Shown: piece after piece, positions 1 to 64,000 of the stretch
How positions within the stretch are numbered: the stretch's first letter is position 1
Layout: every line of letters starts with the position of its first letter
NCBI GenBank assembly: GCA_026387455.1
Contig: JAPLLR010000046.1
Location: 68,921 to 132,920 of the forward strand
DNA length: 64,000 bases
Origin: Candidatus Omnitrophota bacterium
Lineage (GTDB): Bacteria > Omnitrophota > Gorgyraeia > Gygaellales > Profunditerraquicolaceae
Reading direction: 5' to 3'
Program-made: the position numbers and the translations under genes
Notes under the pieces: model-generated
What the model saw: the letters and a program-made list of their open reading frames with translations, nothing else
The model's database searches: none
Told to the model about the DNA's origin: nothing

Positions 1-2
1 GC

Positions 3-3000
3 CGCATCGTCCAGAGGTCTGTCGGATTATTCGCCGGGAATACCATTAATGAATATATGGGCGCGATGAAGGACGGCCAATTCGAGCAAGATAAGTACAC
101 CGTCTACAGCTATGAGGACGCTTTCCATGAAGGCCTGGGATTATCCAACGAATCTTCGACTTACGATTACAACGGCGTTCTCTTGAGCACTTCTAGGCTG
201 ATGGGTGTTGACGGCACCCGGCTTAATATAGAGGAAGTCGATTACATGAATGAAGTCATCCGCCGCAAGGATACTGATATCTTCAATAAAGTATTTTCGA
301 TGGAGGTCAGATTATTCGGTCAGGATATTCCTTATCGCGTGATCGAGAATGAGTTTAGTGATCCTCTGCTTGCCGGATTTGGAGTATCCACCAGAAGTAC
401 GGCTACTGATCCGGTATCCGGTATCGTCACTACCGAGACTACACCCGTTGCCCTTGGAGCCGACGCCTTCAATGAATTTGGCGGCGTATCCTTATTAGAG
501 AAGAACAATGTCTTTGACACGCAAAAGATAATTCTGCGCGACGGACGCGGCATGATCCGCAGGGAATATAGCGGAGACGAAGTGGACTACGCCAGGGAGA
601 TCACCGCGGACGTTGTCGTGATCCGCAATTACGAAGACAAGTACTGGAGGGCCAGAGATATCGCTTCGCTTTCCCAAAGGCGCGTCTGGGATAACGCCCT
701 TCAAAGAGATGGTGCGTTAATCAGCACCACTATACCCGAAGGATTCGCCGAAATCGACACCGCTTATGGAAGACTTAAGGTCCTTAAATTAGCCCAGCAT
801 AAGGAAGAGGTAGAGACAGATGCCACCCTTTATGTTCAGACCGCTACTGGTAACACTATCCGTATGCAGGCTGGTGATCGCACCACTGACGTGAAATTCA
901 ACCGCTTAGACGTGGATATAGAAAGCGTGACCGTTAACCCTTCCGGAGAAATTATTGAGACTAGCAAGACCCTGGTCGATGAGGCAACGGGCCTTCCGGC
1001 TGGCAGGAGTCGTGATATCTTTATGCCGGAATATGTTATCGACAGCATGAAAGGCCATATTATCAAGGTGGTCAACAATCCTAATACCGGAGTAGACCAG
1101 TATAGCATTTTGGACGTGGTTACCGGGCTTGTGGATTATATCGGGGTCTACCCGGATATTTTCTCGGGCAGAGTCGGATGGTGGACTACTATCAATTTTA
1201 ATGAGCGCGAAATAGAGGACTCCACGATAACGTTTGCGTTTGAGAGTGGTGTTGAGAAAGGGGTAGTCAAGGAGAGCCAGACTACGGATATCCTGCCTGG
1301 AAAACTGATCAAAAACGAAACCTTCGCTTCCGGAGTGGATTACAGTTATGAGCAGGACGCGCTTACCGGCCTTATTAACAATATCAGGCGCCAGGTGAAT
1401 ATCGGCGATAATCCTATTTGGATGACGGTGATCACTTATGATGATCTGGGTCTTGAAGTATCCCGTCGTACCGAGACCGAGGACGGATTGTTCGTAGATG
1501 ACGCCAGCGTCACCTCAAGAGATACGGCCAGCCGTACCGCTATCAGCGAATATACCAAGGCCAGCGGTGAGACCGGAACCGCTATTATAGACGCTACTAC
1601 CGGTTTGACCATAAGCAACGAGAAGGAAATAGACTTGCCGGAATGCAACGTAAACACTAAGTGGACTACTTATATAACCTATGACGTGTTAGGCAGGGAG
1701 TCAGGCAGAGTTACCAAGGATACAGAGGGCGATATCGTCGTCTCTTCCTGGGGCGCTACTTATGATACAGCGCATCAGACGATGAAAGCCCAATATAGCT
1801 ATGCCAATGGCGAAAAAGGCGTGATGGTCGCGGATGTCCAGAGCGGCCTTACCTTGAACCTGATCCAGGATATAGACTTGATCGGAGCCGGTGCGACAAC
1901 CTGGGATAGTTCTATTAAATACGATAATCAGGGCATTGAGTCAGGGAGGAAGACGGTTGCCGATGACGGTAGAGAAGTCTCCGGTTCTGTCAGAATCAGC
2001 ATGGATCCTGTGGCTAAGACTATTACCAGCAAGTACAGCATAGTCGCAGGCAGGAGTGAAGGTATCAATGTCGTGGATGTCCAGAGCGGCTTGATCGTGC
2101 GTAACGTAGACACCAAGGAAAAGCTACTGCACCAGAATCTTTACGATGAGTTAGGCGTATCCCAGGGTTCTGATAATTATGAAGCCATAGGTGTTTACGG
2201 GGCTAGCGATCTTTATGTACCCGGCACCGGCCTTTCCAAGACACGCTATACTGGTGACCGCATTACTGGCCAGGTGGGCGTAAGAGGAATAGATGCCCGG
2301 GTGGTCGGAGAATATGCTTGGACAGAGAGCGATGATATTGCGGTTATCAAGGCGCAGGAGATAGTCAGGTTAATGGCTGTAGAAAGAGGGCTGCCCGTAG
2401 GGATGTTCAGGGTTCGTCCCAATATCTATAACCACAATCCTGAAATAGCCAGCCTTATCGTCACTGACAAGATTGGCGAAGAGACTGGCAACAAGACTTT
2501 CCTTTTAAATAACGAGTTCGATACCGATTATGCTCTCGGCAGGAAGATTGCTTATGCGGAATTAAACAGGGATGGCGTGAACTTTACGCACTGGCAGAAT
2601 ATCCTTGGTTCTGCCGGATTCAAGGAGCTCTCCGGCGCCCTGGCTGACGTTAAGGTCTTTGATGTGCACATACTCGGGGATGATGAGGATGAAAGGCATC
2701 CCGCCAGGAGCTGGCAGGTAGTTACCAAATACGGTTCAGAGCAGGAGTTAGCGGTTATCGATAACGAAAAAGGCAGTATCACATTCAATATCTATAATCC
2801 GAATTTACGCAAACTTACAGAAAAGGGTAGAGTCGGAGGTATAAGCCTTGCCCTGGATAACGACGAGATCTTAAGCGTATCATATCTCCTAGATAGAAAA
2901 ACGCGCGTGAACAAGGGCGATGGCCGTCCGCAGGACACCGAAAGAGTCTTGATTGTTAAGCCGGTGAATAAGACAGCTTTTGTAGAGTACAGGAGCAAGC

Positions 3001-6000
3001 TCAACGGAGACCTGGAGGCAAAAGAGGATATCCAGTATTTGGGTTATTTTGAAGATGAGGCGTTGCTTGCAAGGCTGCGCACATTAGCAGCAGCATCCGG
3101 AGATATCCGCGTGGCTGCTTCTGAAATCACCAAAGATGCGCAGGTCATCGCTACCGAGAGGGCTTATTATAAAGATCACCCAAGATTATCAGAGGCCCAT
3201 CAGCGATATCTGGGTGTTTCTGCCATGACAGAGATGATCATGCAGGGTAGGGTCATCAGCGATTCCAGGCTTAAGGATATCGTCTTTGGCGACGGCTGGA
3301 TGTGGGTGTCATCCTTAAAGAATGAGAAGTTTGATGATGAGCGCGGCCGCCAGATAAAATATAGCGCGCTGGTAATCAGGGACGGTACAGGTTTAGAATG
3401 CATTAGCGTGCTCGGACATCTGGATAGCGAAGGAAACTTCAGCAGGGGGCCGGGTGATCTGTGCAGATTCAGTTTCTACGATGATATTGATTCCAGGAAG
3501 TACGGCATGCCCTCAAGGACAGTTAGTAGTGTGCCTCTAGGCGACGGACAGGAAAGGCTGCTTTCATCTGCTGACCGCACCATGCTTGACAAGCAAAACG
3601 GCAACATCTCATATATCATCAAGAAAGGCTTCTCCAGTATCACTCTCTCACCGGATTACCGTGATAATTATCTTTTGTTGCAACAGGCAGGCAAGGATCT
3701 TTTCGAGCTGCTTCTGGGGATCTCTTGGGAAGAAAAAGATAGCCGTGGGCGCGTGGTGGTGGCCAAGGAAGCCTGCACGCCAGTAAAATCCGCTTCCAGC
3801 TATGGCTACGAAGCCAGTGATCCAAAATATATCAGTTTTGTTCAATACGACAGCCTACTGGATCCTTATGCCAAAGCAAATCTGGCCTTAAGAGGAGTTG
3901 CCCGAGAAAGTTACACCTATGCTTTTGATCCGTCAAAGAAGGATGTTGCCTCTTATGCCCAATCCCGATTTATGGTGCATAAATATAACCCCAGGCTCCT
4001 GATATTTGAGGGAAACATGAGCGTGGAATATGAGACTGTCAATGGCCTGCCCGGACAGGAAGGGTTGAAGTCTGGTATTTACGACTTAGTCGGTAGTTGG
4101 CTTTATCAGGCCAGATATGAGCAGCCGACATCTAACTACAGCAGGGATCCCGATGCCGCAAAGATAGTAACATACGATCCTTACTGGCCTTTCTATTCTA
4201 TTCCCGTCCGCATCGAGAATGCCAAGGGAGAGGTTATTGAAACTATTAAGAAAACCGAATTGTTGATTGATCCCGAGCTTCCCGCACAGCCGATACTCAG
4301 GCAGGAGCGCAGCGCCAAGAATAGAAATACAGGTTTGGAGGATAGTTCTATACAGTATATCGACGTGATTGCCGGACACCAGGTGATCGAGCCGGTTAAC
4401 GCCAAGCCGTTAAACCTGAATAGCCTGCTTAACGGACAGCAAGGGCAAGCCGTCAATGCCTTGCCCCAGGCAGTAAATACCAATAAATCCACAACATCTG
4501 CGTTGCCTGCCTTCTTTGGCTTTGCCCTGCCTTCCTTCTTCGGTTTCAATGATTTGACCTTATTTGTGATTATCTCCGTCATCGTACTTCTTTACGGACT
4601 CATTCCTTTGTTTTTAGGAACCATCTTGCGTAATAGAGGTAAGAGGAAGATCGCTAAAATTGACATAGAAGCTAACAGATTATGCGGTGAAAAAGTAAAG
4701 GCGTTAGCAGAGGAGCGCCGCGTACTTAAGGTCTTGGGGGTGTTGGGTGCAGAGCCGGATCGAAGACCCGGTCATACCGGCGAATATCAGATTGTGCAGC
4801 GTGACAGGACAAGGGGAGCTACGGATAAGGCTTACCTTGATACAGACAATATTCTCGCTCCCCTGGTATTAAGTGATGGTCCGGTAGATGGTAATTTCAT
4901 CTTCCATATGAGGATACTATATATGTATTTGATGCAGTGGAGAATGCAGGAGAATGGCTGGCAGGAAGATGACCAGCATAACCTGTTGGGAGGCACTGAC
5001 AGATGGCTGAATACCCTGGATGCTTACGCTACTTTACTTTCCTATTATATGCACGTAGTTATCAAGCTGGGCAAAAAAGATGGAATTACCAGTGAGGATA
5101 GCAACCATATCTGGTCGAGGCTGGAGATGTATCTGGGAGAACTTGTGGATGCTTTGCAGCCGTTAATAGAAGAATATCAGCATGGCGGTAATTTGGCGGA
5201 TATCAATCGTAGGATAGAAGCTACGTTGCGCGCCAAGGGTATTGAGCCCCTGGATCATCCTGTATCTATCAATGAATTGAATAGAAGGATATTGGGAGAT
5301 TTTGCGCAGGCTGTCATTGATACTGCTGATATCAGCGTGGCTGATATGGAGCAGATAGTAGGTGACTTGGAATGTAGCGTTATTGTACACAAAGGAACCG
5401 ATAATCGTCTGCGTAAAGTGAATAATTTTGATTTGGATAAATTTCAGCCTTTGATCGCCAATATTTTAGGGGTGAATACCGGGTATATAGACAATGTCCT
5501 GGCAACCTATGAAGAGTTTAAAGAGCGCGAAAAAGCTAGCATAGAGCCGTTCAATCCTATTATCAAAGAGATAGCCATAAGCCTGCCGCACATTTTACTG
5601 GGTTGGTTTGTGGCGCTGATGAGTTTTAATTCCGGGATCCGCGATGCCAAACCGCTCTGTGAATTTATCGCTTCCGTATTAACGAATAATATGCATGGCA
5701 TCCTTATCTTCATTGTTCTACCTTTAGCGATAAGCCTTGTCTTCGGAGCATTCTATTTCTTGAGCTTAAGGGCACGCCACCTAAGGGGCAATAATGATCA
5801 GCCATTTGCTACCAGGGGCGCCTCATTTGATCCCGCACTTTGGAATACCCTGATGCTGGCTTTTCGCTTTATCGCGCTTGCGGCGTTCTGTGCCGGGAGT
5901 TTCTGGCTATACTATAACTTTAGTGATCCTATCCTGGTGGTTACCGCCGGCCCTGCAGCCATGGCAGTCAGAAAGGCACTGTTGTGGACAGCTGTTGCCG

Positions 6001-9000
6001 TAGCAGCCACAGAGCTCTTTACTTTCTTCTTTACCCTGAAGAATGGCGGGAAGCCGGTTTCTCTTATCGGCCTCTCTTTAAGATATCATTCCCGGCTCAG
6101 TGCTCCTTCCGGAGGAGTACGGGGTACGCTAGCCGCAATAGTTTTCTATGCAATACTTTATTTGGGATTTATCTACCTAAGCAAGCTGTTAGGCGTTGCC
6201 AGCTTCAGCATCTTCTTCAGCACGCAATTCCAGTTAGGCAATTACCTGAAATTAATATCCGGCGTACTGATGCTTTTCCTTTCTTTATATCTCTTACGTT
6301 ATGGCGTAGGCACAGCTTGGACAGTAGTCGCCAGCTTCTTGCGCACTTTCCCGATGCAGAGCTTGGCATTGACTTTTGCGATCTTATACCATCTTGCTGA
6401 AGGCTACGGCGTGGCTGAATCCTTAGCCAGCTCTCCTTATGCATGGGTGATAGCTTCAGTTTTAGGTATAGCGATGTTTCTTGAGAACTGGATCAAGGAA
6501 GCCTGCTTCAGGCTAACTCCTCGGCGCACGAAGCCTATTAAACCTGCTACAGAGAATGCAAGGACTATCGGGTTAATATATGCGGGTGGAGATAAATTGC
6601 GTTCACCGGTCTTTTCCGAAGGCTCCGTAGCTAATGCCACCGCCATGCTTCTTGACTGGTTTGACGGGATGAAGGATAGATTTGACTCTAAGCTGCATAA
6701 GACGTTTGAGATTAACCGCCCGGAGCTGGAGCGTATATTTAATCTCCTGCATCAGAGAGAGCTTGCTAGTGGAGCTACTTTGTTCCATCCGGTGCAGTTG
6801 GTTGAGGATGGCGTGGTCCACAACGCTATCATGCCTGACATGGAGGTTATACTTAGACGCCATCGTATCTTGATCGATATCGCCGCTTGCGAAAAGCAGG
6901 ATATCCTGCGCGCCTTGCAGATTAGAAGATGGCTGGTTTCAATGATGAGTGCTGACGCCCATGTCCAGGATAACGGCATCAACCTGGTAGATATAGCACT
7001 GGCTTTTGAGGAATCCGGCATTAGCAGAGAATTGATTATGTACCTTGCCAGCAACAAGTATAATGATACCAGCGATAAACCTTCCCAGGCCAATATCAGC
7101 ATAAATGGAGAATTAGGCCAGAGATGTAAACTTGCTACGCTGATTAATACTATTACTCATGCTAAGGCAGTGGTCTTTTATGACTGGACCGCGTTCGCCT
7201 TTAAGTCCGGTTTCATGATCGGTATGGATCTTATCGAGGAAACACCCGGCCTCAAGCACATGATTATTACGGACAGGAACGCCTGCGTCGGAGACCTGAA
7301 AGCCTTTATCAGAGATGTTGACTATATGCGCACTAATCCTAATCTGGTAGCAATCGTTCCCGGAAGAGGCACGACCTTTACCCGGACTAATATCGGCCAG
7401 GCTTCGCAGTTGATCGAGGAAGGGCACAGGTCGTATCTGCACGGCGTGATGCTCATCGGCGGTCAGGCAGGAGAGGCAGTGGGTACTGGATGGGGTAATC
7501 ATATGCGCGTCTTGTATTCGGAAGCGGTAAATGCGTATCTTACTCCCGGATATCCTTTAAGGCCGCTTACCTCCCATTATAGAGACCAGGGTTTCTACGC
7601 CACTAATTTTGGCGTCCAGGGTTTTGTCCCGCACGCTGTAGGTATTTCCGAGGATATCTGGGCAGTGCAGCAGCAGACTTATTTGTCCATGTCCCTTGGC
7701 CGCGCGCCGTTCTTTACTACCTCTGATGCCTTCTGGCATAAGAAGAGGGAATCCTGGTCTCATCCTGCATGGCTGTCTGCTATGCCGCGCTGGTCCGGCG
7801 GTCTGCCGCAGATGATGCTGGATAAGGTGATGCAGAATATAGGAGATATGGGGCCGCTTTCGTTATATGCCAAGGAAGTCAGGGCGCAGGGCGCGCGCTA
7901 CTTCCTGACCGCACAGTTTGCTTTATTATTCATCTTTCTTAATCCGATTTCTGCCATTTTCGGCTTTTCGCCTTTCCAGGGATTACTGATTTCATTGGTG
8001 ATCTGGGGCGCTGTTTTTAACCAGATTCTTACCGGCCACGGCCTGGTCATGTATATGGAATCAGCCGGCTTTAACAAAGTCACTGCTGTTATAGGCGCAG
8101 GCATATCTCTTCTCATAGGTAAATATTTAATGCCGCTGATCGGAGTCTGGGATCCGACGATGCTGATCTTTGGTATCTTCTTCGGTGGCTTTATCCGTGG
8201 CTTAGGCAGATGGGCCTTTACCCGGGCCCGCGACATGCTCGTTTTCCCCATGCTTCTTACTGTCCATGTGTTGGGGCAGAGAGCCAGGCAGACTCTGGAG
8301 TTTAAGATGTCCGGTGAAGAAAAGACGGATGCTCATGGCGTGGATGTATCAAGCTCTATTACCAAGAGGCCCTGGTATAACATTATCCATCCCGCCTTGA
8401 TATGGTTTATCGGAGTGGTTAATGCCTGGCTTAACATCTATGCTATACTTACTGAGCACCATCTGGCTAATATCCTGCTTATTGCTCCTTCTCTGCTTTT
8501 CTCCGTGGGTGTCGTGGTGGGTATCTTTGTGATGTCTGTTCCCAGAGGAAAGAGCCTGAGGTTCTTCAAATTCGTCCCGCAGCTGGCAGGCTGGCTTGCC
8601 GGATATATGGTCCATCGGACATTGGACGGGTTATTCAAGATGGGTGTCCTTGGGCAACTTCCCGCAGTTATACTGGCATTGATTCTCATCAGTTACTGCC
8701 TGTGGCTGATCTGGCCGAAATCAAATACGCCGCATCACAGCTATTGGACCCGATTTATCTTAGATTTTGGCCGCATGTTCACTCTCTCATTAAGTATCTT
8801 CCTTTGGCCGTTCCTTGTCCCGCACACCCTCGTGATTAACTTCCAGGCTCTAAGCGGATCTTATATGCCGGTGTTTACTTCTGTTTTGCTTACGAAGATA
8901 GCTATTGTCGTCGCGGTATTAATCTTTGGCCAGATATTGAATAAGGCCGTAGGGCTATGTGAATTCCATGCAGTAAACCGGCGCTATATAAAGTGCTCTG

Positions 9001-12000
9001 AGCTCTTTATCCGTTTGAACAACAGTTTTACGCCGTATCAATCCAGCTCTATCGCCGGATTGCTGCAGGATATCCATATTTACATTGATCAGGAGAGCTA
9101 TCGCTACGCGAATGTAGTGCTGCGTAAGGCAGAGAGGGTAATTGCCGATGCCGTAGGTACTCCAAAGAGAGGCATTTTAAGGAGATTCTTCGCAAGCATC
9201 AGGGGTGACACAGTCTATGACCTGCCTGTCTTTACTAGGATTGAGAACGCCAATGAGTACTATAGGCGATCAAGGGCAAATCTTGAATTTGCCGAATGCA
9301 GACTGGAGGATTCAAAAGAGGAATTGGCGGCTGCAAAAACAAAACTTGATGAGGCAGAAATTCCAGCAAATGAGGAGTTACAACGGCTCATTGAAGAAGA
9401 AGGTCCATTACATACGTTGCAAAAAAGAAGAGACCTGCGCCAGGCAGAAGAAAAGCTGGATTCCGCAAGAAAAGATCTAAGGATGGCTTCGGGTGAGGAA
9501 GAAATAAAAGCTGCGGGAGCGCAAGTGGAAGCAGCGAAAAGGAAGGTTGTCAGAGCGCGTAAAGAATTCAAAAACGCATTGAAAGAATCCCAAAAGAGAG
9601 CAAAAGAAGATTACGCTCACAGAAAGAAAGCAGCCAAGGAAATTATAAAAGCAGCCAAGGCAGGCCTTAAGAAAGTCAGAGGGGATGCTTCTGGTTGGCA
9701 AGCGGTGGCTTGCGCAAAAGAGGCGTTAGAGCATGCCCGGCAAGAGAATAAGGATTTAAAGGAAAAGAGCCCGCGTGCCCAGAAAAAAGCAAGAATAGAA
9801 AAGGCCAAGAATGCCCGTAGGCAGGCTAAGGAAGCCCTTAAAGCATACGAGTCCTGGCAGGCATATTATCAAAAAGTGGTGGCTAAGAGCAGAAAGGCAT
9901 TAGCTAGGGCTAGATTAGCTGAACGTCAGGAAAGGAAGCACGCAGAACTTAAAGCCAATAAAGAACATGCCAGCCGTCAGGAAAAAGAGCGTAAGGCCAA
10001 AGAGGCAGAGCGTAATGCCGAGCCAGCTGGAGCCGCTGGTAGAGATGGCGTGACTAGACCTGATGCGCCGTTAGATTCTCCTGTTCAGCCTTCCGCGCCT
10101 TCTTCCGCAGTTCCCAGTCCGGCAGCCGAAGCCGAGATAGAATCCGTACTTTCCCAGATATTAAAAGAATCTCTTCCGGAAGCAACTGCGCCTCCTACGT
10201 TTCTTATGGCAGAGCCAAGAGGCGATGTAGTAGATATCGCTATAAAAAATATTACCGTGCCTGAAGACAGGCAGGATGAGATAAGAAGCAGAATAATGCA
10301 GGATATTGCTGCAGGCCGTATTGTAGTGCTCCTTGATGGTCAGATTATCCCCGCCGAAGATATCCATATCAGGTTTGCCAGCATACATTTTGAGATCGCC
10401 ATCAATAAGCTTGGCAAAACCTCTTTCCGTAAAGCCAAGATATCCTATACTGATGCCTCAGGCAAACAGCAGATTTTAGGGTCAATTAAAATTGATGATG
10501 TTGCTTCATCTGTTAAACCTACCCCGATCAAAGATGCAGCCAGCGCAAAGGCAGCCAGGAAAGCCAAAGCTGATAAGGAAAGGCTGGCCAGGGAAGCGGA
10601 GGCTTTAAAGAAAGCTGAAGAAAGAAGAATAGCTAAAGAGATAGAGAAGAAATCCGTAAGAGAAGCGGCAAATAAAGCTAGGGCTCAGGCTATCTTCCTT
10701 AGGGCTCAGAGGACGCAGCAGATACGCGAGGCATTCAATAAAAAGCTGACTATTGCCAGAAGCGCATTTTCTTCTTTCAGGCGCGCCACAGCACTTCGCT
10801 GCGTTTCATTAGTCCATCTTGTAGGGGATAATCTTGCCAGTGCCAGGAAGGCTTATCAGGAAAGATCTGCCAGAGTCAGTGCCCAGAGGAGAGAGCTTGC
10901 GCGGGTAGAGATATTACTGCGGCAGATCGCTGCTGCAGAGAGGCCCGAACAGATCACTGATGAATTATTAAACAGTAAGAATGCGAAAGTTGCGGAAAGA
11001 GCCAAGGATAGAAAACAAGTTTTACTCATAGAGCGGGTTAGGCGTGCGATGAAAAATGAGCAGCCTGCCTATAGTGGAACAAGAGGTTTTTCCAGTGCAC
11101 CTCGCAGGCAGCAGGCCGAGGTTACTCCTGTTCCTGAGCCGATAGCAGAGCCGGAAAACATCAGGCTAGATGATGGTAGATTCAGTATCGGCGCCAGAGT
11201 TTGGTACGTGCCTTATTCTGGGAAAATCGAAGAGGTCGTGATATTAAATAATGATTTGGAACATGCGGATGGCTATATGATAAGAGTTGGTCTGCGCGGT
11301 TCTATGGGGCCGTTTGATCGCAACCGCTTTTTTGCCACCAGAGAAGAGGCAGAGGAATTCTTCCGCAAAGAACATTCTTATCCTGCTTGCATGATTCCTG
11401 TCGAGGCTGCTGAAGCCCTGACTGAAACAGAGTTTAATTTCATCAGGAGCTTATTCGGTGCTGCCGCCTTGGATATGCTTGCCCAGCACCGGATACACTT
11501 AGATAGGTTCAATGTCAGGGTTGACGCCACCCTCCAGGTTCCTGCTGAAGTCAGAGACGGCATACTGTATGTGCATCCCAACATCATCCGGGGACCTCCG
11601 CAGGAACTGGAAAGAATAAGAGTCCACCTTGAGGTCATCTTTGCCGGACATGAACTCTATCATCTGCTCGGCGAAAATGAATCTCAAGCCAGAAACCGCA
11701 CCATCCAGTATCTCTTTAAGGACAAGCCCGTATTTAAGAACGAGCTTTTATCCAGCCATATACGCTTCCTGAAAGGCGATAATTCTCTTGGTCTAATAGG
11801 CGATGAAGGTTGGATTTCTCGCCTGGAGGCCGCTGTTTCAGTTGTCCACGCCTCAAAGTGGAATTTGAACTCTTACAATAAGACAATAGGGCGTTACCTG
11901 CCCGGAGGAATTCCTTCCGAAGTCGCCAGGATGACAGGGGTGCCGCCAGAAACAATGATGCAGGAGCTGGTAAACGATATTTATCTTCCCTTGCGTTCAG

Positions 12001-15000
12001 CGCTTGGTTATATTGCGCAGCATATTGAGGCTGGAGATATCAGGCCCGATGTCAGGCTGCGAGTTGCAGAGAGTGATCCTGAGGCCTACGTACCCGATGA
12101 TTTGCGCACTGGTAGTCGACCTATACGCGTGGGCTTCCTGCCCATGAAAGGTGATCCCTGGCAGGTCGGCCACATCTTTGTTATCTTGGAAGCCGTAGCT
12201 AAATTAAAACTGGATAAAGTAGTGGTCATGATTGATAATTCTGATCCTATCCGTAAACCGAACTTAACCTCTTTAACCGTACGGGAAGCCATAAGTAAGG
12301 CCTTGTTCGCGCATCTGGGTTCGTTAGTGCAGTATACAGCTATAACCAAGGAGCACGAAGAGCTTTTTGCCGTCGATGGAGAGACCGCGATTTTCAAGTT
12401 TATAAGCTTAAATAATAAATTGCCTGAGAACACTTCTCTTGAAGTTTATTATATGGTTGGTTCAGATCATCGTCATTGGGAAGTTAAGAAGAAGCATCCG
12501 CAAACCGACGCAGAAATAACTTTACCTGACACCCCGCAGAAACTTATTCTTAATCAGCTTCCTGAGCCGGATGTTATGAAGCGCTGGCCGGCACTTCAGG
12601 GAAATCACTCCGGTCTCTATGGCTATCAGCAAGGCATAAGCCCCACTGTTAATATACTTTTCATAGAGCGCATCGGAGAAGAATTCAAAAAAGATCAAGG
12701 CGGCAAAGAGGTTGAGTTGGAAGCCTTGGTTGAAAGCGTAGGAAAAAATATCGGCCACATCGCCAAGATATTCCAACCTATGGATACATCATCTACCCGT
12801 GTCAGAAAACAGTATCATTACTGGACAGTTCCCTGGGATATATTCCTTTTCGCCAGGGCATTTAAACTTTGGGGATTTGAAGATTCATTTGTTCCTGGAG
12901 AAAAAGGTATTAAATGGTCAGAGCAACAGAAGGCAGTTGCCGAGGGATTATGTGGATTTATTAATTCAAATGATTTTCCTGCAATAGAAGCAAAATTGAA
13001 AGAAGCCTATGGCCCGGCAATGAATATTTTTGATATGTTCTTGATGCAAGCGATAAACCAGTCCGAGATACCGGATAATAAAGAGCGTTTTGAGAAAATA
13101 CGCGGATTAATTTTTGCCAGAGGCGAGGAGTTTGTGGGAGAGGTTGTAGGATCTGCGGATGCGCAGTTAGATGAGGCTCAGAGGGAAGTATCCCCGGACC
13201 TTAGCACCAAAGACGCTTCCCATGAAGAAGGTAGCTCGTTTTGCGCAATTGCTCTTATGCCCGCATTATTGATTGCAGCAGTGGTAATCCTGGGGATACT
13301 GGTGGTTTATTTCTCGTTCAGGCTTCGCGCGATTAAAGACAAATTAGCAAAATTAAATTCAATTTATGCTGCACAAACAAAGGAGGCAGAATGTCTACCT
13401 TACTCGAACTTGGGCAGGGACTCGAAGTCACTCATATCCTCTCCCGTCCCTACGGACTCCTCATCTATGCCAAGTACCCCTGCTGGTACTCAGAGTTCAG
13501 TTTCCTCCTCAGCCCAGACGGCACCATCAGGGGAAAGACTCATGACGGAAACTGGTATGAGATCAGCTCCGAATTCTCCGATATCATCAAGGCCAAGGTC
13601 AATAGCGTCCTTATCTACGAGCGCAACCGGTTCTACGGATAACAGCTGTCAAGGAGACCGTTCTTCAAGCGGCCTTCCGGATGAAAAAGTGGATGCCGCA
13701 ATTGAAGAATTTGGCGGAATGGAAAGTATCTGGAATCTGGGCAAAATCAACGATGCGGATTGGTTATCTGTGCAGGTTATTGGCTTAGGGATGCGCGATG
13801 CCGCACGCAACTTGGACGCCCCCAATTTCAATGCTATTGCTAGGCTCTTAACAATGCGCGGGGTGCATTTTGCACTTGCTCCTGCGAGATGGAAGATTGG
13901 TGCCTGCATAGGATTCCTCAATGACCAGCCCATCATTATTATTCCAAAAGATGTCACTTATCAGGAAGTTGCCCTTGAAATCCAGGCAACAATAGTCCCC
14001 GCATTAACCCACAAAGAAAACCTAAAAATTGACAGTTTGCAAGGTCGCCTTTATGCGCTAAGGGATAGAGATTTAGTAAAGCGCATTGAGCAGGTTAAAG
14101 AAGGCATCTTCGGTACAATCAGAGACCGTAGTTCAGGGAGCGTGGTTTCTGGTTGCTATCTCCAGCCGCAAATTGCCAATAGGGCAGGCACCCGCGCTTT
14201 TATTTATGTTAAAGAGAAAACGCTTTCTTCCATGCGGCTGGTAACGGCCGCAGAACAAAGCCGTCTATCCACAAATAAATCCTATCCGGCTATCATGCCC
14301 GTGGAAAATCTTCCGGAAAGAGAGCCTCGGCCGGAAGAGTTAAATATAATTATTTCTGCCTTTGGCGGAAGTGATGCGCTTTTGGCCAAGGGAATCAATA
14401 TGAATGTAAGGATAAATCCGGCCCTGGAGTCCCCTGCTGAAGTAAGAAATGTCGTATTACATGTTAACCCCCGCATTTTAAGAGCGCCGCCCGAGCAGTT
14501 AAGGGTTATCTTCGAAGGCCACGAATTATTCCATCTGCTTCATCCGCAGGAACCCGAATCAGCAGCCAGAAATTATACTGTCAGTTACCTCCTGAAGAAC
14601 GGTCCTGCGTCACTTCTTAGCCATATCGGATTCTTAAATTGCAATTCATTAGGCATTCAGATTAAACACTCTCAAGAGTGGTTATCTGAGCTTAGGCAGG
14701 CTTTGGGCGATAAGTTTTATCCAGCCGAAATGGTGCCATCAGCCGGCCAGATAGAGGATATTACAGAAAAAGAATTAAATACGCTCATAGATCTTTTTGG
14801 TGGACACCATACAGGAATTACCTTAACTAAAGATAATGTCAAATGCTATTCTGCGCTAGATGTTCCGGCAATAATCGTAGGTGACATTCTCTACATACAT
14901 ACCGATATCATAAGAAGCACACCGGAAACACTGAGGGCATTTGGAGGGCAATTAAATCTTATTTTCAAAGACCATATGTTTTTCTACTTGGCCTTTCCTG

Positions 15001-18000
15001 AAGAAAGTAGGCAAGATGTATGGCTGCGCACCATTAGCGCGATCTTAACCGAAGATCGCTATACCCAGCTGGAAAGTCATATACGTTTTCTATTAGTTAA
15101 CCCTCTAAATCTTGCGCCCCATAAGGAGTGGTTGGACTACTTAAGGGAAGCCTTAGTCAGATATACAAGGCAGGATGTCGAACCACGAGCCTTAACAGAA
15201 TCGCCTTTTAAGCAGTTTCTTTTAGATAAAACCAGAACTAATCTGCGAGAGCGGGTTTCAAAGGGCAACCTTAGTGAGCCCATAATTTTGTTTGAAGGAG
15301 AAAAAGATAATCCGGTTGAAGAGACATTGCGTGATGAGGTGATGTTGGTGAGAATAGGTAGGGCACTTCACCTTGAAGACGCTCTTGTAAACATTCTGCG
15401 CCCGATACTTAATATGTACGAAGGAAAGGCAGAGGTGGTGTTTACTTCCATGCCCAAACACTATGGTGCAACTGAACAGCATGCATTCAGCGCTCTCATG
15501 GAAAGAGTATCCGCGAAACTAAATATGGCGTTTATCAACGAGCAATTTTATGAAACAAGAAACCGCCCTGCTATGGGCACCTTCCCTTCGGCAGATCCTG
15601 ATGTACGCAGGGAGGCATTTATATACACAGATAAAACCGGCCAAAAGAGATGCATAGTTGAATTCGACAATTCCGGAAAGGTGGATATAAATGGAAAGGT
15701 GGTTATACTGGTTGATGATGTGCTTACCAGCGGTACCACCATGCAGGTCTCAAAGGATGTGCTGCGTAATGCCGGCGCAAGAGAGGTTATTCCCATAAGT
15801 TTGTTGAAGGCGCCTGCGTGGCATGCCTTGTGGGAAAAGAATGAAGCTAAGCGCACTATCCGTAAATACGTCTTGAAGCTTGAAGAGATACAGGATTGGA
15901 GAGGGGCAACCATGTCCTTAAAGACAATTCTAGATGAGCTAGAGGTGGAAGATGAAGTTATCTCTAGAGTTCTGGATAACCTAGCAATGAATCATGAAGA
16001 TCGGCGGCAGATTTTAAGCGGGCTGGGCACTCTTCTTTATACGGGTGATTTTCGCTTCAGCGCGAAGTATAAGCCAGTTCCTAGTTTAGCGAAAACAGTT
16101 GAGGTACAAAACCTTGATCCGGGATTGTTTTCATTTATCCATGGCATCCTGGATTTAGGAAGGTATTGCGGAACTAAAGGAGAATGGGCGCTTTTGTTCC
16201 ATACCGTAAAATACGATGAAGCTACAAAAACCTTCTTGCCTGGCAAGGAAGATATACTTACTACCCTGCAAACTATTTTAGAGAGCGATAAATTATTAAA
16301 ACCCATACTTCGTCCCCTTATTGATGTGGTAATAGATTCCAAGAACAAGCTAGAAAAGGAACATGATAAATATATGAGGTTGGCCTTGATCCTGAGTACT
16401 CTGGAAATGACAAATGAGTTAATCAAATATTTTATGGTGTTTCTCGAGGAGTATAATCCAGAGATTCAAGAAGTTGGCATATGGTCGTTAACCGAGCAGA
16501 TTGCAAGACGGTTGGATCAGATAGACGTGGATGAAAATATCAAGAAAGAAATCTTAAGGCGCCTTAGACATCTGGGTGTATGGACCGCTCCGGGTAGGTA
16601 TAGTTTTATTAGGTCACTCTTGCGCCGCCTGAACCTGGGTGTTTATATTAAGGAGGTTAACCGTATACGCAGGGAATACCAGATATACGGCTTATCCGAA
16701 TTTAGGACTTTTGAAGATGCGCAAAGACTGTTGAATAGCGTGACGCGGTTGTGGTGTACTGGCTTTAGAGCACTGCTTACAGAAAGGAAACAGCCGATTC
16801 CTGAAAAAGTAATTGCTATTATTGCTCAATGGATAGCGTGCGGGGGAGCATTTAAGATCCTTAGCTCCGGCTCGCTAGCAGGCCTGATAAGGGATGGTTA
16901 TAATAATATTGTATCGGATATTCGCTTGGAGTTAGCCAGGCAATTAGCCCAAAAGAATATTTCCCCGGATATCGATACCCCTGAAGCTTATATTGAAGAG
17001 CTGATGAGCTTTAGTATGTCCAATAGCGCAGAGAATTATACCATAAATGATGCCAGTGCAGTCGGATTGGAAGATCCTCGCCAGCTGCAGCTGAGATTAC
17101 CCTGCCCGGGTATACCGGTATCAGAAGCGGATAGAGTCCAGGCCATCTTCGAAAAACATGGGCTTAGGCTTCTGGCTAAAGATAGCCCTCAACAGATATT
17201 AGCGCAGAGTCAGAGTCCCATTGTTGTCGCGTTCTTCCTCTCGCGCGAAAAAGAATTTGAGAGCTATGCGGAATCATTGGTATTCCAAGATCTGGTAAAT
17301 GATGAGCTGCAAAAGAAAACCTGGGGTCTGTTTAGGCCGAGAAGATACGATATGCAGATAAGATGGCTTGGCGGCACCGAACAGAAGTATAATGCATATA
17401 TAATCATTGAGAATGGCCAGAACGGCGATAAAAAGAGAGAAATGATTGAGAAAATCGACGGCATAAAAGAAGAATTTATGCAGCATCTGCACGTTTTTTA
17501 CACGGGCGATAAGCCTTGGCTAGAAGAAAGAGACGGAAGCAGGGGTGACGACTACTCTGTATTTAAGTTTATGAGAGATAGGGCTGCCGAAATGGAAGCT
17601 TTTGAATCGCACAGTCCAGACCTAACCGTGAATATCATAGCCGGCATACTACATGTTATTTGCGAAGCGGAAGGATTCGATTTAAAGGCACTGCAGCCTA
17701 GCAGTGTTTTGCCGCAAGGACATCTGAATGACAAATCGCCTTCTGAAGAAGCAGCTACAGAACAAAGATTTGTTCATTACCCCAAAATATTGATAGCTGA
17801 TGATGAGTATCGTAACAGAGAGATGCTGGTTAAGCTTTTAAAGAGAAAGGGTTTTTCTGAATTTGGCACAGCAAGAGATGGGTTTGAGGCCATAGAAATC
17901 TTTCGCAAAGCTAAAGAAGAAGGAAAGCCATATGATATTGCAATTATTGATATCATGATGCCGAAAATGGACGGTATGGACCTGGCCAGACAACTAAGGG

Positions 18001-21000
18001 CTGAAAAACCAGACATCTATATCTTCGTATATAGCGCCATTTCCAACGAAGAACCACTTAGGAAATGTTTAGCAGAAGGACTATTTGATGGGATTTATAG
18101 CAAGCCAAGCTGGGATATCGTGGGTGCTTTGCATGGCGTAACTCTGCTTTTGCCTACTGTTGGCATGAGAGACAAATTTCTATCTCTCATGACGGCGAAA
18201 ATGCATAAACGTTCTATTGAAGAGATTATTTTACCCCTATCTCTTGTCCAGGAAGTATTAAATTCAGATCCAGAGCTAAAAGAAGCAGCACGCAATATCT
18301 TTGTGGCAGAGGGACCGGGGAAAATTTATTATGTCCTCAAGCCAGGTCTTGGAGGTATTCCGATATTGGAGGTGAGAGCAGGCCAAGAGGAGATGGTGGG
18401 AGGACTGATCACAAAATGCGAGCGTCTGGAAGGAGGAGCACAATCTCTGCCAGGCGTAAGCTTAGATTTTACCTTTTTTGCTTGGGCATTAGAATCTAGC
18501 TTAAGCATTGCAATATTTATTATATTAGCTTATCTAATCGCCTGCTATTATAAACAGAAGATACTGGATTCTTCTCTCACCAGCCGTGCTCCGCCATTTG
18601 TCCGGAAGACACTTAATTCCTCACTCATAGATTTACCCTCCATAAGTATGAGGAACAGTGTTTCCCTTTCCTCCCTACGAAACATCTCAAGTGAAAAACT
18701 TCAACATCTGTCCGCCGCATTGCTAATAGTAATGGGTATTGGTATGTTAATTTTCGCGGCATTTGGCCTTATAGAGCCGCTATCTTCTCTTACCGCATTC
18801 AGTTCACCTCTTCTGTTTGGTACAATTTCCCAAGGCCCTGCGCAGAAAGACGATGTAGAAATGGTGATATGGAAGGCAAAGTCTGCTGTGCAGTTAATGT
18901 CAGGGTACACCCACGATCTTAATAATTGCCTGCAACCCCTTATATTCTCAATCAGGTTTTTAGGAGAGTCCCACGGCAAAGAATCTGAGGCAGGAAACTT
19001 GATAAGGGGATTACATGAAGAGTTCGTTACCTTACGCAAAATTTTACAACCGCGTCCCATAGAAATAAATGCGGAGAATGCCGCAGATATACTAGCTCAG
19101 TGCCGCGACTTGGCAAAGAGACTATCTGCCTGGGGGAATAACCTTGATGAAAACGTTTTTATTTCCAAACTGATAAAGGTCCTACAGGTGGAAAGCCTGA
19201 ATCAAGAGCAGGAAGAGTTGATAGACCACATCAGAATTAGTATCAGGGATCTTAAGAAGCTAATACAGAATCTGGTAAGTTTTATGAGAGGTTCACCGTA
19301 TCTAGACCGGAATGAAGAGGTAGACATTAACCAGCTGCTAGAGAGGGTGACTCGGGATCTGTGTAAAGATGTAGAAATACAGTTATCTCTTGCCGAGAAT
19401 CTGCCGCATATCCGAGGCAACAGTGCTGAGTTGAAGAACGCATTTACGAACCTCATTCAAAATGGCATTGAAGCATTCCTTTATTCTGATATTCCCATTG
19501 AAAAACCGAATCTTATATGCGTTGGCACGAAGCTTTCCGCAGATCAAAAGCACCTTGAAATCGAGATAAAGGATAACGGGTCAGGGATCAGCAAAGAGGT
19601 TTTACCGCATATTTTCGAGCCCTGGCTTACTACAAAAAGCGGAAAGAGCGTAAAGGGCGGAAGGGGCGGAACTGGCATTGGGCTTACTATAGTCAAAGTA
19701 GTCGTTGAGTCTTACGGTGGTACAATTTCTGTGGATTCTTCCTACATAGGTAGCTGCCCGCAATTCCACGGAACCACCTTCACCATCCGCTTGCCGGTTA
19801 CGCAAACCCAGGTGAGAAACCCTGACTTGTTAGAAGAAAAGTCTTCTTCCGTATCAGGATTAAGCATAGGCGGATTTATATCTAAGGAAGCGTCCCCGGA
19901 CCGTAGCGCTGACAAAGACCAAGCCTCTACCCGCACCGACGAGCCGCTTGGAATGGCGGGAAGGATTATTAATTTAAGGGAGGTGGCAAAATGTCTATCT
20001 TACAGGACTTTGAAATCAGCCATGTATTACCTAAGCAGGATCACGTTATTGTGTATATCAAGCATCATTTATGGTGGAAAGAGTATTGTTTCTTGGTTTA
20101 TTCAGACGGCAGAGTCAAGGGAAAGGCCGGCAGCGGCCTGTGGCTTGACGCCAGCGAAGAGCTTAAGGCTATTCTCATCGCTAAGCTCAGGTCCCTTTAT
20201 ATTGAAAAGCGGAGTCTTATCTACCAGTAATTTGCTGGAATCTTGGCCGCTGCGGAATCAAACAGGAAATGGACTACCTTCCGTGGCTGGTGGGGTCCGT
20301 TCTCCTGCCGCAGCGGCCATAATTTTAATCTTTGTCGTAGGACTATTTCTCGCCGCGCTAGGAAATGTCGATGCCTCATTATACGCGGCGATAGGAGTTA
20401 TTGTATCCGGCCGCTCTGATAATGATAGGGCTAGCATTCTAGAGCAGGAATTACTGCGCGGCATAGAAGAGAGGACTCCCGCCCAGATCAAAAATAACAG
20501 AATGATAGATTTGACAACTACGGGAGAATTTAAGATTACACTCACACGGACGCATCTGGATGATTTTGATGAGAAGGATAACCCTGAGGGTCTGGGTTTA
20601 AGAAAATGGTTTGCCAAATACAGAAAGGAAGCGGAGATTTCTACCGCCGGTATCCGCGGTAATCAGAATATTAGCTATCCTCAGGATACCCGACCGCAAT
20701 ATCCTTTGCATCTTTTTGCTATTATGCTGGCTACTTTGGCCAAGGCAAGAGTAGCTAACAGCAAATATCCTGACAGAAGATTGCATAAGATAGCCGCTTC
20801 CGAGGTAAGGTATAACTCTCCGGCATTTGTAGAATTGATTGCCAGGATCCAGGCGCAGGAAGGCATAACCACGCATACGGTTAAAGATTATCAGACTATG
20901 CCGATATGGATGGTTTCTTTCCTGGCTTTCATGCTTGATTTTATCGGCGCTGAGTATGTGACTGCCAGCCACGCCATTGCCACTTTTATCGCTACCAAGG

Positions 21001-24000
21001 ATATCAATAATCAGGGAAGCCAGTACCTGCCCGAGGAATCCCTCGAGTTCGTCACAGAGATAGAAAATATTTTCAATATTATAGAAGAGCAGGGCAGCTA
21101 TACGATTACTATCGCGGCCAAAGATAACCCTTTGATCGACACCGGCCTTCTTTCGCAACTGGAAGACGGCATACAGCTTTATGTTGAATATTTAAGAAAA
21201 GGCGTTGCTACTACTGCGAATCTCGAGAGAATCAGGGGTATGAAAAATCCGGTGGTTGTTGATTGCGTGGGCGGATGCATGTACCGGACCATGTCCAGGA
21301 TCTTTAAGCATCTCGGCATCGACCATAAAATAAAGTTCCTGCATGCAACTGAAGATTCCTTCTTCCACGGCGTAGGCAAGCTCGATACTAACCCTAAGAC
21401 CGGAAACCGCGAGTTCTATGATCTATCGTGTGACTTAGCGATGACTAAGTTCAACAAGAAGACGCAGCAGGTCATCCTCCCCGTAGTGGAAATGACCGGC
21501 TATAGTGAACTTCTTAAAGACTATCCGGTGGGAACGGTGTTGTTGATGACTGACCCGGATGGGGACAGGTTAGTCACCGCCCAGATAGAATCCGCTAGCC
21601 AAGTCTCTTACTTACAGCGCCAGGGAATAGCATATATTGATATGGGTGGTTCACGGGTATTGGCTGTTTATACGCCAAACCAGTCGTTCCTTATGACAAT
21701 CGCCTATCAAAAGAAGGCGTTGGAAGAGGCCGGGCTATGGAATAAGTTCAACTGGTTTATGATAAAGACCACGCCTTCTTCAAGGGCCTGGCTTGAATGG
21801 GCAAAGAAAAACGGGGTGCCGGTAGTGGAAGTTCCGGTTGGTTTCAAGGAGATCGCCTCGGTATTAAGAAAAGTAGAATACAGCCTAAGAGAGAATCCCG
21901 GCAAAGATGTGGTCATCACCGATATTTACGGCAACGATATTAACTTAGGGAACAATCCCCGTCTACTTTTTGGCGGCGAGGAGTCAGGTGGGGAGATCTT
22001 TGGCCCGGCGGAGTTGATCAAGAGCGTAAACGGAAGATTGATTCTTGCCATGCGGGAAAAATCTGCCGGAGAGGCGATGGTGGTCACTTCGGCTTTGGCC
22101 GCATACGCTCAAAGCCGTGATCAGACTTTATCTCTCTATCTCCAAGAGATCTTTGAGGAGAATCAGATTATTTCACGGTTTGATTACCGTGCGGACGTCA
22201 TATATTTTAATCCTAATGAGAAAGATCCGCAGAAGCTTTTAAGTGAAATAGATGAAGGCTTGAAGATAAGAACCAAGAACGATACCTATTTTTTGAGTAT
22301 CGCTTTAGCTTTAAGAAGCGGATTGATCAATATAGGACAGGCCAGGGCTATTCTCAAAGAGGCGTTCAGCGAGCTGGATTTCACCAACTTAGAGGATATC
22401 CTGTTTGTGGGAGATGGCACATACCTTGTATTTAGTGATAAGTGGGTCGAGATAAGGCCGTCCGGGACAGAGGCAAAGAATAAGGGTTATGCCGGAGGCA
22501 CAAGCCTGATGGACTGCGTCAATTACTCAGAGAGGTTATCCAATTATTCCGGAGAAAGAAACAGTCTGCACGCGCAATTTATAAACGAAGGTTTATATAC
22601 AGAAGTAAAAAGCAGGGCAAATAAGATTTTCCAGGATTTTGCGCAAAAAGACGGTGATCCTCAAGGCTTCCAGCCGCCTGTTGATACGGAATATCTCACT
22701 CAATCCACTTCTGGTATGGATCGCTCTTCAAGAGGCCTTGCGGATGAGGCAGTGGATGCTGCAATTGAAGAGTTTGGCGGCACAAAGAATATCTGGAACC
22801 TGGGCAAGATTGACAATTGGATGTCGGTGCAGGTTATCGGTCTAGGCATCCGCGATGCCGCACGCAATTTAGACGCTACCAACCCTAACGCCATTGAGAT
22901 GCTATTGAGGGCGCGCGGGGTGCATTTTGCCCTTGCGCCTCCGGGATGGAAGATCGGTTCCTGCATCGGTTACCTCAATAATCAGCCCATCATTATTGTT
23001 TCAGAAGACGCTACGTATCAGGAAGTCGCCCACGAAATCCAGGCAGTACTAGTCCCCGCGTTAACACATAAAGAAAACCTAAAGATCGACAGCTTACAAG
23101 GCAGGCTTTATACGCTAAGAGATAGATATTTAATAAAGCGCATTGAGCAGGCCAAGAGAGGTGTCTTCGGAGAGATCAGGGATCGCAGTTCACGCAGCAA
23201 GGAGGGTATATTTCCGGGCTCGCCGATGCGAAGAGTCAAGCTGCTTCCTGCCGCGCAAGTTGAGCAGTTCAAGAAAAGAATTCTTGCTGCTCCGTATCTT
23301 TACTCCAGATTTGAAATAGCAGAACCCAAAGTACAAAGAGAGTCTACATCTACTCCCGTAAGATTCAAATGGAACCTGTTTGAAGAAGAGATAATATGCA
23401 TTGGTCAGCACGATGTAGAATTAATGCAAGAAGTGGCGCAGGCAGCCGAGTTCTTGCGCGCGCATATAGGAGACTTAAAGGAGGATCTCTCCGGCTTACG
23501 CGGTTACTATCAGCTTGATATAGAATTCCCCCACGAATTATACATAGAATTTACCAGCAAGTCAGATGCCGCAGCAAAGTTAGACACGACAGGCAGGTCA
23601 CTTATTGAAATTAATTGGTCGATAGTAAGAGATGATCTGCCTTTCAGGGCCAGAATTGAGCTGCTGGATAAGATTTTCTACTGCGCATATCCGCAGCGCA
23701 ATGTGCATAATCTTGTCGATCAATATTTTATCTCCCATCATGAGCACAGAATCAGTTTTATTGAGACTCTCTCTAAGATCTCCCTTGCTGAGGAGCCGCT
23801 ACGCAACTGGCAATATGCTTCTTCTATTATAGAGAAAAGTAAGGCAGTTTTTGTGCTCCTGCCAGTTAACAATGCCGCGGATAAACTGCCTGCCTGGTTT
23901 AAGAGAATGCATGAAGAGCTGATGAAGATGCCCAAAGATTTCCATTTTGAAGTGATTGTTTGCGATAATGGCTCAACTGATTCTACCCGCAAAGCGGTGT

Positions 24001-27000
24001 ATTCGATAATGGGAAATTACAGCAGGGGAGGCACCCTAAGGGTCACCTATATCTATACCCCCACACCGAATAAGATCGGAGCGGTTAATCTTATGTACAG
24101 AGAGTGCGTAACCAGATGTGCCCAAGAGAGAAGAAGGAATCCCAAATTGTCCGTATATTTGCATTTTGCCGACGACGATGCTTTTATGGCGGAATATCTG
24201 CCGGAGATAGACAGGGATAGATATGGATTAACCCCCGAGGAGGATCAGCTTTTAAAGGACGCCAAGACACAGATAGGTCGGAATATTGCGGTTTTGGAAA
24301 ACCCGGGGCTGGCGTATAAGCTCACCTGGGGTTACTTGGAAACTAAGAACGCGGCTGTAAGAAGGGAACTGGATAGCACAATTCAGTTATCTGGTACAAG
24401 TTTACGGGTAAGGGACGCGCTACTTTCCAAGGGCATACAGTGTGTAGGTACCACGCCCATAGCTCATAAGATAGATTTAAAGCGTACTCCTAAAGGTGTC
24501 TGGCGGTATTTCTTTGAGCATGTAACCAATGTCCGTAAGAGGAACTTCGGAGTTCCGGTTATACAAATTTACGGACAGTCCTATACGGTAAATCTGGATA
24601 ATTTCGTGGTTATCCCTGAAACTCTTGATTACGAAGACTGTTTTATTTCCGCGCATTTCTATCCGTATCTCGCTACAAATCCCGTTGCCTTGCATTATCA
24701 TTCCGAGCCGGCAACATGGAAGGTATTTTCAAGAAGGTTTATGAGGGATTTAATACACAGGAGCCATCTCGAAGAATACTTTAAAGGGACTAATCCCGTA
24801 TTAGAGAATAAATGTACAAGGTTTACGGCAATAAGGGAGTCTAGCCACTCTGAAATTACTAGGGTGATCAGGTCGACTGCAAAATGGCATTCTTCTTTAC
24901 GCATCCTTAATAGGGCCAACAAATTGTTAAAAGACATCCTTGTGTTTTTATACAGAAGAAAATGGATTCCTAAAGAGTTGAGGGATACGCGTAAGCTTTT
25001 CAGAGGCACAAACCTTCCGAACGACGTATTGCTTTTGCACCCTAAGGAGGAAGTCTTCGGGATAGTCACCAGAGACGGCGTGGTTTGGCCGGACAGGCAT
25101 TGCTTGTGGGAGGCAATTATTCTCGCAGGGCTGGATACCCGCGTCCAGGGAGAGATTTCATTCTCGGAAATCAAGGAGGCAATGGAAAGGGAATTACATC
25201 TTTCTGATAGGAATCAAATAAGAGAATTAGTCATAACGCTTGAGAAGATTTGGGACAAGGCGGGTAAAAACAAAAATGAAAGCATCCGCCTTCTTGAATT
25301 TGCTAGCCTCCTGGGTTCGGGTCTCGTAAAGATGGAAGGCTTCAAGATTATGGGTGATTATTTGTTGAATCGCAATTTGTTCTTACTTTATAACGGGGTT
25401 GTAAACAGGCAAGACTGGAGATTCTCTCTTGTTTGCCTGCTGAGGCTTCTTGATTTTATTCGTTCAGCAAACAACATCCAGATTAATGAGCTCTGCGGCG
25501 TCATCGTGAAGTCAAAGAAGAGTTGCCCTAGCATCATGACTATAGAAATTATGGGGCGTATCATGGAGTTAAGGGATACCTTCGCAATCGGGGAGAAAAG
25601 GTACTCTATAAAGAAAAAGATGGGCGGCGGTTTTGGTGTCTGGCGCGTTGCCGAAGAAGGCGCGTCTAATGAATATATAATGCGTATGGTTTTGCCTCAG
25701 GAACACGAGGATCTAATGCAGATGTACAGGCGTTATAAAGAGAACTTTATCTGTCCGCAAGCGTATGACCCAATATTTTCTCTGGAGGTGCTTCCTTTCT
25801 TGAACGCTACGCCGTTTAGTAGTTTCTCGGAAGAGTGGCACCGTAAGAAGACCTGGGTAGGCATCGCTATGCAATTAACGGATATCGTAGGGAAGATGCA
25901 TAAAGATGGCTTGATTCATGGAGATTTGCGCAGGCCCAACGCTTTAGTCTTCGGAGGAAGCTATCAGGAAAGAAGGATTATTTTGCTGAATACCGGCTTA
26001 ACCGAATGGAAGGATTATTTATCACCCGAAGCGGATATATTCGGCATAGGATGTATGCTTTACTACGCTTTTACAAATCTTGACCCGGCTTACTCTGAAT
26101 CCTATACCCCGATTATTACGATCCCGGCAAGGTTGAATCATATTATTTGTAAGGCGTTAGGCAAGAATTCCAATGAAAAATATTCCAGCATTACCGATCT
26201 GGGTGATGATCTGCGACGGTATTATGATACTACCGACCAGCAGGAAAAGGATAGCGCAGAACAGACAATTGCAGGCGCAAGGCGTGATTTATCCGTAGAT
26301 CTGAATATTCGTTGGCCAGGCGGGCATTTTGATATATCCCTGGATAACTCAGAAAAGATAAAAAGTTTCACCAGGGAAGATCTGGCGAAACTGATTCGCT
26401 ATCAGGATAGTAGTTCTGAGTGGGCGTATGTGCGCTTGAGCATACTCCTTTTAAATCAGTTTTTACAGCTTAACCCCGATGCGCACCATATCCTTATTGA
26501 TATTGCCAGGCAGCAAAATATAGCACTTCATCCTCAGGTTACAAAAGTTATTTTGGATAAGATTCGCGAAAGGCAGTCTACACTAAAGTTAGAGGGTGCT
26601 GATTATTCATTCCAAGATACCCTTGCGCCAAGGGTATTCAGGGTTAGGGATGCGCAAGGTACGTCTTATATCCTTAAGATATTGGATGAGCAGGAAGTAA
26701 GATTTACTAATATGGGCATCGAGAATTATTTGCTAATTTACGATAAAATTCTCGGAATCGCCACAATGAGGATATTGGGTGAAAGCCTGCAGCGATATTT
26801 TGCCAGGCCGATTAGCCTAGAAGAGATCAAGGAAAGAATAAGGAATTGTATTGAAGTAAGCAGGAAGGTAGATCAAATCAACTCCGGTAGGAACATGGAG
26901 ACAGGGGGGATAATTCATAGAGATGTGTTCCCTAATAATATAATGCTGGAGGCAGATAAACCGCGCCTTATAGACTTTGGGCTTGCTGAGGAGATAACAG

Positions 27001-30000
27001 ATGAAACAAGGCATGCTGATATAATGGCCCTGGGTGGGATGTTCTTTCAGATATTCGGTTCCCTAAGAAGATGGATGCCTCTTGCTTATAAGCTGAATTG
27101 CCCCACAGGGGGTCCGTCCTCTAGCGAGCTCCTGAGAACTCACCTTCCGTACATGCCCGTATATTTGCAGGAGGCGGTAGAAAAAGCATTTACAAGGAAA
27201 TTTACTACTGCTGAAGACGTCGCATTGTGTTTGGAGTCAGCATTGAAAGAGTTAGAGGGGAACACTGGGATAATCAATGATTATTTGGGGATGGATAGCC
27301 CCGGAAGCTTAGTCAGGAGCTTCTTAGGCATAAGCGAAGGAAGTGTGAGTAGAAGGGGTGTGCCCCGCACAAGAGATCATTCTAAGCCGCGCGATGGCTT
27401 CACCAGCGATGATGTCGTAGAAGAGGCCATGGAAATAATCAGTTCTAGAAGGATCCGGACCTTTGAAACTATCGGATTGGACAGCCCGCTGGTAAACGAG
27501 GTATTAAGTTACTATACATTGACCGCGCAAATTGAGAAAGCAGCCAGATTAAGACAACTTGCAAAGGCAGGCCGTATTTGCGCCGGGCCTATGCGCACCG
27601 CCTATGGAGCAAACCTTCCGGGATGCATATTTATCGCTACCAATGACAATCCTAACTCCGCTGCAACCTTAGTCCACGAAACCAATAACGGGAATCATCA
27701 GGAAAACCTCAATGCTGAAAAAGAGTTTATGCTTTATCGCCTTTCTCAGGCTGATTTATATTCCGCCATTCAAGATTTAATCGCACAGCAAGTTTCAGCT
27801 GGTATAGTGCATGATTTCTCCAAGACCGCTTCTTATGACCGGATGGTTAGAGGCATATATAGAGTCCAGGTGAATCCAGCCAGGGCCATAGCCAAGAGGC
27901 CAGAATTGAACCAGAAAGCGTGTTTCTTGTGCCGGGAGAATATGCCTGCGGAAGAAATAGGTATAGAGGTGGATAGGGATTGGAAGATTTATAGCAATCC
28001 CAGGCCTTATGAGAAGAACCACTTTGTATTAGTTAAGAAAGAAAGAGGAAGTTATCATCCCTATCAGGAAATTTCTAAATTATCCGATATCGCCACTGCG
28101 TTAGAAACTATTTATAGATTAGGCATAGTACATAACAGAAGAGATTATAGCCTTATTTTTAACAGTCCCCATGCCGGAGCCAGCTCAGAACATTTCCACT
28201 TCCAAGGATTTGAATATCGCCTACCTATAACAGAGCTTAATGTCGAATATCTAAGAACAGATTCCACACTCAGGCTAGGCAGAGTTTTTGACCCAACTTA
28301 TCCTGCTTCTTGTTATGTGATTGAAGGGCAGAACAAGCATGATGTGGCAAATCATCTCTGGAGGTTAATAAAGTTAATTTACCAATTTAAGTTCGGTTAT
28401 AATCTGCTTTTTACGGTTGATAAAGATTCAGATATGTTGCGGGTTTTTGTTATCTTGAGGAAGGCGGAGAGATCCTCGATCTCTACGACAGGGGCATTGT
28501 CCAATGCTACTGCTGATATTTGCGTGGTTTCTGGCATGGCCATAGTTCATGAAGACAAGCAGGCAGAGAATATAACCGAGCAGGATTTTAGGGAAGAGAT
28601 CGTAGAGACTGTGGCCTACTCTAAAGAAATAGAGCGACTTTGGTTGAGATCTTCTTCTAACACCGGCATTTCCTTGCATGCTTTCGTCTTACCTTTCAGC
28701 GTTGAGCTAACTGCGCTCGTTTTATCCGCCATTCTGATCTATTTTGTCATTCGCTATTTAAGGCAGCAGATCACTAGCAGCGGAGTTTTTATTTTTGTTA
28801 AAGAGAAAGTGCTTTCAATTTCCGTGGCTGGCTGCCGAGCGCAAGCGAAGGCGTCCCTGAAGAGCGATAGCGTTGCGAGCGAAAACGAGCAAAGGGATGG
28901 GGATCAAGCCGCCGCAGCGGCCGCTTCAAAACAGCTCGCTTTCCAGAACAATCCAGACGTGGATGAGCTAAGGCCGTGTCTTTCATTTACCTGGCAGCAC
29001 TATTTTGGCAATATCTGTAACGGTATACAATTGCCGGATGCGGTCATAAAAGGAGAGTGCGATAAGAAGATGATCCGGGAAGTGCTGGAAGATACTATTT
29101 CATCTGCCAACAGCGGAATAGAGAAGATTAAAATACTTTTAGGAGATGAAGTTTCAGTCTGTCTTGATTCAAATAAGTCGCCATATTGTATCTGGTTAGG
29201 AGATGAGGGAAATTGCGGGCGCCACGGCAAGGAGAATGTTGATCCTGAAACGTGGTTTTGCTTAAAATTAAGCTCTTTCAGCAGCTTTGAATTGGAAATG
29301 GTGGAGAGCATATTTACCCTCATAAAGAAGCACGCAGAGGCGTTTCTGGGGCAGGGAGAAAAGATTGAGGGATTGCAGGTCTTAGACACATTTATAAAAG
29401 CGCTGATCAAGCATTATCGTGACATAGCCGAACGCCTGGGTTCCAAAGGGCCAGGTACAGATTATTTATCTCCGGATGACGCCTCAACCCGAAGCGGTAA
29501 TCCGCTTTCTGCTTTAGCTAGGATCAGGTTGGCGTACTACAGGCTTATTTTAAGATCCCGATATGATTCTTTTGATCAGATAGAGGATATTGACAGCTTT
29601 ATAAAAGATAATATTATGCCTGGGCTTAAGAGGGCTGTCGGGGATGGTAATGCCCAGCTTTTAAAGAGCTATGTGGATTCCGGGCATATCCGCGCCGGGC
29701 CAAGAAAGCTTTTTGATAAGCTCCAGATTCATGCCTTCAACCACAACGGTTGGATCATCTTTGATCCTTCCCTCCTCGATAATGAGAAACAGCTTATTAA
29801 AGTTCTGGCCCATGAAATAGGCGCTGTTTTCGGTCTGGATCATGCAACAAACAACATTATAGGTAAGATTGTAGCCCAGGAAGCGCTTACCCCGGAAGAG
29901 CAAAAAGTCCTCAAACAAGTCTCCGTGAGAATTAGTGGGATTATGAGAGAGCGTAGATGCGGAAATTCCGTTGATCCGGCCGCAGATAATGATTCCGGAA

Positions 30001-33000
30001 AAGTTGACCCGGCGATGCGGTCATTCCTGCATACCGCATCTGGACGTTCTTATAATATTCCTCTACCATTCCCGACATTGGAAGGCCAGGCTTATTCCAG
30101 AAGAGGAATTGAAGAACCGGAGTGGCTGGAATCTTTCCTGGGAGTGCAGACAATATTGAGGTTAGTGGATACAGAAAGCAGCCTTATCGAGCAGCAAGTT
30201 TTCTTGGATGCAGCTAGGAGTAGATTCTCTGATTACGGTTTGATTTCCCGCGATGATAAGTTGATACGTATGCTCAACGGCCTAAGGCATAGGGGACTGG
30301 TATTAAATGTCTCGGGAAATAAGGATTTTATCGCCGAGGCTAGCGGTATTATCGGCGTGAGCCTTAATCCGCGCATCCTGGCAGTGTGGGCGGATGACCT
30401 GGATTATATTCAGGATGAGTTGGAGAGAGCGATTGAAAGAGGAAAGAGCGCGTTCTTTACCACTATAGATGATTACGCCAATATAGTCGAACTATGGAAG
30501 CGCTATCCGGTAGAGGCGAAGTATCCGGTTTTAAGGGCAGTAGCGATGTTAAGCCAAGAGCAGCATGAACAAATCGTCACCTGGTTGGTTAACCGTACCA
30601 AATGGAAGAGGTTTCCTTTAGTAGATTCCATTCTTCTTATGCTGGATATCAATGAAGTAAAGAGCGGCTGGCTGAATTATCAGGCCCTACATACGGTAAA
30701 GCGCAGTCTTTATTTCATCGCCGCGGAGATTTCACTCTTAGCCGGAGGTTTGGGCCGCGTTATGCAGTATCACGGCAGAGGGATGAAGCGTCTGGGTGCG
30801 GATGTCGTCTGTGTTGAGCCGTATTACCGCTATACGCGCGACAAATTTGGCTTCCGCCAGGATCTTGATTACAGGAAGCTTCCCTTCCCGGTTAAAAACC
30901 TGGAAAAACTGGAGAAAAACTTTGACACCTTTGTGGGAGGCGAAAGAGTGGAGTTTGAAGTCTGGGCTGGCTATATCCTCAAGAATGTGCGCACTTATCT
31001 CATCCGCGATACTAAGGGAAAATTTGTGAATATTCTTTATGAATACGGGACAACCGATTCCCCCGCTTCTAACATTGAATTTACGGAATTTTTCACCAAG
31101 GCCTCCCTGGAATTGATGCGTTATCTTGAGCTGGAAAAGAAAAGGGACTTAGGCGATGAATACCTTGCTCCGGTAATCGATTGCAATGACGGCCAGGTCC
31201 TGCCCATGGCAGCTTGGAGGAGGATTTTCTATGGCGATATCGCTCGGATAATCGCTGACGAAAACACCGATAAAGAAGAGATACAGGCTACGTGGGAGAT
31301 TATGCGCGACGCGCGCTTCTGCGCAACCACGCATACCTATTTTAACCGTGTCATCATCTACGATCTTGAGTCCGGAAGAGAATTTTTGATGAAAGCCGGC
31401 GTACCTGAAGAGTGGTTATGGGTATTTTTAAGAAGAGATAATGATAGATTTGTTTGGGATTTGACCTCGGGCGGCGTACGCTGCGCGGATATTGCCAAGG
31501 GCGTAAGCGCCATTCAGGCTTTTGAAATGAGTGCGCGCGATCCAGGTGTTGAGCTTTTTGGCATAACTAACGGAGATAACCGTGAATATTCCGCTCAGTT
31601 CTTCAGGCAGGACCTGAAAGAGGGGGGGGTTGAGGATTTCGAATACCCTACGGCAGAAGAAGTGGCATTGGCCAAGAAGATCAGCAAGAGAATGGTCAAA
31701 GATAGAATGCCCGAACAGGAACTTGAACTTAATCCGGAGCAGTTGGTGGTTTCTTACAGCGGACGCCTTGTTCCTGAGAAAGCAGGAAGGATGCGCGCTT
31801 TTACCTCAGAGAATATCGAAGAATGGGTAAAAGCCGGCATACAGGTAGTGATTTTTGGCAATGTTCAGCCTTATGAGCAAAGCCGTAAAATAGCCATGGA
31901 ATTGCATGAGCTACAGCAGCGGCTGGCTTACGCGGGCTATCCCGGAAAATTCATCTTCCGTTCCAAGTTTAATATCAATGAGCAAAGAGCTTTGTTGGCG
32001 GCAAGTGACGTTCAGATACAGGATTCTGATCGTCACACCGGAGCCGCGGAGTTTACTGAATCGGATATCGCGGTAAATGGCGGTTTGCAGATGGGCCCGC
32101 CATTCTGGGAGGGTATTATTCAGCGTCAGGGTAATCCCATCAACAGAAAGACAAAGAGGGGCAATACCCTGGTTCCCGCAAGCGCTGATCCAAAGGATTA
32201 CCGGGATTTAATTCTCCTTTGGGTAAATGAGCAATTCAAAAACAAGGAGTTGGCGGCTTATCAGGCGCAGTCAATCAGACTTAGCCGTGTTTTAGAGGCG
32301 CCTCTTACCGCAGCTGAATATCTTAGGTTCTACGATGCCTCTTTCTATGCGCAGAAGACAAACGCACCCCGGCCTAGGCCTGCTAGCGAAATCGTCATAG
32401 AGGATGTATTTTTGACCCAAGTTACTCATGATGAGATCAAAAAAGTGCAAAAGAAGGGTGATGTATTCTATTATGCGCGTAAGTCCGTCGGAGACGAAAC
32501 TACGGAAAGTACCCTTGAGGTAGATGTCACGGTAAATCTCAAACCCAATGGCGTAAGCGCTATACCGTTTGATCTTGTAAGAGTGGAGCTGGTCTCTGAG
32601 TGGGGAGTAAGGATTCCTTTATGCATAAAAGAGAATCGGGATAATCTGGCTACTTTTTATGCCTTGGTTTCTAATGATCTGGCATTTCCTTTTAAGGGAG
32701 ATGTGGAGGCGACTTCCGGATTATGGAAGGTCAAGAAGCCCATAATAATAGAGGCAAAAGAAAATAGAGGGGCACCAAGCGATAACGCGGCATTCAGCGG
32801 CGGTAAAGACGCAAGCAGTATTATCCAGTTCCATGAGAAGACAATCCAGGATATAGTTGGGGATGTCTCTTCGCGTAACCAAAGACTATTTGTGAATCTT
32901 GGCGATCTGGCCGATGCAGAAATAGATGCAGTAAAAGCCACGTTAAAAGCCCAAGGGCTGGCTCCTTTAGTAGAATATAGCATGGATGCACATTTTGTGC

Positions 33001-36000
33001 GTGGCCCTCCCAGATTGTTTCAGGAGATGGAAAGTTTAATCAAATCTCAGACTCGTTTTGATGTTTCAATAGACGCTTTTAATTTTATCGATGTTAATGA
33101 AAAGATCTGGATAGTCGTCAAGCCCGGCCTTGCCCCTTTGCGCCTGAAGCAGGTTATTGCTCACGAAATTGGCGCGATATTCGGCGTACCCCACCTTTAT
33201 AATTTTAAAGTACTTGAACAGATAGCTGTTGGCAGACAAGGCAGCCAAACTCAGTTTTGGTCTACTCTTGAGGCCATAATAGTCCTCAATTATTACCGCC
33301 TTAAGCCCGGCGAGATAATTATCCCTGTAGATAATTGCGAGTATCGGCTTATTATGCTGCCCTCTAAAAAAGCGCGCGCGATTATTCAGGCGCTTAATAA
33401 CGGATATGATCCGGAAGAAGTATTAAGGGAAATGAATGAATGTGATCGGTCGCTGCGGAATCAAACAGGAAATGGACTATCTTCCGTGGCTGGTTGCCGA
33501 GCCCCGAAAGGGGAGAAGGCGTCCCTTGCGAGCGAAAGCGAGCAAAGGGATGGGGACATTGTAGATTCATCTTGCCCCGTTGCAAAGGGAACAAAAGAGA
33601 TTCTTCCACCTTCCGTGGCTGGTGGGGAAGTTTCTCTTCTTTGCAACGGGGTTTTAGATAAGCCTGCCGCAGCGGCCGCCACTTTAAAGATTCCCAGTCC
33701 GCGTGGCTATATCCCCGACTTTGAGGAGAGGTTCATCTCGGTGATCAATAACGTTTGCAAACCGGCCGAAGCAGATATTTCCAATATTATTTCAACAGAG
33801 CAGATTGATTGGGTGGCGATTATGTCTTTGATCAGGCATAATAATCTGGTGCAGTATGAGTTTGGCCCGGATACCATTGTAGTCCACGCCTTAAATATAA
33901 AAGATGGCCAAGGGGGAGAACTCTTCGGTTTACCGCTTATCCCGGGAAGCTATCATTTTAAAGATCTCCTTCCCGCGGTGTCTTATGTTTCTGCATTAGA
34001 TAATAAGCTGCACATATTCATTACCCGCGCATTCTACGAAGATTACCTGGAGATTTCGCATATGCTGGTGGCCGACGCGCATCCTTCATACGCCCATAGA
34101 AATCTGCAGACTCTGCGCTGGGCAGAGCTTATTGACCATGAGGCCTTTGAGAATTCTCGTCGGTCGCTAGAGATACTTGCAGAAGAGCGGCATAGCCAGG
34201 CGGCACAGCGTGCCTATAACTTTGCTCTAAAGGGTAAATTGAGCCCGTATCATAAATGGGTGATTGATACCCTCGCCACCACTTCGGAAGGATGCCGTCA
34301 TCTGGAGATGATCCTGCAGGAAAGGCGGCCTGGATCCGAAGAGTCAGTGCAAAGAAAATATGAAAAGTATTTTGTCAGATACGTTAAAAACGCCATTTCC
34401 CGCAGGAAATTCTCTACTGAAACTCAAATAATGGCGCATCATCTTTTCCGTGTTTATCATCACGGAGACTGGCAGGCATTCTGTTCTTTATGCGAAGCTT
34501 GTGGTCTGGATGTTATTGAATTAAATGACAGGATAGAAAAGGTAGAGAAAGAATATGTCCTTAAGGAGATCTCGGGTTTTAGTCCGAGCAGGATTATCAC
34601 TAATAGCGGAGAGACTGATGTTGAAATAGATGAAGCTAAGGCTATCGTTAGGAAGATGCCCAAGTCTAAATATTTCAATTTTATCTGGAAGGTGGTGCAA
34701 AAGGATAGACTTGGCAAAAGCTATTTAGACATGCTTGGCGATAGACTGCGAGAAAATTATGAAACGGAGATTTTCTCTCAAGAGAAATTTATGCCTGCGG
34801 TTAGACATCTATTCGCGTTATATCAAAGGTATGGTAGTCAAGCCGGTTTGGTTGTTTCTAGTGAAAGCGAGACAGTATGCAATATTGTCTCGGACTATTT
34901 GGAGCAGTTGAATCTATTGAACAGTTATGTCAAAGCGCGGGATCGCCTTGGAGGGTTAATTGCTGAATTTACCATAATCGGTGGCGTCATCTACCAGGAA
35001 AAGATCATACCCGTTACCGAGTGTCTCGTAGAGTTATCTGAGGGCAAAGGTTATTTCAGGGGATTGCAGGATGCCTCTCTTGAACAAAAAAGCGTGATCG
35101 GCAGAAATATCCTTAAGAAATGTTTGAGCGTAATGGTAGAGTCAGCCAGGCGTGGCCTGATTATTAGCGATGGTAAGTTCACTAATTTCGGGATTATGGC
35201 TAATGGGGAGATTGTTTTATTTGACCTTGGGCCGGGCACATTTTTATCAACGGATGATCCTGAGATTGTTTTGAGTTTACTCCAGTTTGACGGCGTTAAC
35301 GGCATGAATATGTCCAGGCTGCTTAATTTGGCAAAGCTGGAAAGTAATGAGGGAGTCGTATCCACCATAAAAGATATAAAGGCGGTGGAAAGATTGGGAG
35401 AAGAATTATCCCGTGTCTGGCTGGATCTTGTTTCCGCAAGAGAAGTCAATAGCGGTGAAACACCGGAATGGGATTGGAAGAATGACGGGATAGAATTTAT
35501 GGGAAGATTGTCTCGGGCTATCGCCAGGACTCCCGAACAAAAAGCCGCTTCAGCGCAGGCGTTTAGAAGGATAACCTTTATTCCGACGGAGATGGCGATG
35601 GAGCGGATTCTGCGCGTGATTATGCAAGAGTGCGGAATTGCAGGAAGGGCGGTTTCTCGCCAGCTCTACCTGTCAGGTATAAATAAGATGATGCTAGTGT
35701 TGGGTGTTGGCATTATGCTTCTTGTTTTTGCTTATCCGGTATTGTTTGTTGCGTTAGGTCCGTTTTGCATGATCAAAAATGACGATCAATTATCGCAACC
35801 CCTTGAGCCGCAAGCGTCCCGTAAGGCAGGAAGCGTCCCCTTGTTCTCGATTGATCCGCCCGCGTCTAATCGCCTTGCTAAGATTGTCCTTGGCTATCTG
35901 GCTGCTTTCCTCGGGCTTGGTGCGTTAAGCGCACGTTCCGCCGAACCTTATCAGGATGGCCTGCCGTATATCCGCTACTTCCAGAACAATGCTCTGGTGA

Positions 36001-39000
36001 CGAATACATTCAATGGTTTTACCCGCAGTTATCAGGCCGGCGTTCCGGAAGCACATAGAACCCTTGTAGGCGAATACGGTACCTCTTCCTATGATCTTTC
36101 AATATTAGGAAGGATCCAGCTATACAATAACAACACTAATATCCTTGATACCTTTGTGAAATATTTTTCCCAGACAAATGATGTCAACAACCCTGTTTTC
36201 TACTGTGGGAATAATTACACAAACGAGGTCGGGGTGAATATCAAGGGGCTTCCCTTTAATGTCATTAGGTTGCTAGGTAGAGAAATCCCCAACTGGTGGA
36301 ATAATTGGGATTGGAATGTTGATATCGGCGCATCAGCCTGTTTGATCAATTATGCCCTTGATGCCTACAGGCAGAATGGGGACAGCCGTTATCTTAATTT
36401 TGCCATAGCTCAGGCAGATGTATTGCTTAAACTGCAGGATTCAGACGGCGGTTTTAGGTTTGCGCCGATAGGAGTCTCACACGCTGAAGGGGACAGCTTC
36501 TTCTGGAATCTTAAGGCCTTTGAGAAGAATGCCCGTATTTTAAGCGCTTTAGAGAATCTGTATGCGGTAAGTGGTCAGACAAGGTTTGATACGGCTGTAA
36601 CAAGCCTTAAGTCATGGCTTGCCTGGATGTACAATAAGGACGAACATCTATTTCACACCTCAGCGCAATTTGATGGAAGCAGCTGGGTCAGGTCTACTCT
36701 GGGAGCTACAAACGAATATTTTGCCACAGACGTCACTGCATTTGCGCCTATAGAGTGGATGTATAGCGATGCGTATTTTGGCGTAACGCAGGAAGCGCGT
36801 GATACCGAGATCGCGGCTATGTTTGAAGCAACCCGGATAAGAACAGCCTACACCAACTCCGCAGGCATGCCTTTATTCTATAAGTTTTCTGAAAGCCAGA
36901 CCGGAGATTATGGTTCCAGCGAATGGAGTTCGCAGATGGCGCTTGCCTATCTTAGGACAGCCGAGCTTTATTTGGGCCATGACCAGCAAAAATACATTTA
37001 TTATCTTAGCCGCTGGCGCCTGCTTGTTTTGAGCCTGCGGAATAACTTTTTTAAGGTCTGCACGCTTGATAGTTCGTCAAAGGTATCGCCCTATGGCTCA
37101 GATACAGATGGTGGTACCGCAGGATGGGTGCCTACGGGAACCGGATATTATACCGAGGATTATGAGGCCTCCCTTGCCAGCACGTATTATGTCTTTGCAT
37201 TGACCAGATTTGAACCTCTCCAAACCGATGGCGGGAGCGCTGATGCTATGGTTTCTCCTGTGATATCCAAGATAGAAGTTATCTCGGCTAACTTAAATAT
37301 TCGGATAACCATTCGGGATCCTGCAGGCGTATCAGGCTACAATATTTATTACAAGAATTCTTTATTTGATCCTACATGGATACGCTGTGCAGACAATCAT
37401 CCTGCTTCGGGAACAGGTGTGACCCAGTGGATAGATGATGGCACGGGTACAGGAGGGGTCCATCCGAGCCAGGTAAAGACCAGATTCTATATGGTAGAAG
37501 CAATAGATGATCTTTCTATCCAGCAGCCTGCATTAAAAGCTCAAGGGTTATCTTCGGGCTTATTCAATATCACTTCATCTCCCGCAGCTCTTTCGAGTAT
37601 GAAATCTGTATTACCAGCCATAACAACTACTAATGCGGCGGCAAATAAGAAGACAGTGCCGGCGGCCAAAAAATTATTCCTCAATGCGACCGATGCGATC
37701 AAGAAAGGCGGTACGCTGCTGCTTATCATTGGCGCCGTGGCCTTCGCCGCATTCGCGCATCCGGCATCAGTATTTGCTCTGGGAGCTATTTGTTCGATAA
37801 CCGGTGTCGCAGACAAGAAAGAGTTTGTTGTCGCTTCTGACAGGAGATTTGAATTTATTGGGGCGGATATTGAACAGGGTAAGTTTATTATCCCGGACCA
37901 AGCAAGCTCTAAGATCCTGCCGGTGATCAGTCTACTGGTGAACGGCTTTGAATATAGGGTCGGAAACGGCTACTATGTCGTCGTGACTCTAGCTAACGGT
38001 AAGAAGATCTACTGGGGAGGCCAGCATAATCTGTCACACTCATTCTTCTTCGAGCATTACCGCGATAATGCAAAAGATATCATTGATGCGGAAAAACCGT
38101 GGTGGCACGTGGATGCGCACCGCGATACCGGTTATTACGATGTGGAGATCGTGGGAAAAAAGGAAAATGTTGATTGGCAGAAGGAAGTTGGCGTAGGTCT
38201 GGGCGTATCGGAAACAGACTATCTCGGCCGCATGATCGATGAAGGCATAGTCAGGGAATTTGTCATAGCGCAATCATTGGGCGATATAAAGAATCTCGCC
38301 GCTAAAGCTCAGGAAGGCGGCATACTGGATTTAGATATTGATGTGGCAGCCGGGCCAACTCAAGCGGAATTTGTGATACTTGGGAATTTCCAGGATATGC
38401 GCCCGTATCTTATCCAGCTTGCCAGAAAAAGCGAAGTCTGCTTCTTTATTAACAGTTCGGAGCTAAGCCGCGAGTATCTTGGCTCCCCGTTTTATATAGA
38501 CCCGCATCTTTCGATTGCTTTAAATGGTTTGTTAATAGAAGATTTAGCGCGAGGCGCCGCCGAAGCCGATAAAAATAACAACAAGCCCGTGCGTACCTCT
38601 AATATGAGTGCTTTTATTGTTTCGCCTTTGTTCATATCCGGAGTTTTTGTTTTGCTTATTGTCGGATATTCTGCCTGGTATTACCGGGAGGCGATCAGTA
38701 GATTTTTTATATGCTTATTAAGAAAGGGCTTTCCGCAGGAAGAAGTTCAAAAGTCAGGCAAGATACTATCAAAAACAAAGAGGTTGGCGCGGGTTCTTCC
38801 TAAGCCGTGGAAAGGTATTGAGATTAAGGAGGCCCAGCCTCTAAAGGAAGTCAACAAGCGCGTTTGCGCCATTGGCGATGTGCACGCGGATATCGAGGCG
38901 CTGCAAGAACATGTTGATGGCCTGCGTTTTGGCGAGAAAGCAGAGGAGATATTAGTGGTGTGCGGGGATATGGTGGATAAGGGTGGGAAATCTTTAGAAA

Positions 39001-42000
39001 CCTATAAGCTTGTACGTTTTTTCCAGGAAGAAGCCGCGAAAAAAGGCTGCGAGGTAAAGATCCTTTTGGGAAATCATGAGCTTTATTATCTTCTGCGTCA
39101 TGCCAAGGGTGCCTGGCAGCATGAAGGTAAAAACGAAATAGAAAACAATAAGGAATTCGGCCTTATCTTTGGTTTTGATGAGCATCTGTGGGGGAATGAT
39201 GCGGAATTTGTGGAATTTTTGCGCCGGGATATCCGTGACGGCAAAGTGGTAGCTGCTTATACTCTGGGAGGAACGGTATTCTCACACGGCGTAGTTACTG
39301 CTAATTTGATACATCGGTTGGCTCAAGAGCAGAATATGCATGCCGCCAGTCTGCGCCATCCGGAAATATTCGTTGACACCGTAAACAGGATTTTAAAAGA
39401 AGCGGTGGAGGATCCTGGACAGGAATTCAAAAGCACAATCTTTGAGCTTGTAGAAGGCCAATTCAGCATCTATTTTTATGATTTAGGTCTTCCGTTTCTT
39501 GAAGCGCTGCCTTTTGATCAGGTAGTTGGCCATGACCTGCGGGGCTATGCAATGGCAAATAGGATAGTGGTGAAGAAGGCTCCGAATAAAAAGTCGATTA
39601 TCGGTGTAGATGTAGGTATGTCGCGGGGAGTTTCTCAGGATAAAGGTTACAGGCCGGGAAGAGGGGCGTTGGTTTTTGAGAATGGTTTAGTGAATGCGTA
39701 TTATCCTGAATACGCAAAGGCATCTTTTGACGCGCATCTTCCTTTTTCCGTGGGCCGTGCTATAAGCCAGATTGATTTAAGCTCAAAAATGAACTGTTTA
39801 TCGCTAGTAACAATTCCTGTTTTTGCCAAGGCTGCGTTTATAGTTGCTGTAATTATCGGTATTGCCTGGTTGACGTTGTGGTTGGTGAAAAGATCTTCTA
39901 CCCGTGCGCCTCCGGGACCGCGATCTACCTTTCAGAATGTCATCCGCCAGATCAATACCGCCGCCGCAATCATGGGCCTTGACCCGGAAATCCGCGAGAG
40001 ATTGACCAACCCCGAATATTTCGAAGAAGTTGAAGTAGGAATACCGCTTAAAGAGATAGGGATTGATGCCACCGTCGGTATGCGTATCGGCCACAATGGC
40101 GCTTTGGGTGCGTATAAGGGCGGAATCCGTTTTGTCGATATTGAAATCAAGGATCCTGCAACAGGGAAAAAGGTCGAGGATTTCGAAAGCTACAGAAAAC
40201 TTTTTAATCAGACGCTTGAGTCAGTAAAGGACCAGATCCGGGATAAAGACTTGTCATTATCTACCTGGATGAGCTTAAAGAATGCCGTAGCCAACCTTCC
40301 TTACGGCGGAGGCAAGGGTTGCGTGGCGGTGCCTTTCCTTCTCCTTTCAAAAGACGATAATCTTAAAAAACAAATATTAGCCAAGATAATCCGCGAATAT
40401 GTGCGCGCAGCTTACCGGGAGAAAAAATACCTATTTGGCCCATTCAAAGATGTCCCTGCCCCGGATATGAACACCAACGCTGTGATTATGTCCTGGTTTA
40501 TGGATGAACATCTTAAGCTTAAAACCGGGCTGGATCTTTTGGAGAAGCGTTTTGTCGACGGTTTGAAGCCGCTATTAGCTACTGAAGAAACCGATCTTAC
40601 AAAGACTCCAATTTATAACCGCTATATTGAATTGGGTGGAAGCGAGGAATTAGGTACTATCACCGGAAAGCCGGTTTATAAGACTGATCCTGATACTGGT
40701 AAGTTAGTTTTGGATAGCCAGGGCCAGAAGGTTATGGTTGGCGGTTCGCTTGGCCGCGAAGCAGCTACAGGTCAGGGCGTGGTTTTTGCCACCATTCAGG
40801 CTTTAAGGGCCTTTGGCGATAAGTTAGGCATCGGTACAGAGCTTAAGGGGCAGACAGTCGGTGTGCAGGCGATTGGCAATGTCGGAGGGCATGCCGCGCG
40901 CATATACTCTGAAGAAGGAGCATTTGTTGTCAAGATCAGCGACGGTCCGGGGCTCATCTATGATCCCAAGGGTATAAATATCGCAGATCTTTTGAAGCGT
41001 ATTGAAGAAGAGTCTAAGAAAAGCAAAGATAAAGCAAAGGCAATGCGCATCGCCTTTGAAGAAACCCCCGGATTTATTCCTTACGGAAAATATTTTAAGC
41101 TTACAGGTGATGGGGTCAAGGTGTCTTCTAAGAAATGGCCCGGATACCTGCCTACGGAATACGGTATATTCGCCATACCATCAAATATTTTTGTTCCCGC
41201 GTTTAAAGAGGACCAGATCAATCAAAGAATAGCCAAGCTGCTACAGGCTAAGCTAATTGTTGAAGGAGCCAATGGTCCCACCCTACCTGAGGCAGATCAG
41301 ATATTGCAGAAGAGGGGTATTCTGGTAGTGCCGGATATCCTGGCCAATATCGGAGGTGTGGTGGTCTCCTATTTTGAGTGGCTGCAGAACCTAAAATCCG
41401 AGCATTGGCATGAGGGTCCGGTAGTGAATATGCTTGAGCAGAGAATGAATACTTCGGCACAGGAAGTCTTTAATTGCTCAAGAGACTACAATGTCTCTTT
41501 AAGGATCGGAGCTACGATCTTGGCCTTAAAGAGGATCTCCGCGGCTATAGTGGCTGAGAAGGCCTATAAAGACCAAGAGATAATTAATTGCAAGAGCATC
41601 AAAGAGCGAAACGGAGTTTTTAACCAGAAATACCTGCCTTATCGCGGGTATGATCCTTTGGAGCATTATCACACCGCGGAAGAGCTCAACCTTATCTATA
41701 TTTTAGGAAGATATCAGGAGTTTGTCCACCACTGTGAGCAAAGGATTAATCTGGAGATTGGTAATCTTGCCGAGAGGATCCTTAATGAGCTGCCGAGAAA
41801 TCAGAAGCGCTTTGTGATTATTCAGGGGCCGACCGCTGTGGGTAAACAATTCTTCGCCCAGCGTCTCAAAGACGCGGTAATAGCCATAAATTCTGAAGCG
41901 CAAATTGAAGAATATCTGACCGCATATTGCATTGATGCCGAAAACCAGGAAGATTATTCCAGGCTGATTACCTTTGAAGATGAACATACAATATTCTTCT

Positions 42001-45000
42001 TGTACGGAGATTATCTATTGGAAAATAACTTTCTTTCCAGGTTCCCCGAAGAAAACAGATTTCCGATATTTCTAAACACCGCTCCCAGCTTAAAGCTTGG
42101 CGAGAATAAACCCTTTACCTCTACGGATTTAAGGTTGTTGCGCTTGATTCTTGAGGAGATGGGTAAGGGTTACACCGCCTTAAGCGTGATAAAGGCCTGG
42201 CCGACAAAGCGTCTGGAGCAGATAAACAGGATGTATCCTCTTTGGGTCAACTCAAAGGCCACTTTCAATGCCTATGCTCCTTATGAACTTCCGTATCTGG
42301 TGAATACGTTGAAAGAAAAGAAAACGCTGGATATTGCGTTACGCGAGGCAAAGGAAATATTACACGATGAAGAAGCAACCCCTATTATAGAAGAACTCTT
42401 AGGGTTATTTGATGGATTTGTAGATATGCCGTTGCTTCGGGTTGAAGACCTGCCTTTTGATTCTATACCCGGATGTTTTATTGAGAAGATGGAAGATACT
42501 TTGGATATCATTGATAACAAGGCCGGGCATGCCATCAAGGCTTCTGGTCAGATGAAAGCGTCCGAGATATATCCGGAATACGCCAAAGAATTTATCTTCA
42601 TGCATCAGGCGGTACTGAATATTGCCACTGAATACATAAAGGAATCGGGTAAGGAGCTCGGGCCTCCGGAAGATTTTGCCATTGCTGAAAATAGGGTGGG
42701 CGACATCTGGAATATTGAAGGGGGCAGGAATAAGGTAATCGCCATACTCAGTAGCAAAGGCTACACCTTAGAGCAAATAGATAACTTTCTTGATTCGCTA
42801 TGCCGGCATGAGAATTCTCCAGAAGAGCTCGCCGGCCTACAGATGCAGCTAGCGGGATTCCGCTTAAATAGACTTAAAGAGCAGCGCAAATCTGCTTTGG
42901 CAAGAGGCAATGTCAGGAAGATTGGCGATGTAGAAATTATTTTTGATGACGGCCGTGATGAGCAGCCTTTTACCGAGGTAGAGAATGTGGTAGATGTGGA
43001 TATAACCATCCGTATCTGGTTAAGCAGGCCAATAGAAGATCCACTTACTCAGTTAGTGATGAATTTGTGGTACAGCTCCAGCGATAGAAAAGATGAATGG
43101 TCTGAAGGCCTGATGTATTTTGTGCAGCAGGATGAGCTTGATCCGTCTTCGTATGTCTTTAAAGCGCATACTCCGGAATACTTCTCCGGGATGTTTACCT
43201 ATAGGCTCTCTATTGACGGGGGAAAAGCCTACGAATATTTAAATAAGGGGTACGGGGATGACCGCACAATTAGAAATAATACTTCCGGCAGGACCCATAG
43301 ATTTAAGCATATCAATCAGCATCATCAGGCCAATTTTCGTTTCCAGTATTTTTCTATAGAGTTGGCACAGAAGATCATGGAAGAAGTAAGAGTATATTTT
43401 CTGGCCAAGGGTTACAGGCTATATTATCCGATTGGCGACGGTTCGCAGGGTGTGGTTTTCAAGGCCGAAGAGGCGAAGACCCGTAAAATAAGGGCGGTAA
43501 AAGTTTCTCGGCCAAAGGATGAATGTACGTCGGCTTACTGGGGGGTGATAGAAAATGAATTTGAGCTATGGAAGAAGATAGGTCTTTCTGAAGGGGCCTT
43601 TCCGGCTCTGACCCGGGTATTTGACGCGGGTTTGATCAGCCGCAGCGATCTGAGTGTAGGGGATTCGGGATATAGATATTTCTATCAGGTCATGGAGTGG
43701 AGGCACGGCATGGACCTGAGGAAAAGCATTGCCAACGGGTTCTTTGAGACTGAGGATGATATAGAGCTGTTGATCACCAATCTGATCGTTTTTCTTAATC
43801 AGGTGATCATTATGAACCGCGCGGGAGTGACGCATAATGAGCTAGATGATAAAAACATAATGATCAATGAAAATCTTAATTTTATTGCCTGCGATCTTGA
43901 TGGGTTATCCATGAATAACGAAGGAGGCAAAAGAAATGATTTTATCGCATTAAGGGATGTTTTGCGTAAGGTCTTGGAACAGGCAATGCAGGATACCCCT
44001 TATGAAGGGAATATCCAGCCTTTTCTAAATGAATCTTCATCGGGGACCATCTCTCAAGGCATACTTGCAGAATTCTTAAGCAACCTTAAATCCATTAAAG
44101 AAGAAATCGCGCAAAAATATCCTAAAGATGATGAGTTCGCGTTTGTGCTGGATTTCTGCATTGGATTCCTGGAGAAAACAAACGAAATCCTGCGGATATG
44201 CGGCCACGGAGGTAATTATTTCCTTGGGCCGCAGTTCATAAATATGGGCGTTTTACCGGCCTTATGCCAAATAGGTGAAAACCAGCCATATAAGCAGCGC
44301 ATCGAAGCCTTTGTTCTAAAATGGCTTAGTAAATGCAGTGACACGGATGAAATAATCTATTTTCATCTAGGCTTGGAGAGGCTCATAGAAGATTTAAGCG
44401 CGGATTTTGTCTTGGATAACAGAAGCAAGCTGATGCTCGGGTTCATGAAAAGGTTAACCGGGAACATCAGGCAAATAATTATGATACATCAAAGGGATGA
44501 TCTGGAAGCGAAGATTGATGAGTCTGATATTGAGCTTGCTCTGATCGGGGATGATAAGCTGTGCGAAACATTCATTAACGGAAGTATTTGCTCTATCCTG
44601 CATAGCGAGTGTTTTAATACCCCCTATTGTAAATTGGTAAGGGATTTTCTTAATCGCGACACAAAGGACCTGAAGTCCAGGAATAGTCTTGAGCTGCTTG
44701 TTAAGATGCTAGAGAGATTGCTTGCGGAGATTAGGGAAACAGACTCCGTAATGCAAAGGACTGGCCCGCAGGGTCCCCAGATGATGGCTATTGCGGCTTT
44801 GCCGTTGGTGGTTATTCCGGTATCGGCCTATATGGCCATTGGCATTATCGGTATCGTTATATTGGGAGCACTAATATACTTATCTCTAAGGTCCGGGCCA
44901 AAAGACAATACAGAGGAGATCCTGAATATTTATCTGGATGATATGCTAAATAGGCTTAGGGCGCAGGGGAAAGATGCTGTGCGCGAGCTTATGATGAAAT

Positions 45001-48000
45001 ATGATTCATTTTTGCAAAAGAGGGAATATCAGGATAATAAAGAAAAATTGCGGGATGCGTTATTGCACGAAGCTATTTTAATGCTTAGCAGGGTCAGTGA
45101 TAGCCGTAAGAAGACAGAGGCCCTTGCGCACTTGCTTATTAAAAGGGCTCTGAGCGAAAGGGCTAAGCAGAATAAGAAGGTGGTGGGGCGCACTGGGCAA
45201 ATGTATAGCTTTTTGGGGTTTGTAATTTTTCCGCTTGCCGCCGGAATTTTAATTACGTTTGTATCTATAATTTTGATCAGACAATACCTGCATAAAAAGG
45301 CCTTGAATGATCGCCTAGACAGAATGGTTGTGGGGCTCAAGGAGCAAGGAATAGACACAATAAGAGAGCTCGCCTTCAAATATTTCCTTTACTCAAACCA
45401 TGTCGCATTTGCGCGCGATAAGGGAAAGCTTAAGAACCGTATGTTGTCGGAGGCCTCTTTAGAACTAAGAATAATTGATTCTCAATGCGAAGATATTGAA
45501 GCGCTTGCGGAATTGTTGGTAAAGAGAGTTATCGAAGAAAGGGCAGCTAGTAAATCTTCGCTTAGCTTTGCCTCGTCTATCGTTAATTCGCTTATTCTTT
45601 TCGGTGTTAGTCTGGCTATCGCTGTCGCTATAGCCTATTTAGGGCTATCCTTTGCTCCAGTATTATCTTTAGGCCTTTTCTGCGGGATCATCGATGATTC
45701 AAGAAGGCAGTTATTTTCGCCACCGCTCCAGCTGCAGCAACAGCTTAAATTGTTCTCTCCTGCCGCATTTTTAAGGTCGAAGAATACGGTTCCTGTGATC
45801 GAAGGCGATAGCGAAGACATTAAGAATTATCTTTCTTTAATCTGCGATAATCAGGCGCTTTTATTTAAAGTGCATGAGTTATGGCGGCAGGGTGCAAAGG
45901 TAAGCGTGGCCAGGATCTGTGGCGCGTTAGCCCTGCGTAGGAATGGTTCAGTAAGCCTATCTGAAGAATTATTCTCACCCCAGCACCCCGCTCCCGCAAT
46001 GCTTATTTATATGCTGCTGTGTCATGAGGAACAGGCACACCACATTATCAGTGAAGAGGCGGTGGCTATCCGCAGGGAGGTTTCCGCCTGGAATGTGCTT
46101 CGTGATTCCGAGCACGAAGAAATAAAGGCCTGGGCTAAAACTTATCTGAAGAGGCATGCGTTGAGTCAAGATGGGGTCATCTACGATGATTTTATCGCGC
46201 TGGCAAATCAGGTAGCTAAAAATCCTGATGACGATTCTGCGCTTGTTAATTTTGCTGTCGCCAAGTATGGAGACATCCTTCTTCAGAAGCGGTCCGAGAC
46301 GTCTATCATCACCGTCAAGTGCGTTTTAGTCGGATTGATCGCGGCCGTATTCATGTTGGTCTTGTTTGCGGGAGCGCCTTGGCAGCGCGTGGCGTTAGGA
46401 GCTGCCTCGGTTTTATTAGTTTATCTTTTCATCGGACATCTAGGCACTGAACTGCGTTTCTACCGGAATTTCGACACTAAGGGAAGTGTTTTAAATAGCG
46501 TGAAAGACGGCGAAAAAGACGAGGCGGATAAGATCTACAAGCTTTTCTACGGTATCGTCCGTGATTACAAGCTTAACCTTACGCGCCACCTGATTAGGCA
46601 GCGCAAGCTCCTTCTTAAAAACGATATCCTTAGCAACATCATAGCTCCCAGCATTGGAAACGGAGAAGTCCATCAGTCTGTTCTACGCAGCGCCATCGCC
46701 AAAAAGCTGGTATTAGAGGAGATCCTTGCTTCGACTGACCGGACTGTGTATGAGCCGTGTTTTGTGGCTATGGTCGAGTTGATAGTAAAGCATAAGAAAT
46801 TCTGCTTTGACCGTTTTTATCAGGTCATCAAAGATTCCGGAAAACTTCCGGATTGCGCCAGTGCCTTCATCTCCATCTTGGTAAAGGCTGAACACGGTAA
46901 GATCGTTTTAGGGGCAGATGAAGCAGAGCCGGCTTGGATGTTTGAAGCCGTGCTTTTCGCGGCATTAAGAGATCCCCACAGGATACCGGATTTATGGAAG
47001 CAATTCAGGAATGTTTTGAATGATCTTTTTAAGCCGAAGAAACAGGGGCAGATTGACAAGGAGGCGTTTTTTGCCGTTCTGAAGGATATTATTAAGCGTC
47101 TCGCCCAGGAATCCCCCTCGCTTAAGAAAGAGATCATCGCCCATCTTCTGGAGAACACCTCACGCAGCAAAGTGGAATTACCGCTGACCTTCAGTTTACT
47201 TGAAGACCTCGGGTTTCATATTGTGACTTCCAGGGAATTTGCCCGGACTGCCGCCGGGTTAGTCGCTCGCGAGATAAACAGGGTGCAGAATGAATACGGC
47301 CTGGCCAATGTAGTATTTCCCGGAGGCAGGACAGTCAACAGCTATATTGCGGATGGAGGGCTTAGGAAAGGATTCCTCCGGGCGCTGGCTGATCCGGAAT
47401 ACTGTATCTATTGGGAGAGGCTCAACGCTTTTCAGCTGGCAGAATATGACGGCCTTGATGTGCAAAGCTCGTATTCTTATGCGCATACTCTTGAAACAGA
47501 GCTCTTTTCGCGGGTCTTTACCACCCCGGAATTAAGAAGAAATATCCATTATATAGGCGCTCATCCCGATACCAAGGCATACATGGATAGCCTCGAGTCT
47601 TTTGGCGGAGCGGATATTGTCATCCTCGGCGTGGGTTCCGACGGGCATATCGGGCTTAATTCGTATGGTTCGTCTCTGGATATCCGGGAGCAGGGCAGAT
47701 TAAAACAGGTTCTTCTTAACGATGAGATTATCCGCGCCAATATAAAAGATTATCCGGGCATAGAAGCTAATCCTTGCGCCAACACTATGAGCCTTTACGA
47801 TATAGTCTTAGGAGGCAAACCGAATAAGAAAGTTTTTCTTCTAGCCCTCGGTAAGCGCAAGGCGAAGATATTAAGACAGGCGCTCCTTGAGAAGGGTACT
47901 CCGGTGAGCATGCTTCTTGAGAACGCGGATACCACTGTAGTCATAGATGAGGGGGCGGTTGAAGATATTGCCCCGCGTTTCCTGAGTGAAGCTGTGCGCA

Positions 48001-51000
48001 AACTCAAGTACCTCTATCAGACCGAAGAATACGACAAATTCTTATCTTCACCAATTCCTTCTCATATGATTAATGAGTCCGGGGTGGTTGTTTGGGTTAA
48101 TGAGGCTGAAGTGAAACTCCGGAAATTCCGCAGCGCGGAAGATATGATCGGCCGCTATATCTGGGAATTTGTGGCTCCGAAACAGCAGGAGGATTCGCGC
48201 TTGGCGGTTATCAATAAACTTAAAGAGCCTGCGACTCTGCCGCCTTTTGAGAGAGATATCCAATTGGCCGATGGAAGCGTGCGTAGTGTTTGGATTACCG
48301 ATCAGCAGGTGTTTGATAAGAAGGGTAAGGTTAAAGGCATCATTTCCTCGCTTCATGAAATGAATGGACATAATGGCGACAAGGGCCTGGCCATGATATC
48401 CATAGATTGGGTGGGGGCGATGCTTGGTATTGGTGGTTTTGCGTTGGTAGTAGGGTTAATTTCTTTTGCATTTGTTTTGGTTAAAGCTATTGGCCGGCAG
48501 CTGGGGCATCAGGCAGAAAGGTTTGCTTTGGCAGATCCGGTTGAGGACTTAAAAGGCAATTGTTTAGATCAGTATCTTAGGAGCCGGAATCAGGACCAGG
48601 CTGCGGATAGGCTGATTAGTACTGCCTTGCGCACACCTTTTGTTCTTTGTCGGGAATTTCGCAATTGGTCGAAAAGGAATATTATGTTGAGAGCCCCTGC
48701 TTACCGTTCGGACTTTCTGCATGCCGAATTAGGGCAGCTGTATATACAGGATGCAAAACTTAATTTGCTCTACGATTTACAGGATAATTTTCACACAAAG
48801 ATATATCATGTATCTGATAGCGGGAACATCCCGCTTTCTCAGGTAAACGAAGAAAATTCCTGGATTGGGGCCCAAGATTTGCAGGGTAGTTTGTCCAGCT
48901 GTAAGCCTGGCGATAAATTCAGCATTTTATTCTACGTACTTCCCATTTTATTTGCAGTGATCTGTTTGGGCGGATTGCTCTTTCAGTTTAAGCTTTTGGC
49001 AAGCACGTTGGTTTGCGTGGGCCTGCTGGGTGCAACTTGTGTTACAACGGATGAGATCAGGAATCCGCTGGCAGTCATTCCTCACGGAGATATCAAGAAC
49101 ATCCTTATTTATAATGACCAGGCGGGCTCGGTTATTCCGCGGTTAAATAGTTCAATTATTACTCTCTGGCCACTGGTAAACGCCTTGCGTAAATCTTATC
49201 CCGCAGCCACTATTTACCTGACATCGGATTGTTCCAATATTTTCCTGGCAAAGCATTTTGAAGGCAGCGTACGAAAGGTCGGTGAAGACCAGGCGGGTAA
49301 AATGTTGGAAAGGGGGCCTGATGCTAAGGAAGCCCGCAAACAGTTTATCATCGATAATAAGATTAATATGGTCTTTGATATTGCTGTGACTGCTAATAAT
49401 TTTTCTCATATCCAGCCTGAGAATTTTGCTGATGGCAAAGCTCCTTATATAATTGAAATAATCTCTCCTGTTTTGTTGGTCGGCTTGCAATCTCCAAAAT
49501 TAATGAATACAACTTTTCTCTTACGTCCGGGATTTAGGGATAGATCAGGTAAAGAATTCAGTGTCCGCGGAATAGAAGAGGTCATGCCGCAAATCGCAAA
49601 TGAGGTGCGGAGCTCTCAGGGCGCTATGCAGGGTTGGCAGCTTAAGAAATCCGGAGCCTGGCTTTTGCCTATCGAGATTTATCGGTTGCTTGGTTTAAAT
49701 GCGTCTAGCGATGATGCAGATAATATTACCCTTGATTTGGAAGAGGCTTCCAGTGCCATGCAGCTACTTAGCGCCAAAGATAGTTTTGATAGATCGTTAG
49801 AGGATTTTGATATTACTAAGAAGATCGTGGTCTTTGATGTATGCGGTGTATCCAAGTATAGCCACTTAAGCCTTAATGAATGGGCAGCTGCGATATCAGA
49901 GATAATCGCGGGGCTCAAGAACTCCTATTGCATTTTTACCCATGGTGGAGGAGTTGCTGATTCGGATTATGAATATATGCAGCGGGTATTATCGATAGCT
50001 GATAGGCAATTATCCGGGCGCAAAGATCGTTCTAGCAATGAGATGCTCTTAACAAGAAACGGAGAATTTTATTCGCATATCCATAATATCCTGGGGGTTG
50101 CTTCCGCGGTTTTTGCTATAGGCAGTTCAGGTCTGGCTAGCATAGCCAGTCAGGTCTACGGTATCCGAACTTTTTCAATAACAGAGCCTGAGGTGTTGCA
50201 TTGGTGCCCTCCGAATAAGTATATCTCTACAGTTATTGTTCCGACTACTCCTTTTGAGGGCTCTGGGTCTTCCGCGGCAGATTATGAACGGGTGCGTCTT
50301 GAAACGTTGGTAGGAGGGATGCGTCTGTTCATCGATAGCTTAAATCAGACTCCTGAGCGTAAGGAAGCGAAGCAGGCTAAAATCGCAGGTATGTCTGTAA
50401 GCATGCGCGCCTTGCTTACTCGCAAGCTTTTGGAAAATCCACTGGATTATCCTTTTGCGCAGGAAGATCTTAAGAAGTGCATTTCGGAGTGTTTAAATGC
50501 GCTGGGGCTCGATCAATATGGACTGTTGCCTGAAATAGTATTTGTGGATGGCGCAAGTGTCGGGCTTGATTCCTTTGGTGTAAAATTGTCCACTATCGGT
50601 GATGACACATTCCTTCTTATTGATAAGACCCTACTTAAGCAGCTGGATGGCGGAGAATGCGTGGTTGATGAAGAGGTTAAATATTTTAAGATCTGTCATG
50701 AAATACTCGGGCATAGGCTAGTGCGCTATATGTTTCCTGACTTTGCTCAGCTACATCTTCCTCAATCTAAGGATAGGCCTGGAGAAGAGAGTATTATTAT
50801 GAGGACAGAAGAAGAGATTCTTTCCTGGACAGTCAGCCTATTAGCGTTGCAGAGACTCTCGGTTGCGAAGCCGGAATTATTTAATCCGCGGATAAGAGAA
50901 GAAATTCAAAGTATTGGTGCGCCGGCTATAATGCCGTATCTACGCGCGGCGCTGCGCCACATCAAAGAAGTCAACAATGACTTCTACGCCCGCAGATACC

Positions 51001-54000
51001 GAAAGGTTCTGAAGGACAATGGCGCTATATTGGAGCAGGATGTCAGGGTAAAGTATTTACCTACAGTCGTACAGGCCTTCGGTATTTCCATACAGGTGGA
51101 CTGGCCGGATGAGCCTGAGCTGGATGAGCTGGATCATAGTAAGAACGCTTTTAAGTTGTTGCGTTATTTTGTCGATTTATTGAGGCTGGTCTCCGGGCTG
51201 GATATGGATCGAGTTGTGGCTATTGAAGGAAAAGAAAAAAGGCGCATAAATTTCGAAAACTGGGTCCAGCATGACATGAATAATGATCTTTCTATGATTG
51301 ACTCTGCGTTAAGTCTTAGCAAGCATGAGGGCAAAAAACAAATTCTTAATTTCGTAGAGCGTTTAAAAACAGACTTTATGTATTTTATTTCGATGGTATG
51401 TGAAAACTCGGAAGGATTCATAAAGCAATGTTGCTATACCGGAACTGAAAATGATCCGGTGCCATGGAAGGCGATGACTTTATATTTCTGCAAGAAGCTT
51501 ACCACGGGAGAGAAGGCTTTTGAAAATCTTATGGTACTCAAGGATGCCGCGGTAAGAATGGAGAAAGCTTTGCAGGATATGGAGAGCGAGATTAATAAGC
51601 TCGAGCCTGATATCCAAGATAAAGGCTCGGACAAGAGGAATGTTTTGACCCAATGCTTGATTTGGGTGCTTGCCGGAGCGGCTCTGAGCATTTGTATTAT
51701 TTTTTCAGGTGCTGCATTTTGTGTTTTTACGCTTTTAGGAGCCGTAGTAGCTTCAAATGATCAGGATAGTTTATCTGACCAGGAAGTCAGATTGAAAGCG
51801 CTGCATGACAAGATTAAGGACCTGCACCATCGCACTTTGCGTCTAGGAACATGTAGGTCAGATGCTCAAGAAGTGGCTAGAAATATCGCCCAACTTAAAG
51901 TTGTAATCCGTAATAGCGGTATAGAAAGAGCCAAGGAAATTAATGATTGGATTGAGAAAGGCAATGAGCCAGCAGCCTGTGCTATTCTTAGCTCGCTTTC
52001 CCGGGAGTTTGCAAAGGCAAGAAAGCAAGCGTTAAACGAGCGTATTGCCGCCAGGAAATACGAAGAGAGGTATAAAGAAGAGGAAAAAGGAAAGCTTAAC
52101 GGAAAGATTACTATTGCGCTCGGCAGTATGGTTGAAAAAGACGGGGCGGTAGTAGTGGAGAAGAAGCCGAAGACTCGTTCTTTATATCGCTGGCATAGGA
52201 TACTTGACCGGATCTTCGCTTCCCTGATAGCGGAGCATGTCCAGATGGAAGATTTTCTGGGCAGGCTGCAGAAATTAAGCGAAGAGTTCAGTATGGTGGT
52301 CGACCAGCCTTATGGCCTGGTGCGCGTTGATATGATTATTAACAAAATCTCAGAATTAAACGATTCTCTTAAGGGGGTAAAAACTGAGACCAAGAAAGAA
52401 TGCCGGCGCGACCTGGAGACTGCGCAACAGCTTTTAGGGGCGGGGAATATGAAGCTGGCTCTGGAAAGCCTGAATGCTTCCATACCGTTTATTGAGGTAC
52501 GCATAAACGCGATTGACGGGATGATTGCGAATTTAAGGTATTTGCGTCAGGATCTGCGTCAGCTGGGTGAGAAGCGTTTATCTCGCGTAGGGGCCCAGGC
52601 AAAAGAATGTAAGGCGCAATTCAACGCGGGGTATAAGCGACAGGCCGCGCAATACCTGTCGAAATTATTATCTTGGCCATTTTTACGGGATACTGAGTTT
52701 GTCGGATTTTCTGATGCCATAGATCGCACTGTTGAGAAAATTGCCGCAGCTACAACTGAAAAAAAATTAGCTGCTGCCAATAAGCGTTTTGACCTGTTGA
52801 TTTCCATGACCGAGGATTCGTTGTTGTCATCGCGATTTATGAGCGCTTATAATGATTTTATTAATGATGTGCATTTAGGCAGGATTCGCGGCGTTACTTC
52901 TGATGAGGAAGCTTTTAACACGATATTCCGCCAATGGCAGGCTAAGAATAATCTTATCCGCGGCGCTCCTCGTTATTGGAGAACCCGGTTATATAAGACC
53001 GCCTTTATCTCCGAAAAGAACAATGCCCTCGTTTTTGAAGCCTGCGATACCATATTGTTCGCTGTCAAGGTAGATAATTTCTATCAGCTCAAATCCAGCC
53101 TCAAGAAGAATAAGCGTAATAATATCTGGAGCGTTATCGATTCTTATCTTAAGCGTGAGCCCTCGGTCATCTGCGCAAGAAGAGTCCCTGCCGAAGAGAG
53201 AAACACCTTTATTACAAAAATTATTAAAGCCGCGATTAAGGATTACCGGCTGGTTGAATTAGCCAAGCCGGAAAAGGTAGCCCTTCTTTATAAAGCCTTC
53301 CTGGTAGAGGTTCCGAAATTAAATACCGGATTCTTCGATAATCTGGACGACGTCGATGTGCTTAAACTTGAGAATTTTATCGATGATAATGTGGATAAGG
53401 TCGTAGCTTTAAGTATGTACAGGGGAGCTTTTCCTGAAGTAGGCAATCTTGATATTATCCTTCATAGTTTTACAACCGAGATATCTGATTTACCGTCTTG
53501 GTTTGTTTGGGCACGCATAAAGAATAATACTCTGGAGCTGTATTTATCCGCTCAATTTACCAATGTTTTATTGGGTGATTTCTTGGATATGGATGCAAAT
53601 GATACCTTGGTAAGGAAGGAGACCTGGGAGAGCCCGGCAGCGTGTATATTATTCCCGGCTCTGGCGCGCCATGAACTAGGGCGTATCCTCGGGCTTAATC
53701 ATCAGGAGGCGATATTACGCCAGCGTGAAGTATCGGGTTATGAGGGGATACGCAGCCTCTTGGAATACATGCAGGAATTCGGACTTCTTGTCGGGAAGCT
53801 GCGTAGCCAGGATAACTTTGCGGCCAGTGATGCTGCTTTAAAATTAGGAAGGCTTGCGGTTCAATCCTGGGAAGATCAGTATCCTTGTCTTGCCGCAGAT
53901 CTGGCGCTGGCTTTCAAAAGGGCTCTAGAAGAAGGAAGCGAAAAGGTAGCCCGGGAATTATGTATTTCGGCGCGCTACGCCGGCCAGAGAGATTGCCTAC

Positions 54001-57000
54001 AGGAAGGCATCCTGAAGGAACTATTAAATGGCTTGCATTCTTTAAAAACGGGTGTTTCCGTAAAGTGCGAAATAGTAAAGTTGTTAGGTGAAATGCGTAT
54101 CTCTAACGAAAATGTTCAGCGTACCGCTTCTATGATCATTTTTGATGAGATATCTAAGGTCGAAGAATCATCGCTGCGTATCTACATCATAAGAGCGCTG
54201 GGAAATTTGTTCAACGTCGAGCCAAAGGTAGATGGCCAGATATACAGCCAGATCATGTGGCTATTAAGATATACTGCTACCACAAAGAGATGTTATTTGA
54301 CTAAGCCTTCGTTTATCCCCGGGATTATTTTTTGTGAAAAGGAGATGACCTTCAGCGATAAAGAGCAGGAAGAGGCTATCCGTCAGCTCGCCCGGATTTT
54401 TGTCAAAGGCGTGTACTCACTCGATAGGCATTTTAAGGCCGGAGGGGATATTTTCCGATATAATAATTTTGGGCGCGTTCATCAGTATTTTAGCGGGTTC
54501 TGCAATGATTTAAGCTCTATTCTGGATGGTAGGGAGAATGAATCTTATTCTTCAAATGTTTCCGTGCGGCTGGCCGCAGCGTATGCATTCGCAACTGTGG
54601 TGAGAGAGTGGAAGGAATTCCTTTTTTACTTGGGAGAGAATGGTTACGGATCATTGGTGGAGCCGTATTTTATAAATATGCACAAATTTGTCCTCAGGCG
54701 CATTCATTCTTTTGTATACGGCGACGATACCTCTCGAATTGAGAGCGATATGCGGGTTCGGCTAGTCCTGGCTGAGATTATTGCTGATGCCGGAAAGCTA
54801 GACCCCGAAGAATCAAAGAGGCTTACCAGTGATTTATCGAAATTGGCATACGATTTGGATAATGAGCCCTATGTCGCTCAGACTGTCGGGGTAATCGGTC
54901 GGATTAATAATTCCCTGGGGATGCGGTTAAGTTCTTGCCTTTTGAAAGATTCAAATCTTTGCCGGGGGCATAATTATCCCGGAGCCATGCAAGGGGAAGC
55001 GGTTTATGAAATTACCCTTGAGCAGAAGGATAATTTCCGCAGATACGTTGAAAAAGCGGGTTTCCGGTGGGAGCAGGTAGTGCTTGTGGCAACAACAGAA
55101 AGCGGCAAGGTAGCCGATACTCAAACAATTCAGAACAAGTTCGCCATTTTAAAGGCATTGGCGGCGCGCGCTCCGCCTTTTAGTGAAAACAACGTTGAAG
55201 TTTCTGCTTTTCAGGAGCTAGTCAAAGAGATTCTCACTCACGAAATTAATCGCTCACACCATGATGCCGTCCAAAATACCATCAAATCCTACCGGCAAGA
55301 TCCCTTTAAGTTTGCGCAGCTGTCTTATGCCGCCAAGTTTTGCGGAATTACATTTGACCCGGAGCTAGATGTTGAGTTCAGTGATTTGCGCTTAAAGCTT
55401 AAAGGCTACTACGATCCGCATCCGAAGGAAGAAATCGTAGTCTATGAAAATTTAAAGGAAGTAGAGCTGTATCTTACTGTAAAATTGGAAAATGGCCGGC
55501 AGCCATTGATTCCTAATAGGCAATTAGTTATGTATGTTTGGTGCAGCTATTCCGGCAATCCCGCTAGATGGTTCAATGTGCCGATGGAGATGGTGAATGA
55601 TTACGCTGACGGCAGTTATCGTTTCTTGGCGAAGATGCCCGCGTATTTTAGTGGCACTTATACCTATATATTCTCCATGGATTTTGGCTTTAGCTGGGTA
55701 TGGCTAAACCCCGGGATGCACCATAATCGCACTATTATTAATCAATTCAGCCAAGCTCTTGCCGCAGAATATGAACAGGAGGCATCGCGTTCTGCTAACG
55801 CTTATCTTAAGTCAGCACTTTCCCTCTCTGATAGTGAAGCTTTACTCGAACATGTTAACAATACCTTGGCTAATCCGCTGGAATCGATCCTGAGAAAGAC
55901 ATTTAGGGAACGGGGGTATTCAATTCTTTACTATATCGGCGGAGGTTATCATGGCTGGGTTTATCTGGCGGTTGACATCAACACCTCAAAGCTTTATGCC
56001 ATAAAAATAGCCAATCCGTATGAAATAGACTGTTCTGGATATTGCTCTTCAATGCACTCAGCTATTGAATTCTGGAAGCATAGCGGTATCTTTAGAAATG
56101 AATTCCCGGCACTGGTAAATATGGTGGAGGCAGGATTTATTGATAACCGAAGTTTACGGAAACATCTGCTGCCTTGTGATAATTTTCTTGATCAGGCATT
56201 GGGTAGTTGGGATTATCACTATCAGATTATGGAACTCGTCCACGGAGAAAACCTGGAAAACATTCTACGCGAGGGGTCTTTTCGGGGTAAGGGAGCCGCG
56301 TATTTATTGGATCCGATTGCCGATTTCTTGGAGAGGATCGAGTATTTGCATTCGAGGAAGCTGGCGCATGGCGAGTTGGTGCCTAAGAATATTATTATGG
56401 ATGATAAGTTGAGGTTTGTGGCTTGCGATCTGGATCCTTTGAGTTCATTTGGCTCATCGCACAGCGTAAAAGACTGGAGTGATAAGATTGTCGAGGTTAT
56501 CACTAAGGGGGTTAAAGATTCCCGGAACTTGTATGGTGTATTCTCACAATTATTAATTCAGGCGAGCTTAGATACTGGTGAGGAGGAAAGGGTTAAGAGT
56601 CTGCTTGGGGAGTGGGGAGAGAATAGGCTTTTATCGCAAGGGCTTCGTTCTTTTGCTCAGTCTTTGAGAGGCTTGAAACAAAGTTTATCGGGCTCACTTG
56701 GCGTTATTCATCAGGCAGCTGATCATCCGCTCAGGCCCATTGACCAGGCTCTAGCGGCGTTTAAATATCTTCGCGAACCGAAGGTTGCCGCGGGATTTTT
56801 CAGGATCGCCTGGTATACAGCGGCCGCAAATTACGAACATTTACGCGCTAACGGTGTCAGGGGACCACCTGCCTTGATTAAAGCGCTTTTCTATACAACC
56901 GCAGTAAGCGTTAAGGGCCAACCTTATTGGTATATCAATCAAAATTTCCTGCCGCGGGATATTCGTCAGTTAGTCGAGATCCACGAGAAAGACACCAAAG

Positions 57001-60000
57001 ATTGCAAAGAGGGTAATGGCGCGATAGCAGAAGCTTTACGATTACGCGAGTCGCTCTATAGGATGGGCGAGCGTGGTTATCTTAGTCGCTATTATACTCT
57101 GAAAGAATTGTTTAATCTCTCCGCGTCACTCGGTAAAGAGGGAAAGATAATCGAGGCTTTTGTTTTGTTGCAGGCGATTCTGAAAGTCGATCCTAAATAT
57201 GCTCCGGCGTACTTGAATCTCGGAACAATCTATGATTATCAGTGGTCCGATAAAGAACAGGCTATTGACAGTTGGGCGCGGGCAATGGCGCTAAGCAATG
57301 GCCAGGAACTTTTTTCTGAATTGGATAAATTACCTTCGGAATTTAAAGAAGCGGTGGTTAAGAAAGCTTTATTGTCCCGCACTGTGCCTCCAGGAGAAGG
57401 CCAGGATCCAGCGCGTAGTTCAAGTCCGCTGACTTCGGAAGAAGTAAAGCAGATAGAAGAGATTTTGCGCAAGAATTCCGCAGAAATCGCCGCTTTATCC
57501 GAAACATTTACTGATAGGACGCGAAGACTCAGCCTTACTAGGAGATTGAAAGAAGAGGAACTTTTCGTATGGGTAAAGATCCTGGAAAACGTTTTAGTGG
57601 TACGCGCGCCTCCGGGATCACGCTTGATGCAGGAACTAAGGGACTTCCAGAAGAAATACTCCCGCCAAAACGAAAAACTGAAAATAACCCTCCTCAATAC
57701 CCGTATTGGTGAGCAAGATTTAATTATTTTGATAGATTTACCGGAACAGAATAAATTTGATTTCCAGAAGGCGCTGGCGCATGAAGTCGTAGCTATCTCG
57801 CTTAGAGGCAGCGGTCTCAGCTATAAGAAAATACATCAAAGCGCTATCGAAGCCGAAAGAGTGGTCTATAAATATCTGAAGCGAGGATGGACGCCAAGTA
57901 GGATTAAGGAAGAATTGCTTAGTCGTTATAGAGATTACCTGCATTTACGAAAGATAGGAGCTTTAACTTGCAGGGATTTTAAGAGCTATTTATCTGGTAT
58001 CGGGGATGGTTTTGTGCAGACGCTGAGGATTAGGTTTGTGGAGCTGGTAGGAAAAAAGGCGGCAAGGCGGCTGGACTCTCAAGGATATCGCCACCTGGAT
58101 TATTACCTGGCTTTAGTTGGGATAAATGCTACTGATGATGCGGCAACGCAGGAGGTGGTATTCAGCGATTTACCAAATGAGACGGTAGGGGGATTTATTC
58201 AAACGGCAGATATAGACGGTTATAGGCCTGCGCAGGACGGCATGCGGCGCATAGCCAGAGAAGCTCTTGATGAGGTGCTACCAACGCTTACCCCCAGAGA
58301 ACAGCTGATGTTGAATGAGTATTATGGTTTGGAAGGTACGCGGTATTCAGTAGCTCAGATATCAATAAAGCATTGTATCCATGAGCAGAGGGCGAAACAA
58401 ATAATCAATAAAGCATTCAGAAAGTTAGCTCATTCGTCAAGGCAGGGTAAATTATTCTCTGTCATTGAAGAAGAGCTTCCGGGCTATCGTTCTTACGTGA
58501 ATTCACGCCTTTTGCGCGCGTATTTTGAAGCAGTAAGAAATTCCCGATCTGATCAAGAGGCGCAAGAAACCCGCGGTAAATCCGGAACTTTAAGCCGCAA
58601 AGACTTAAAAAGAATAGAAAAAGCCATAAGGCACGGGAGGGCAATGGTAGTTGATCTGCCTTGGGTAAATAAATATTTGGTTGATCAGCAGGAGGGAATT
58701 AATAAGATACTCACTCAGGCTAAAGATATCCGCGCCGGGCCTGTTGTGCAAAGCATTGACCGCATTCTGGTATTAAGGCACAAGGCAATAGGCATGGATA
58801 AAGATTTCGGAGCTGTAATCATTGATTTTAATGGCAAGATCACATTAGTAATTACTGAAGAAAGCCTGCCGCGTTTCCAGAATAAATCTCGGGAAGCCGC
58901 AGAAGATTTAACCCACGAAGTTGTTGAACACTCCCTTAAGGATCTTCCCAATCCCCATCAAGAAACAGAGAGGTTGATCAATTCAGCCAAAGACGCTAGC
59001 CGCAGCCGCCTATCTGCTTTCTTCAGGAAACCCAAAGTAATAGTGATCATTTCTGCTTTGGCATTTATCGCGACATTGCTTGGAGTAAAGCTGGGAATTA
59101 AGCGCCCAGCTGCTGAATTTGGTTTTCAAGATGATTTGGGCAGAAGGATACTTACATATAAGGATGCAAAGTCAGAAGAATTAAAGTTATTAGAGAAAGT
59201 ATCCGCGCAGACAATCGAAAATGAAAAATTAGACCTCATCAAGATCGCAATCGCCATGGCCGGAGCTTTCTCCGGGCAAGATGACTTGACTCTGGTGCTG
59301 GACCTTTGGAAAAGCGATAATCTGCGCATCTGTAGGGCAACAGACGAGCAGTTGATCCGGCTTTATAAATTCAGCCAGGGCTATATTCCGGAAGGTCTCG
59401 AGGGCCGCGCCCCAGCCGGATTGCATATAGAGATAGTCAGCAAAAAAGATAATTCAAAGAACTATTTGATTATCCTTAATGAAAATGTTTTAAATGATCC
59501 CGCGAGAATGCTCGCTGATTTTATCCATGAGGCCTTCGGCCACCTGCTTAACGGGATCAAGCACGGCCCGTTGCGCTTCGAGGAGGATGAGATCAGGGCA
59601 TCCCAGACGCAGCTTTTGATCTTGCAAAGTTTCTTGCGTTATAAAGAAACTATCATCAAGGCCGTAGAGAAATCTGACGTAAATAAAGAAGGAGTAGATT
59701 TTTTAAAAGATGCGCTGGATTCTAAGAAGCAGGAAAAGGCGATTGATAATGCAAAATATTGGATAAAGTATTATCAGCAGAAGATCAAGGACCGCAAAAA
59801 TGCAGATGGGGTATTTTCTAAGGCCGGATTAAGTCTGCCTGCGTTCCTTGGACTGGTGGCGCTGGGCGCGCTGGCGGCGATTATTGGTTTAGCGAGTTAT
59901 CCTGCTACCGCCGGATCTGTGGCAGAATTTGCGTTTCTGCCAGTACTTTTTAGCACAGTAATTTTCTCAAATCATGATCCTGCCTATTCTAAGAAAGATC

Positions 60001-63000
60001 TATTTGAGTATATCGCAGAAAAAGCCTTAACAATTTCTGAGCTTAAAATAGGACAAATTTACAGCTTTGGAGATCTGGCATTTGAGCTTGCCGGGATCGG
60101 TGGTACATTCACTGCCTATAAATGTCTGAGCGGGGACAGGTCTTATGCGGTATTGGTTTCTAACCCGGGCCAGGACCCCAAAGTTTTTAAGTCCCAAACG
60201 CAATTATACCAAGCCATCAACCCCCATGGTAGAGTGCCATATCTTCCGTGTTTGTATTTTGAAAAGAGGCTTCAAGATAGTGTTGTCTTAATAATGTCCT
60301 GGTTCCCCAAAGGCTTCCCGATGTCACAAACAGTTTTTTCTGGATGGAGTGATCTTCAGAAAGCCCGGCTTGCCTTGGTTATCGCCGGCGCAATGCGATA
60401 CCTGTATGATTGCGAAGTCCTCCATCGCGACCTTACTCCTAATAATATTTGGATCCCAGATGCGCTGAGCAAGGAACCAGACAGCATCCAGGCAAATCCG
60501 CCTATTATCTTTGATTTTGCTTATGCGGACTTTTTAGGCGTTGAGTCGGCAATCGAAGTATTTACACCGGGTTACTCATACTTATTGCCGGCTTCGGAAG
60601 GTGACCCTTTCAACGCTGACGTGCGCAAAGATTTATTTGGTTATGGCGCTGTGCTAGCATATATTTTCGGAGATACGAGGTTAAAGAATGGCAAAAATTT
60701 CAAAGATGAAATGCTTAAAGCGTTGGGCTGCGAACATCATATTCGTCCGCGCAGGATAGTGATCGATGGAAGGCATGGATGCTGGCTTAGGAATAAATAC
60801 GAAAAAATCGCTTTGGGAGCAGTAGTCAGGCAGCATCGCGTAAACGGGATAATAAGAAATTCCGGTATTTCTAATCCTGTCAAAAGATTACTCTTGGGGC
60901 TATTAAGGATTGAGCCTTCAGAAATAAATTTTGGATGGGAAAAGATCATTTGCAATCTAAAAGAAATCATGCGCAAAGTTCACGTTTTTTCCCGCCAAGA
61001 TCTGATCGTTCTCCTTGGGCTGGTGGCGTTTAGCACGCTGGCAGCTATTATCGGTGTTAGCACAGGTTCTTTCATTGCCGCGCCTTTTTTACTTGGGGCG
61101 GTCCGGCCAGATTACCCTTCAGCATCAAATATATTCGGCTTAAGACAGGGTTTGGTTGTCATAAAACAGCGTATTCAAGAGGAGCTGGCAAAGGGCCGCG
61201 ATAGGCCGGTGATTATTCTGATTAAGGGTAAGTCCGGAAGCGGCAAGACCCTAATAAGAAATACGCTACTTGATTGGCTGAAATCAAGCGGGATGGACAA
61301 AAAAGCTGCCTTTAGGGAACAAAAAAGAACTCCCCCGAAATTATGGGCAAAGATGACGTTCGCTGGCTTATGCCAGGAGTACCGTTCTCTAGATGTTCTT
61401 CTGGTGGAAGGGGTCAACAATATACCGCAGGATAACGATTCTCTTGACGTATTTGCCGAAGTGATAGTTACGGATAATAAAGTAAGGAGGGGCCGGCTTA
61501 AGAATAGGGCGCGCGACCGTTTCCCTGGACGGTGGCAGATAATACAACGTTTAATGCATGTGAATAAATATATGTCCGTGAAAGAAACCAATGGCCCGCG
61601 CAATCCTGATATCATCATCGATACCACTGAGTCTTATAATCATTCATACATGTATCCGATAATGTTTATACTTTTAGGTTTCTTTGGATTTTTCGCGTTC
61701 GCTCTTTCTGGCTTCGGAACGAGCATGCTAGCTACCGCCGGGCCGGTTGTGCTTGTATTCGGCTTGCCATGTTTGCTTGCCACAGTAACACACTTCAGTG
61801 AAAACAGCCCGCCCACCGATGTCAACAAAGAAGAGAGTTTACAAAGGGGGGCTTTTAAGGCTATCCGCCTTGCAATAATTAAGGAGAGGGCGCAGAAAGT
61901 AAATCAGGCTCTGGTTAGGCCGCCTAGTGAATCCGAGACGCTGCTATTGATAGAGGCTAAGGCAGAATATGTGGAAGCTAATTTCAATAAGCTTCAGTGG
62001 GAAGATCCTTATGTGTTTATTGCAAAGTGTGAAGACATGCTCACTAAATTGCGTAAAAAAGCTAAAGAGGAATTGTGGAAGAATAGGCCTGAAGTAAACG
62101 AGGCTTTCCAGAGCTTGGTGCAGCGTATTTTATTTTTCATCAGAGAGACCCGGGCAAATATTAAACTGCTCGCCGAGCAGGATAAGGATGACCTTGTTTA
62201 TTCTGACACGGAAGATTCTATTGATGGGAATGTTAGTGAAGACAAAGATGGCGTTGAGGATGATGAATCTGATGAGGATTCTGCCGATGATCCCGGATTA
62301 GGGCATATCGTGCCAATGATTGCTTTTATTTTGGGTGCTTGCTTACTGGGCGCGCTGGCGGCGTTGGCTTCGCACGGCCTGCCATTTCTTCTTGGCGCCT
62401 GTGCGCTGGGGACGGAGGTTTCTGTGAAGGGGGATAATGCAGAAGAAACAGGAGATGTTTCCCGGATGTTTGCTCAAAAGAAGGCAGGGCTTGAGAGAAT
62501 CCGCAGAGCCGATATCCGCGAAAAAGTAAAAGGTATCCTTGACCATATAGAGAATGAAGTGAATAAGATAAAACCAGAGGATGGGCGGGAGTTTATCATT
62601 AATGGCCTAAGCCTTTTATTCAGGCAGGATATCAATATATTTGCTAAAGTTTTGCTCATCGAAGGATTTCATATAGAGGAATACATTAAGAATCACAAAG
62701 AAAGCGGCAATAGCCCGCAATGTTCGGTAGGGATGCTCGATGATTTAATTCAGGATGCGTTGCCTATGGCTAAAGCCGCATTTTATCTTACTAAATTTTC
62801 TGTGGTAGTAGTGCTTGAGGATACGCTGTCGCCATTTGCAAATACCAATGGATTAAAGCGCCTTTTGCTTCAGGCAGAATCGTTGATAATAGAGAGTGGT
62901 TGGCTTAAAACTCACTCCGAATTATTGACTAAAGTTAATGTTATTTACTTAATGAAAACTAGTGACGATGGACAGGATACGGCGGCAGATGTTGCGGGTT

Positions 63001-63998
63001 GTGATCCGCGAATCAATATATTTATAACGACAGAAGCCAAAAGATACCAGCGGTATGATCTGATTGACATACTAGAGATAGGAAATATCTTAGTTCATGA
63101 GGATAGACACCTTGCTATAAATAATGATACGTATTGGCAGGAGTTGTCAAAAGCCCAAGACTTATTTGAGAAAAGCAAGAAAGTTAATTTTGAGCATTTA
63201 TGGATTGCTGACAGATTCCGCGATAATCCTAAATATGCCGGTCTTTTCCGTAATCACAGTTCGCGCCTGATGAGATTGGTTAGGGAGCTGGAAGCTTATC
63301 TTGAGAATACAAAATTCGCAGTATCGGTATTGTCGCAAAGACCGAGTTGGCAAAGAATATTTCTGACTAAGCTACTTGACGAAGAATGTCTTGCGGCTAA
63401 AGAGGCGCTGCAAATCTTAAGGAATCATAAATTTGCTCTGGTGTCTGTATTGCAGAAGAAGCTTGTTGTATTTGAAAGGGAGTGGGCTAAAGTGACCGGG
63501 GAAGTAGAGGGGTTGAGGCCTTACGCAAGCCGAAGGCATGACTTCCTTCAAAAATCCAGGGTCAGTCAAAGTTCTATCGCGCTCCTTGGGCTGTTGGCGT
63601 TTGGCGCGCTGGCAGCATTTGCCGCGTTGCACAGCCTGCCGCTTTGTATGGGCGCGTGCATACTGGGGGTGGCGACAAAAGAGCACGATAGAATAACATT
63701 TATTCATAATCCTGAAGGCGAAGATATTACTGATCTTGAGGGCGCAGAGCTTTTGTGGACCGGCTCAGGTGTCGGCGGATATTTCGGAGCGGCCCAGAAA
63801 CATTCTAAACGAGCTTTTAGTAATAAAGGATTGTATCAGCTATCTATATGTCTGGGTGAAATAGAGGCAAATACAATTAAATTTTCGAAGGGAAAAGCCA
63901 CTTGCGCTGGAAGGCTGTACCGGGCTGTAGGCGAATCGTATGTATTACAATATAAATTTCTCCAAGACGGCGCTGTAGAAAAAGGACAGTGGCGGATG
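3..63998 (+). CDS. Giant multidomain, multi-pass membrane protein. Interior fragment, partial at both ends; at least 21,332 codons lie in this window and the gene is longer than 64 kb.
   Basis: Frame 3 was read codon by codon across the whole window with no TAA, TAG or TGA seen, and selected regions were re-indexed (13320-13660, 20220-20260, 28680-28840). The ORF track lists no frame-3 + ORF at all, which a stop-bounded ORF finder would do only if the frame never closes. The minus strand carries only short antisense ORFs. The frame-3 translation contains dozens of canonical motifs (REC, HATPase_c, HRD/DFG kinase, GDxHx/GDxxDxG/GNHE phosphatase, PRPP-binding motif, PGM metal loop, GGGKG of Glu dehydrogenase, GT2 DNGSTDST), all in one frame. 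Confidence 0.85.
1430..2160 (+). repeat. Three tandem ~240-nt (~80-aa) in-frame repeats with YD-repeat-like motifs
   Basis: Recurring ITYDDLGLEVSRRTE (~1431), ITYDVLGRESGRVTKD (~1672) and IKYDNQGIESGRKTV (~1912). Also paired GVMVADVQSGLTLNLIQD and GINVVDVQSGLIVRNVD. These resemble the Rhs/teneurin YD consensus (YxYDxxGR). Confidence 0.45.
5590..8960 (+). other. Two large polytopic transmembrane regions (5590-6480 and 7890-8960) flanking a soluble segment
   Basis: Frame-3 translation contains more than 15 hydrophobic 20-25 aa stretches. Examples are LLGWFVALMSF, ILIFIVLPLAISLVFGAFYFL, LAFRFIALAAFCAGSFWLYY, LLFIFLNPISAIFGF, LISLVIWGAVF, VILALILISYCLWLIW and IAIVVAVLIFGQIL. Confidence 0.6.
9270..10030 (+). 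other. K/E/A/R-rich coiled-coil, low-complexity region
   Basis: EELAAAKTKLDEAE...KRKVVRARKEFKNALKESQKRAKEDYAHRKKAAKEIIKAAKAGLKK...ERQERKHAELKANKEHASRQEKERKAKEAERNAE, followed by a P/S/A-rich linker. A second K/E/A-rich stretch is at ~10530-11000. Confidence 0.55.
11380..11800 (+). other. HExxH-bearing module, copy 1 (putative zincin-like)
   Basis: YPACMIPVEAAEALTETEFNFIRSLFGAA...HLEVIFAGHELYHLLGENESQARNRTIQYL, with HELYH at ~11649-11663. It is a paralog of the module at 14280. Confidence 0.4.
12100..12520 (+). other. Nucleotidyltransferase-like domain with HxGH motif (cytidylyl/adenylyl-transferase superfamily)
   Basis: IRVGFLPMKGDPWQVGHIFVILEAVAKLKLDKVVVMIDNSDP at 12120-12240, resembling GxFDxxHxGH. 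Confidence 0.35.
13378..13386 (+). promoter_or_regulatory. Shine-Dalgarno site (AAAGGAGG) for nested ORF 1
   Basis: Perfect core complementary to the anti-SD, 4 nt upstream of ATG 13391. It lies inside the giant ORF, within an unusually AT-rich ~45-nt patch (13340-13385). Confidence 0.5.
13391..13642 (+). CDS. Nested small ORF of 83 aa in the -1 frame relative to the giant ORF. Its paralog is at 19991.
   Basis: ATG at 13391 is preceded by AAAGGAGG (13378-13386) with a 4-nt spacer. The ORF ends at TAA 13640-13642. The protein is non-low-complexity (MSTLLELGQGLEVTHILSRPYGLLIYAKYPCWYSEFSFLL...). The overlapping frame-3 reading is a Ser/Thr/Pro-rich low-complexity linker. It is homologous to the 79-aa ORF at 19991 (shared H-L, IYxK, W..E..FL..DG..GK..G.W..S.E...I.AK...YIE.R..Y). 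Confidence 0.55.
   Translation: MSTLLELGQGLEVTHILSRPYGLLIYAKYPCWYSEFSFLLSPDGTIRGKTHDGNWYEISSEFSDIIKAKVNSVLIYERNRFYG
13690..14150 (+). repeat. Intragenic duplicated module A, copy 1 (~150 aa)
   Basis: DEKVDAAIEEFGGMESIWNLGKINDADWLSVQVIGLGMRDAARNLDAPNFNAIARLLTMRGVHFALAPARWKIGACIGFLNDQPIIIIPKDVTYQEVALEIQATIVPALTHKENLKIDSLQGRLYALRDRDLVKRIEQ, about 75% aa-identical to 22740-23200. The antisense track ORFs 13649..13957 and 22700..22966 mirror the same similarity. Confidence 0.8.
14280..15130 (+). other. HExxH-bearing module copy 2 (14280-14700, HELFH) followed by a degenerate third copy (14700-15130)
   Basis: YPAIMPVENLPEREPRPEELNIIISAFGG...LRVIFEGHELFHLLHPQEPESAARNYTVSYL, then FYPAEMVPSAGQIEDITEKELNTLIDLFGG...LNLIFKDHMFFYLAFPEESRQD, where the HExxH is lost. 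Confidence 0.4.
15480..15840 (+). other. Type I phosphoribosyltransferase (PRTase) domain
   Basis: Canonical PRPP-binding motif VVILVDDVLTSGTTMQ at ~15700-15750. Confidence 0.6.
17784..18110 (+). other. CheY-like response-regulator receiver (REC) domain
   Basis: KILIADDEYRNREMLVKLLKRKGFSEFGTARDGFEAIEIF...YDIAIIDIMMPKMDGMDLARQLRAEKPDIYIFVYSA. The acidic pocket DD, the phospho-acceptor D in IIDIMMP, and the conserved S/T and K positions are present. Confidence 0.75.
18850..19800 (+). other. Histidine kinase core (HisKA H-box plus HATPase_c)
   Basis: H-box SGYTHDLNNCLQPL (~18910), N-box NLIQNGIEAF (~19450), G1 IKDNGSGI (~19575), G2 GGRGGTGIGLTIVK (~19660). It is preceded by two TM clusters at 18470-18560 and 18700-18790. 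Confidence 0.75.
19977..19986 (+). promoter_or_regulatory. Shine-Dalgarno site (AAGGGAGGTG) for nested ORF 2
   Basis: GGGAGG core 6 nt upstream of ATG 19991. Same arrangement as at ORF 1. Confidence 0.5.
19991..20230 (+). CDS. Nested small ORF of 79 aa in the -1 frame relative to the giant ORF. It is a paralog of the ORF at 13391.
   Basis: ATG at 19991 is preceded by AAGGGAGGTG (19977-19986) with a 6-nt spacer. Stop is TAA at 20228-20230. The protein (MSILQDFEISHVLPKQDHVIVYIKHHLWWKEYCFLVYSDGRVKGK...) aligns along its whole length with the 13391 ORF. The start lies exactly 6600 nt, a multiple of 3, downstream of the first copy. Confidence 0.55.
   Translation: MSILQDFEISHVLPKQDHVIVYIKHHLWWKEYCFLVYSDGRVKGKAGSGLWLDASEELKAILIAKLRSLYIEKRSLIYQ
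20247..20317 (+). repeat. GC-rich in-frame repeat element, copy a (short form)
   Basis: GCTGCGGAATCAAACAGGAAATGGACTACCTTCCGTGGCTGGTGGGG...CTGCCGCAGCGGCC. The first 44 nt match 33452-33494, 13.2 kb away, with a single mismatch. Confidence 0.7.
20600..22520 (+). other. Alpha-D-phosphohexomutase (phosphoglucomutase/phosphomannomutase) domain
   Basis: STAGIRGNQN (~20650; compare GxxGIRG), active-site loop TASHA (~20965; compare TASHNP), metal loop TDPDGDRL (~21555; compare DxDxDR), sugar loop GGEESGGEIF (~21975), phosphate loop IRPSGTEAK (~22460; compare RxSGTEP). Confidence 0.75.
22740..23200 (+). repeat. Intragenic duplicated module A, copy 2
   Basis: DEAVDAAIEEFGGTKNIWNLGKIDNWMSVQVIGLGIRDAARNLDATNPNAIEMLLRARGVHFALAPPGWKIGSCIGYLNNQPIIIVSEDATYQEVAHEIQAVLVPALTHKENLKIDSLQGRLYTLRDRYLIKRIEQ. 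It shows clear nucleotide-level identity to 13690-14150. Confidence 0.8.
23840..24330 (+). other. Glycosyltransferase family 2 (GT-A fold) domain
   Basis: AVFVLLPVNNAADKL (~23850), FEVIVCDNGSTDST (~23950), DxD-like LHFADDDAF (~24160). Confidence 0.65.
25590..26230 (+). other. Protein-kinase-like domain 1 (probable pseudokinase)
   Basis: Gly-rich loop KKMGGGFGVWRV (~25621), catalytic-loop-like LIHGDLRRPN (~25917), APE-like SPEADIFGIGCMLYYAF. The VAIK Lys and the DFG motif are not evident. Confidence 0.55.
26590..27250 (+). other. Ser/Thr protein kinase domain 2 (canonical motifs)
   Basis: SYILKIL (beta-3 Lys), IIHRDVFPNNIML (HRD catalytic loop, ~26911), LIDFGLAEE (DFG, ~26971). Confidence 0.7.
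27850..28330 (+). other. HIT-superfamily / GalT-like nucleotidyltransferase-hydrolase module
   Basis: CFLCREN (~27921; compare the GalT CxxC zinc knuckle) and SSEHFHFQGF (~28191; compare the HxHxQ histidine triad of GalT/Ap4A phosphorylase). Confidence 0.35.
28812..28923 (+). repeat. GC-rich in-frame repeat element, copy b
   Basis: TTCCGTGGCTGGCTGCCGAGCGCAAGCGAAGGCGTCCCTGAAGAGCGATAGCGTTGCGAGCGAAAACGAGCAAAGGGATGGGGATCAAGCCGCCGCAGCGGCCGC. It is homologous to the insert within 33482-33680 and ends in GCCGCAGCGGCCGC, as do the copies at 20306 and 33667. Confidence 0.7.
29540..29900 (+). other. Degenerate metzincin-like module 1 (HEIGAVFGLDH)
   Basis: LIKVLAHEIGAVFGLDHATNN (~29806-29841) fits HExxHxxGxxH except that the second His is Ala. 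Confidence 0.4.
30700..32110 (+). other. GT-B fold glycosyltransferase, glycogen/starch-synthase-like
   Basis: N-terminal YFIAAEISLLAGGLGRV (~30722; compare KTGGLGDV), C-terminal LVVSYSGRLVPEKAGRM (~31765; compare GRLxxQKG), and LLAASDVQIQDS. A poly-G8 tract lies inside at 31622-31629. Confidence 0.5.
31622..31629 (+). repeat. Poly-G8 homopolymer tract inside the coding sequence
   Basis: AAAGAGGGGGGGGTTGAGG encodes KEGGVED. An A8 tract lies at ~52762-52769. Confidence 0.9.
32990..33260 (+). other. Degenerate metzincin-like module 2 (HEIGAIFGVPH)
   Basis: LKQVIAHEIGAIFGVPHLYNF (~33157-33192). It is a paralog of the module at 29806, preceded by WIVVKPGLAPLRL (compare WIIFDPSLLDNEK in copy 1). 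Confidence 0.4.
33452..33680 (+). repeat. GC-rich in-frame repeat element, copy c (long, composite form carrying a 129-nt insert and a hairpin)
   Basis: Starts identically to copy a. A 129-nt in-frame insert, homologous to copy b, is flanked by direct repeats TTCCGTGGCTGG (33482-33493 and 33611-33622). It contains a perfect 13-bp inverted repeat, CCCCGTTGCAAAG (33575-33587) and CTTTGCAACGGGG (33639-33651), and ends GCCGCAGCGGCCGCC. Confidence 0.7.
36000..37050 (+). other. Possible alpha/alpha-toroid domain with a QxxDGGF motif
   Basis: LLKLQDSDGGFRFAP (~36433) resembles the QW/DGG motifs of terpene cyclases and of prenyltransferase-like or (alpha/alpha)6 glycoside hydrolase folds. It is followed at ~37250-37520 by a beta-rich, FN3-like segment. 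Confidence 0.25.
38850..39720 (+). other. Calcineurin-like PPP-family metallophosphatase domain
   Basis: VCAIGDVHADIEAL (GDxHx, ~38871), VVCGDMVDKGGKS (GDxVDRG-like, ~38961), ILLGNHELYYL (GNHE, ~39067). Order and spacing match Ser/Thr phosphatases and ApaH/PrpE. Confidence 0.7.
39950..41530 (+). other. Glu/Leu/Phe/Val amino-acid dehydrogenase domain
   Basis: GAYKGGIRF (~40111), LPYGGGKGCV (~40296, the family signature), Rossmann GVQAIGNVGGHAA (~40861), C-terminal signature [43 protein letters not shown] (~41260-41400). Confidence 0.8.
41780..42300 (+). other. P-loop-like nucleotide-binding module with an atypical Walker A (GPTAVGKQ)
   Basis: FVIIQGPTAVGKQFFAQRL (~41824) is uridine-kinase/PRK-like, but Q replaces S/T. 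Confidence 0.3.
43390..44000 (+). other. Protein-kinase-like domain 4 (pseudokinase-like)
   Basis: G-loop IGDGSQGVVFKA and AVKV (~43429-43504), degenerate catalytic loop VTHNELDDKNIMI (~43828), DLDG instead of DFG (~43887). Confidence 0.55.
44780..46440 (+). other. Cluster of four or more transmembrane helix hairpins with short helical inter-TM segments
   Basis: MMAIAALPLVVIPVSAYMAIGIIGIVILGALIYL; MYSFLGFVIFPLAAGILITFVSIILI; LILFGVSLAIAVAIAYLGLSFAPVLSLGLFCGII; VLVGLIAAVFMLVLFAGAPWQRVALGAASVLLVYLFIG. Confidence 0.55.
47230..47990 (+). other. 6-phosphogluconolactonase / glucosamine-6-phosphate deaminase-like domain
   Basis: VVFPGGRTVNSYI (~47315) and ADIVILGVGSDGHIGLNSYGSSL (~47622; compare LGxGxDGHTASLFP). 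Confidence 0.6.
48040..48370 (+). other. PAS-like sensor fold
   Basis: ESGVVVWVNEAEVKLRKFRSAEDMIGRYIWEFVAPKQQEDSRLAVINKLKEPATLPPFERDIQLADGSVRSVWITDQQVFDKKGKVKGIISSLHEM, immediately followed by a TM helix at 48390-48480. Confidence 0.3.
49080..50250 (+). other. GT9 (LPS heptosyltransferase-like) glycosyltransferase domain
   Basis: The C-terminal motif VASAVFAIGSSGLASIASQVYGIRTFSITEP (~50110) matches GT9 l.IgnDSGpmHlAaAlg.P.valFGpT.p. Confidence 0.35.
55900..56520 (+). other. Protein-kinase-like domain 5 (pseudokinase-like; paralog of domain 4)
   Basis: YYIGGGYHGWVYLAV and AIKI (~55927-56012), LAHGELVPKNIIM (~56361), ACDLDP (~56421). Confidence 0.5.
57130..57320 (+). other. TPR repeats
   Basis: KIIEAFVLLQAILKVDPKYAPAYLNLGTIYDYQWSDKEQAIDSWARAMALS. 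Confidence 0.4.
58275..58430 (+). other. Sigma-70 region-4-like helix-turn-helix
   Basis: LTPREQLMLNEYYGLEGTRYSVAQISIKHCIHEQRAKQIINKAFRKLAH follows the sigma-70 region 4.2 pattern. Confidence 0.35.
59400..59640 (+). other. HExxGH metalloprotease-like motif module
   Basis: MLADFIHEAFGHLLNGIKHG (~59524-59568), flanked by TM helices at 59030-59100 and 59830-59970. Confidence 0.3.
60060..60720 (+). other. Protein kinase domain 6 (near-canonical)
   Basis: G-rich FELAGIGGTFTAYKCL, AVLV, catalytic loop VLHRDLTPNNIWI (~60421), IIFDFAYADF (DFA variant of DFG, ~60496), LFGYGAVLAYIF. Confidence 0.6.
61140..61620 (+). other. P-loop NTPase (Walker A GKSGSGKT), uridine-kinase/PRK-like
   Basis: RPVIILIKGKSGSGKTLIRNTLL (~61224), with later VLLVEGVNNI as a Walker-B-like hydrophobic strand. 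Confidence 0.55.
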
Positions 63999-64000
63999 AT

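Follow-up and report, generated by a model that had tools for sequence, protein, structure and literature searches.

Hairpin DNA elements with an invariant tip lie in frame within giant genes of Omnitrophota

The window, i.e., the whole 64-kb stretch of DNA analyzed here, consists of one single open reading frame (ORF). This stop-free frame on the forward strand (positions 3 to 63998) is open at both ends and codes for at least 21,332 amino acids of a multi-enzyme, multi-transmembrane (TM) giant gene. Pfam domains are scattered along the ORF, comprising HATPase_c, Response_reg, PRTase, Pkinase, PGM/PMM, and GT2 as well as GT5, Metallophos, GDH, Glucosamine_iso, and PAS, and approximately 37 TM-like helices were recognized in the encoded protein. 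The length of tens of kilobases, the abundance of TM helices, and the dispersed kinase, receiver, HATPase_c, GT5, and PGM/PMM domains agree with literature descriptions of such genes, and, judged by this domain content, the predicted host protein is of the “archaeovorin / multi-enzyme” giant-gene kind of Omnitrophota; the taxon was deduced from the elements shared with the related loci. The window itself is not contained in the collections searched. A search of 5.8 billion proteins with the 600 amino acids around one of the repeats described below (unit c) retrieved no homologue at E ≤ 1e-3, the host gene itself included, and an exact 25-mer from the head shared by units a and c had zero matches in genome, metagenome, and viral collections.

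Three copies of a hairpin element are embedded in this frame, all of them on the forward strand between 20 and 34 kb, the other 45 kb of the window being devoid of any. Unit a (20245-20318, 74 nt) represents an intact type-1 (T1) element, delimited on the basis of its sequence, repeats, fold, and the covariance model CM R1. Its left arm GGCCGCTGCGG (20245-20255) is followed by the spacer AATCAAA (20256-20262), an inner stem (20263-20274 paired with 20296-20307) enclosing a UA bulge (20275-20276) and the invariant 19-nt tip CCTTCCGTGGCTGGTGGGG (20277-20295; fold CCU-U-CC[GUGGCU]GG-U-GGG), and the right arm CCGCAGCGGCC (20308-20318). The unit folds with a dG of -50.6 (z -7.45), is matched by CM R1 with 53 bits (E 2e-15), and is translated into the peptide LRNQTGNGLPSVAGGVRSPAAAA, with a TM-like helix directly following. 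Unit b (28805-28922) is a truncated, decayed T1 unit recognized by its sequence and similarities, having lost both its left arm and its inner stem. It comprises a palindromic box GAAAGTGCTTTC (28805-28816), the tip core TTCCGTGGCTGG (28820-28831) as the only part matched by the covariance model, a 66-nt “b-insert” inside the tip (28832-28897), the 3' part of the tip TGGGG (from 28898), and the right arm CCGCAGCGGCC (28912-28922), and it shows no significant fold (z +1.8).

Unit c (33447-33678, 232 nt) is a composite T1 unit that contains both a b-insert and a complete type-2 (T2) hairpin unit and is bounded by the inverted repeat CGGTCGCTGCGG (33447-33458) and CCGCAGCGGCCG (33667-33678). The b-insert (33494-33550; 57 nt, 19 codons, GC/purine-rich, TGCCGAGCCCCGAAAGGGG...GCAAAGGGA) interrupts the T1 tip, with GGCTGG on one side and TGGGG on the other, and has its homologue in 28832-28897 of unit b. 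The T2 unit (33575-33651, 77 nt; 47 bits with the covariance model, T2 consensus structure) is built from the arms CCCCGTTGCAAAG / CTTTGCAACGGGG, an inner stem of AAGAGATTCTTCC with GGAAGTTTCTCTT, and its own invariant tip at 33609-33627, the flanks CTTG...TTTT being without clean duplication. The outer T1 unit of c is broken, like unit b; the whole of unit c folds with z -5.3. Its composite layout recurs in two other MAGs with ~80% nucleotide identity (L008 1316-1534 and L068 6776-6968). Inverted repeats of GGCCGCTGCGG/CCGCAGCGGCC bound both a and c (20245/20308 and 33447/33667), and CCGCAGCGGCC with at most one mismatch occurs seven times in the window vs 0.95 expected, a number reached in 0 of 100 shuffles. 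These bounding repeats had been overlooked in the preliminary description of this DNA, which is also to be corrected with regard to the window-wide single ORF.

The repeats reported there were recovered. The 44-nt repeat is detected by self-BLASTN as 20245-20291 vs 33448-33494 (95.7% over 47 nt, E=2.7e-14), the direct repeat in unit c as CTTCCGTGGCTGGT at 33481-33494 and 33610-33623 (14 nt, 129 nt apart), and the third copy as 28820-28903 vs 33482-33556 (77% identical, E=2.5e-8). The 13-bp perfect inverted repeat at 33575-33587 and 33639-33651 likewise exists and proves the complete second unit (T2), and RNA folding, named as a check at that time, predicts stable structures for unit a and the whole of unit c at the z values given above. 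At the peptide level, SVAG and AAAA are absent elsewhere in the 21 kaa of the window protein. The reading of these repeats has to be revised in several respects. They had been set against surrounding paralogous coding sequence, but outside the elements the flanks of the copies share neither protein nor DNA similarity. The 3' end given for all copies does not apply to copy a, which finishes with GCCGCAGCGGCC-AT and not with ...GC. Furthermore, the TTCCGTGGCTGG pair had been taken for a target-site duplication around a 129-nt insert, but it represents the conserved tips of two hairpin units; such an insert is rejected because the 13-bp hairpin straddles its boundary, with the left arm inside and the right arm outside. 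Gene conversion, also proposed, is not needed for explaining the repeat pattern. The alternative put forward there, a structured RNA signal for pausing, cleavage, or internal-initiation control, may apply.

Extension of the analysis to public collections revealed the exact 19-mer tip in 75 genome and 55 metagenome stretches (130 in total), with a chance expectation of ~4 in the genome collection according to our estimate. Nearly all of the genome matches are Omnitrophota MAGs. A literature search found no description of hairpins, palindromes, or MITEs within Omnitrophota giant genes, and the repeat is a member of an apparently undescribed family of small hairpin DNA elements in these genes. 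Within the related loci, defined as 8-14 kb stretches around the matches, 126 of 141 tip matches (~90%) are found in long ORFs, most of them spanning the whole locus. The identical tip is carried by genomes with a GC content of 32-60%, roughly one to five times per MAG (contig list, by inspection), unlike typical MITE or REP families. Single units have a size of 65-85 nt and share a common anatomy, composed of GC-rich outer arms, divided by sequence into three or more families (T1, T2, and T3), an A/U-rich asymmetric spacer, a highly variable but complementary inner stem, a UA bulge, and the invariant tip CCUUCC-GUGGCU-GGUGGGG.

All three reading frames of the tip are used among the 126 ORF matches (53/38/35), giving the translations PSVAGG, LPWLVG, and FRGWWG, and T2 arms (modal unit length 80 nt) are likewise read in all three frames. 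T1 arms are found in one frame in 28 of 28 cases, with unit lengths of 65-83 nt in steps of 3, and the arm peptides of T1 and T3 (xLR...AAAA and GLGLA...AGA, respectively) keep one fixed frame since the spacers carry stops in the other two. Together with the TM-like helix right after unit a, this constancy would suit a conserved peptide module, i.e., a linker or loop between TM helices (LRN...PSVAGG...AAAA) with merely incidental nucleotide palindromes. However, a motif on peptide level is rejected by the use of the tip in three frames, and the spacer stops account for the fixed frame of T1. The intergenic copies, the stem covariation on nucleotide level, and a nearly flat mean hydrophobicity profile around the units also speak against such a module, rendering it highly improbable. 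A systematic link to TM helices was dropped, as the profile shows only a weak hydrophobic bump 3' of T1 units. An SSSP(V/L) motif accompanies units in other MAGs, but the window contains it only once, without enrichment.

The hairpin structure is linked to the tip, where the mean MFE amounts to -42.5 kcal/mol in comparison to -24.3 in random windows and -30.4 with shuffled flanks. In an alignment anchored on the tip alone, 94% of the cells are paired, compared with 78% after shuffling and 48-59% when slid. Double-sided changes were counted 204 times vs 59 expected, 0 of 500 shuffles reaching the observed score, and the stems covary with all pair types. Within the T2 family, compensatory changes affect 10 of 21 pairs, and variant tips carry a compensatory C2-G17 to U-A change. 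Rfam 15 contains no family reaching the gathering threshold in the window; the sub-threshold matches are generic hairpins, such as miRNA precursors, and lie far below.

Equally pronounced is the orientation of the units. All 126 exact-tip matches in ORFs are sense, with a ratio of 104:1 once variant tips are counted, and the intergenic copies that also exist are sense to their operon. G.U-type pairs exceed A.C-type pairs (253 vs 68), and folding of the sense strand gives a more stable structure than folding of the antisense strand in 105 of 107 units; a sense-strand structure is strongly supported. Stop-codon survivorship was considered as the cause of the sense-only orientation and found insufficient, as antisense copies would retain 0.8 open frames per unit. 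The sense strand has a positive GC skew at 77 of 78 giant-ORF loci, which would agree with a coupling of insertion to the lagging-strand template. An orientation bias linked to replication is known for IS608.

Freely covarying stems below an invariant tip are what a ligand-binding RNA would be expected to show, contrary to MITEs and REPINs with their conserved ends. The hairpin may be a cis-acting RNA signal within the transcripts of giant genes, the tip being bound by a conserved protein or a complementary RNA and the stems needing only to pair. Along transcripts of at least 100 kb, it could stabilise the mRNA, direct its processing, or act in antitermination or pausing; the mobility of T2 described below would then be a secondary parasitic offshoot. 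This explanation, which we rate as somewhat unlikely, draws on the identity of the tip across the above range of GC content together with the covarying stems, the strict sense orientation beyond any stop-codon explanation and including the intergenic copies, the G.U excess and stabler sense folds, and the compensatory change in variant tips. Conversely, the copies are few and unevenly distributed, as in the window, two of the three units in the window have lost their structure without sign of counter-selection, nesting and duplication resemble those of selfish DNA, Rfam holds no matching family, and a mutation bias of the leading or non-template strand could account for part of the G.U excess. 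The protein-binding RNA hairpins of bacterial SECIS, lambda boxB, and IRE likewise present an invariant apical motif on a stem whose sequence is free to vary, and bacterial SECIS also resides within coding sequence. The Omnitrophota units differ from these in having no in-frame UGA and no Rfam match and in being inserted and duplicated as DNA.

The T2 subtype is demonstrably mobile at the DNA level in related genomes. Locus L067 represents an empty site, and L072 contains the same T1 unit plus 84 extra nt, consisting of a T2 unit and a duplicated CGTG. This insertion was read directly and confirmed by a script, MAFFT having left the respective gap unopened. The sum of 80 nt and 4 nt is 84 nt, thus keeping the reading frame. 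As target, T2 uses the hexaloop of another unit (CCGTG^GCTGG), leaving CGTG on both sides. Two identical 80-nt T2 copies on one contig (L072/L075) reside in different tip-like targets, each flanked by CGTG; this tetranucleotide is found 5' of every clear T2 insertion and also 3' of the element. Nested units are present in many MAGs. The evidence of mobility pertains to T2 only; next to T1 and T3 units, a clear duplication of the target is absent, and T1 copies of the same genome diverge from one another. Hence, the former proposal of a small mobile intragenic element inserting in frame holds in substance, T2 being a DNA insertion in related genomes, but not in the anatomy that was assigned to it.

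In the window, unit b has lost its left half and gained an insert in its tip, and unit c carries the same insert plus a T2 unit, showing that copies nest and decay in place like selfish DNA. To the interpretation of the family as selfish, structure-dependent, strand-specific, and nonautonomous mobile hairpins, tolerated in frame in Omnitrophota giant genes, we assign an even chance of being correct. The elements would propagate at the DNA level by a structure- and strand-dependent reaction with the folded sense strand as substrate, and the tip may serve as both recognition feature and preferred target. In a giant ORF, only stop-free insertions with a length that is a multiple of three would survive. 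Candidate enzymes for the reaction are a Y1/HUH-type single-strand transposase, an IS110-like recombinase, or a tyrosine recombinase. The RNA-like conservation pattern of tip and stems, the sense bias, the low copy number of the exact tip, the confinement of demonstrated mobility to T2, the unduplicated flanks of the T2 copy in the window, and the conserved reverse complement of the tip described below stand against such mobile DNA.

Comparison with known repeats shows partial likeness to several systems. Rickettsia palindromic elements (RPEs) are small palindromic repeats found in frame and translated with the host protein, with several families per lineage (PMC10969869). The Omnitrophota units share the palindromic character, the in-frame location in ORFs, the translation, and the existence of several families, as an analogy and not in terms of membership. 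RPEs are hosted by Rickettsiales, measure ~100-150 nt vs 65-85 nt here, and are reported to encode one conserved peptide per family, in contrast to the tip read in three frames. Distinctive of the Omnitrophota units are furthermore the conserved tip with covarying stems, the sense-only orientation, the concentration in giant genes, and the nesting at a defined loop position. With REP/REPIN-RAYT and IS200/IS605 systems they have in common the nonautonomous hairpins, the folded single strand, a tetranucleotide at the hairpin foot, and the strand bias (PMC3116915, PMC3333891). This foot tetranucleotide is GTAG-type in REPs and CGTG here; REPs are extragenic and of high copy number, whereas the tips are mainly found in long ORFs with few exact copies per MAG; and REPs combine a conserved stem with a variable loop, whereas here it is the loop that never varies and the inner stem that is free. 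The IS200/IS605 type (PATE) is characterized by hairpin ends, insertion 3' of a specific tetranucleotide, and an orientation fixed with respect to replication; T2 has CGTG 5' of each clear insertion and also 3' of the element, and the units are uniformly oriented, the host strand having a positive GC skew at 77 of 78 loci. IS200/IS605 elements make no target duplication, in contrast to CGTG on both sides of T2, which, though, could belong to the element.

Site-specific insertion into the centre of an existing palindromic repeat with a short duplication is described for IS1397, ISKpn1, ISPpu9, and similar elements (PMC1525189, PMC12288879). In comparison to these REP-targeting IS, the T2 inserter is itself an 80-nt hairpin of the same family that carries its own copy of the target, resulting in self-nesting, and it encodes no transposase. 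Correia and ERIC MITEs have terminal inverted repeats giving rise to long RNA hairpins in transcripts, which, in the cases known, are cleaved by RNase III or RNase E (PMC10969869). They lie mainly in intergenic DNA, in either orientation, and are conserved at their ends, whereas the Omnitrophota units are mostly in ORFs, sense, and conserved in the tip. With regard to generic MITE traits, the size (under ~300 bp, non-coding) is matched by single units and by the 232-nt composite c, and terminal inverted repeats are represented by the 11-13-nt arms; duplication and insertion polymorphism were found for T2 in related genomes, but not for the window copies and T1.

A building role of the units was considered as well. 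As recombination sites at module boundaries, they would allow a recombinase acting on the folded tip, comparable to integron attC, to cut out, insert, or rearrange domain cassettes in frame and thereby contribute to the building of giant genes. The window units lie between recognizable domains, two nested units flank a 1.7-kb segment in L061, and half-units are joined at the tip to unrelated sequence, namely unit b, the outer part of c, and L008 (T2 left arm plus T1 right arm); CGTG on both sides of T2 would also result from crossover in a shared core. Nevertheless, no presence/absence polymorphism of a unit-bounded cassette was found, every unit points in the same direction, and the sole internal paralogous DNA block of the window (13656-14141 vs 22719-23198) lies apart from any unit. 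The arms, GYCCCGTTGSAAAG and GGYCGCTGCGG, do not fit the attC consensus GTTRRRY as judged by eye, and the units are scattered in the ORF and conserved in the centre, not at the ends. Taken together, we regard this role as improbable.

Additional information on the tip came from its reverse complement, which several genomes conserve beside c-di-GMP-I riboswitches and which is read in different frames. The respective operon is unrelated, riboswitch-controlled, and Omnitrophota-specific, and contains the sequence GGGGUCAGU-CCCCACCAGCCACGGAAGG complementary to the tip, the complement being exact over 15-19 nt. The small protein adjoining the antisense tip has no Pfam match. Such conservation points to a possible function of the sequence as such and adds to the case for an RNA signal in giant-gene transcripts, which could be regulated by pairing with the riboswitch transcript carrying the exact antisense 19-mer. 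In a more specific and rather unlikely version, the tip would be an RNA address in the largest known bacterial transcripts, with the hexaloop GUGGCU and its flanking pairs read by a conserved factor or the complementary c-di-GMP-operon sequence, and T2 units as parasites of this address. If true, the fate of giant-gene mRNA (stability, processing, or translation) would be coupled to c-di-GMP signalling, and the antisense copy in the c-di-GMP-controlled operon provides a testable regulatory link.

No organism has larger predicted proteins than those encoded by Omnitrophota giant genes, and the hairpin family provides a searchable nucleotide feature almost specific to these genes. The 19-mer and the covariance model can be used as a practical marker to find and join giant-gene fragments in metagenomes. 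Under the selfish-hairpin interpretation favored above, hairpin DNA is able to persist in frame within giant genes and to nest there, supplying them with peptide linkers and potential sites of recombination. For mobile DNA, an invariant tip together with covarying stems and a sense-only orientation is uncommon, and this combination leads to two testable options, either a strand-specific, hairpin-recognising transposition system or an RNA signal. As a minor observation in the window, a small GC hairpin AGGCCGGCAGCGGCCT (20124-20141, forward strand) with the right-arm-like sequence CGGCAGCGGCC lies ~105 nt 5' of unit a, possibly as a remnant.

Re-parsing resolved the repeat islands of the window into three hairpin units, designated a, b, and c, which all belong to one arm-sequence family, T1. 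Unit a (20245-20318, + strand, 74 nt) is a near-perfect hairpin and an intact T1 copy with a predicted dG of -50.6 kcal/mol (z -7.45). From outside to inside it consists of 11-bp outer arms, a left-side spacer of 7 nt, a 12-bp inner stem, a UA bulge, and a 19-nt tip (CCUUCC-GUGGCU-GGUGGGG), the latter folding by CCU/GGG and CC/GG pairing around a U.U mismatch and a hexaloop. Unit b (28805-28922, +) no longer has a left arm; its right arm, a palindromic box, and the tip core are preserved, and an insert of 66 nt lies within the tip. A homologous insert of 57 nt (33494-33550) interrupts the tip of unit c (33447-33678, +), both lengths being multiples of three. Further on, unit c hosts a complete unit of a second arm family, T2 (33575-33651, +), having the same tip as unit a and stems that differ but compensate (CCCCGTTGCAAAG/CTTTGCAACGGGG and AAGAGATTCTTCC/GGAAGTTTCTCTT). 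A covariance model found no sites in the window beyond these units, every one of them on the + strand.

All repeat features listed in the preliminary description were recovered: the 44-nt repeat (as a 47-nt island, 20245-20291 and 33448-33494, 95.7% identical, E 2.7e-14), the direct repeat CTTCCGTGGCTGGT with copies 129 nt apart, the third copy (28820-28903, 77% identical), and the perfect 13-bp inverted repeat (33575-33587/33639-33651). The flanks, by contrast, had been taken for paralogous coding sequence and show no paralogy at all; the repeat islands thus stand alone. Nor do all copies share a common 3' end, as copy a finishes with GCCGCAGCGGCC-AT instead of GC. Since 33575-33651 is a second complete unit with the same tip, the TTCCGTGGCTGG pair represents the tips of two separate units and not, as proposed, a target-site duplication; of the 13-bp hairpin, the left arm lies inside the supposed 129-nt insert and the right arm beyond it. 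Overlooked at that stage were the inverted repeats GGCCGCTGCGG...CCGCAGCGGCC bounding units a and c (20245/20308 and 33447/33667), a motif occurring seven times in the window versus 0.95 expected. About 105 nt upstream of unit a, a small GC hairpin (AGGCCGGCAGCGGCCT, 20124-20141) containing a right-arm-like motif may be the remnant of another unit.

The + strand of the window (45.8% GC) is a single stop-free frame (nt 3-63998, 21,332 aa) open at both ends. Pfam analysis revealed scattered, unrelated enzyme and signaling domains (HATPase_c, receiver, phosphoribosyltransferase, protein kinase, phosphoglucomutase I-III, GT2, DUF4922, GT5 starch-synthase-like, metallophosphoesterase, Glu/Leu/Phe/Val dehydrogenase, glucosamine-6-P isomerase, and PAS) alongside about 37 TM-like helices, matching the published multi-enzyme, multi-TM giant genes of Omnitrophota. 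Internal repetition is very low. The sole sizeable DNA duplication (13656-14141 versus 22719-23198; 486 nt at 78%, 162 aa at 76.5% identity) has no relation to the hairpin elements. For 600 aa surrounding unit c, zero homologues were detected at E<=1e-3 among 5.8 billion proteins, and an exact 25-mer of the element was absent from genome, metagenome, and viral collections, the source genome lying outside all collections searched.

The exact 19-mer tip was detected in 75 stretches of a species-representative genome collection and in 55 stretches of the JGI/ENA metagenomes, at a chance expectation estimated by us as ~4 hits (596 Gb, even base composition). A handful of matches (Streptomyces, one Spirochaetota MAG, soil contigs) seem fortuitous; the remaining genome records are nearly all titled Candidatus Omnitrophota or are Planctomycetales-labeled MAGs with the same gene style. 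Tips within whole-locus ORFs also appear on contigs filed elsewhere, namely one Woesearchaeota contig (QMQO01000030.1, locus L059 of our set of tip-bearing loci) and many of ‘uncultured Planctomycetales’ MAGs, for which the element and the gene style suggest mis-binned or mislabeled Omnitrophota. Stop-free frames contain 126 of 141 tips and mostly span the entire 8-14-kb locus, placing these tips in giant ORFs. There, the tip always occupies the sense strand and is read in all three frames (53/38/35) as PSVAGG, LPWLVG, or FRGWWG. Its conservation thus acts at the nucleotide level, and a function as peptide module appears very improbable. Hairpin units were also observed between genes, in the orientation of the adjoining genes (L015, about 1025-1114; L050/L121, about 394-476; L099, about 1301-1403); accordingly, the family is not strictly limited to giant ORFs. 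By eye, the upstream gene in L050/L121, shared by L099, looks greA-like and the downstream product PilZ-like. Rfam returned zero family matches, and the literature searched held no description of these elements.

Of 122 distinct contexts, 113 have the tip at the top of a hairpin; mean MFE is -42.5 compared with -24.3 for random windows and -30.4 for shuffled flanks. In an ungapped alignment anchored solely on the tip, 70-98% of the units have positions -9..-4 paired with +1..+6, every pair type being used. Paired cells amounted to 94.3% (78% shuffled, 48-59% slid) and double-sided changes to 204 (59 expected), a covariation reached by 0 of 500 shuffles. Outer arms fall into T1 (GGYCGCTGCGG/CCGCAGCGRCC), T2 (GYCCCGTTGSAAAG and its complement; compensatory changes in 10 of 21 pairs of the consensus fold), T3 (GGCYYCGGC/GCCGRRGCC), and further types. 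The composite architecture of unit c was found again in two other MAGs at about 80% nucleotide identity with different flanks.

Counting variant tips, orientation was 104 sense to 1 antisense. Stop codons were ruled out as the cause of this bias by the 0.80 open frames per whole unit left in antisense (1.63 in sense); the reverse complement of the tip has zero stops in any frame. Pairing is kept up on the sense strand, as G.U-type exceed A.C-type pairs both in inner stems (59 to 14) and in whole arms (253 to 68), and in 105 of 107 units the sense strand folds better than the antisense strand. Part of the G.U excess may be mutational in origin. GC skew of the sense strand was positive in 77 of 78 giant-ORF loci (71 of 78 at third codon positions), from which the giant genes look co-oriented with replication. 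There may accordingly be an insertion bias linked to single-stranded DNA, a kind of bias known from IS200/IS605.

With a tip that stays identical in genomes whose GC content is 32-60%, stems that covary freely, an orientation that is sense-only, and a compensatory change within variant tips, the family resembles a ligand-binding RNA hairpin. An RNA-level signal is the main rival explanation, which we consider possible at a tentative level. It is retained mainly because a regulated transcript carries a sequence perfectly antisense to 15-19 nt of the tip. This exact reverse complement (CCCCACCAGCCACGGAAGG, core ACCAGCCACGGAAGG) forms no hairpin, adjoins GGGGTCAG(T), and occurs at L012 1003-1021, L110 8584-8602, L127 2876-2894, L098 792-810, and L028 6635-6653, with further sites at L131/L132 3258-3272 and L133/L134 3262-3276. 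Its location, with varying reading frame, is either the leader or the junction of genes 1 and 2 in a small, seemingly Omnitrophota-specific operon that starts with a c-di-GMP-I riboswitch (Rfam RF01051/RF03167) and continues with genes for a small protein and a small secreted protein. The former has no Pfam match and 536 homologues, of which the few with names come from Omnitrophota; it is seemingly specific to this phylum. The antisense tip may pair with the tip as RNA or serve as a site at the DNA level.

Mobility is documented for T2, which repeatedly resides inside the hexaloop of another unit (...CCTTCCGTG|CCCCGTTG...CAACGGGG|CGTGGCTGGTGGGG). An intact T1 unit is present in locus L067; locus L072 of a related genome (upstream flank roughly 90% identical by eye) holds the same unit plus 84 nt, i.e., an 80-nt T2 and a second CGTG, which keeps the frame. 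A second identical 80-nt T2 is found about 3.9 kb off on the L072 contig in another tip-like site (ACCTCTTGCGTG^GCTGGCCC), with CGTG on both sides. This empty/filled site and the identical second copy demonstrate that T2 is a genuine DNA insertion, active in recent times and directed to a defined target. T2 units, with a modal length of 80 nt, have arms in any of the three frames; the arms of T1 and T3 invariably keep to a single frame, and T1 lengths span 65-83 nt in 3-nt increments. Survivorship is the simplest reason for the fixed frame, because the A/T-rich spacer of T1 has stop codons in the other two. No duplication was seen around T1 units and T1 copies diverge within one genome; the mobility of T1, unlike that of T2, is inferred.

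Our favored reading, given about an even chance, is that the elements are selfish mobile hairpins dependent on structure and strand. The substrate would be the sense strand in its folded form, with the tip serving as both recognition feature and insertion target; within giant ORFs, only in-frame, stop-free insertions would persist, tolerated by long, fast-evolving linkers. Selfish DNA, rather than a required signal, is the better fit to three features of the window: some copies are broken (unit b and the outer one in c), copies are nested, and the sites are unevenly spread (three between 20 and 34 kb, zero elsewhere). The selfish and the RNA-signal reading are not mutually exclusive. A recombination site or cassette boundary is a weaker, rather unlikely explanation. 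The closest known systems are the translated, in-frame palindromic repeats of Rickettsia (PMC10969869), REP/REPIN elements with RAYT together with IS200/IS605, whose hairpin substrates undergo single-strand chemistry (PMC3116915, PMC3333891), and ISs using REP palindromes as insertion sites (PMC1525189). Unlike REPs, the Omnitrophota family is intragenic, low in copy number, and conserved in the loop instead of the stem; only T2 resembles a generic MITE. The literature searched contained no element that combines an invariant apical target with self-nesting, sense-only orientation, and near-restriction to giant genes.

The insert shared by units b and c (TGCCGAGCCCCGRAAGGGG.GAAGGCGTCCCTTGCGAGCGAAAGCGAGCAAAGGGA) is conserved, GC/purine-rich, and located at one fixed tip position after GGCTGG (window 33494-33550 and 28832-28897; in two other MAGs, L008 about 1436-1519 and L068 about 6795-6865); it possibly represents a third kind of small insertion that targets its own site in the tip. 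In L061 (about 2140-2260, minus strand), a 38-nt piece comprising the 3' half of the tip and the T2 right arm is triplicated in tandem (CGTGGCTGGTGGGGAGAAC.CGTTCATTTTCAACGTGG), showing local slippage or expansion at nested units. Finally, the perfect 12-nt palindrome GAAAGCGCTTTC (<=1 mismatch) has 34 sites in 938 kb of giant-gene DNA (L001-L130 and the window) at about 2 expected by our estimate. Of 38 T1 units, 6 have it at a distance of 8 nt upstream of the left arm and one more at 11 nt; in the window, a copy at 28805-28816 precedes the tip core of unit b by 3 nt.

What the first reader, a model, noticed from the sequence alone, without database searches (positions are those of the whole stretch)
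39950..41530. Complete Glu/Leu/Phe/Val dehydrogenase domain embedded between TM helices in a giant membrane protein
The family signatures LPYGGGKG, the Rossmann GxGxxG, and the C-terminal EGANGPT...PDILANIGGV.VSYFEWLQN are all present. Amino-acid dehydrogenases are normally free cytosolic enzymes. A copy flanked by TM helices at 39800-39890 and bordered upstream by a PPP phosphatase is highly unusual. It may supply 2-oxoacid, ammonia or NAD(P)H locally, or may have been recruited as a binding module.
Basis: partly seen in the sequence, partly recalled or inferred. Interest (0 to 1): 0.58.

Follow-up and report, generated by a model that had tools for sequence, protein, structure and literature searches.

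The report
Glutamate dehydrogenase module inside giant protein
A complete, apparently functional glutamate dehydrogenase, fused to a decayed kinase-like domain, sits inside a single stop-free gene of more than 64,000 bases; this resembles the recently described giant multi-enzyme proteins of Omnitrophota bacteria, so it is a new detail of a known oddity rather than a new kind of system.

Summary
Nt 39921-41570 encode a full Glu/Leu/Phe/Val-dehydrogenase domain (Pfam 8e-58 and 9.5e-22; AlphaFold pLDDT 90; TM-score 0.82-0.91 to hexameric GDHs). All catalytic and glutamate-specificity residues are present. It lies in one reading frame with no stop across the whole 64-kb window (at least 21,332 aa, about 30 hydrophobic helices, at least 17 Pfam families).

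The new result is that the GDH is half of a conserved two-domain module. The second half is a degenerate uridine-kinase/PRK-like P-loop domain. About 38 cluster representatives carry this module. Three are free-standing proteins of about 800-850 aa, one of them from a Verrucomicrobiae MAG. The rest are multi-thousand-residue proteins, and those that carry a source organism name are from Candidatus Omnitrophota MAGs. The GDH active-site residues are invariant or 33/34 in 34 diverged copies, which argues for catalysis rather than a mere binding module.

Only the N-terminal side has an adjacent TM helix, and TM adjacency is not conserved in relatives. Giant multi-enzyme Omnitrophota proteins are already described (West-Roberts 2023; Nielsen & Lui 2026), and NCBI already names some of them as ELFV-domain proteins. 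This is therefore a new variant of a known kind. The side of the membrane on which the module works is unresolved.

The parts
3..63998 (+). Single stop-free reading frame (21,332 codons), open at both window ends: part of a giant gene longer than 64 kb
   Evidence: 0 stops in frame +3 versus 723-1,740 in the other five frames; at least 17 Pfam families along it; 31 strongly hydrophobic 19-mers.
38595..38684 (+). Hydrophobic (TM-like) helix, aa 12865-12894, upstream of the phosphatase domain
   Evidence: KD 2.52; uncharged span of 30 aa; flanks +4/+4 K/R.
38859..39752 (+). PPP/ApaH-like metallophosphatase domain (GDVHAD, GDMVDKG, GNHE). The Pfam match covers aa 12953-13097; the domain is inferred to extend to about aa 13250
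   Evidence: Metallophos 6.9e-11. PRK00166 ApaH-like 2.9e-10, PrpA/B-like ~1e-3; no close homologues by word-indexed search.
39789..39887 (+). 33-aa hydrophobic stretch MNCLSLVTIPVFAKAAFIVAVIIGIAWLTLWLV (core TM aa 13277-13295), followed by KRSSTR, directly N-terminal to the GDH
   Evidence: The 59%-identical fragment P0003 has two hydrophobic helices at the same place.
39921..41570 (+). Glutamate dehydrogenase domain (aa 13307-13856). K89/K113/K125/D165/S380 equivalents are K13372, K13426, K13438, D13488 and S13789. The dinucleotide motif AIGNVG is at aa 13623-13628
   Evidence: AlphaFold pLDDT 90.1, pTM 0.90. Foldseek TM-score 0.82-0.91, normalised to target, against hexameric GDHs.
40137..40241 (+). 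Insertion 1 (aa 13379-13413), shared with P0003 and partly with P0124; absent from ordinary GDHs and from P0001/P0002
   Evidence: Modelled with pLDDT ~85-90.
40512..40718 (+). Insertion 2 (aa 13504-13572) after the MSWFMDEH helix. Its first part is shared by the aligned module-bearing GDHs
   Evidence: pLDDT 70-85.
41013..41165 (+). Insertion 3 (aa 13671-13721) in the NAD(P)-binding domain
   Evidence: pLDDT ~90-95.
41676..42500 (+). Degenerate uridine-kinase/PRK-like P-loop domain (aa 13892-14166). The P-loop GPTAVGKQ lies at nt 41826-41849, with Gln where Walker A needs Ser/Thr
   Evidence: the only hits are 555-aa PF00485 proteins (1.8e-6); alignment shows a ~45-aa deletion and RRIxRD changed to LRLILEE; the S/T position is hypervariable in 34 copies; no Pfam family. 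P-loop kinase-like fold at moderate confidence.
43422..43910 (+). Protein-kinase-like domain downstream of the module (aa 14474-14636)
   Evidence: Pkinase 2e-7, 31.1 bits, just under the 31.7-bit cutoff.
44760..44888 (+). Next hydrophobic region downstream (aa 14920-14962)

Best explanation
Nt 39921-42500 encode one copy of a conserved two-domain module. The first domain is a catalytically competent, glutamate-specific NAD(P)-dependent GDH of the ~420-aa hexameric type, related to Thermotoga and Thermococcus enzymes and carrying three structured insertions. The second domain is a degenerate uridine-kinase/PRK-like P-loop domain that has probably lost phosphotransfer; I infer that it may serve as a nucleotide-binding or regulatory/assembly appendage. 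The module is one of about twenty enzyme and signalling units strung along a polypeptide of more than 21,332 aa and tethered by hydrophobic helices. This matches the 'multi-enzyme metabolic' class of Omnitrophota giant proteins. The hydrophobic segment at aa 13263-13295 anchors the module at the membrane. The most likely activity is reversible glutamate to 2-oxoglutarate + NH4+ with NAD(P)+, carried out at the membrane surface alongside the neighbouring sugar-phosphate, kinase and phosphatase modules, most probably on the cytoplasmic face where NAD(P) is available. Shown here: domain identity, fold, residue conservation, recurrence and monophyly of the module, and the continuous ORF. Inferred: activity, cofactor, oligomeric state, side of the membrane, role of the kinase-like domain, and the Omnitrophota origin of this particular window.
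For: The GDH is identified by Pfam (8e-58 and 9.5e-22), NCBIfam (GdhA_Arch 1.1e-81) and PDB sequence search (GDHs at 1.6e-70 against PheDH at 2e-12). The fold is confirmed: pLDDT 90.1 and TM-score 0.82-0.91. K89, K113, K125, D165, S380 and the GAN Asn are invariant or 33/34 in 34 module copies at 30-55% identity. An exhaustive HMMER search finds the GDH followed by the kinase-like domain, in the same order and adjacent or nearly so, in about 38 cluster representatives of 750-7,823 aa. These GDHs form one bipartition against 68 single-domain GDHs, with 82/100 NJ bootstrap. The closest relative, P0124 (56% identity), and P0129, P0132 and P0152/P0276 are from Candidatus Omnitrophota MAGs. P0129 is a complete 6,804-aa gene on an 88-kb contig. 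The window ORF has no stop in 64 kb. It carries PF08323, PGM_PMM I-III, Response_reg and HATPase_c, which are the families listed for Omnitrophota giant proteins in 10.64898/2026.06.07.730766, section 8. The module's GC content does not differ from its surroundings, and there is no excess of promoter-like or terminator-like sites.
Against: No activity, cofactor or oligomer data exist. GDHs of this type work as hexamers, and it is unclear how a domain inside a >21,000-aa membrane protein would assemble. The score is far below the NCBIfam equivalog cutoffs (275 against 750 bits). The first Gly of GxGxxG is Ala. Counting predicted helices places nucleotide-dependent domains on both sides of the membrane if every helix spans it, so the cytoplasmic-face assumption is not derived from topology. 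Of the 27 full-length module-bearing relatives, 22 start with Sec-signal-like N-termini, which points outward rather than inward. The source genome was not found, so the Omnitrophota origin is by similarity only.
Confidence: 0.6

Rival explanations
1. The module is extracytoplasmic. The giant protein is exported or surface-displayed, or delivered into a host or prey cell, and the GDH acts on host-derived glutamate and NAD(P) rather than in the bacterium's own cytoplasm.
For: 22 of 27 full-length relatives carrying the module begin with a Sec-signal-like N-terminus, and several of them (for example P0133 and P0141) have no strong hydrophobic helix by the scan. The three free-standing ~800-aa versions lack such a signal. 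West-Roberts et al. report glycolytic-enzyme domains of these giants as predicted extracellular and link the proteins to predation. Nielsen & Lui call the 147-kAA multi-enzyme giant SP+TM.
Against: NAD(P) is not known to be available outside the cytoplasm. The signal calls here come from a hydropathy/charge heuristic, not SignalP. The K/R-rich flank (KRSSTR..PR) after TM 13277-13295 favours a cytoplasmic GDH side by the positive-inside rule. The window lacks the N-terminus, so its own targeting is unknown.
Confidence: 0.2
2. The giant ORF is a polyprotein. Proteolysis near the hydrophobic linkers releases a soluble ~850-aa GDH/kinase-like enzyme equivalent to the free-standing P0001/P0002 proteins, which then forms ordinary hexamers.
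For: The same two-domain unit exists as an independent 796-852-aa protein in ordinary gene context. West-Roberts et al. note C39 and S8 peptidase domains in giant proteins that 'might cleave the giant proteins'. Release would solve the oligomerisation problem.
Against: No peptidase domain or recognisable cleavage motif was found in this window. No proteomic evidence is available.
Confidence: 0.2
3. The GDH domain is a non-catalytic ligand sensor or scaffold for glutamate, 2-oxoglutarate or NAD(P)H. It would feed the surrounding signalling domains (PPP phosphatase, protein kinases, PAS, histidine-kinase ATPase, receiver).
For: It is flanked by a phosphatase and a kinase-like domain, and the ORF is rich in signalling domains. 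The adjacent kinase-like domain is clearly degenerate.
Against: Residues needed only for chemistry (K125, D165) are invariant in all 34 copies, not just the binding residues. The fold is intact at high confidence.
Confidence: 0.1
4. It is a Leu/Val/Phe-type amino-acid dehydrogenase rather than a GDH.
For: The Pfam family covers all four specificities.
Against: The glutamate gamma-carboxylate ligands K89 and S380 are conserved; by established knowledge of the family, LeuDH and PheDH carry hydrophobic residues at these positions. PheDH structures score 49 bits against 241 bits for GDH. The top NCBIfam matches are GDH models.
Confidence: 0.03
5. It is an artefact: a mis-assembly, a chimeric contig or a decaying pseudogene that merely looks like a fused gene.
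For: The source contig could not be retrieved for inspection.
Against: A frame with 0 stops in 21,332 codons cannot arise by chance or by chimerism when the other frames carry one stop per 12-30 codons. Independent assemblies encode homologous modules inside proteins of 2,000-7,800 aa.
Confidence: 0.02

Closest known systems
Hexameric ~420-aa glutamate dehydrogenases (Thermotoga maritima 2tmg/1b26, Thermococcus profundus 1euz, plant GDH1/2 6yei/8owm)
   Same: Same two-domain fold (TM-score 0.82-0.91), about 30% identity, and all catalytic and glutamate-binding residues.
   Different: About 135 extra residues in three insertions. Ala at the first Gly of GxGxxG. A C-terminal kinase-like domain. 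Embedded in a polypeptide of more than 21,000 aa behind a hydrophobic helix, rather than a free cytosolic hexamer.
Giant multi-enzyme proteins of Omnitrophota ('Archaeovorins', West-Roberts et al. 2023, 10.1101/2023.11.21.568195; 'multi-enzyme metabolic clusters', Nielsen & Lui 2026, 10.64898/2026.06.07.730766)
   Same: Length above 10 kAA, dozens of TM helices, and many different Pfam families with none dominating. GT5 starch-synthase, PGM/PMM, HATPase_c and receiver domains are present. Embedded central-metabolism enzymes have an uncertain side of the membrane.
   Different: Neither paper's main text mentions a GDH/ELFV domain or the GDH/kinase-like module. No SecA-DEAD, HEAT or peptidase domain is seen in this 64-kb window. 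The taxonomic origin of the window is inferred, not shown.
Free-standing GDH/kinase-like proteins P0001 (796 aa, JGI metagenome), P0002 (800 aa, Verrucomicrobiae MAG GCA_028687435.1) and P0128 (852 aa)
   Same: Same domain order, shared insertion 2, and the same degenerate P-loop (GxxxxGK followed by a non-S/T residue). They group with the embedded copies in the same GDH bipartition.
   Different: Independent genes in ordinary context, with no signal peptide or TM helix and no giant scaffold. Only 36-40% identical. They lack insertions 1 and 3.
PRK/uridine-kinase family (PF00485), as in the 555-aa proteins P0121-P0123
   Same: The kinase-like domain aligns over the P-loop and the D-x-R-L-x-R...W-P...R...Y-P...N-A...F-N...Y-E-L block.
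   Different: No Pfam hit. The Walker-A Ser/Thr is replaced (Gln here; 11 different residues across 34 copies). About 45 aa of the substrate-binding region are deleted. The RRIxRD arginines and aspartate are partly lost.

Membership tests
ELFV (Glu/Leu/Phe/Val) dehydrogenase superfamily, GDH branch | Both Pfam domains (PF02812 and PF00208) score above their gathering thresholds | tested here: met
   77.5 bits (cutoff 25.3) and 196.4 bits (cutoff 23.4).
ELFV (Glu/Leu/Phe/Val) dehydrogenase superfamily, GDH branch | Catalytic Lys in the Gly-rich signature (PROSITE PS00074-type, GGGKG), plus K113 and D165 | tested here: met
   K13438, K13426 and D13488 are present. All three are invariant in 34 module copies and 6 free GDHs.
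ELFV (Glu/Leu/Phe/Val) dehydrogenase superfamily, GDH branch | Glutamate specificity residues (K89, S380) rather than the hydrophobic residues of LeuDH/PheDH | tested here: met
   K13372 and S13789. K is 33/34 and S is 34/34 among module copies. The role of these residues rests on established knowledge of Clostridium symbiosum GDH.
ELFV (Glu/Leu/Phe/Val) dehydrogenase superfamily, GDH branch | Dinucleotide-binding GxGxxG/A motif | tested here: inconclusive
   The motif reads AIGNVG. The second and third Gly are present, but the first is Ala (7/34 copies). The Rossmann fold is modelled at pLDDT >95.
ELFV (Glu/Leu/Phe/Val) dehydrogenase superfamily, GDH branch | GDH fold | tested here: met
   Foldseek E 1.5e-35, TM-score (target-normalised) 0.82-0.91 to more than 40 GDH chains.
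ELFV (Glu/Leu/Phe/Val) dehydrogenase superfamily, GDH branch | Hexameric assembly and measurable NAD(P)-dependent activity | not testable with these tools
   Needs biochemistry or multimer modelling.
Curated GDH equivalogs (NCBIfam GdhA_Arch NF040817, GdhB_Halo, PRK09414) | Whole-protein score above the curated cutoff | tested here: not met
   275, 255 and 131 bits against cutoffs of 750, 620 and 536. The match is broken into 4 stretches by the insertions.
Omnitrophota giant 'multi-enzyme metabolic' proteins | Polypeptide of at least 10,000 aa with many TM helices | tested here: met
   At least 21,332 aa with no stop. 31-47 hydrophobic segments depending on the threshold.
Omnitrophota giant 'multi-enzyme metabolic' proteins | Many distinct Pfam families tile the protein with none dominating; typical content is PF08323, PGM/PMM, PF00072 and PF02518 | tested here: met
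   Searches compared with section 8 of 10.64898/2026.06.07.730766.
Omnitrophota giant 'multi-enzyme metabolic' proteins | Encoded by an Omnitrophota genome | tested here: inconclusive
   The closest module relatives are from Ca. Omnitrophota MAGs (56% identity). The source contig is absent from the genome and metagenome collections searched.
Omnitrophota giant 'multi-enzyme metabolic' proteins | Divergent SecA-DEAD domain (present in 'most' giants according to West-Roberts et al.) | tested here: not met
   No SecA hit in the 21,332 aa of the window. The gene continues beyond both ends, so absence from the whole protein is not shown.
PRK/uridine kinase family (PF00485), for the domain after the GDH | Pfam match and canonical Walker A GxxxxGK[ST] | tested here: not met
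   No PF00485 hit even at E<=10. The motif is GPTAVGKQ, and the S/T position is hypervariable. Only distant similarity to PF00485 proteins, 1.8e-6.
Large bacterial GDHs (115/180-kDa class) | Match to the Pfam model for the large bacterial NAD-GDH class (named from memory as Bac_GDH) | tested here: not met
   Only PF00208 and PF02812 were reported in this region. The best structural relatives are ~420-aa GDHs.

The most novel reading that the evidence does not exclude
The GDH/kinase-like module is an exported or host-delivered NAD(P)-dependent dehydrogenase. Omnitrophota giant proteins would then carry intact central-metabolism enzymes across their own membrane. These enzymes would work in an enlarged periplasm, on the cell surface or inside an attached host or prey cell. 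There the GDH would convert the host's abundant glutamate pool into 2-oxoglutarate, ammonium and reducing equivalents for a symbiont that lacks a complete TCA cycle. The degenerate kinase-like domain would act as a nucleotide-sensing switch.
Probability: 0.15. Interest if true: 0.85.

Novelty: new variant of a known kind. Interest (0 to 1): 0.5.

Why it matters
Giant Omnitrophota proteins are a recognised puzzle. Why would bacteria with small cells and genomes string ordinary cytosolic enzymes into membrane-threaded polypeptides tens of thousands of residues long, and on which side of the membrane do those enzymes work? The GDH/kinase-like module offers a tractable handle on that puzzle.

- It is a well-understood enzyme with a simple assay.
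- It has strictly conserved catalytic residues.
- It occurs both free-standing and embedded, and many embedded relatives carry signal-like N-termini.

Showing where this module sits and whether it is active would test the competing views of giant proteins: a cytoplasmic metabolon, an exported effector or a polyprotein. For GDH enzymology, it defines a previously undescribed clade with a fused degenerate P-loop domain, which might provide nucleotide regulation; that role is speculation.

Tried and rejected
- **Source or sister loci.** I searched the GTDB-representative genomes and the JGI metagenomes for the source contig or close relatives, using the GDH segment and a window+P0003 alignment. 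Searches found nothing. One search returned only an ordinary 451-aa GDH in a high-GC contig (L003), which is irrelevant. No DNA-level comparison or dN/dS was therefore possible.
- **Phosphatase homologues.** A word-indexed homologue search with the phosphatase+TM segment found nothing at E<=1e-3. Conservation of the phosphatase-TM-GDH adjacency could not be assessed.
- **Kinase-like domain.** Pfam and PDB sequence searches gave only noise (nSTAND3 0.0025; NadR 0.26). Foldseek on its moderate-confidence model gave only weak P-loop kinase hits. The domain is called 'PRK/uridine-kinase-like' on the basis and the alignment, not as a family member.
- **Topology.** The K/R balance around 47 hydrophobic segments shows no consistent bias. 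Helix-count parity puts ATP-dependent and NDP-sugar-dependent domains on both sides. I reject any firm topology claim.
- **Internal gene starts.** There is no Shine-Dalgarno sequence before the ATG at nt 39789 and no excess of promoter-like or terminator-like sites.
- **C-terminal domain of relatives.** NCBIfam has no family for it.
- **Literature.** No paper was found that links GDH to Omnitrophota giant proteins. No ELFV, glutamate dehydrogenase or PF00208 term occurs in the one supplement file held for the 2026 preprint, and no supplement text is held for the 2023 preprint.
- **Failed call.** A Pfam scan of P0129 failed on the length limit.
Full report
**Observation.**
Translating the window shows that frame +3 (nt 3-63998) has no stop codon in 21,332 codons and runs off both ends. 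The other five frames carry 723-1,740 stops each. The finding therefore lies inside a single giant gene.

The quoted motifs are all present in this frame. Pfam reports ELFV_dehydrog at 8e-58 (aa 13580-13849), ELFV_dehydrog_N at 9.5e-22 (aa 13391-13502) and, upstream, Metallophos at 6.9e-11 (aa 12953-13097). NCBIfam ranks GDH models first. GdhA_Arch scores 1.1e-81 but only 275 bits against a cutoff of 750, and the match is split into four stretches. NCBIfam also identifies the phosphatase as ApaH/PrpA-like.

A PDB sequence search aligns aa 13307-13848 to Thermotoga maritima GDH (2tmg, 1.6e-70) in four blocks separated by three insertions. Phenylalanine dehydrogenases reach only 2e-12. An AlphaFold model built on 79 sequences has pLDDT 90.1 and pTM 0.90, and the insertions are also modelled with confidence. 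Foldseek matches more than 40 hexameric GDH chains with target-normalised TM-scores of 0.82-0.91.

Its core is aa 13277-13295, nt 39831-39887. The next strong hydrophobic helix downstream is at aa 14944, about 1,090 aa after the GDH ends.

**What surrounds it.**
Pfam scans of the whole ORF in overlapping 1,100-aa pieces give the following domains:
- Pribosyltran, Response_reg and HATPase_c
- PGM_PMM I-III and Glycos_transf_2
- RIO1/Pkinase and DUF4922
- Glyco_transf_5 (starch synthase)
- Metallophos and the GDH
- three further Pkinase-like domains
- Glucosamine_iso, PAS_9 and a weak Sigma70_r4

The first 5,000 aa have no Pfam match. A Kyte-Doolittle scan finds 31 strongly hydrophobic 19-mers, or 47 at a laxer threshold.

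This is the architecture described for Omnitrophota giant proteins. West-Roberts et al. describe 'Archaeovorins' with many TM helices, GT5, PGM/PMM and other central-metabolism domains of doubtful predicted localisation. Nielsen & Lui define a 'multi-enzyme metabolic cluster' class rich in PF08323, PGM/PMM, PF00072 and PF02518, mostly predicted to be membrane-anchored. Neither main text mentions a GDH/ELFV domain.

**The GDH is half of a conserved module.**
The best word-indexed homologues of the GDH were unexpectedly 796-800-aa proteins, P0001 and P0002. Their extra ~300 C-terminal residues align with the sequence that follows the GDH in the window. P0002 is an ordinary free-standing gene in a Verrucomicrobiae MAG. 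P0003 is a 418-aa fragment from a TARA sample that is 59% identical. It includes two hydrophobic helices just upstream of its GDH and shares insertion 1.

The C-terminal domain has no Pfam family. Its only detectable relatives are 555-aa PF00485 (PRK/uridine-kinase) proteins (1.8e-6). The alignment shows a shared P-loop and a conserved C-terminal block. It also shows a ~45-aa deletion and loss of the Walker-A Ser/Thr, giving GPTAVGK-Q. Its model (pLDDT 68) gives only weak P-loop-kinase fold matches.

An exhaustive HMMER search of 1.84 billion representatives with the 902-aa module found about 38 proteins that carry both domains, in the same order and adjacent or nearly so. They range from 750 to 7,823 aa, and many are truncated by contig ends. 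The nearest is P0124, at 56% identity over 800+ residues. P0124, P0129 (6,804 aa), P0132 and P0152/P0276 (7,823 aa) come from Candidatus Omnitrophota MAGs. NCBI already names two of them 'Glu/Leu/Phe/Val dehydrogenase dimerization domain-containing protein'. P0129 is a complete gene on an 88-kb contig.

Relatives combine the module with other metabolic domains: glycogen phosphorylase and a nucleotidyltransferase in P0124, and acetate kinase in P0125. An HMM built from the module finds exactly one copy in the window, at aa 13303-14154.

**Is the GDH still an enzyme?**
In a MAFFT alignment of 34 module copies that share only 30-55% identity with the window, the key residues are conserved as follows:
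- The equivalents of K113, K125 (in the GGGKG signature), D165 and S380, and the Arg of the GGSxGR motif, are 34/34.
- K89 and the Asn of EGANGPT are 33/34.

K89 and S380 bind the glutamate side-chain carboxylate in characterised GDHs and are hydrophobic in LeuDH and PheDH; this point rests on established knowledge of the family. Glutamate is therefore the expected substrate.

The kinase-like domain behaves differently. It keeps GxxxxGK (33/34), but the next position, which must be Ser or Thr for Mg-ATP chemistry, is occupied by eleven different residues. I conclude that the GDH is under selection for catalysis, whereas the P-loop domain is a degenerate kinase retained for some other role. Nucleotide binding, regulation or assembly are possibilities, but this is inference.

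A neighbour-joining tree on 411 well-occupied columns puts all module-bearing GDHs in one bipartition, separate from 68 single-domain GDHs, with 82/100 bootstrap support. The window groups with P0003, P0124 and P0125.

**Membrane relationship.**
A TM helix adjacent to the module is not conserved. Among 33 relatives the nearest strong hydrophobic helix lies from 56 to more than 1,800 aa away, or is absent. The TM helix in the window is thus a property of this giant protein's tethering, not of the module.

Which side the GDH faces cannot be settled here:
- The C-terminal flank of TM 13277-13295 is K/R-rich (KRSSTRAPPGPR). This favours a cytoplasmic GDH side.
- The flank after the preceding TM (aa 12865-12894) is also K/R-rich. 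With one spanning helix between them, the phosphatase and the GDH would lie on opposite sides.
- The 33-aa hydrophobic stretch, together with the two helices at the same place in P0003, allows a hairpin or re-entrant anchor that would keep both domains on one side.
- Across the whole ORF, helix-count parity places nucleotide-dependent domains on both sides. I read this as unreliable prediction, the same caveat West-Roberts et al. raise.
- 22 of 27 full-length module-bearing relatives start with a Sec-signal-like N-terminus, while the three free-standing ~800-aa versions do not. This keeps an extracytoplasmic or host-delivered reading alive.

**Mechanism I commit to.**
The segment is a membrane-tethered, catalytically active glutamate dehydrogenase with a fused degenerate P-loop domain. 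It is one unit of a giant multi-enzyme polypeptide and interconverts glutamate and 2-oxoglutarate + NH4+ with NAD(P). It most likely works on the cytoplasmic face (confidence 0.6 for the package). The fragmentary TCA cycle with isocitrate dehydrogenase present, reported for Omnitrophota, would give such an enzyme an obvious place in nitrogen assimilation or glutamate catabolism; this is inference.

The rivals are:
- export or host delivery (0.2)
- polyprotein processing that releases a P0002-like soluble enzyme (0.2, not exclusive of the main explanation)
- a non-catalytic sensor (0.1)
- a different substrate (0.03)
- an artefact (0.02)

**Novelty.**
The host architecture is known, and automatic annotation already flags ELFV domains in a few Omnitrophota giants. 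The literature searched here does not describe:
- the conserved, monophyletic GDH/degenerate-kinase module
- its occurrence both free-standing and embedded
- the strict conservation of the GDH active site
- the signal-like N-termini of its carriers

I rate this a new variant of a known kind, of moderate interest.

Noticed in passing
window 3-63998 (+): The whole 64-kb window is one reading frame with no stop codon (21,332 codons), open at both ends. Every other frame has 723-1,740 stops.
   Followed up: yes
window 41676-42500 (+): Directly after the GDH lies a P-loop domain distantly related to PRK/uridine kinases. Its Walker-A Ser/Thr is replaced (GPTAVGKQ) and about 45 aa are deleted. This domain follows the GDH in all ~38 related proteins.
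   Followed up: yes
Relatives P0125-P0170 (N-termini); not in window: 22 of 27 full-length proteins carrying the GDH module begin with a Sec-signal-like sequence, often ending in FLxQ(Q/D)I(V/L)WA. The three free-standing ~800-aa versions do not. This suggests export of an NAD(P)-dependent enzyme. It was judged by a hydropathy/charge heuristic only.
   Followed up: partly
Relatives P0127, P0130, P0133, P0135, P0138, P0141, P0143, P0144, P0148, P0151, P0152 (C-termini); not in window: Many of these large proteins share a C-terminal region that ends in an amphipathic helix and a terminal Ala (for example RYARLQQLLRFA, RLYERAYEIYTSA, SYYERCLREVLIRA, FLAQERATAKSA). NCBIfam has no family for it. 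It could be a sorting or assembly signal.
   Followed up: partly
window 3-15000 (+), aa 1-5000: No Pfam family matches the first 5,000 residues. They contain two clusters of hydrophobic helices (aa ~1518-2100 and ~2633-2980) that look like polytopic membrane domains.
   Followed up: no
window 58278-58430 (+), aa ~19426-19476: A weak Sigma70_r4 (helix-turn-helix) match at 5.4e-5, 23.1 bits against a cutoff of 24.1, inside the giant membrane protein. It would be odd if real.
   Followed up: no
window 15516-24185 (+), aa ~5172-8061: A run of phosphoribosyltransferase, receiver, histidine-kinase ATPase, PGM/PMM I-III and GT2 domains, interrupted by single hydrophobic helices. Counting helices puts ATP-dependent and NDP-sugar-dependent domains on alternating sides, so either the helices are not all membrane-spanning or the predictions are unreliable.
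   Followed up: partly
window 38859-39752 (+): The PPP/ApaH-like phosphatase upstream of the GDH is so divergent that a word-indexed search of 5.8 billion proteins found no homologue at E<=1e-3, although the GDxHxD, GDxVDKG and GNHE motifs are intact.
   Followed up: partly
P0124 (closest relative), aa ~1290 and ~1620: The sequence GLRQDAQQGVDLSVAGGDSSAAAA occurs twice in P0124, once just before its GDH module. It may be a repeated inter-module linker.
   Followed up: no
L004 (GCA_015231405.1 contig JADGBR010000011.1): The 6,804-aa GDH-module protein P0129 lies directly downstream of a chemotaxis operon (CheR, CheW, MCP, CheA, CheB). A 1,401-aa protein with a weak dockerin hit lies nearby.
   Followed up: no
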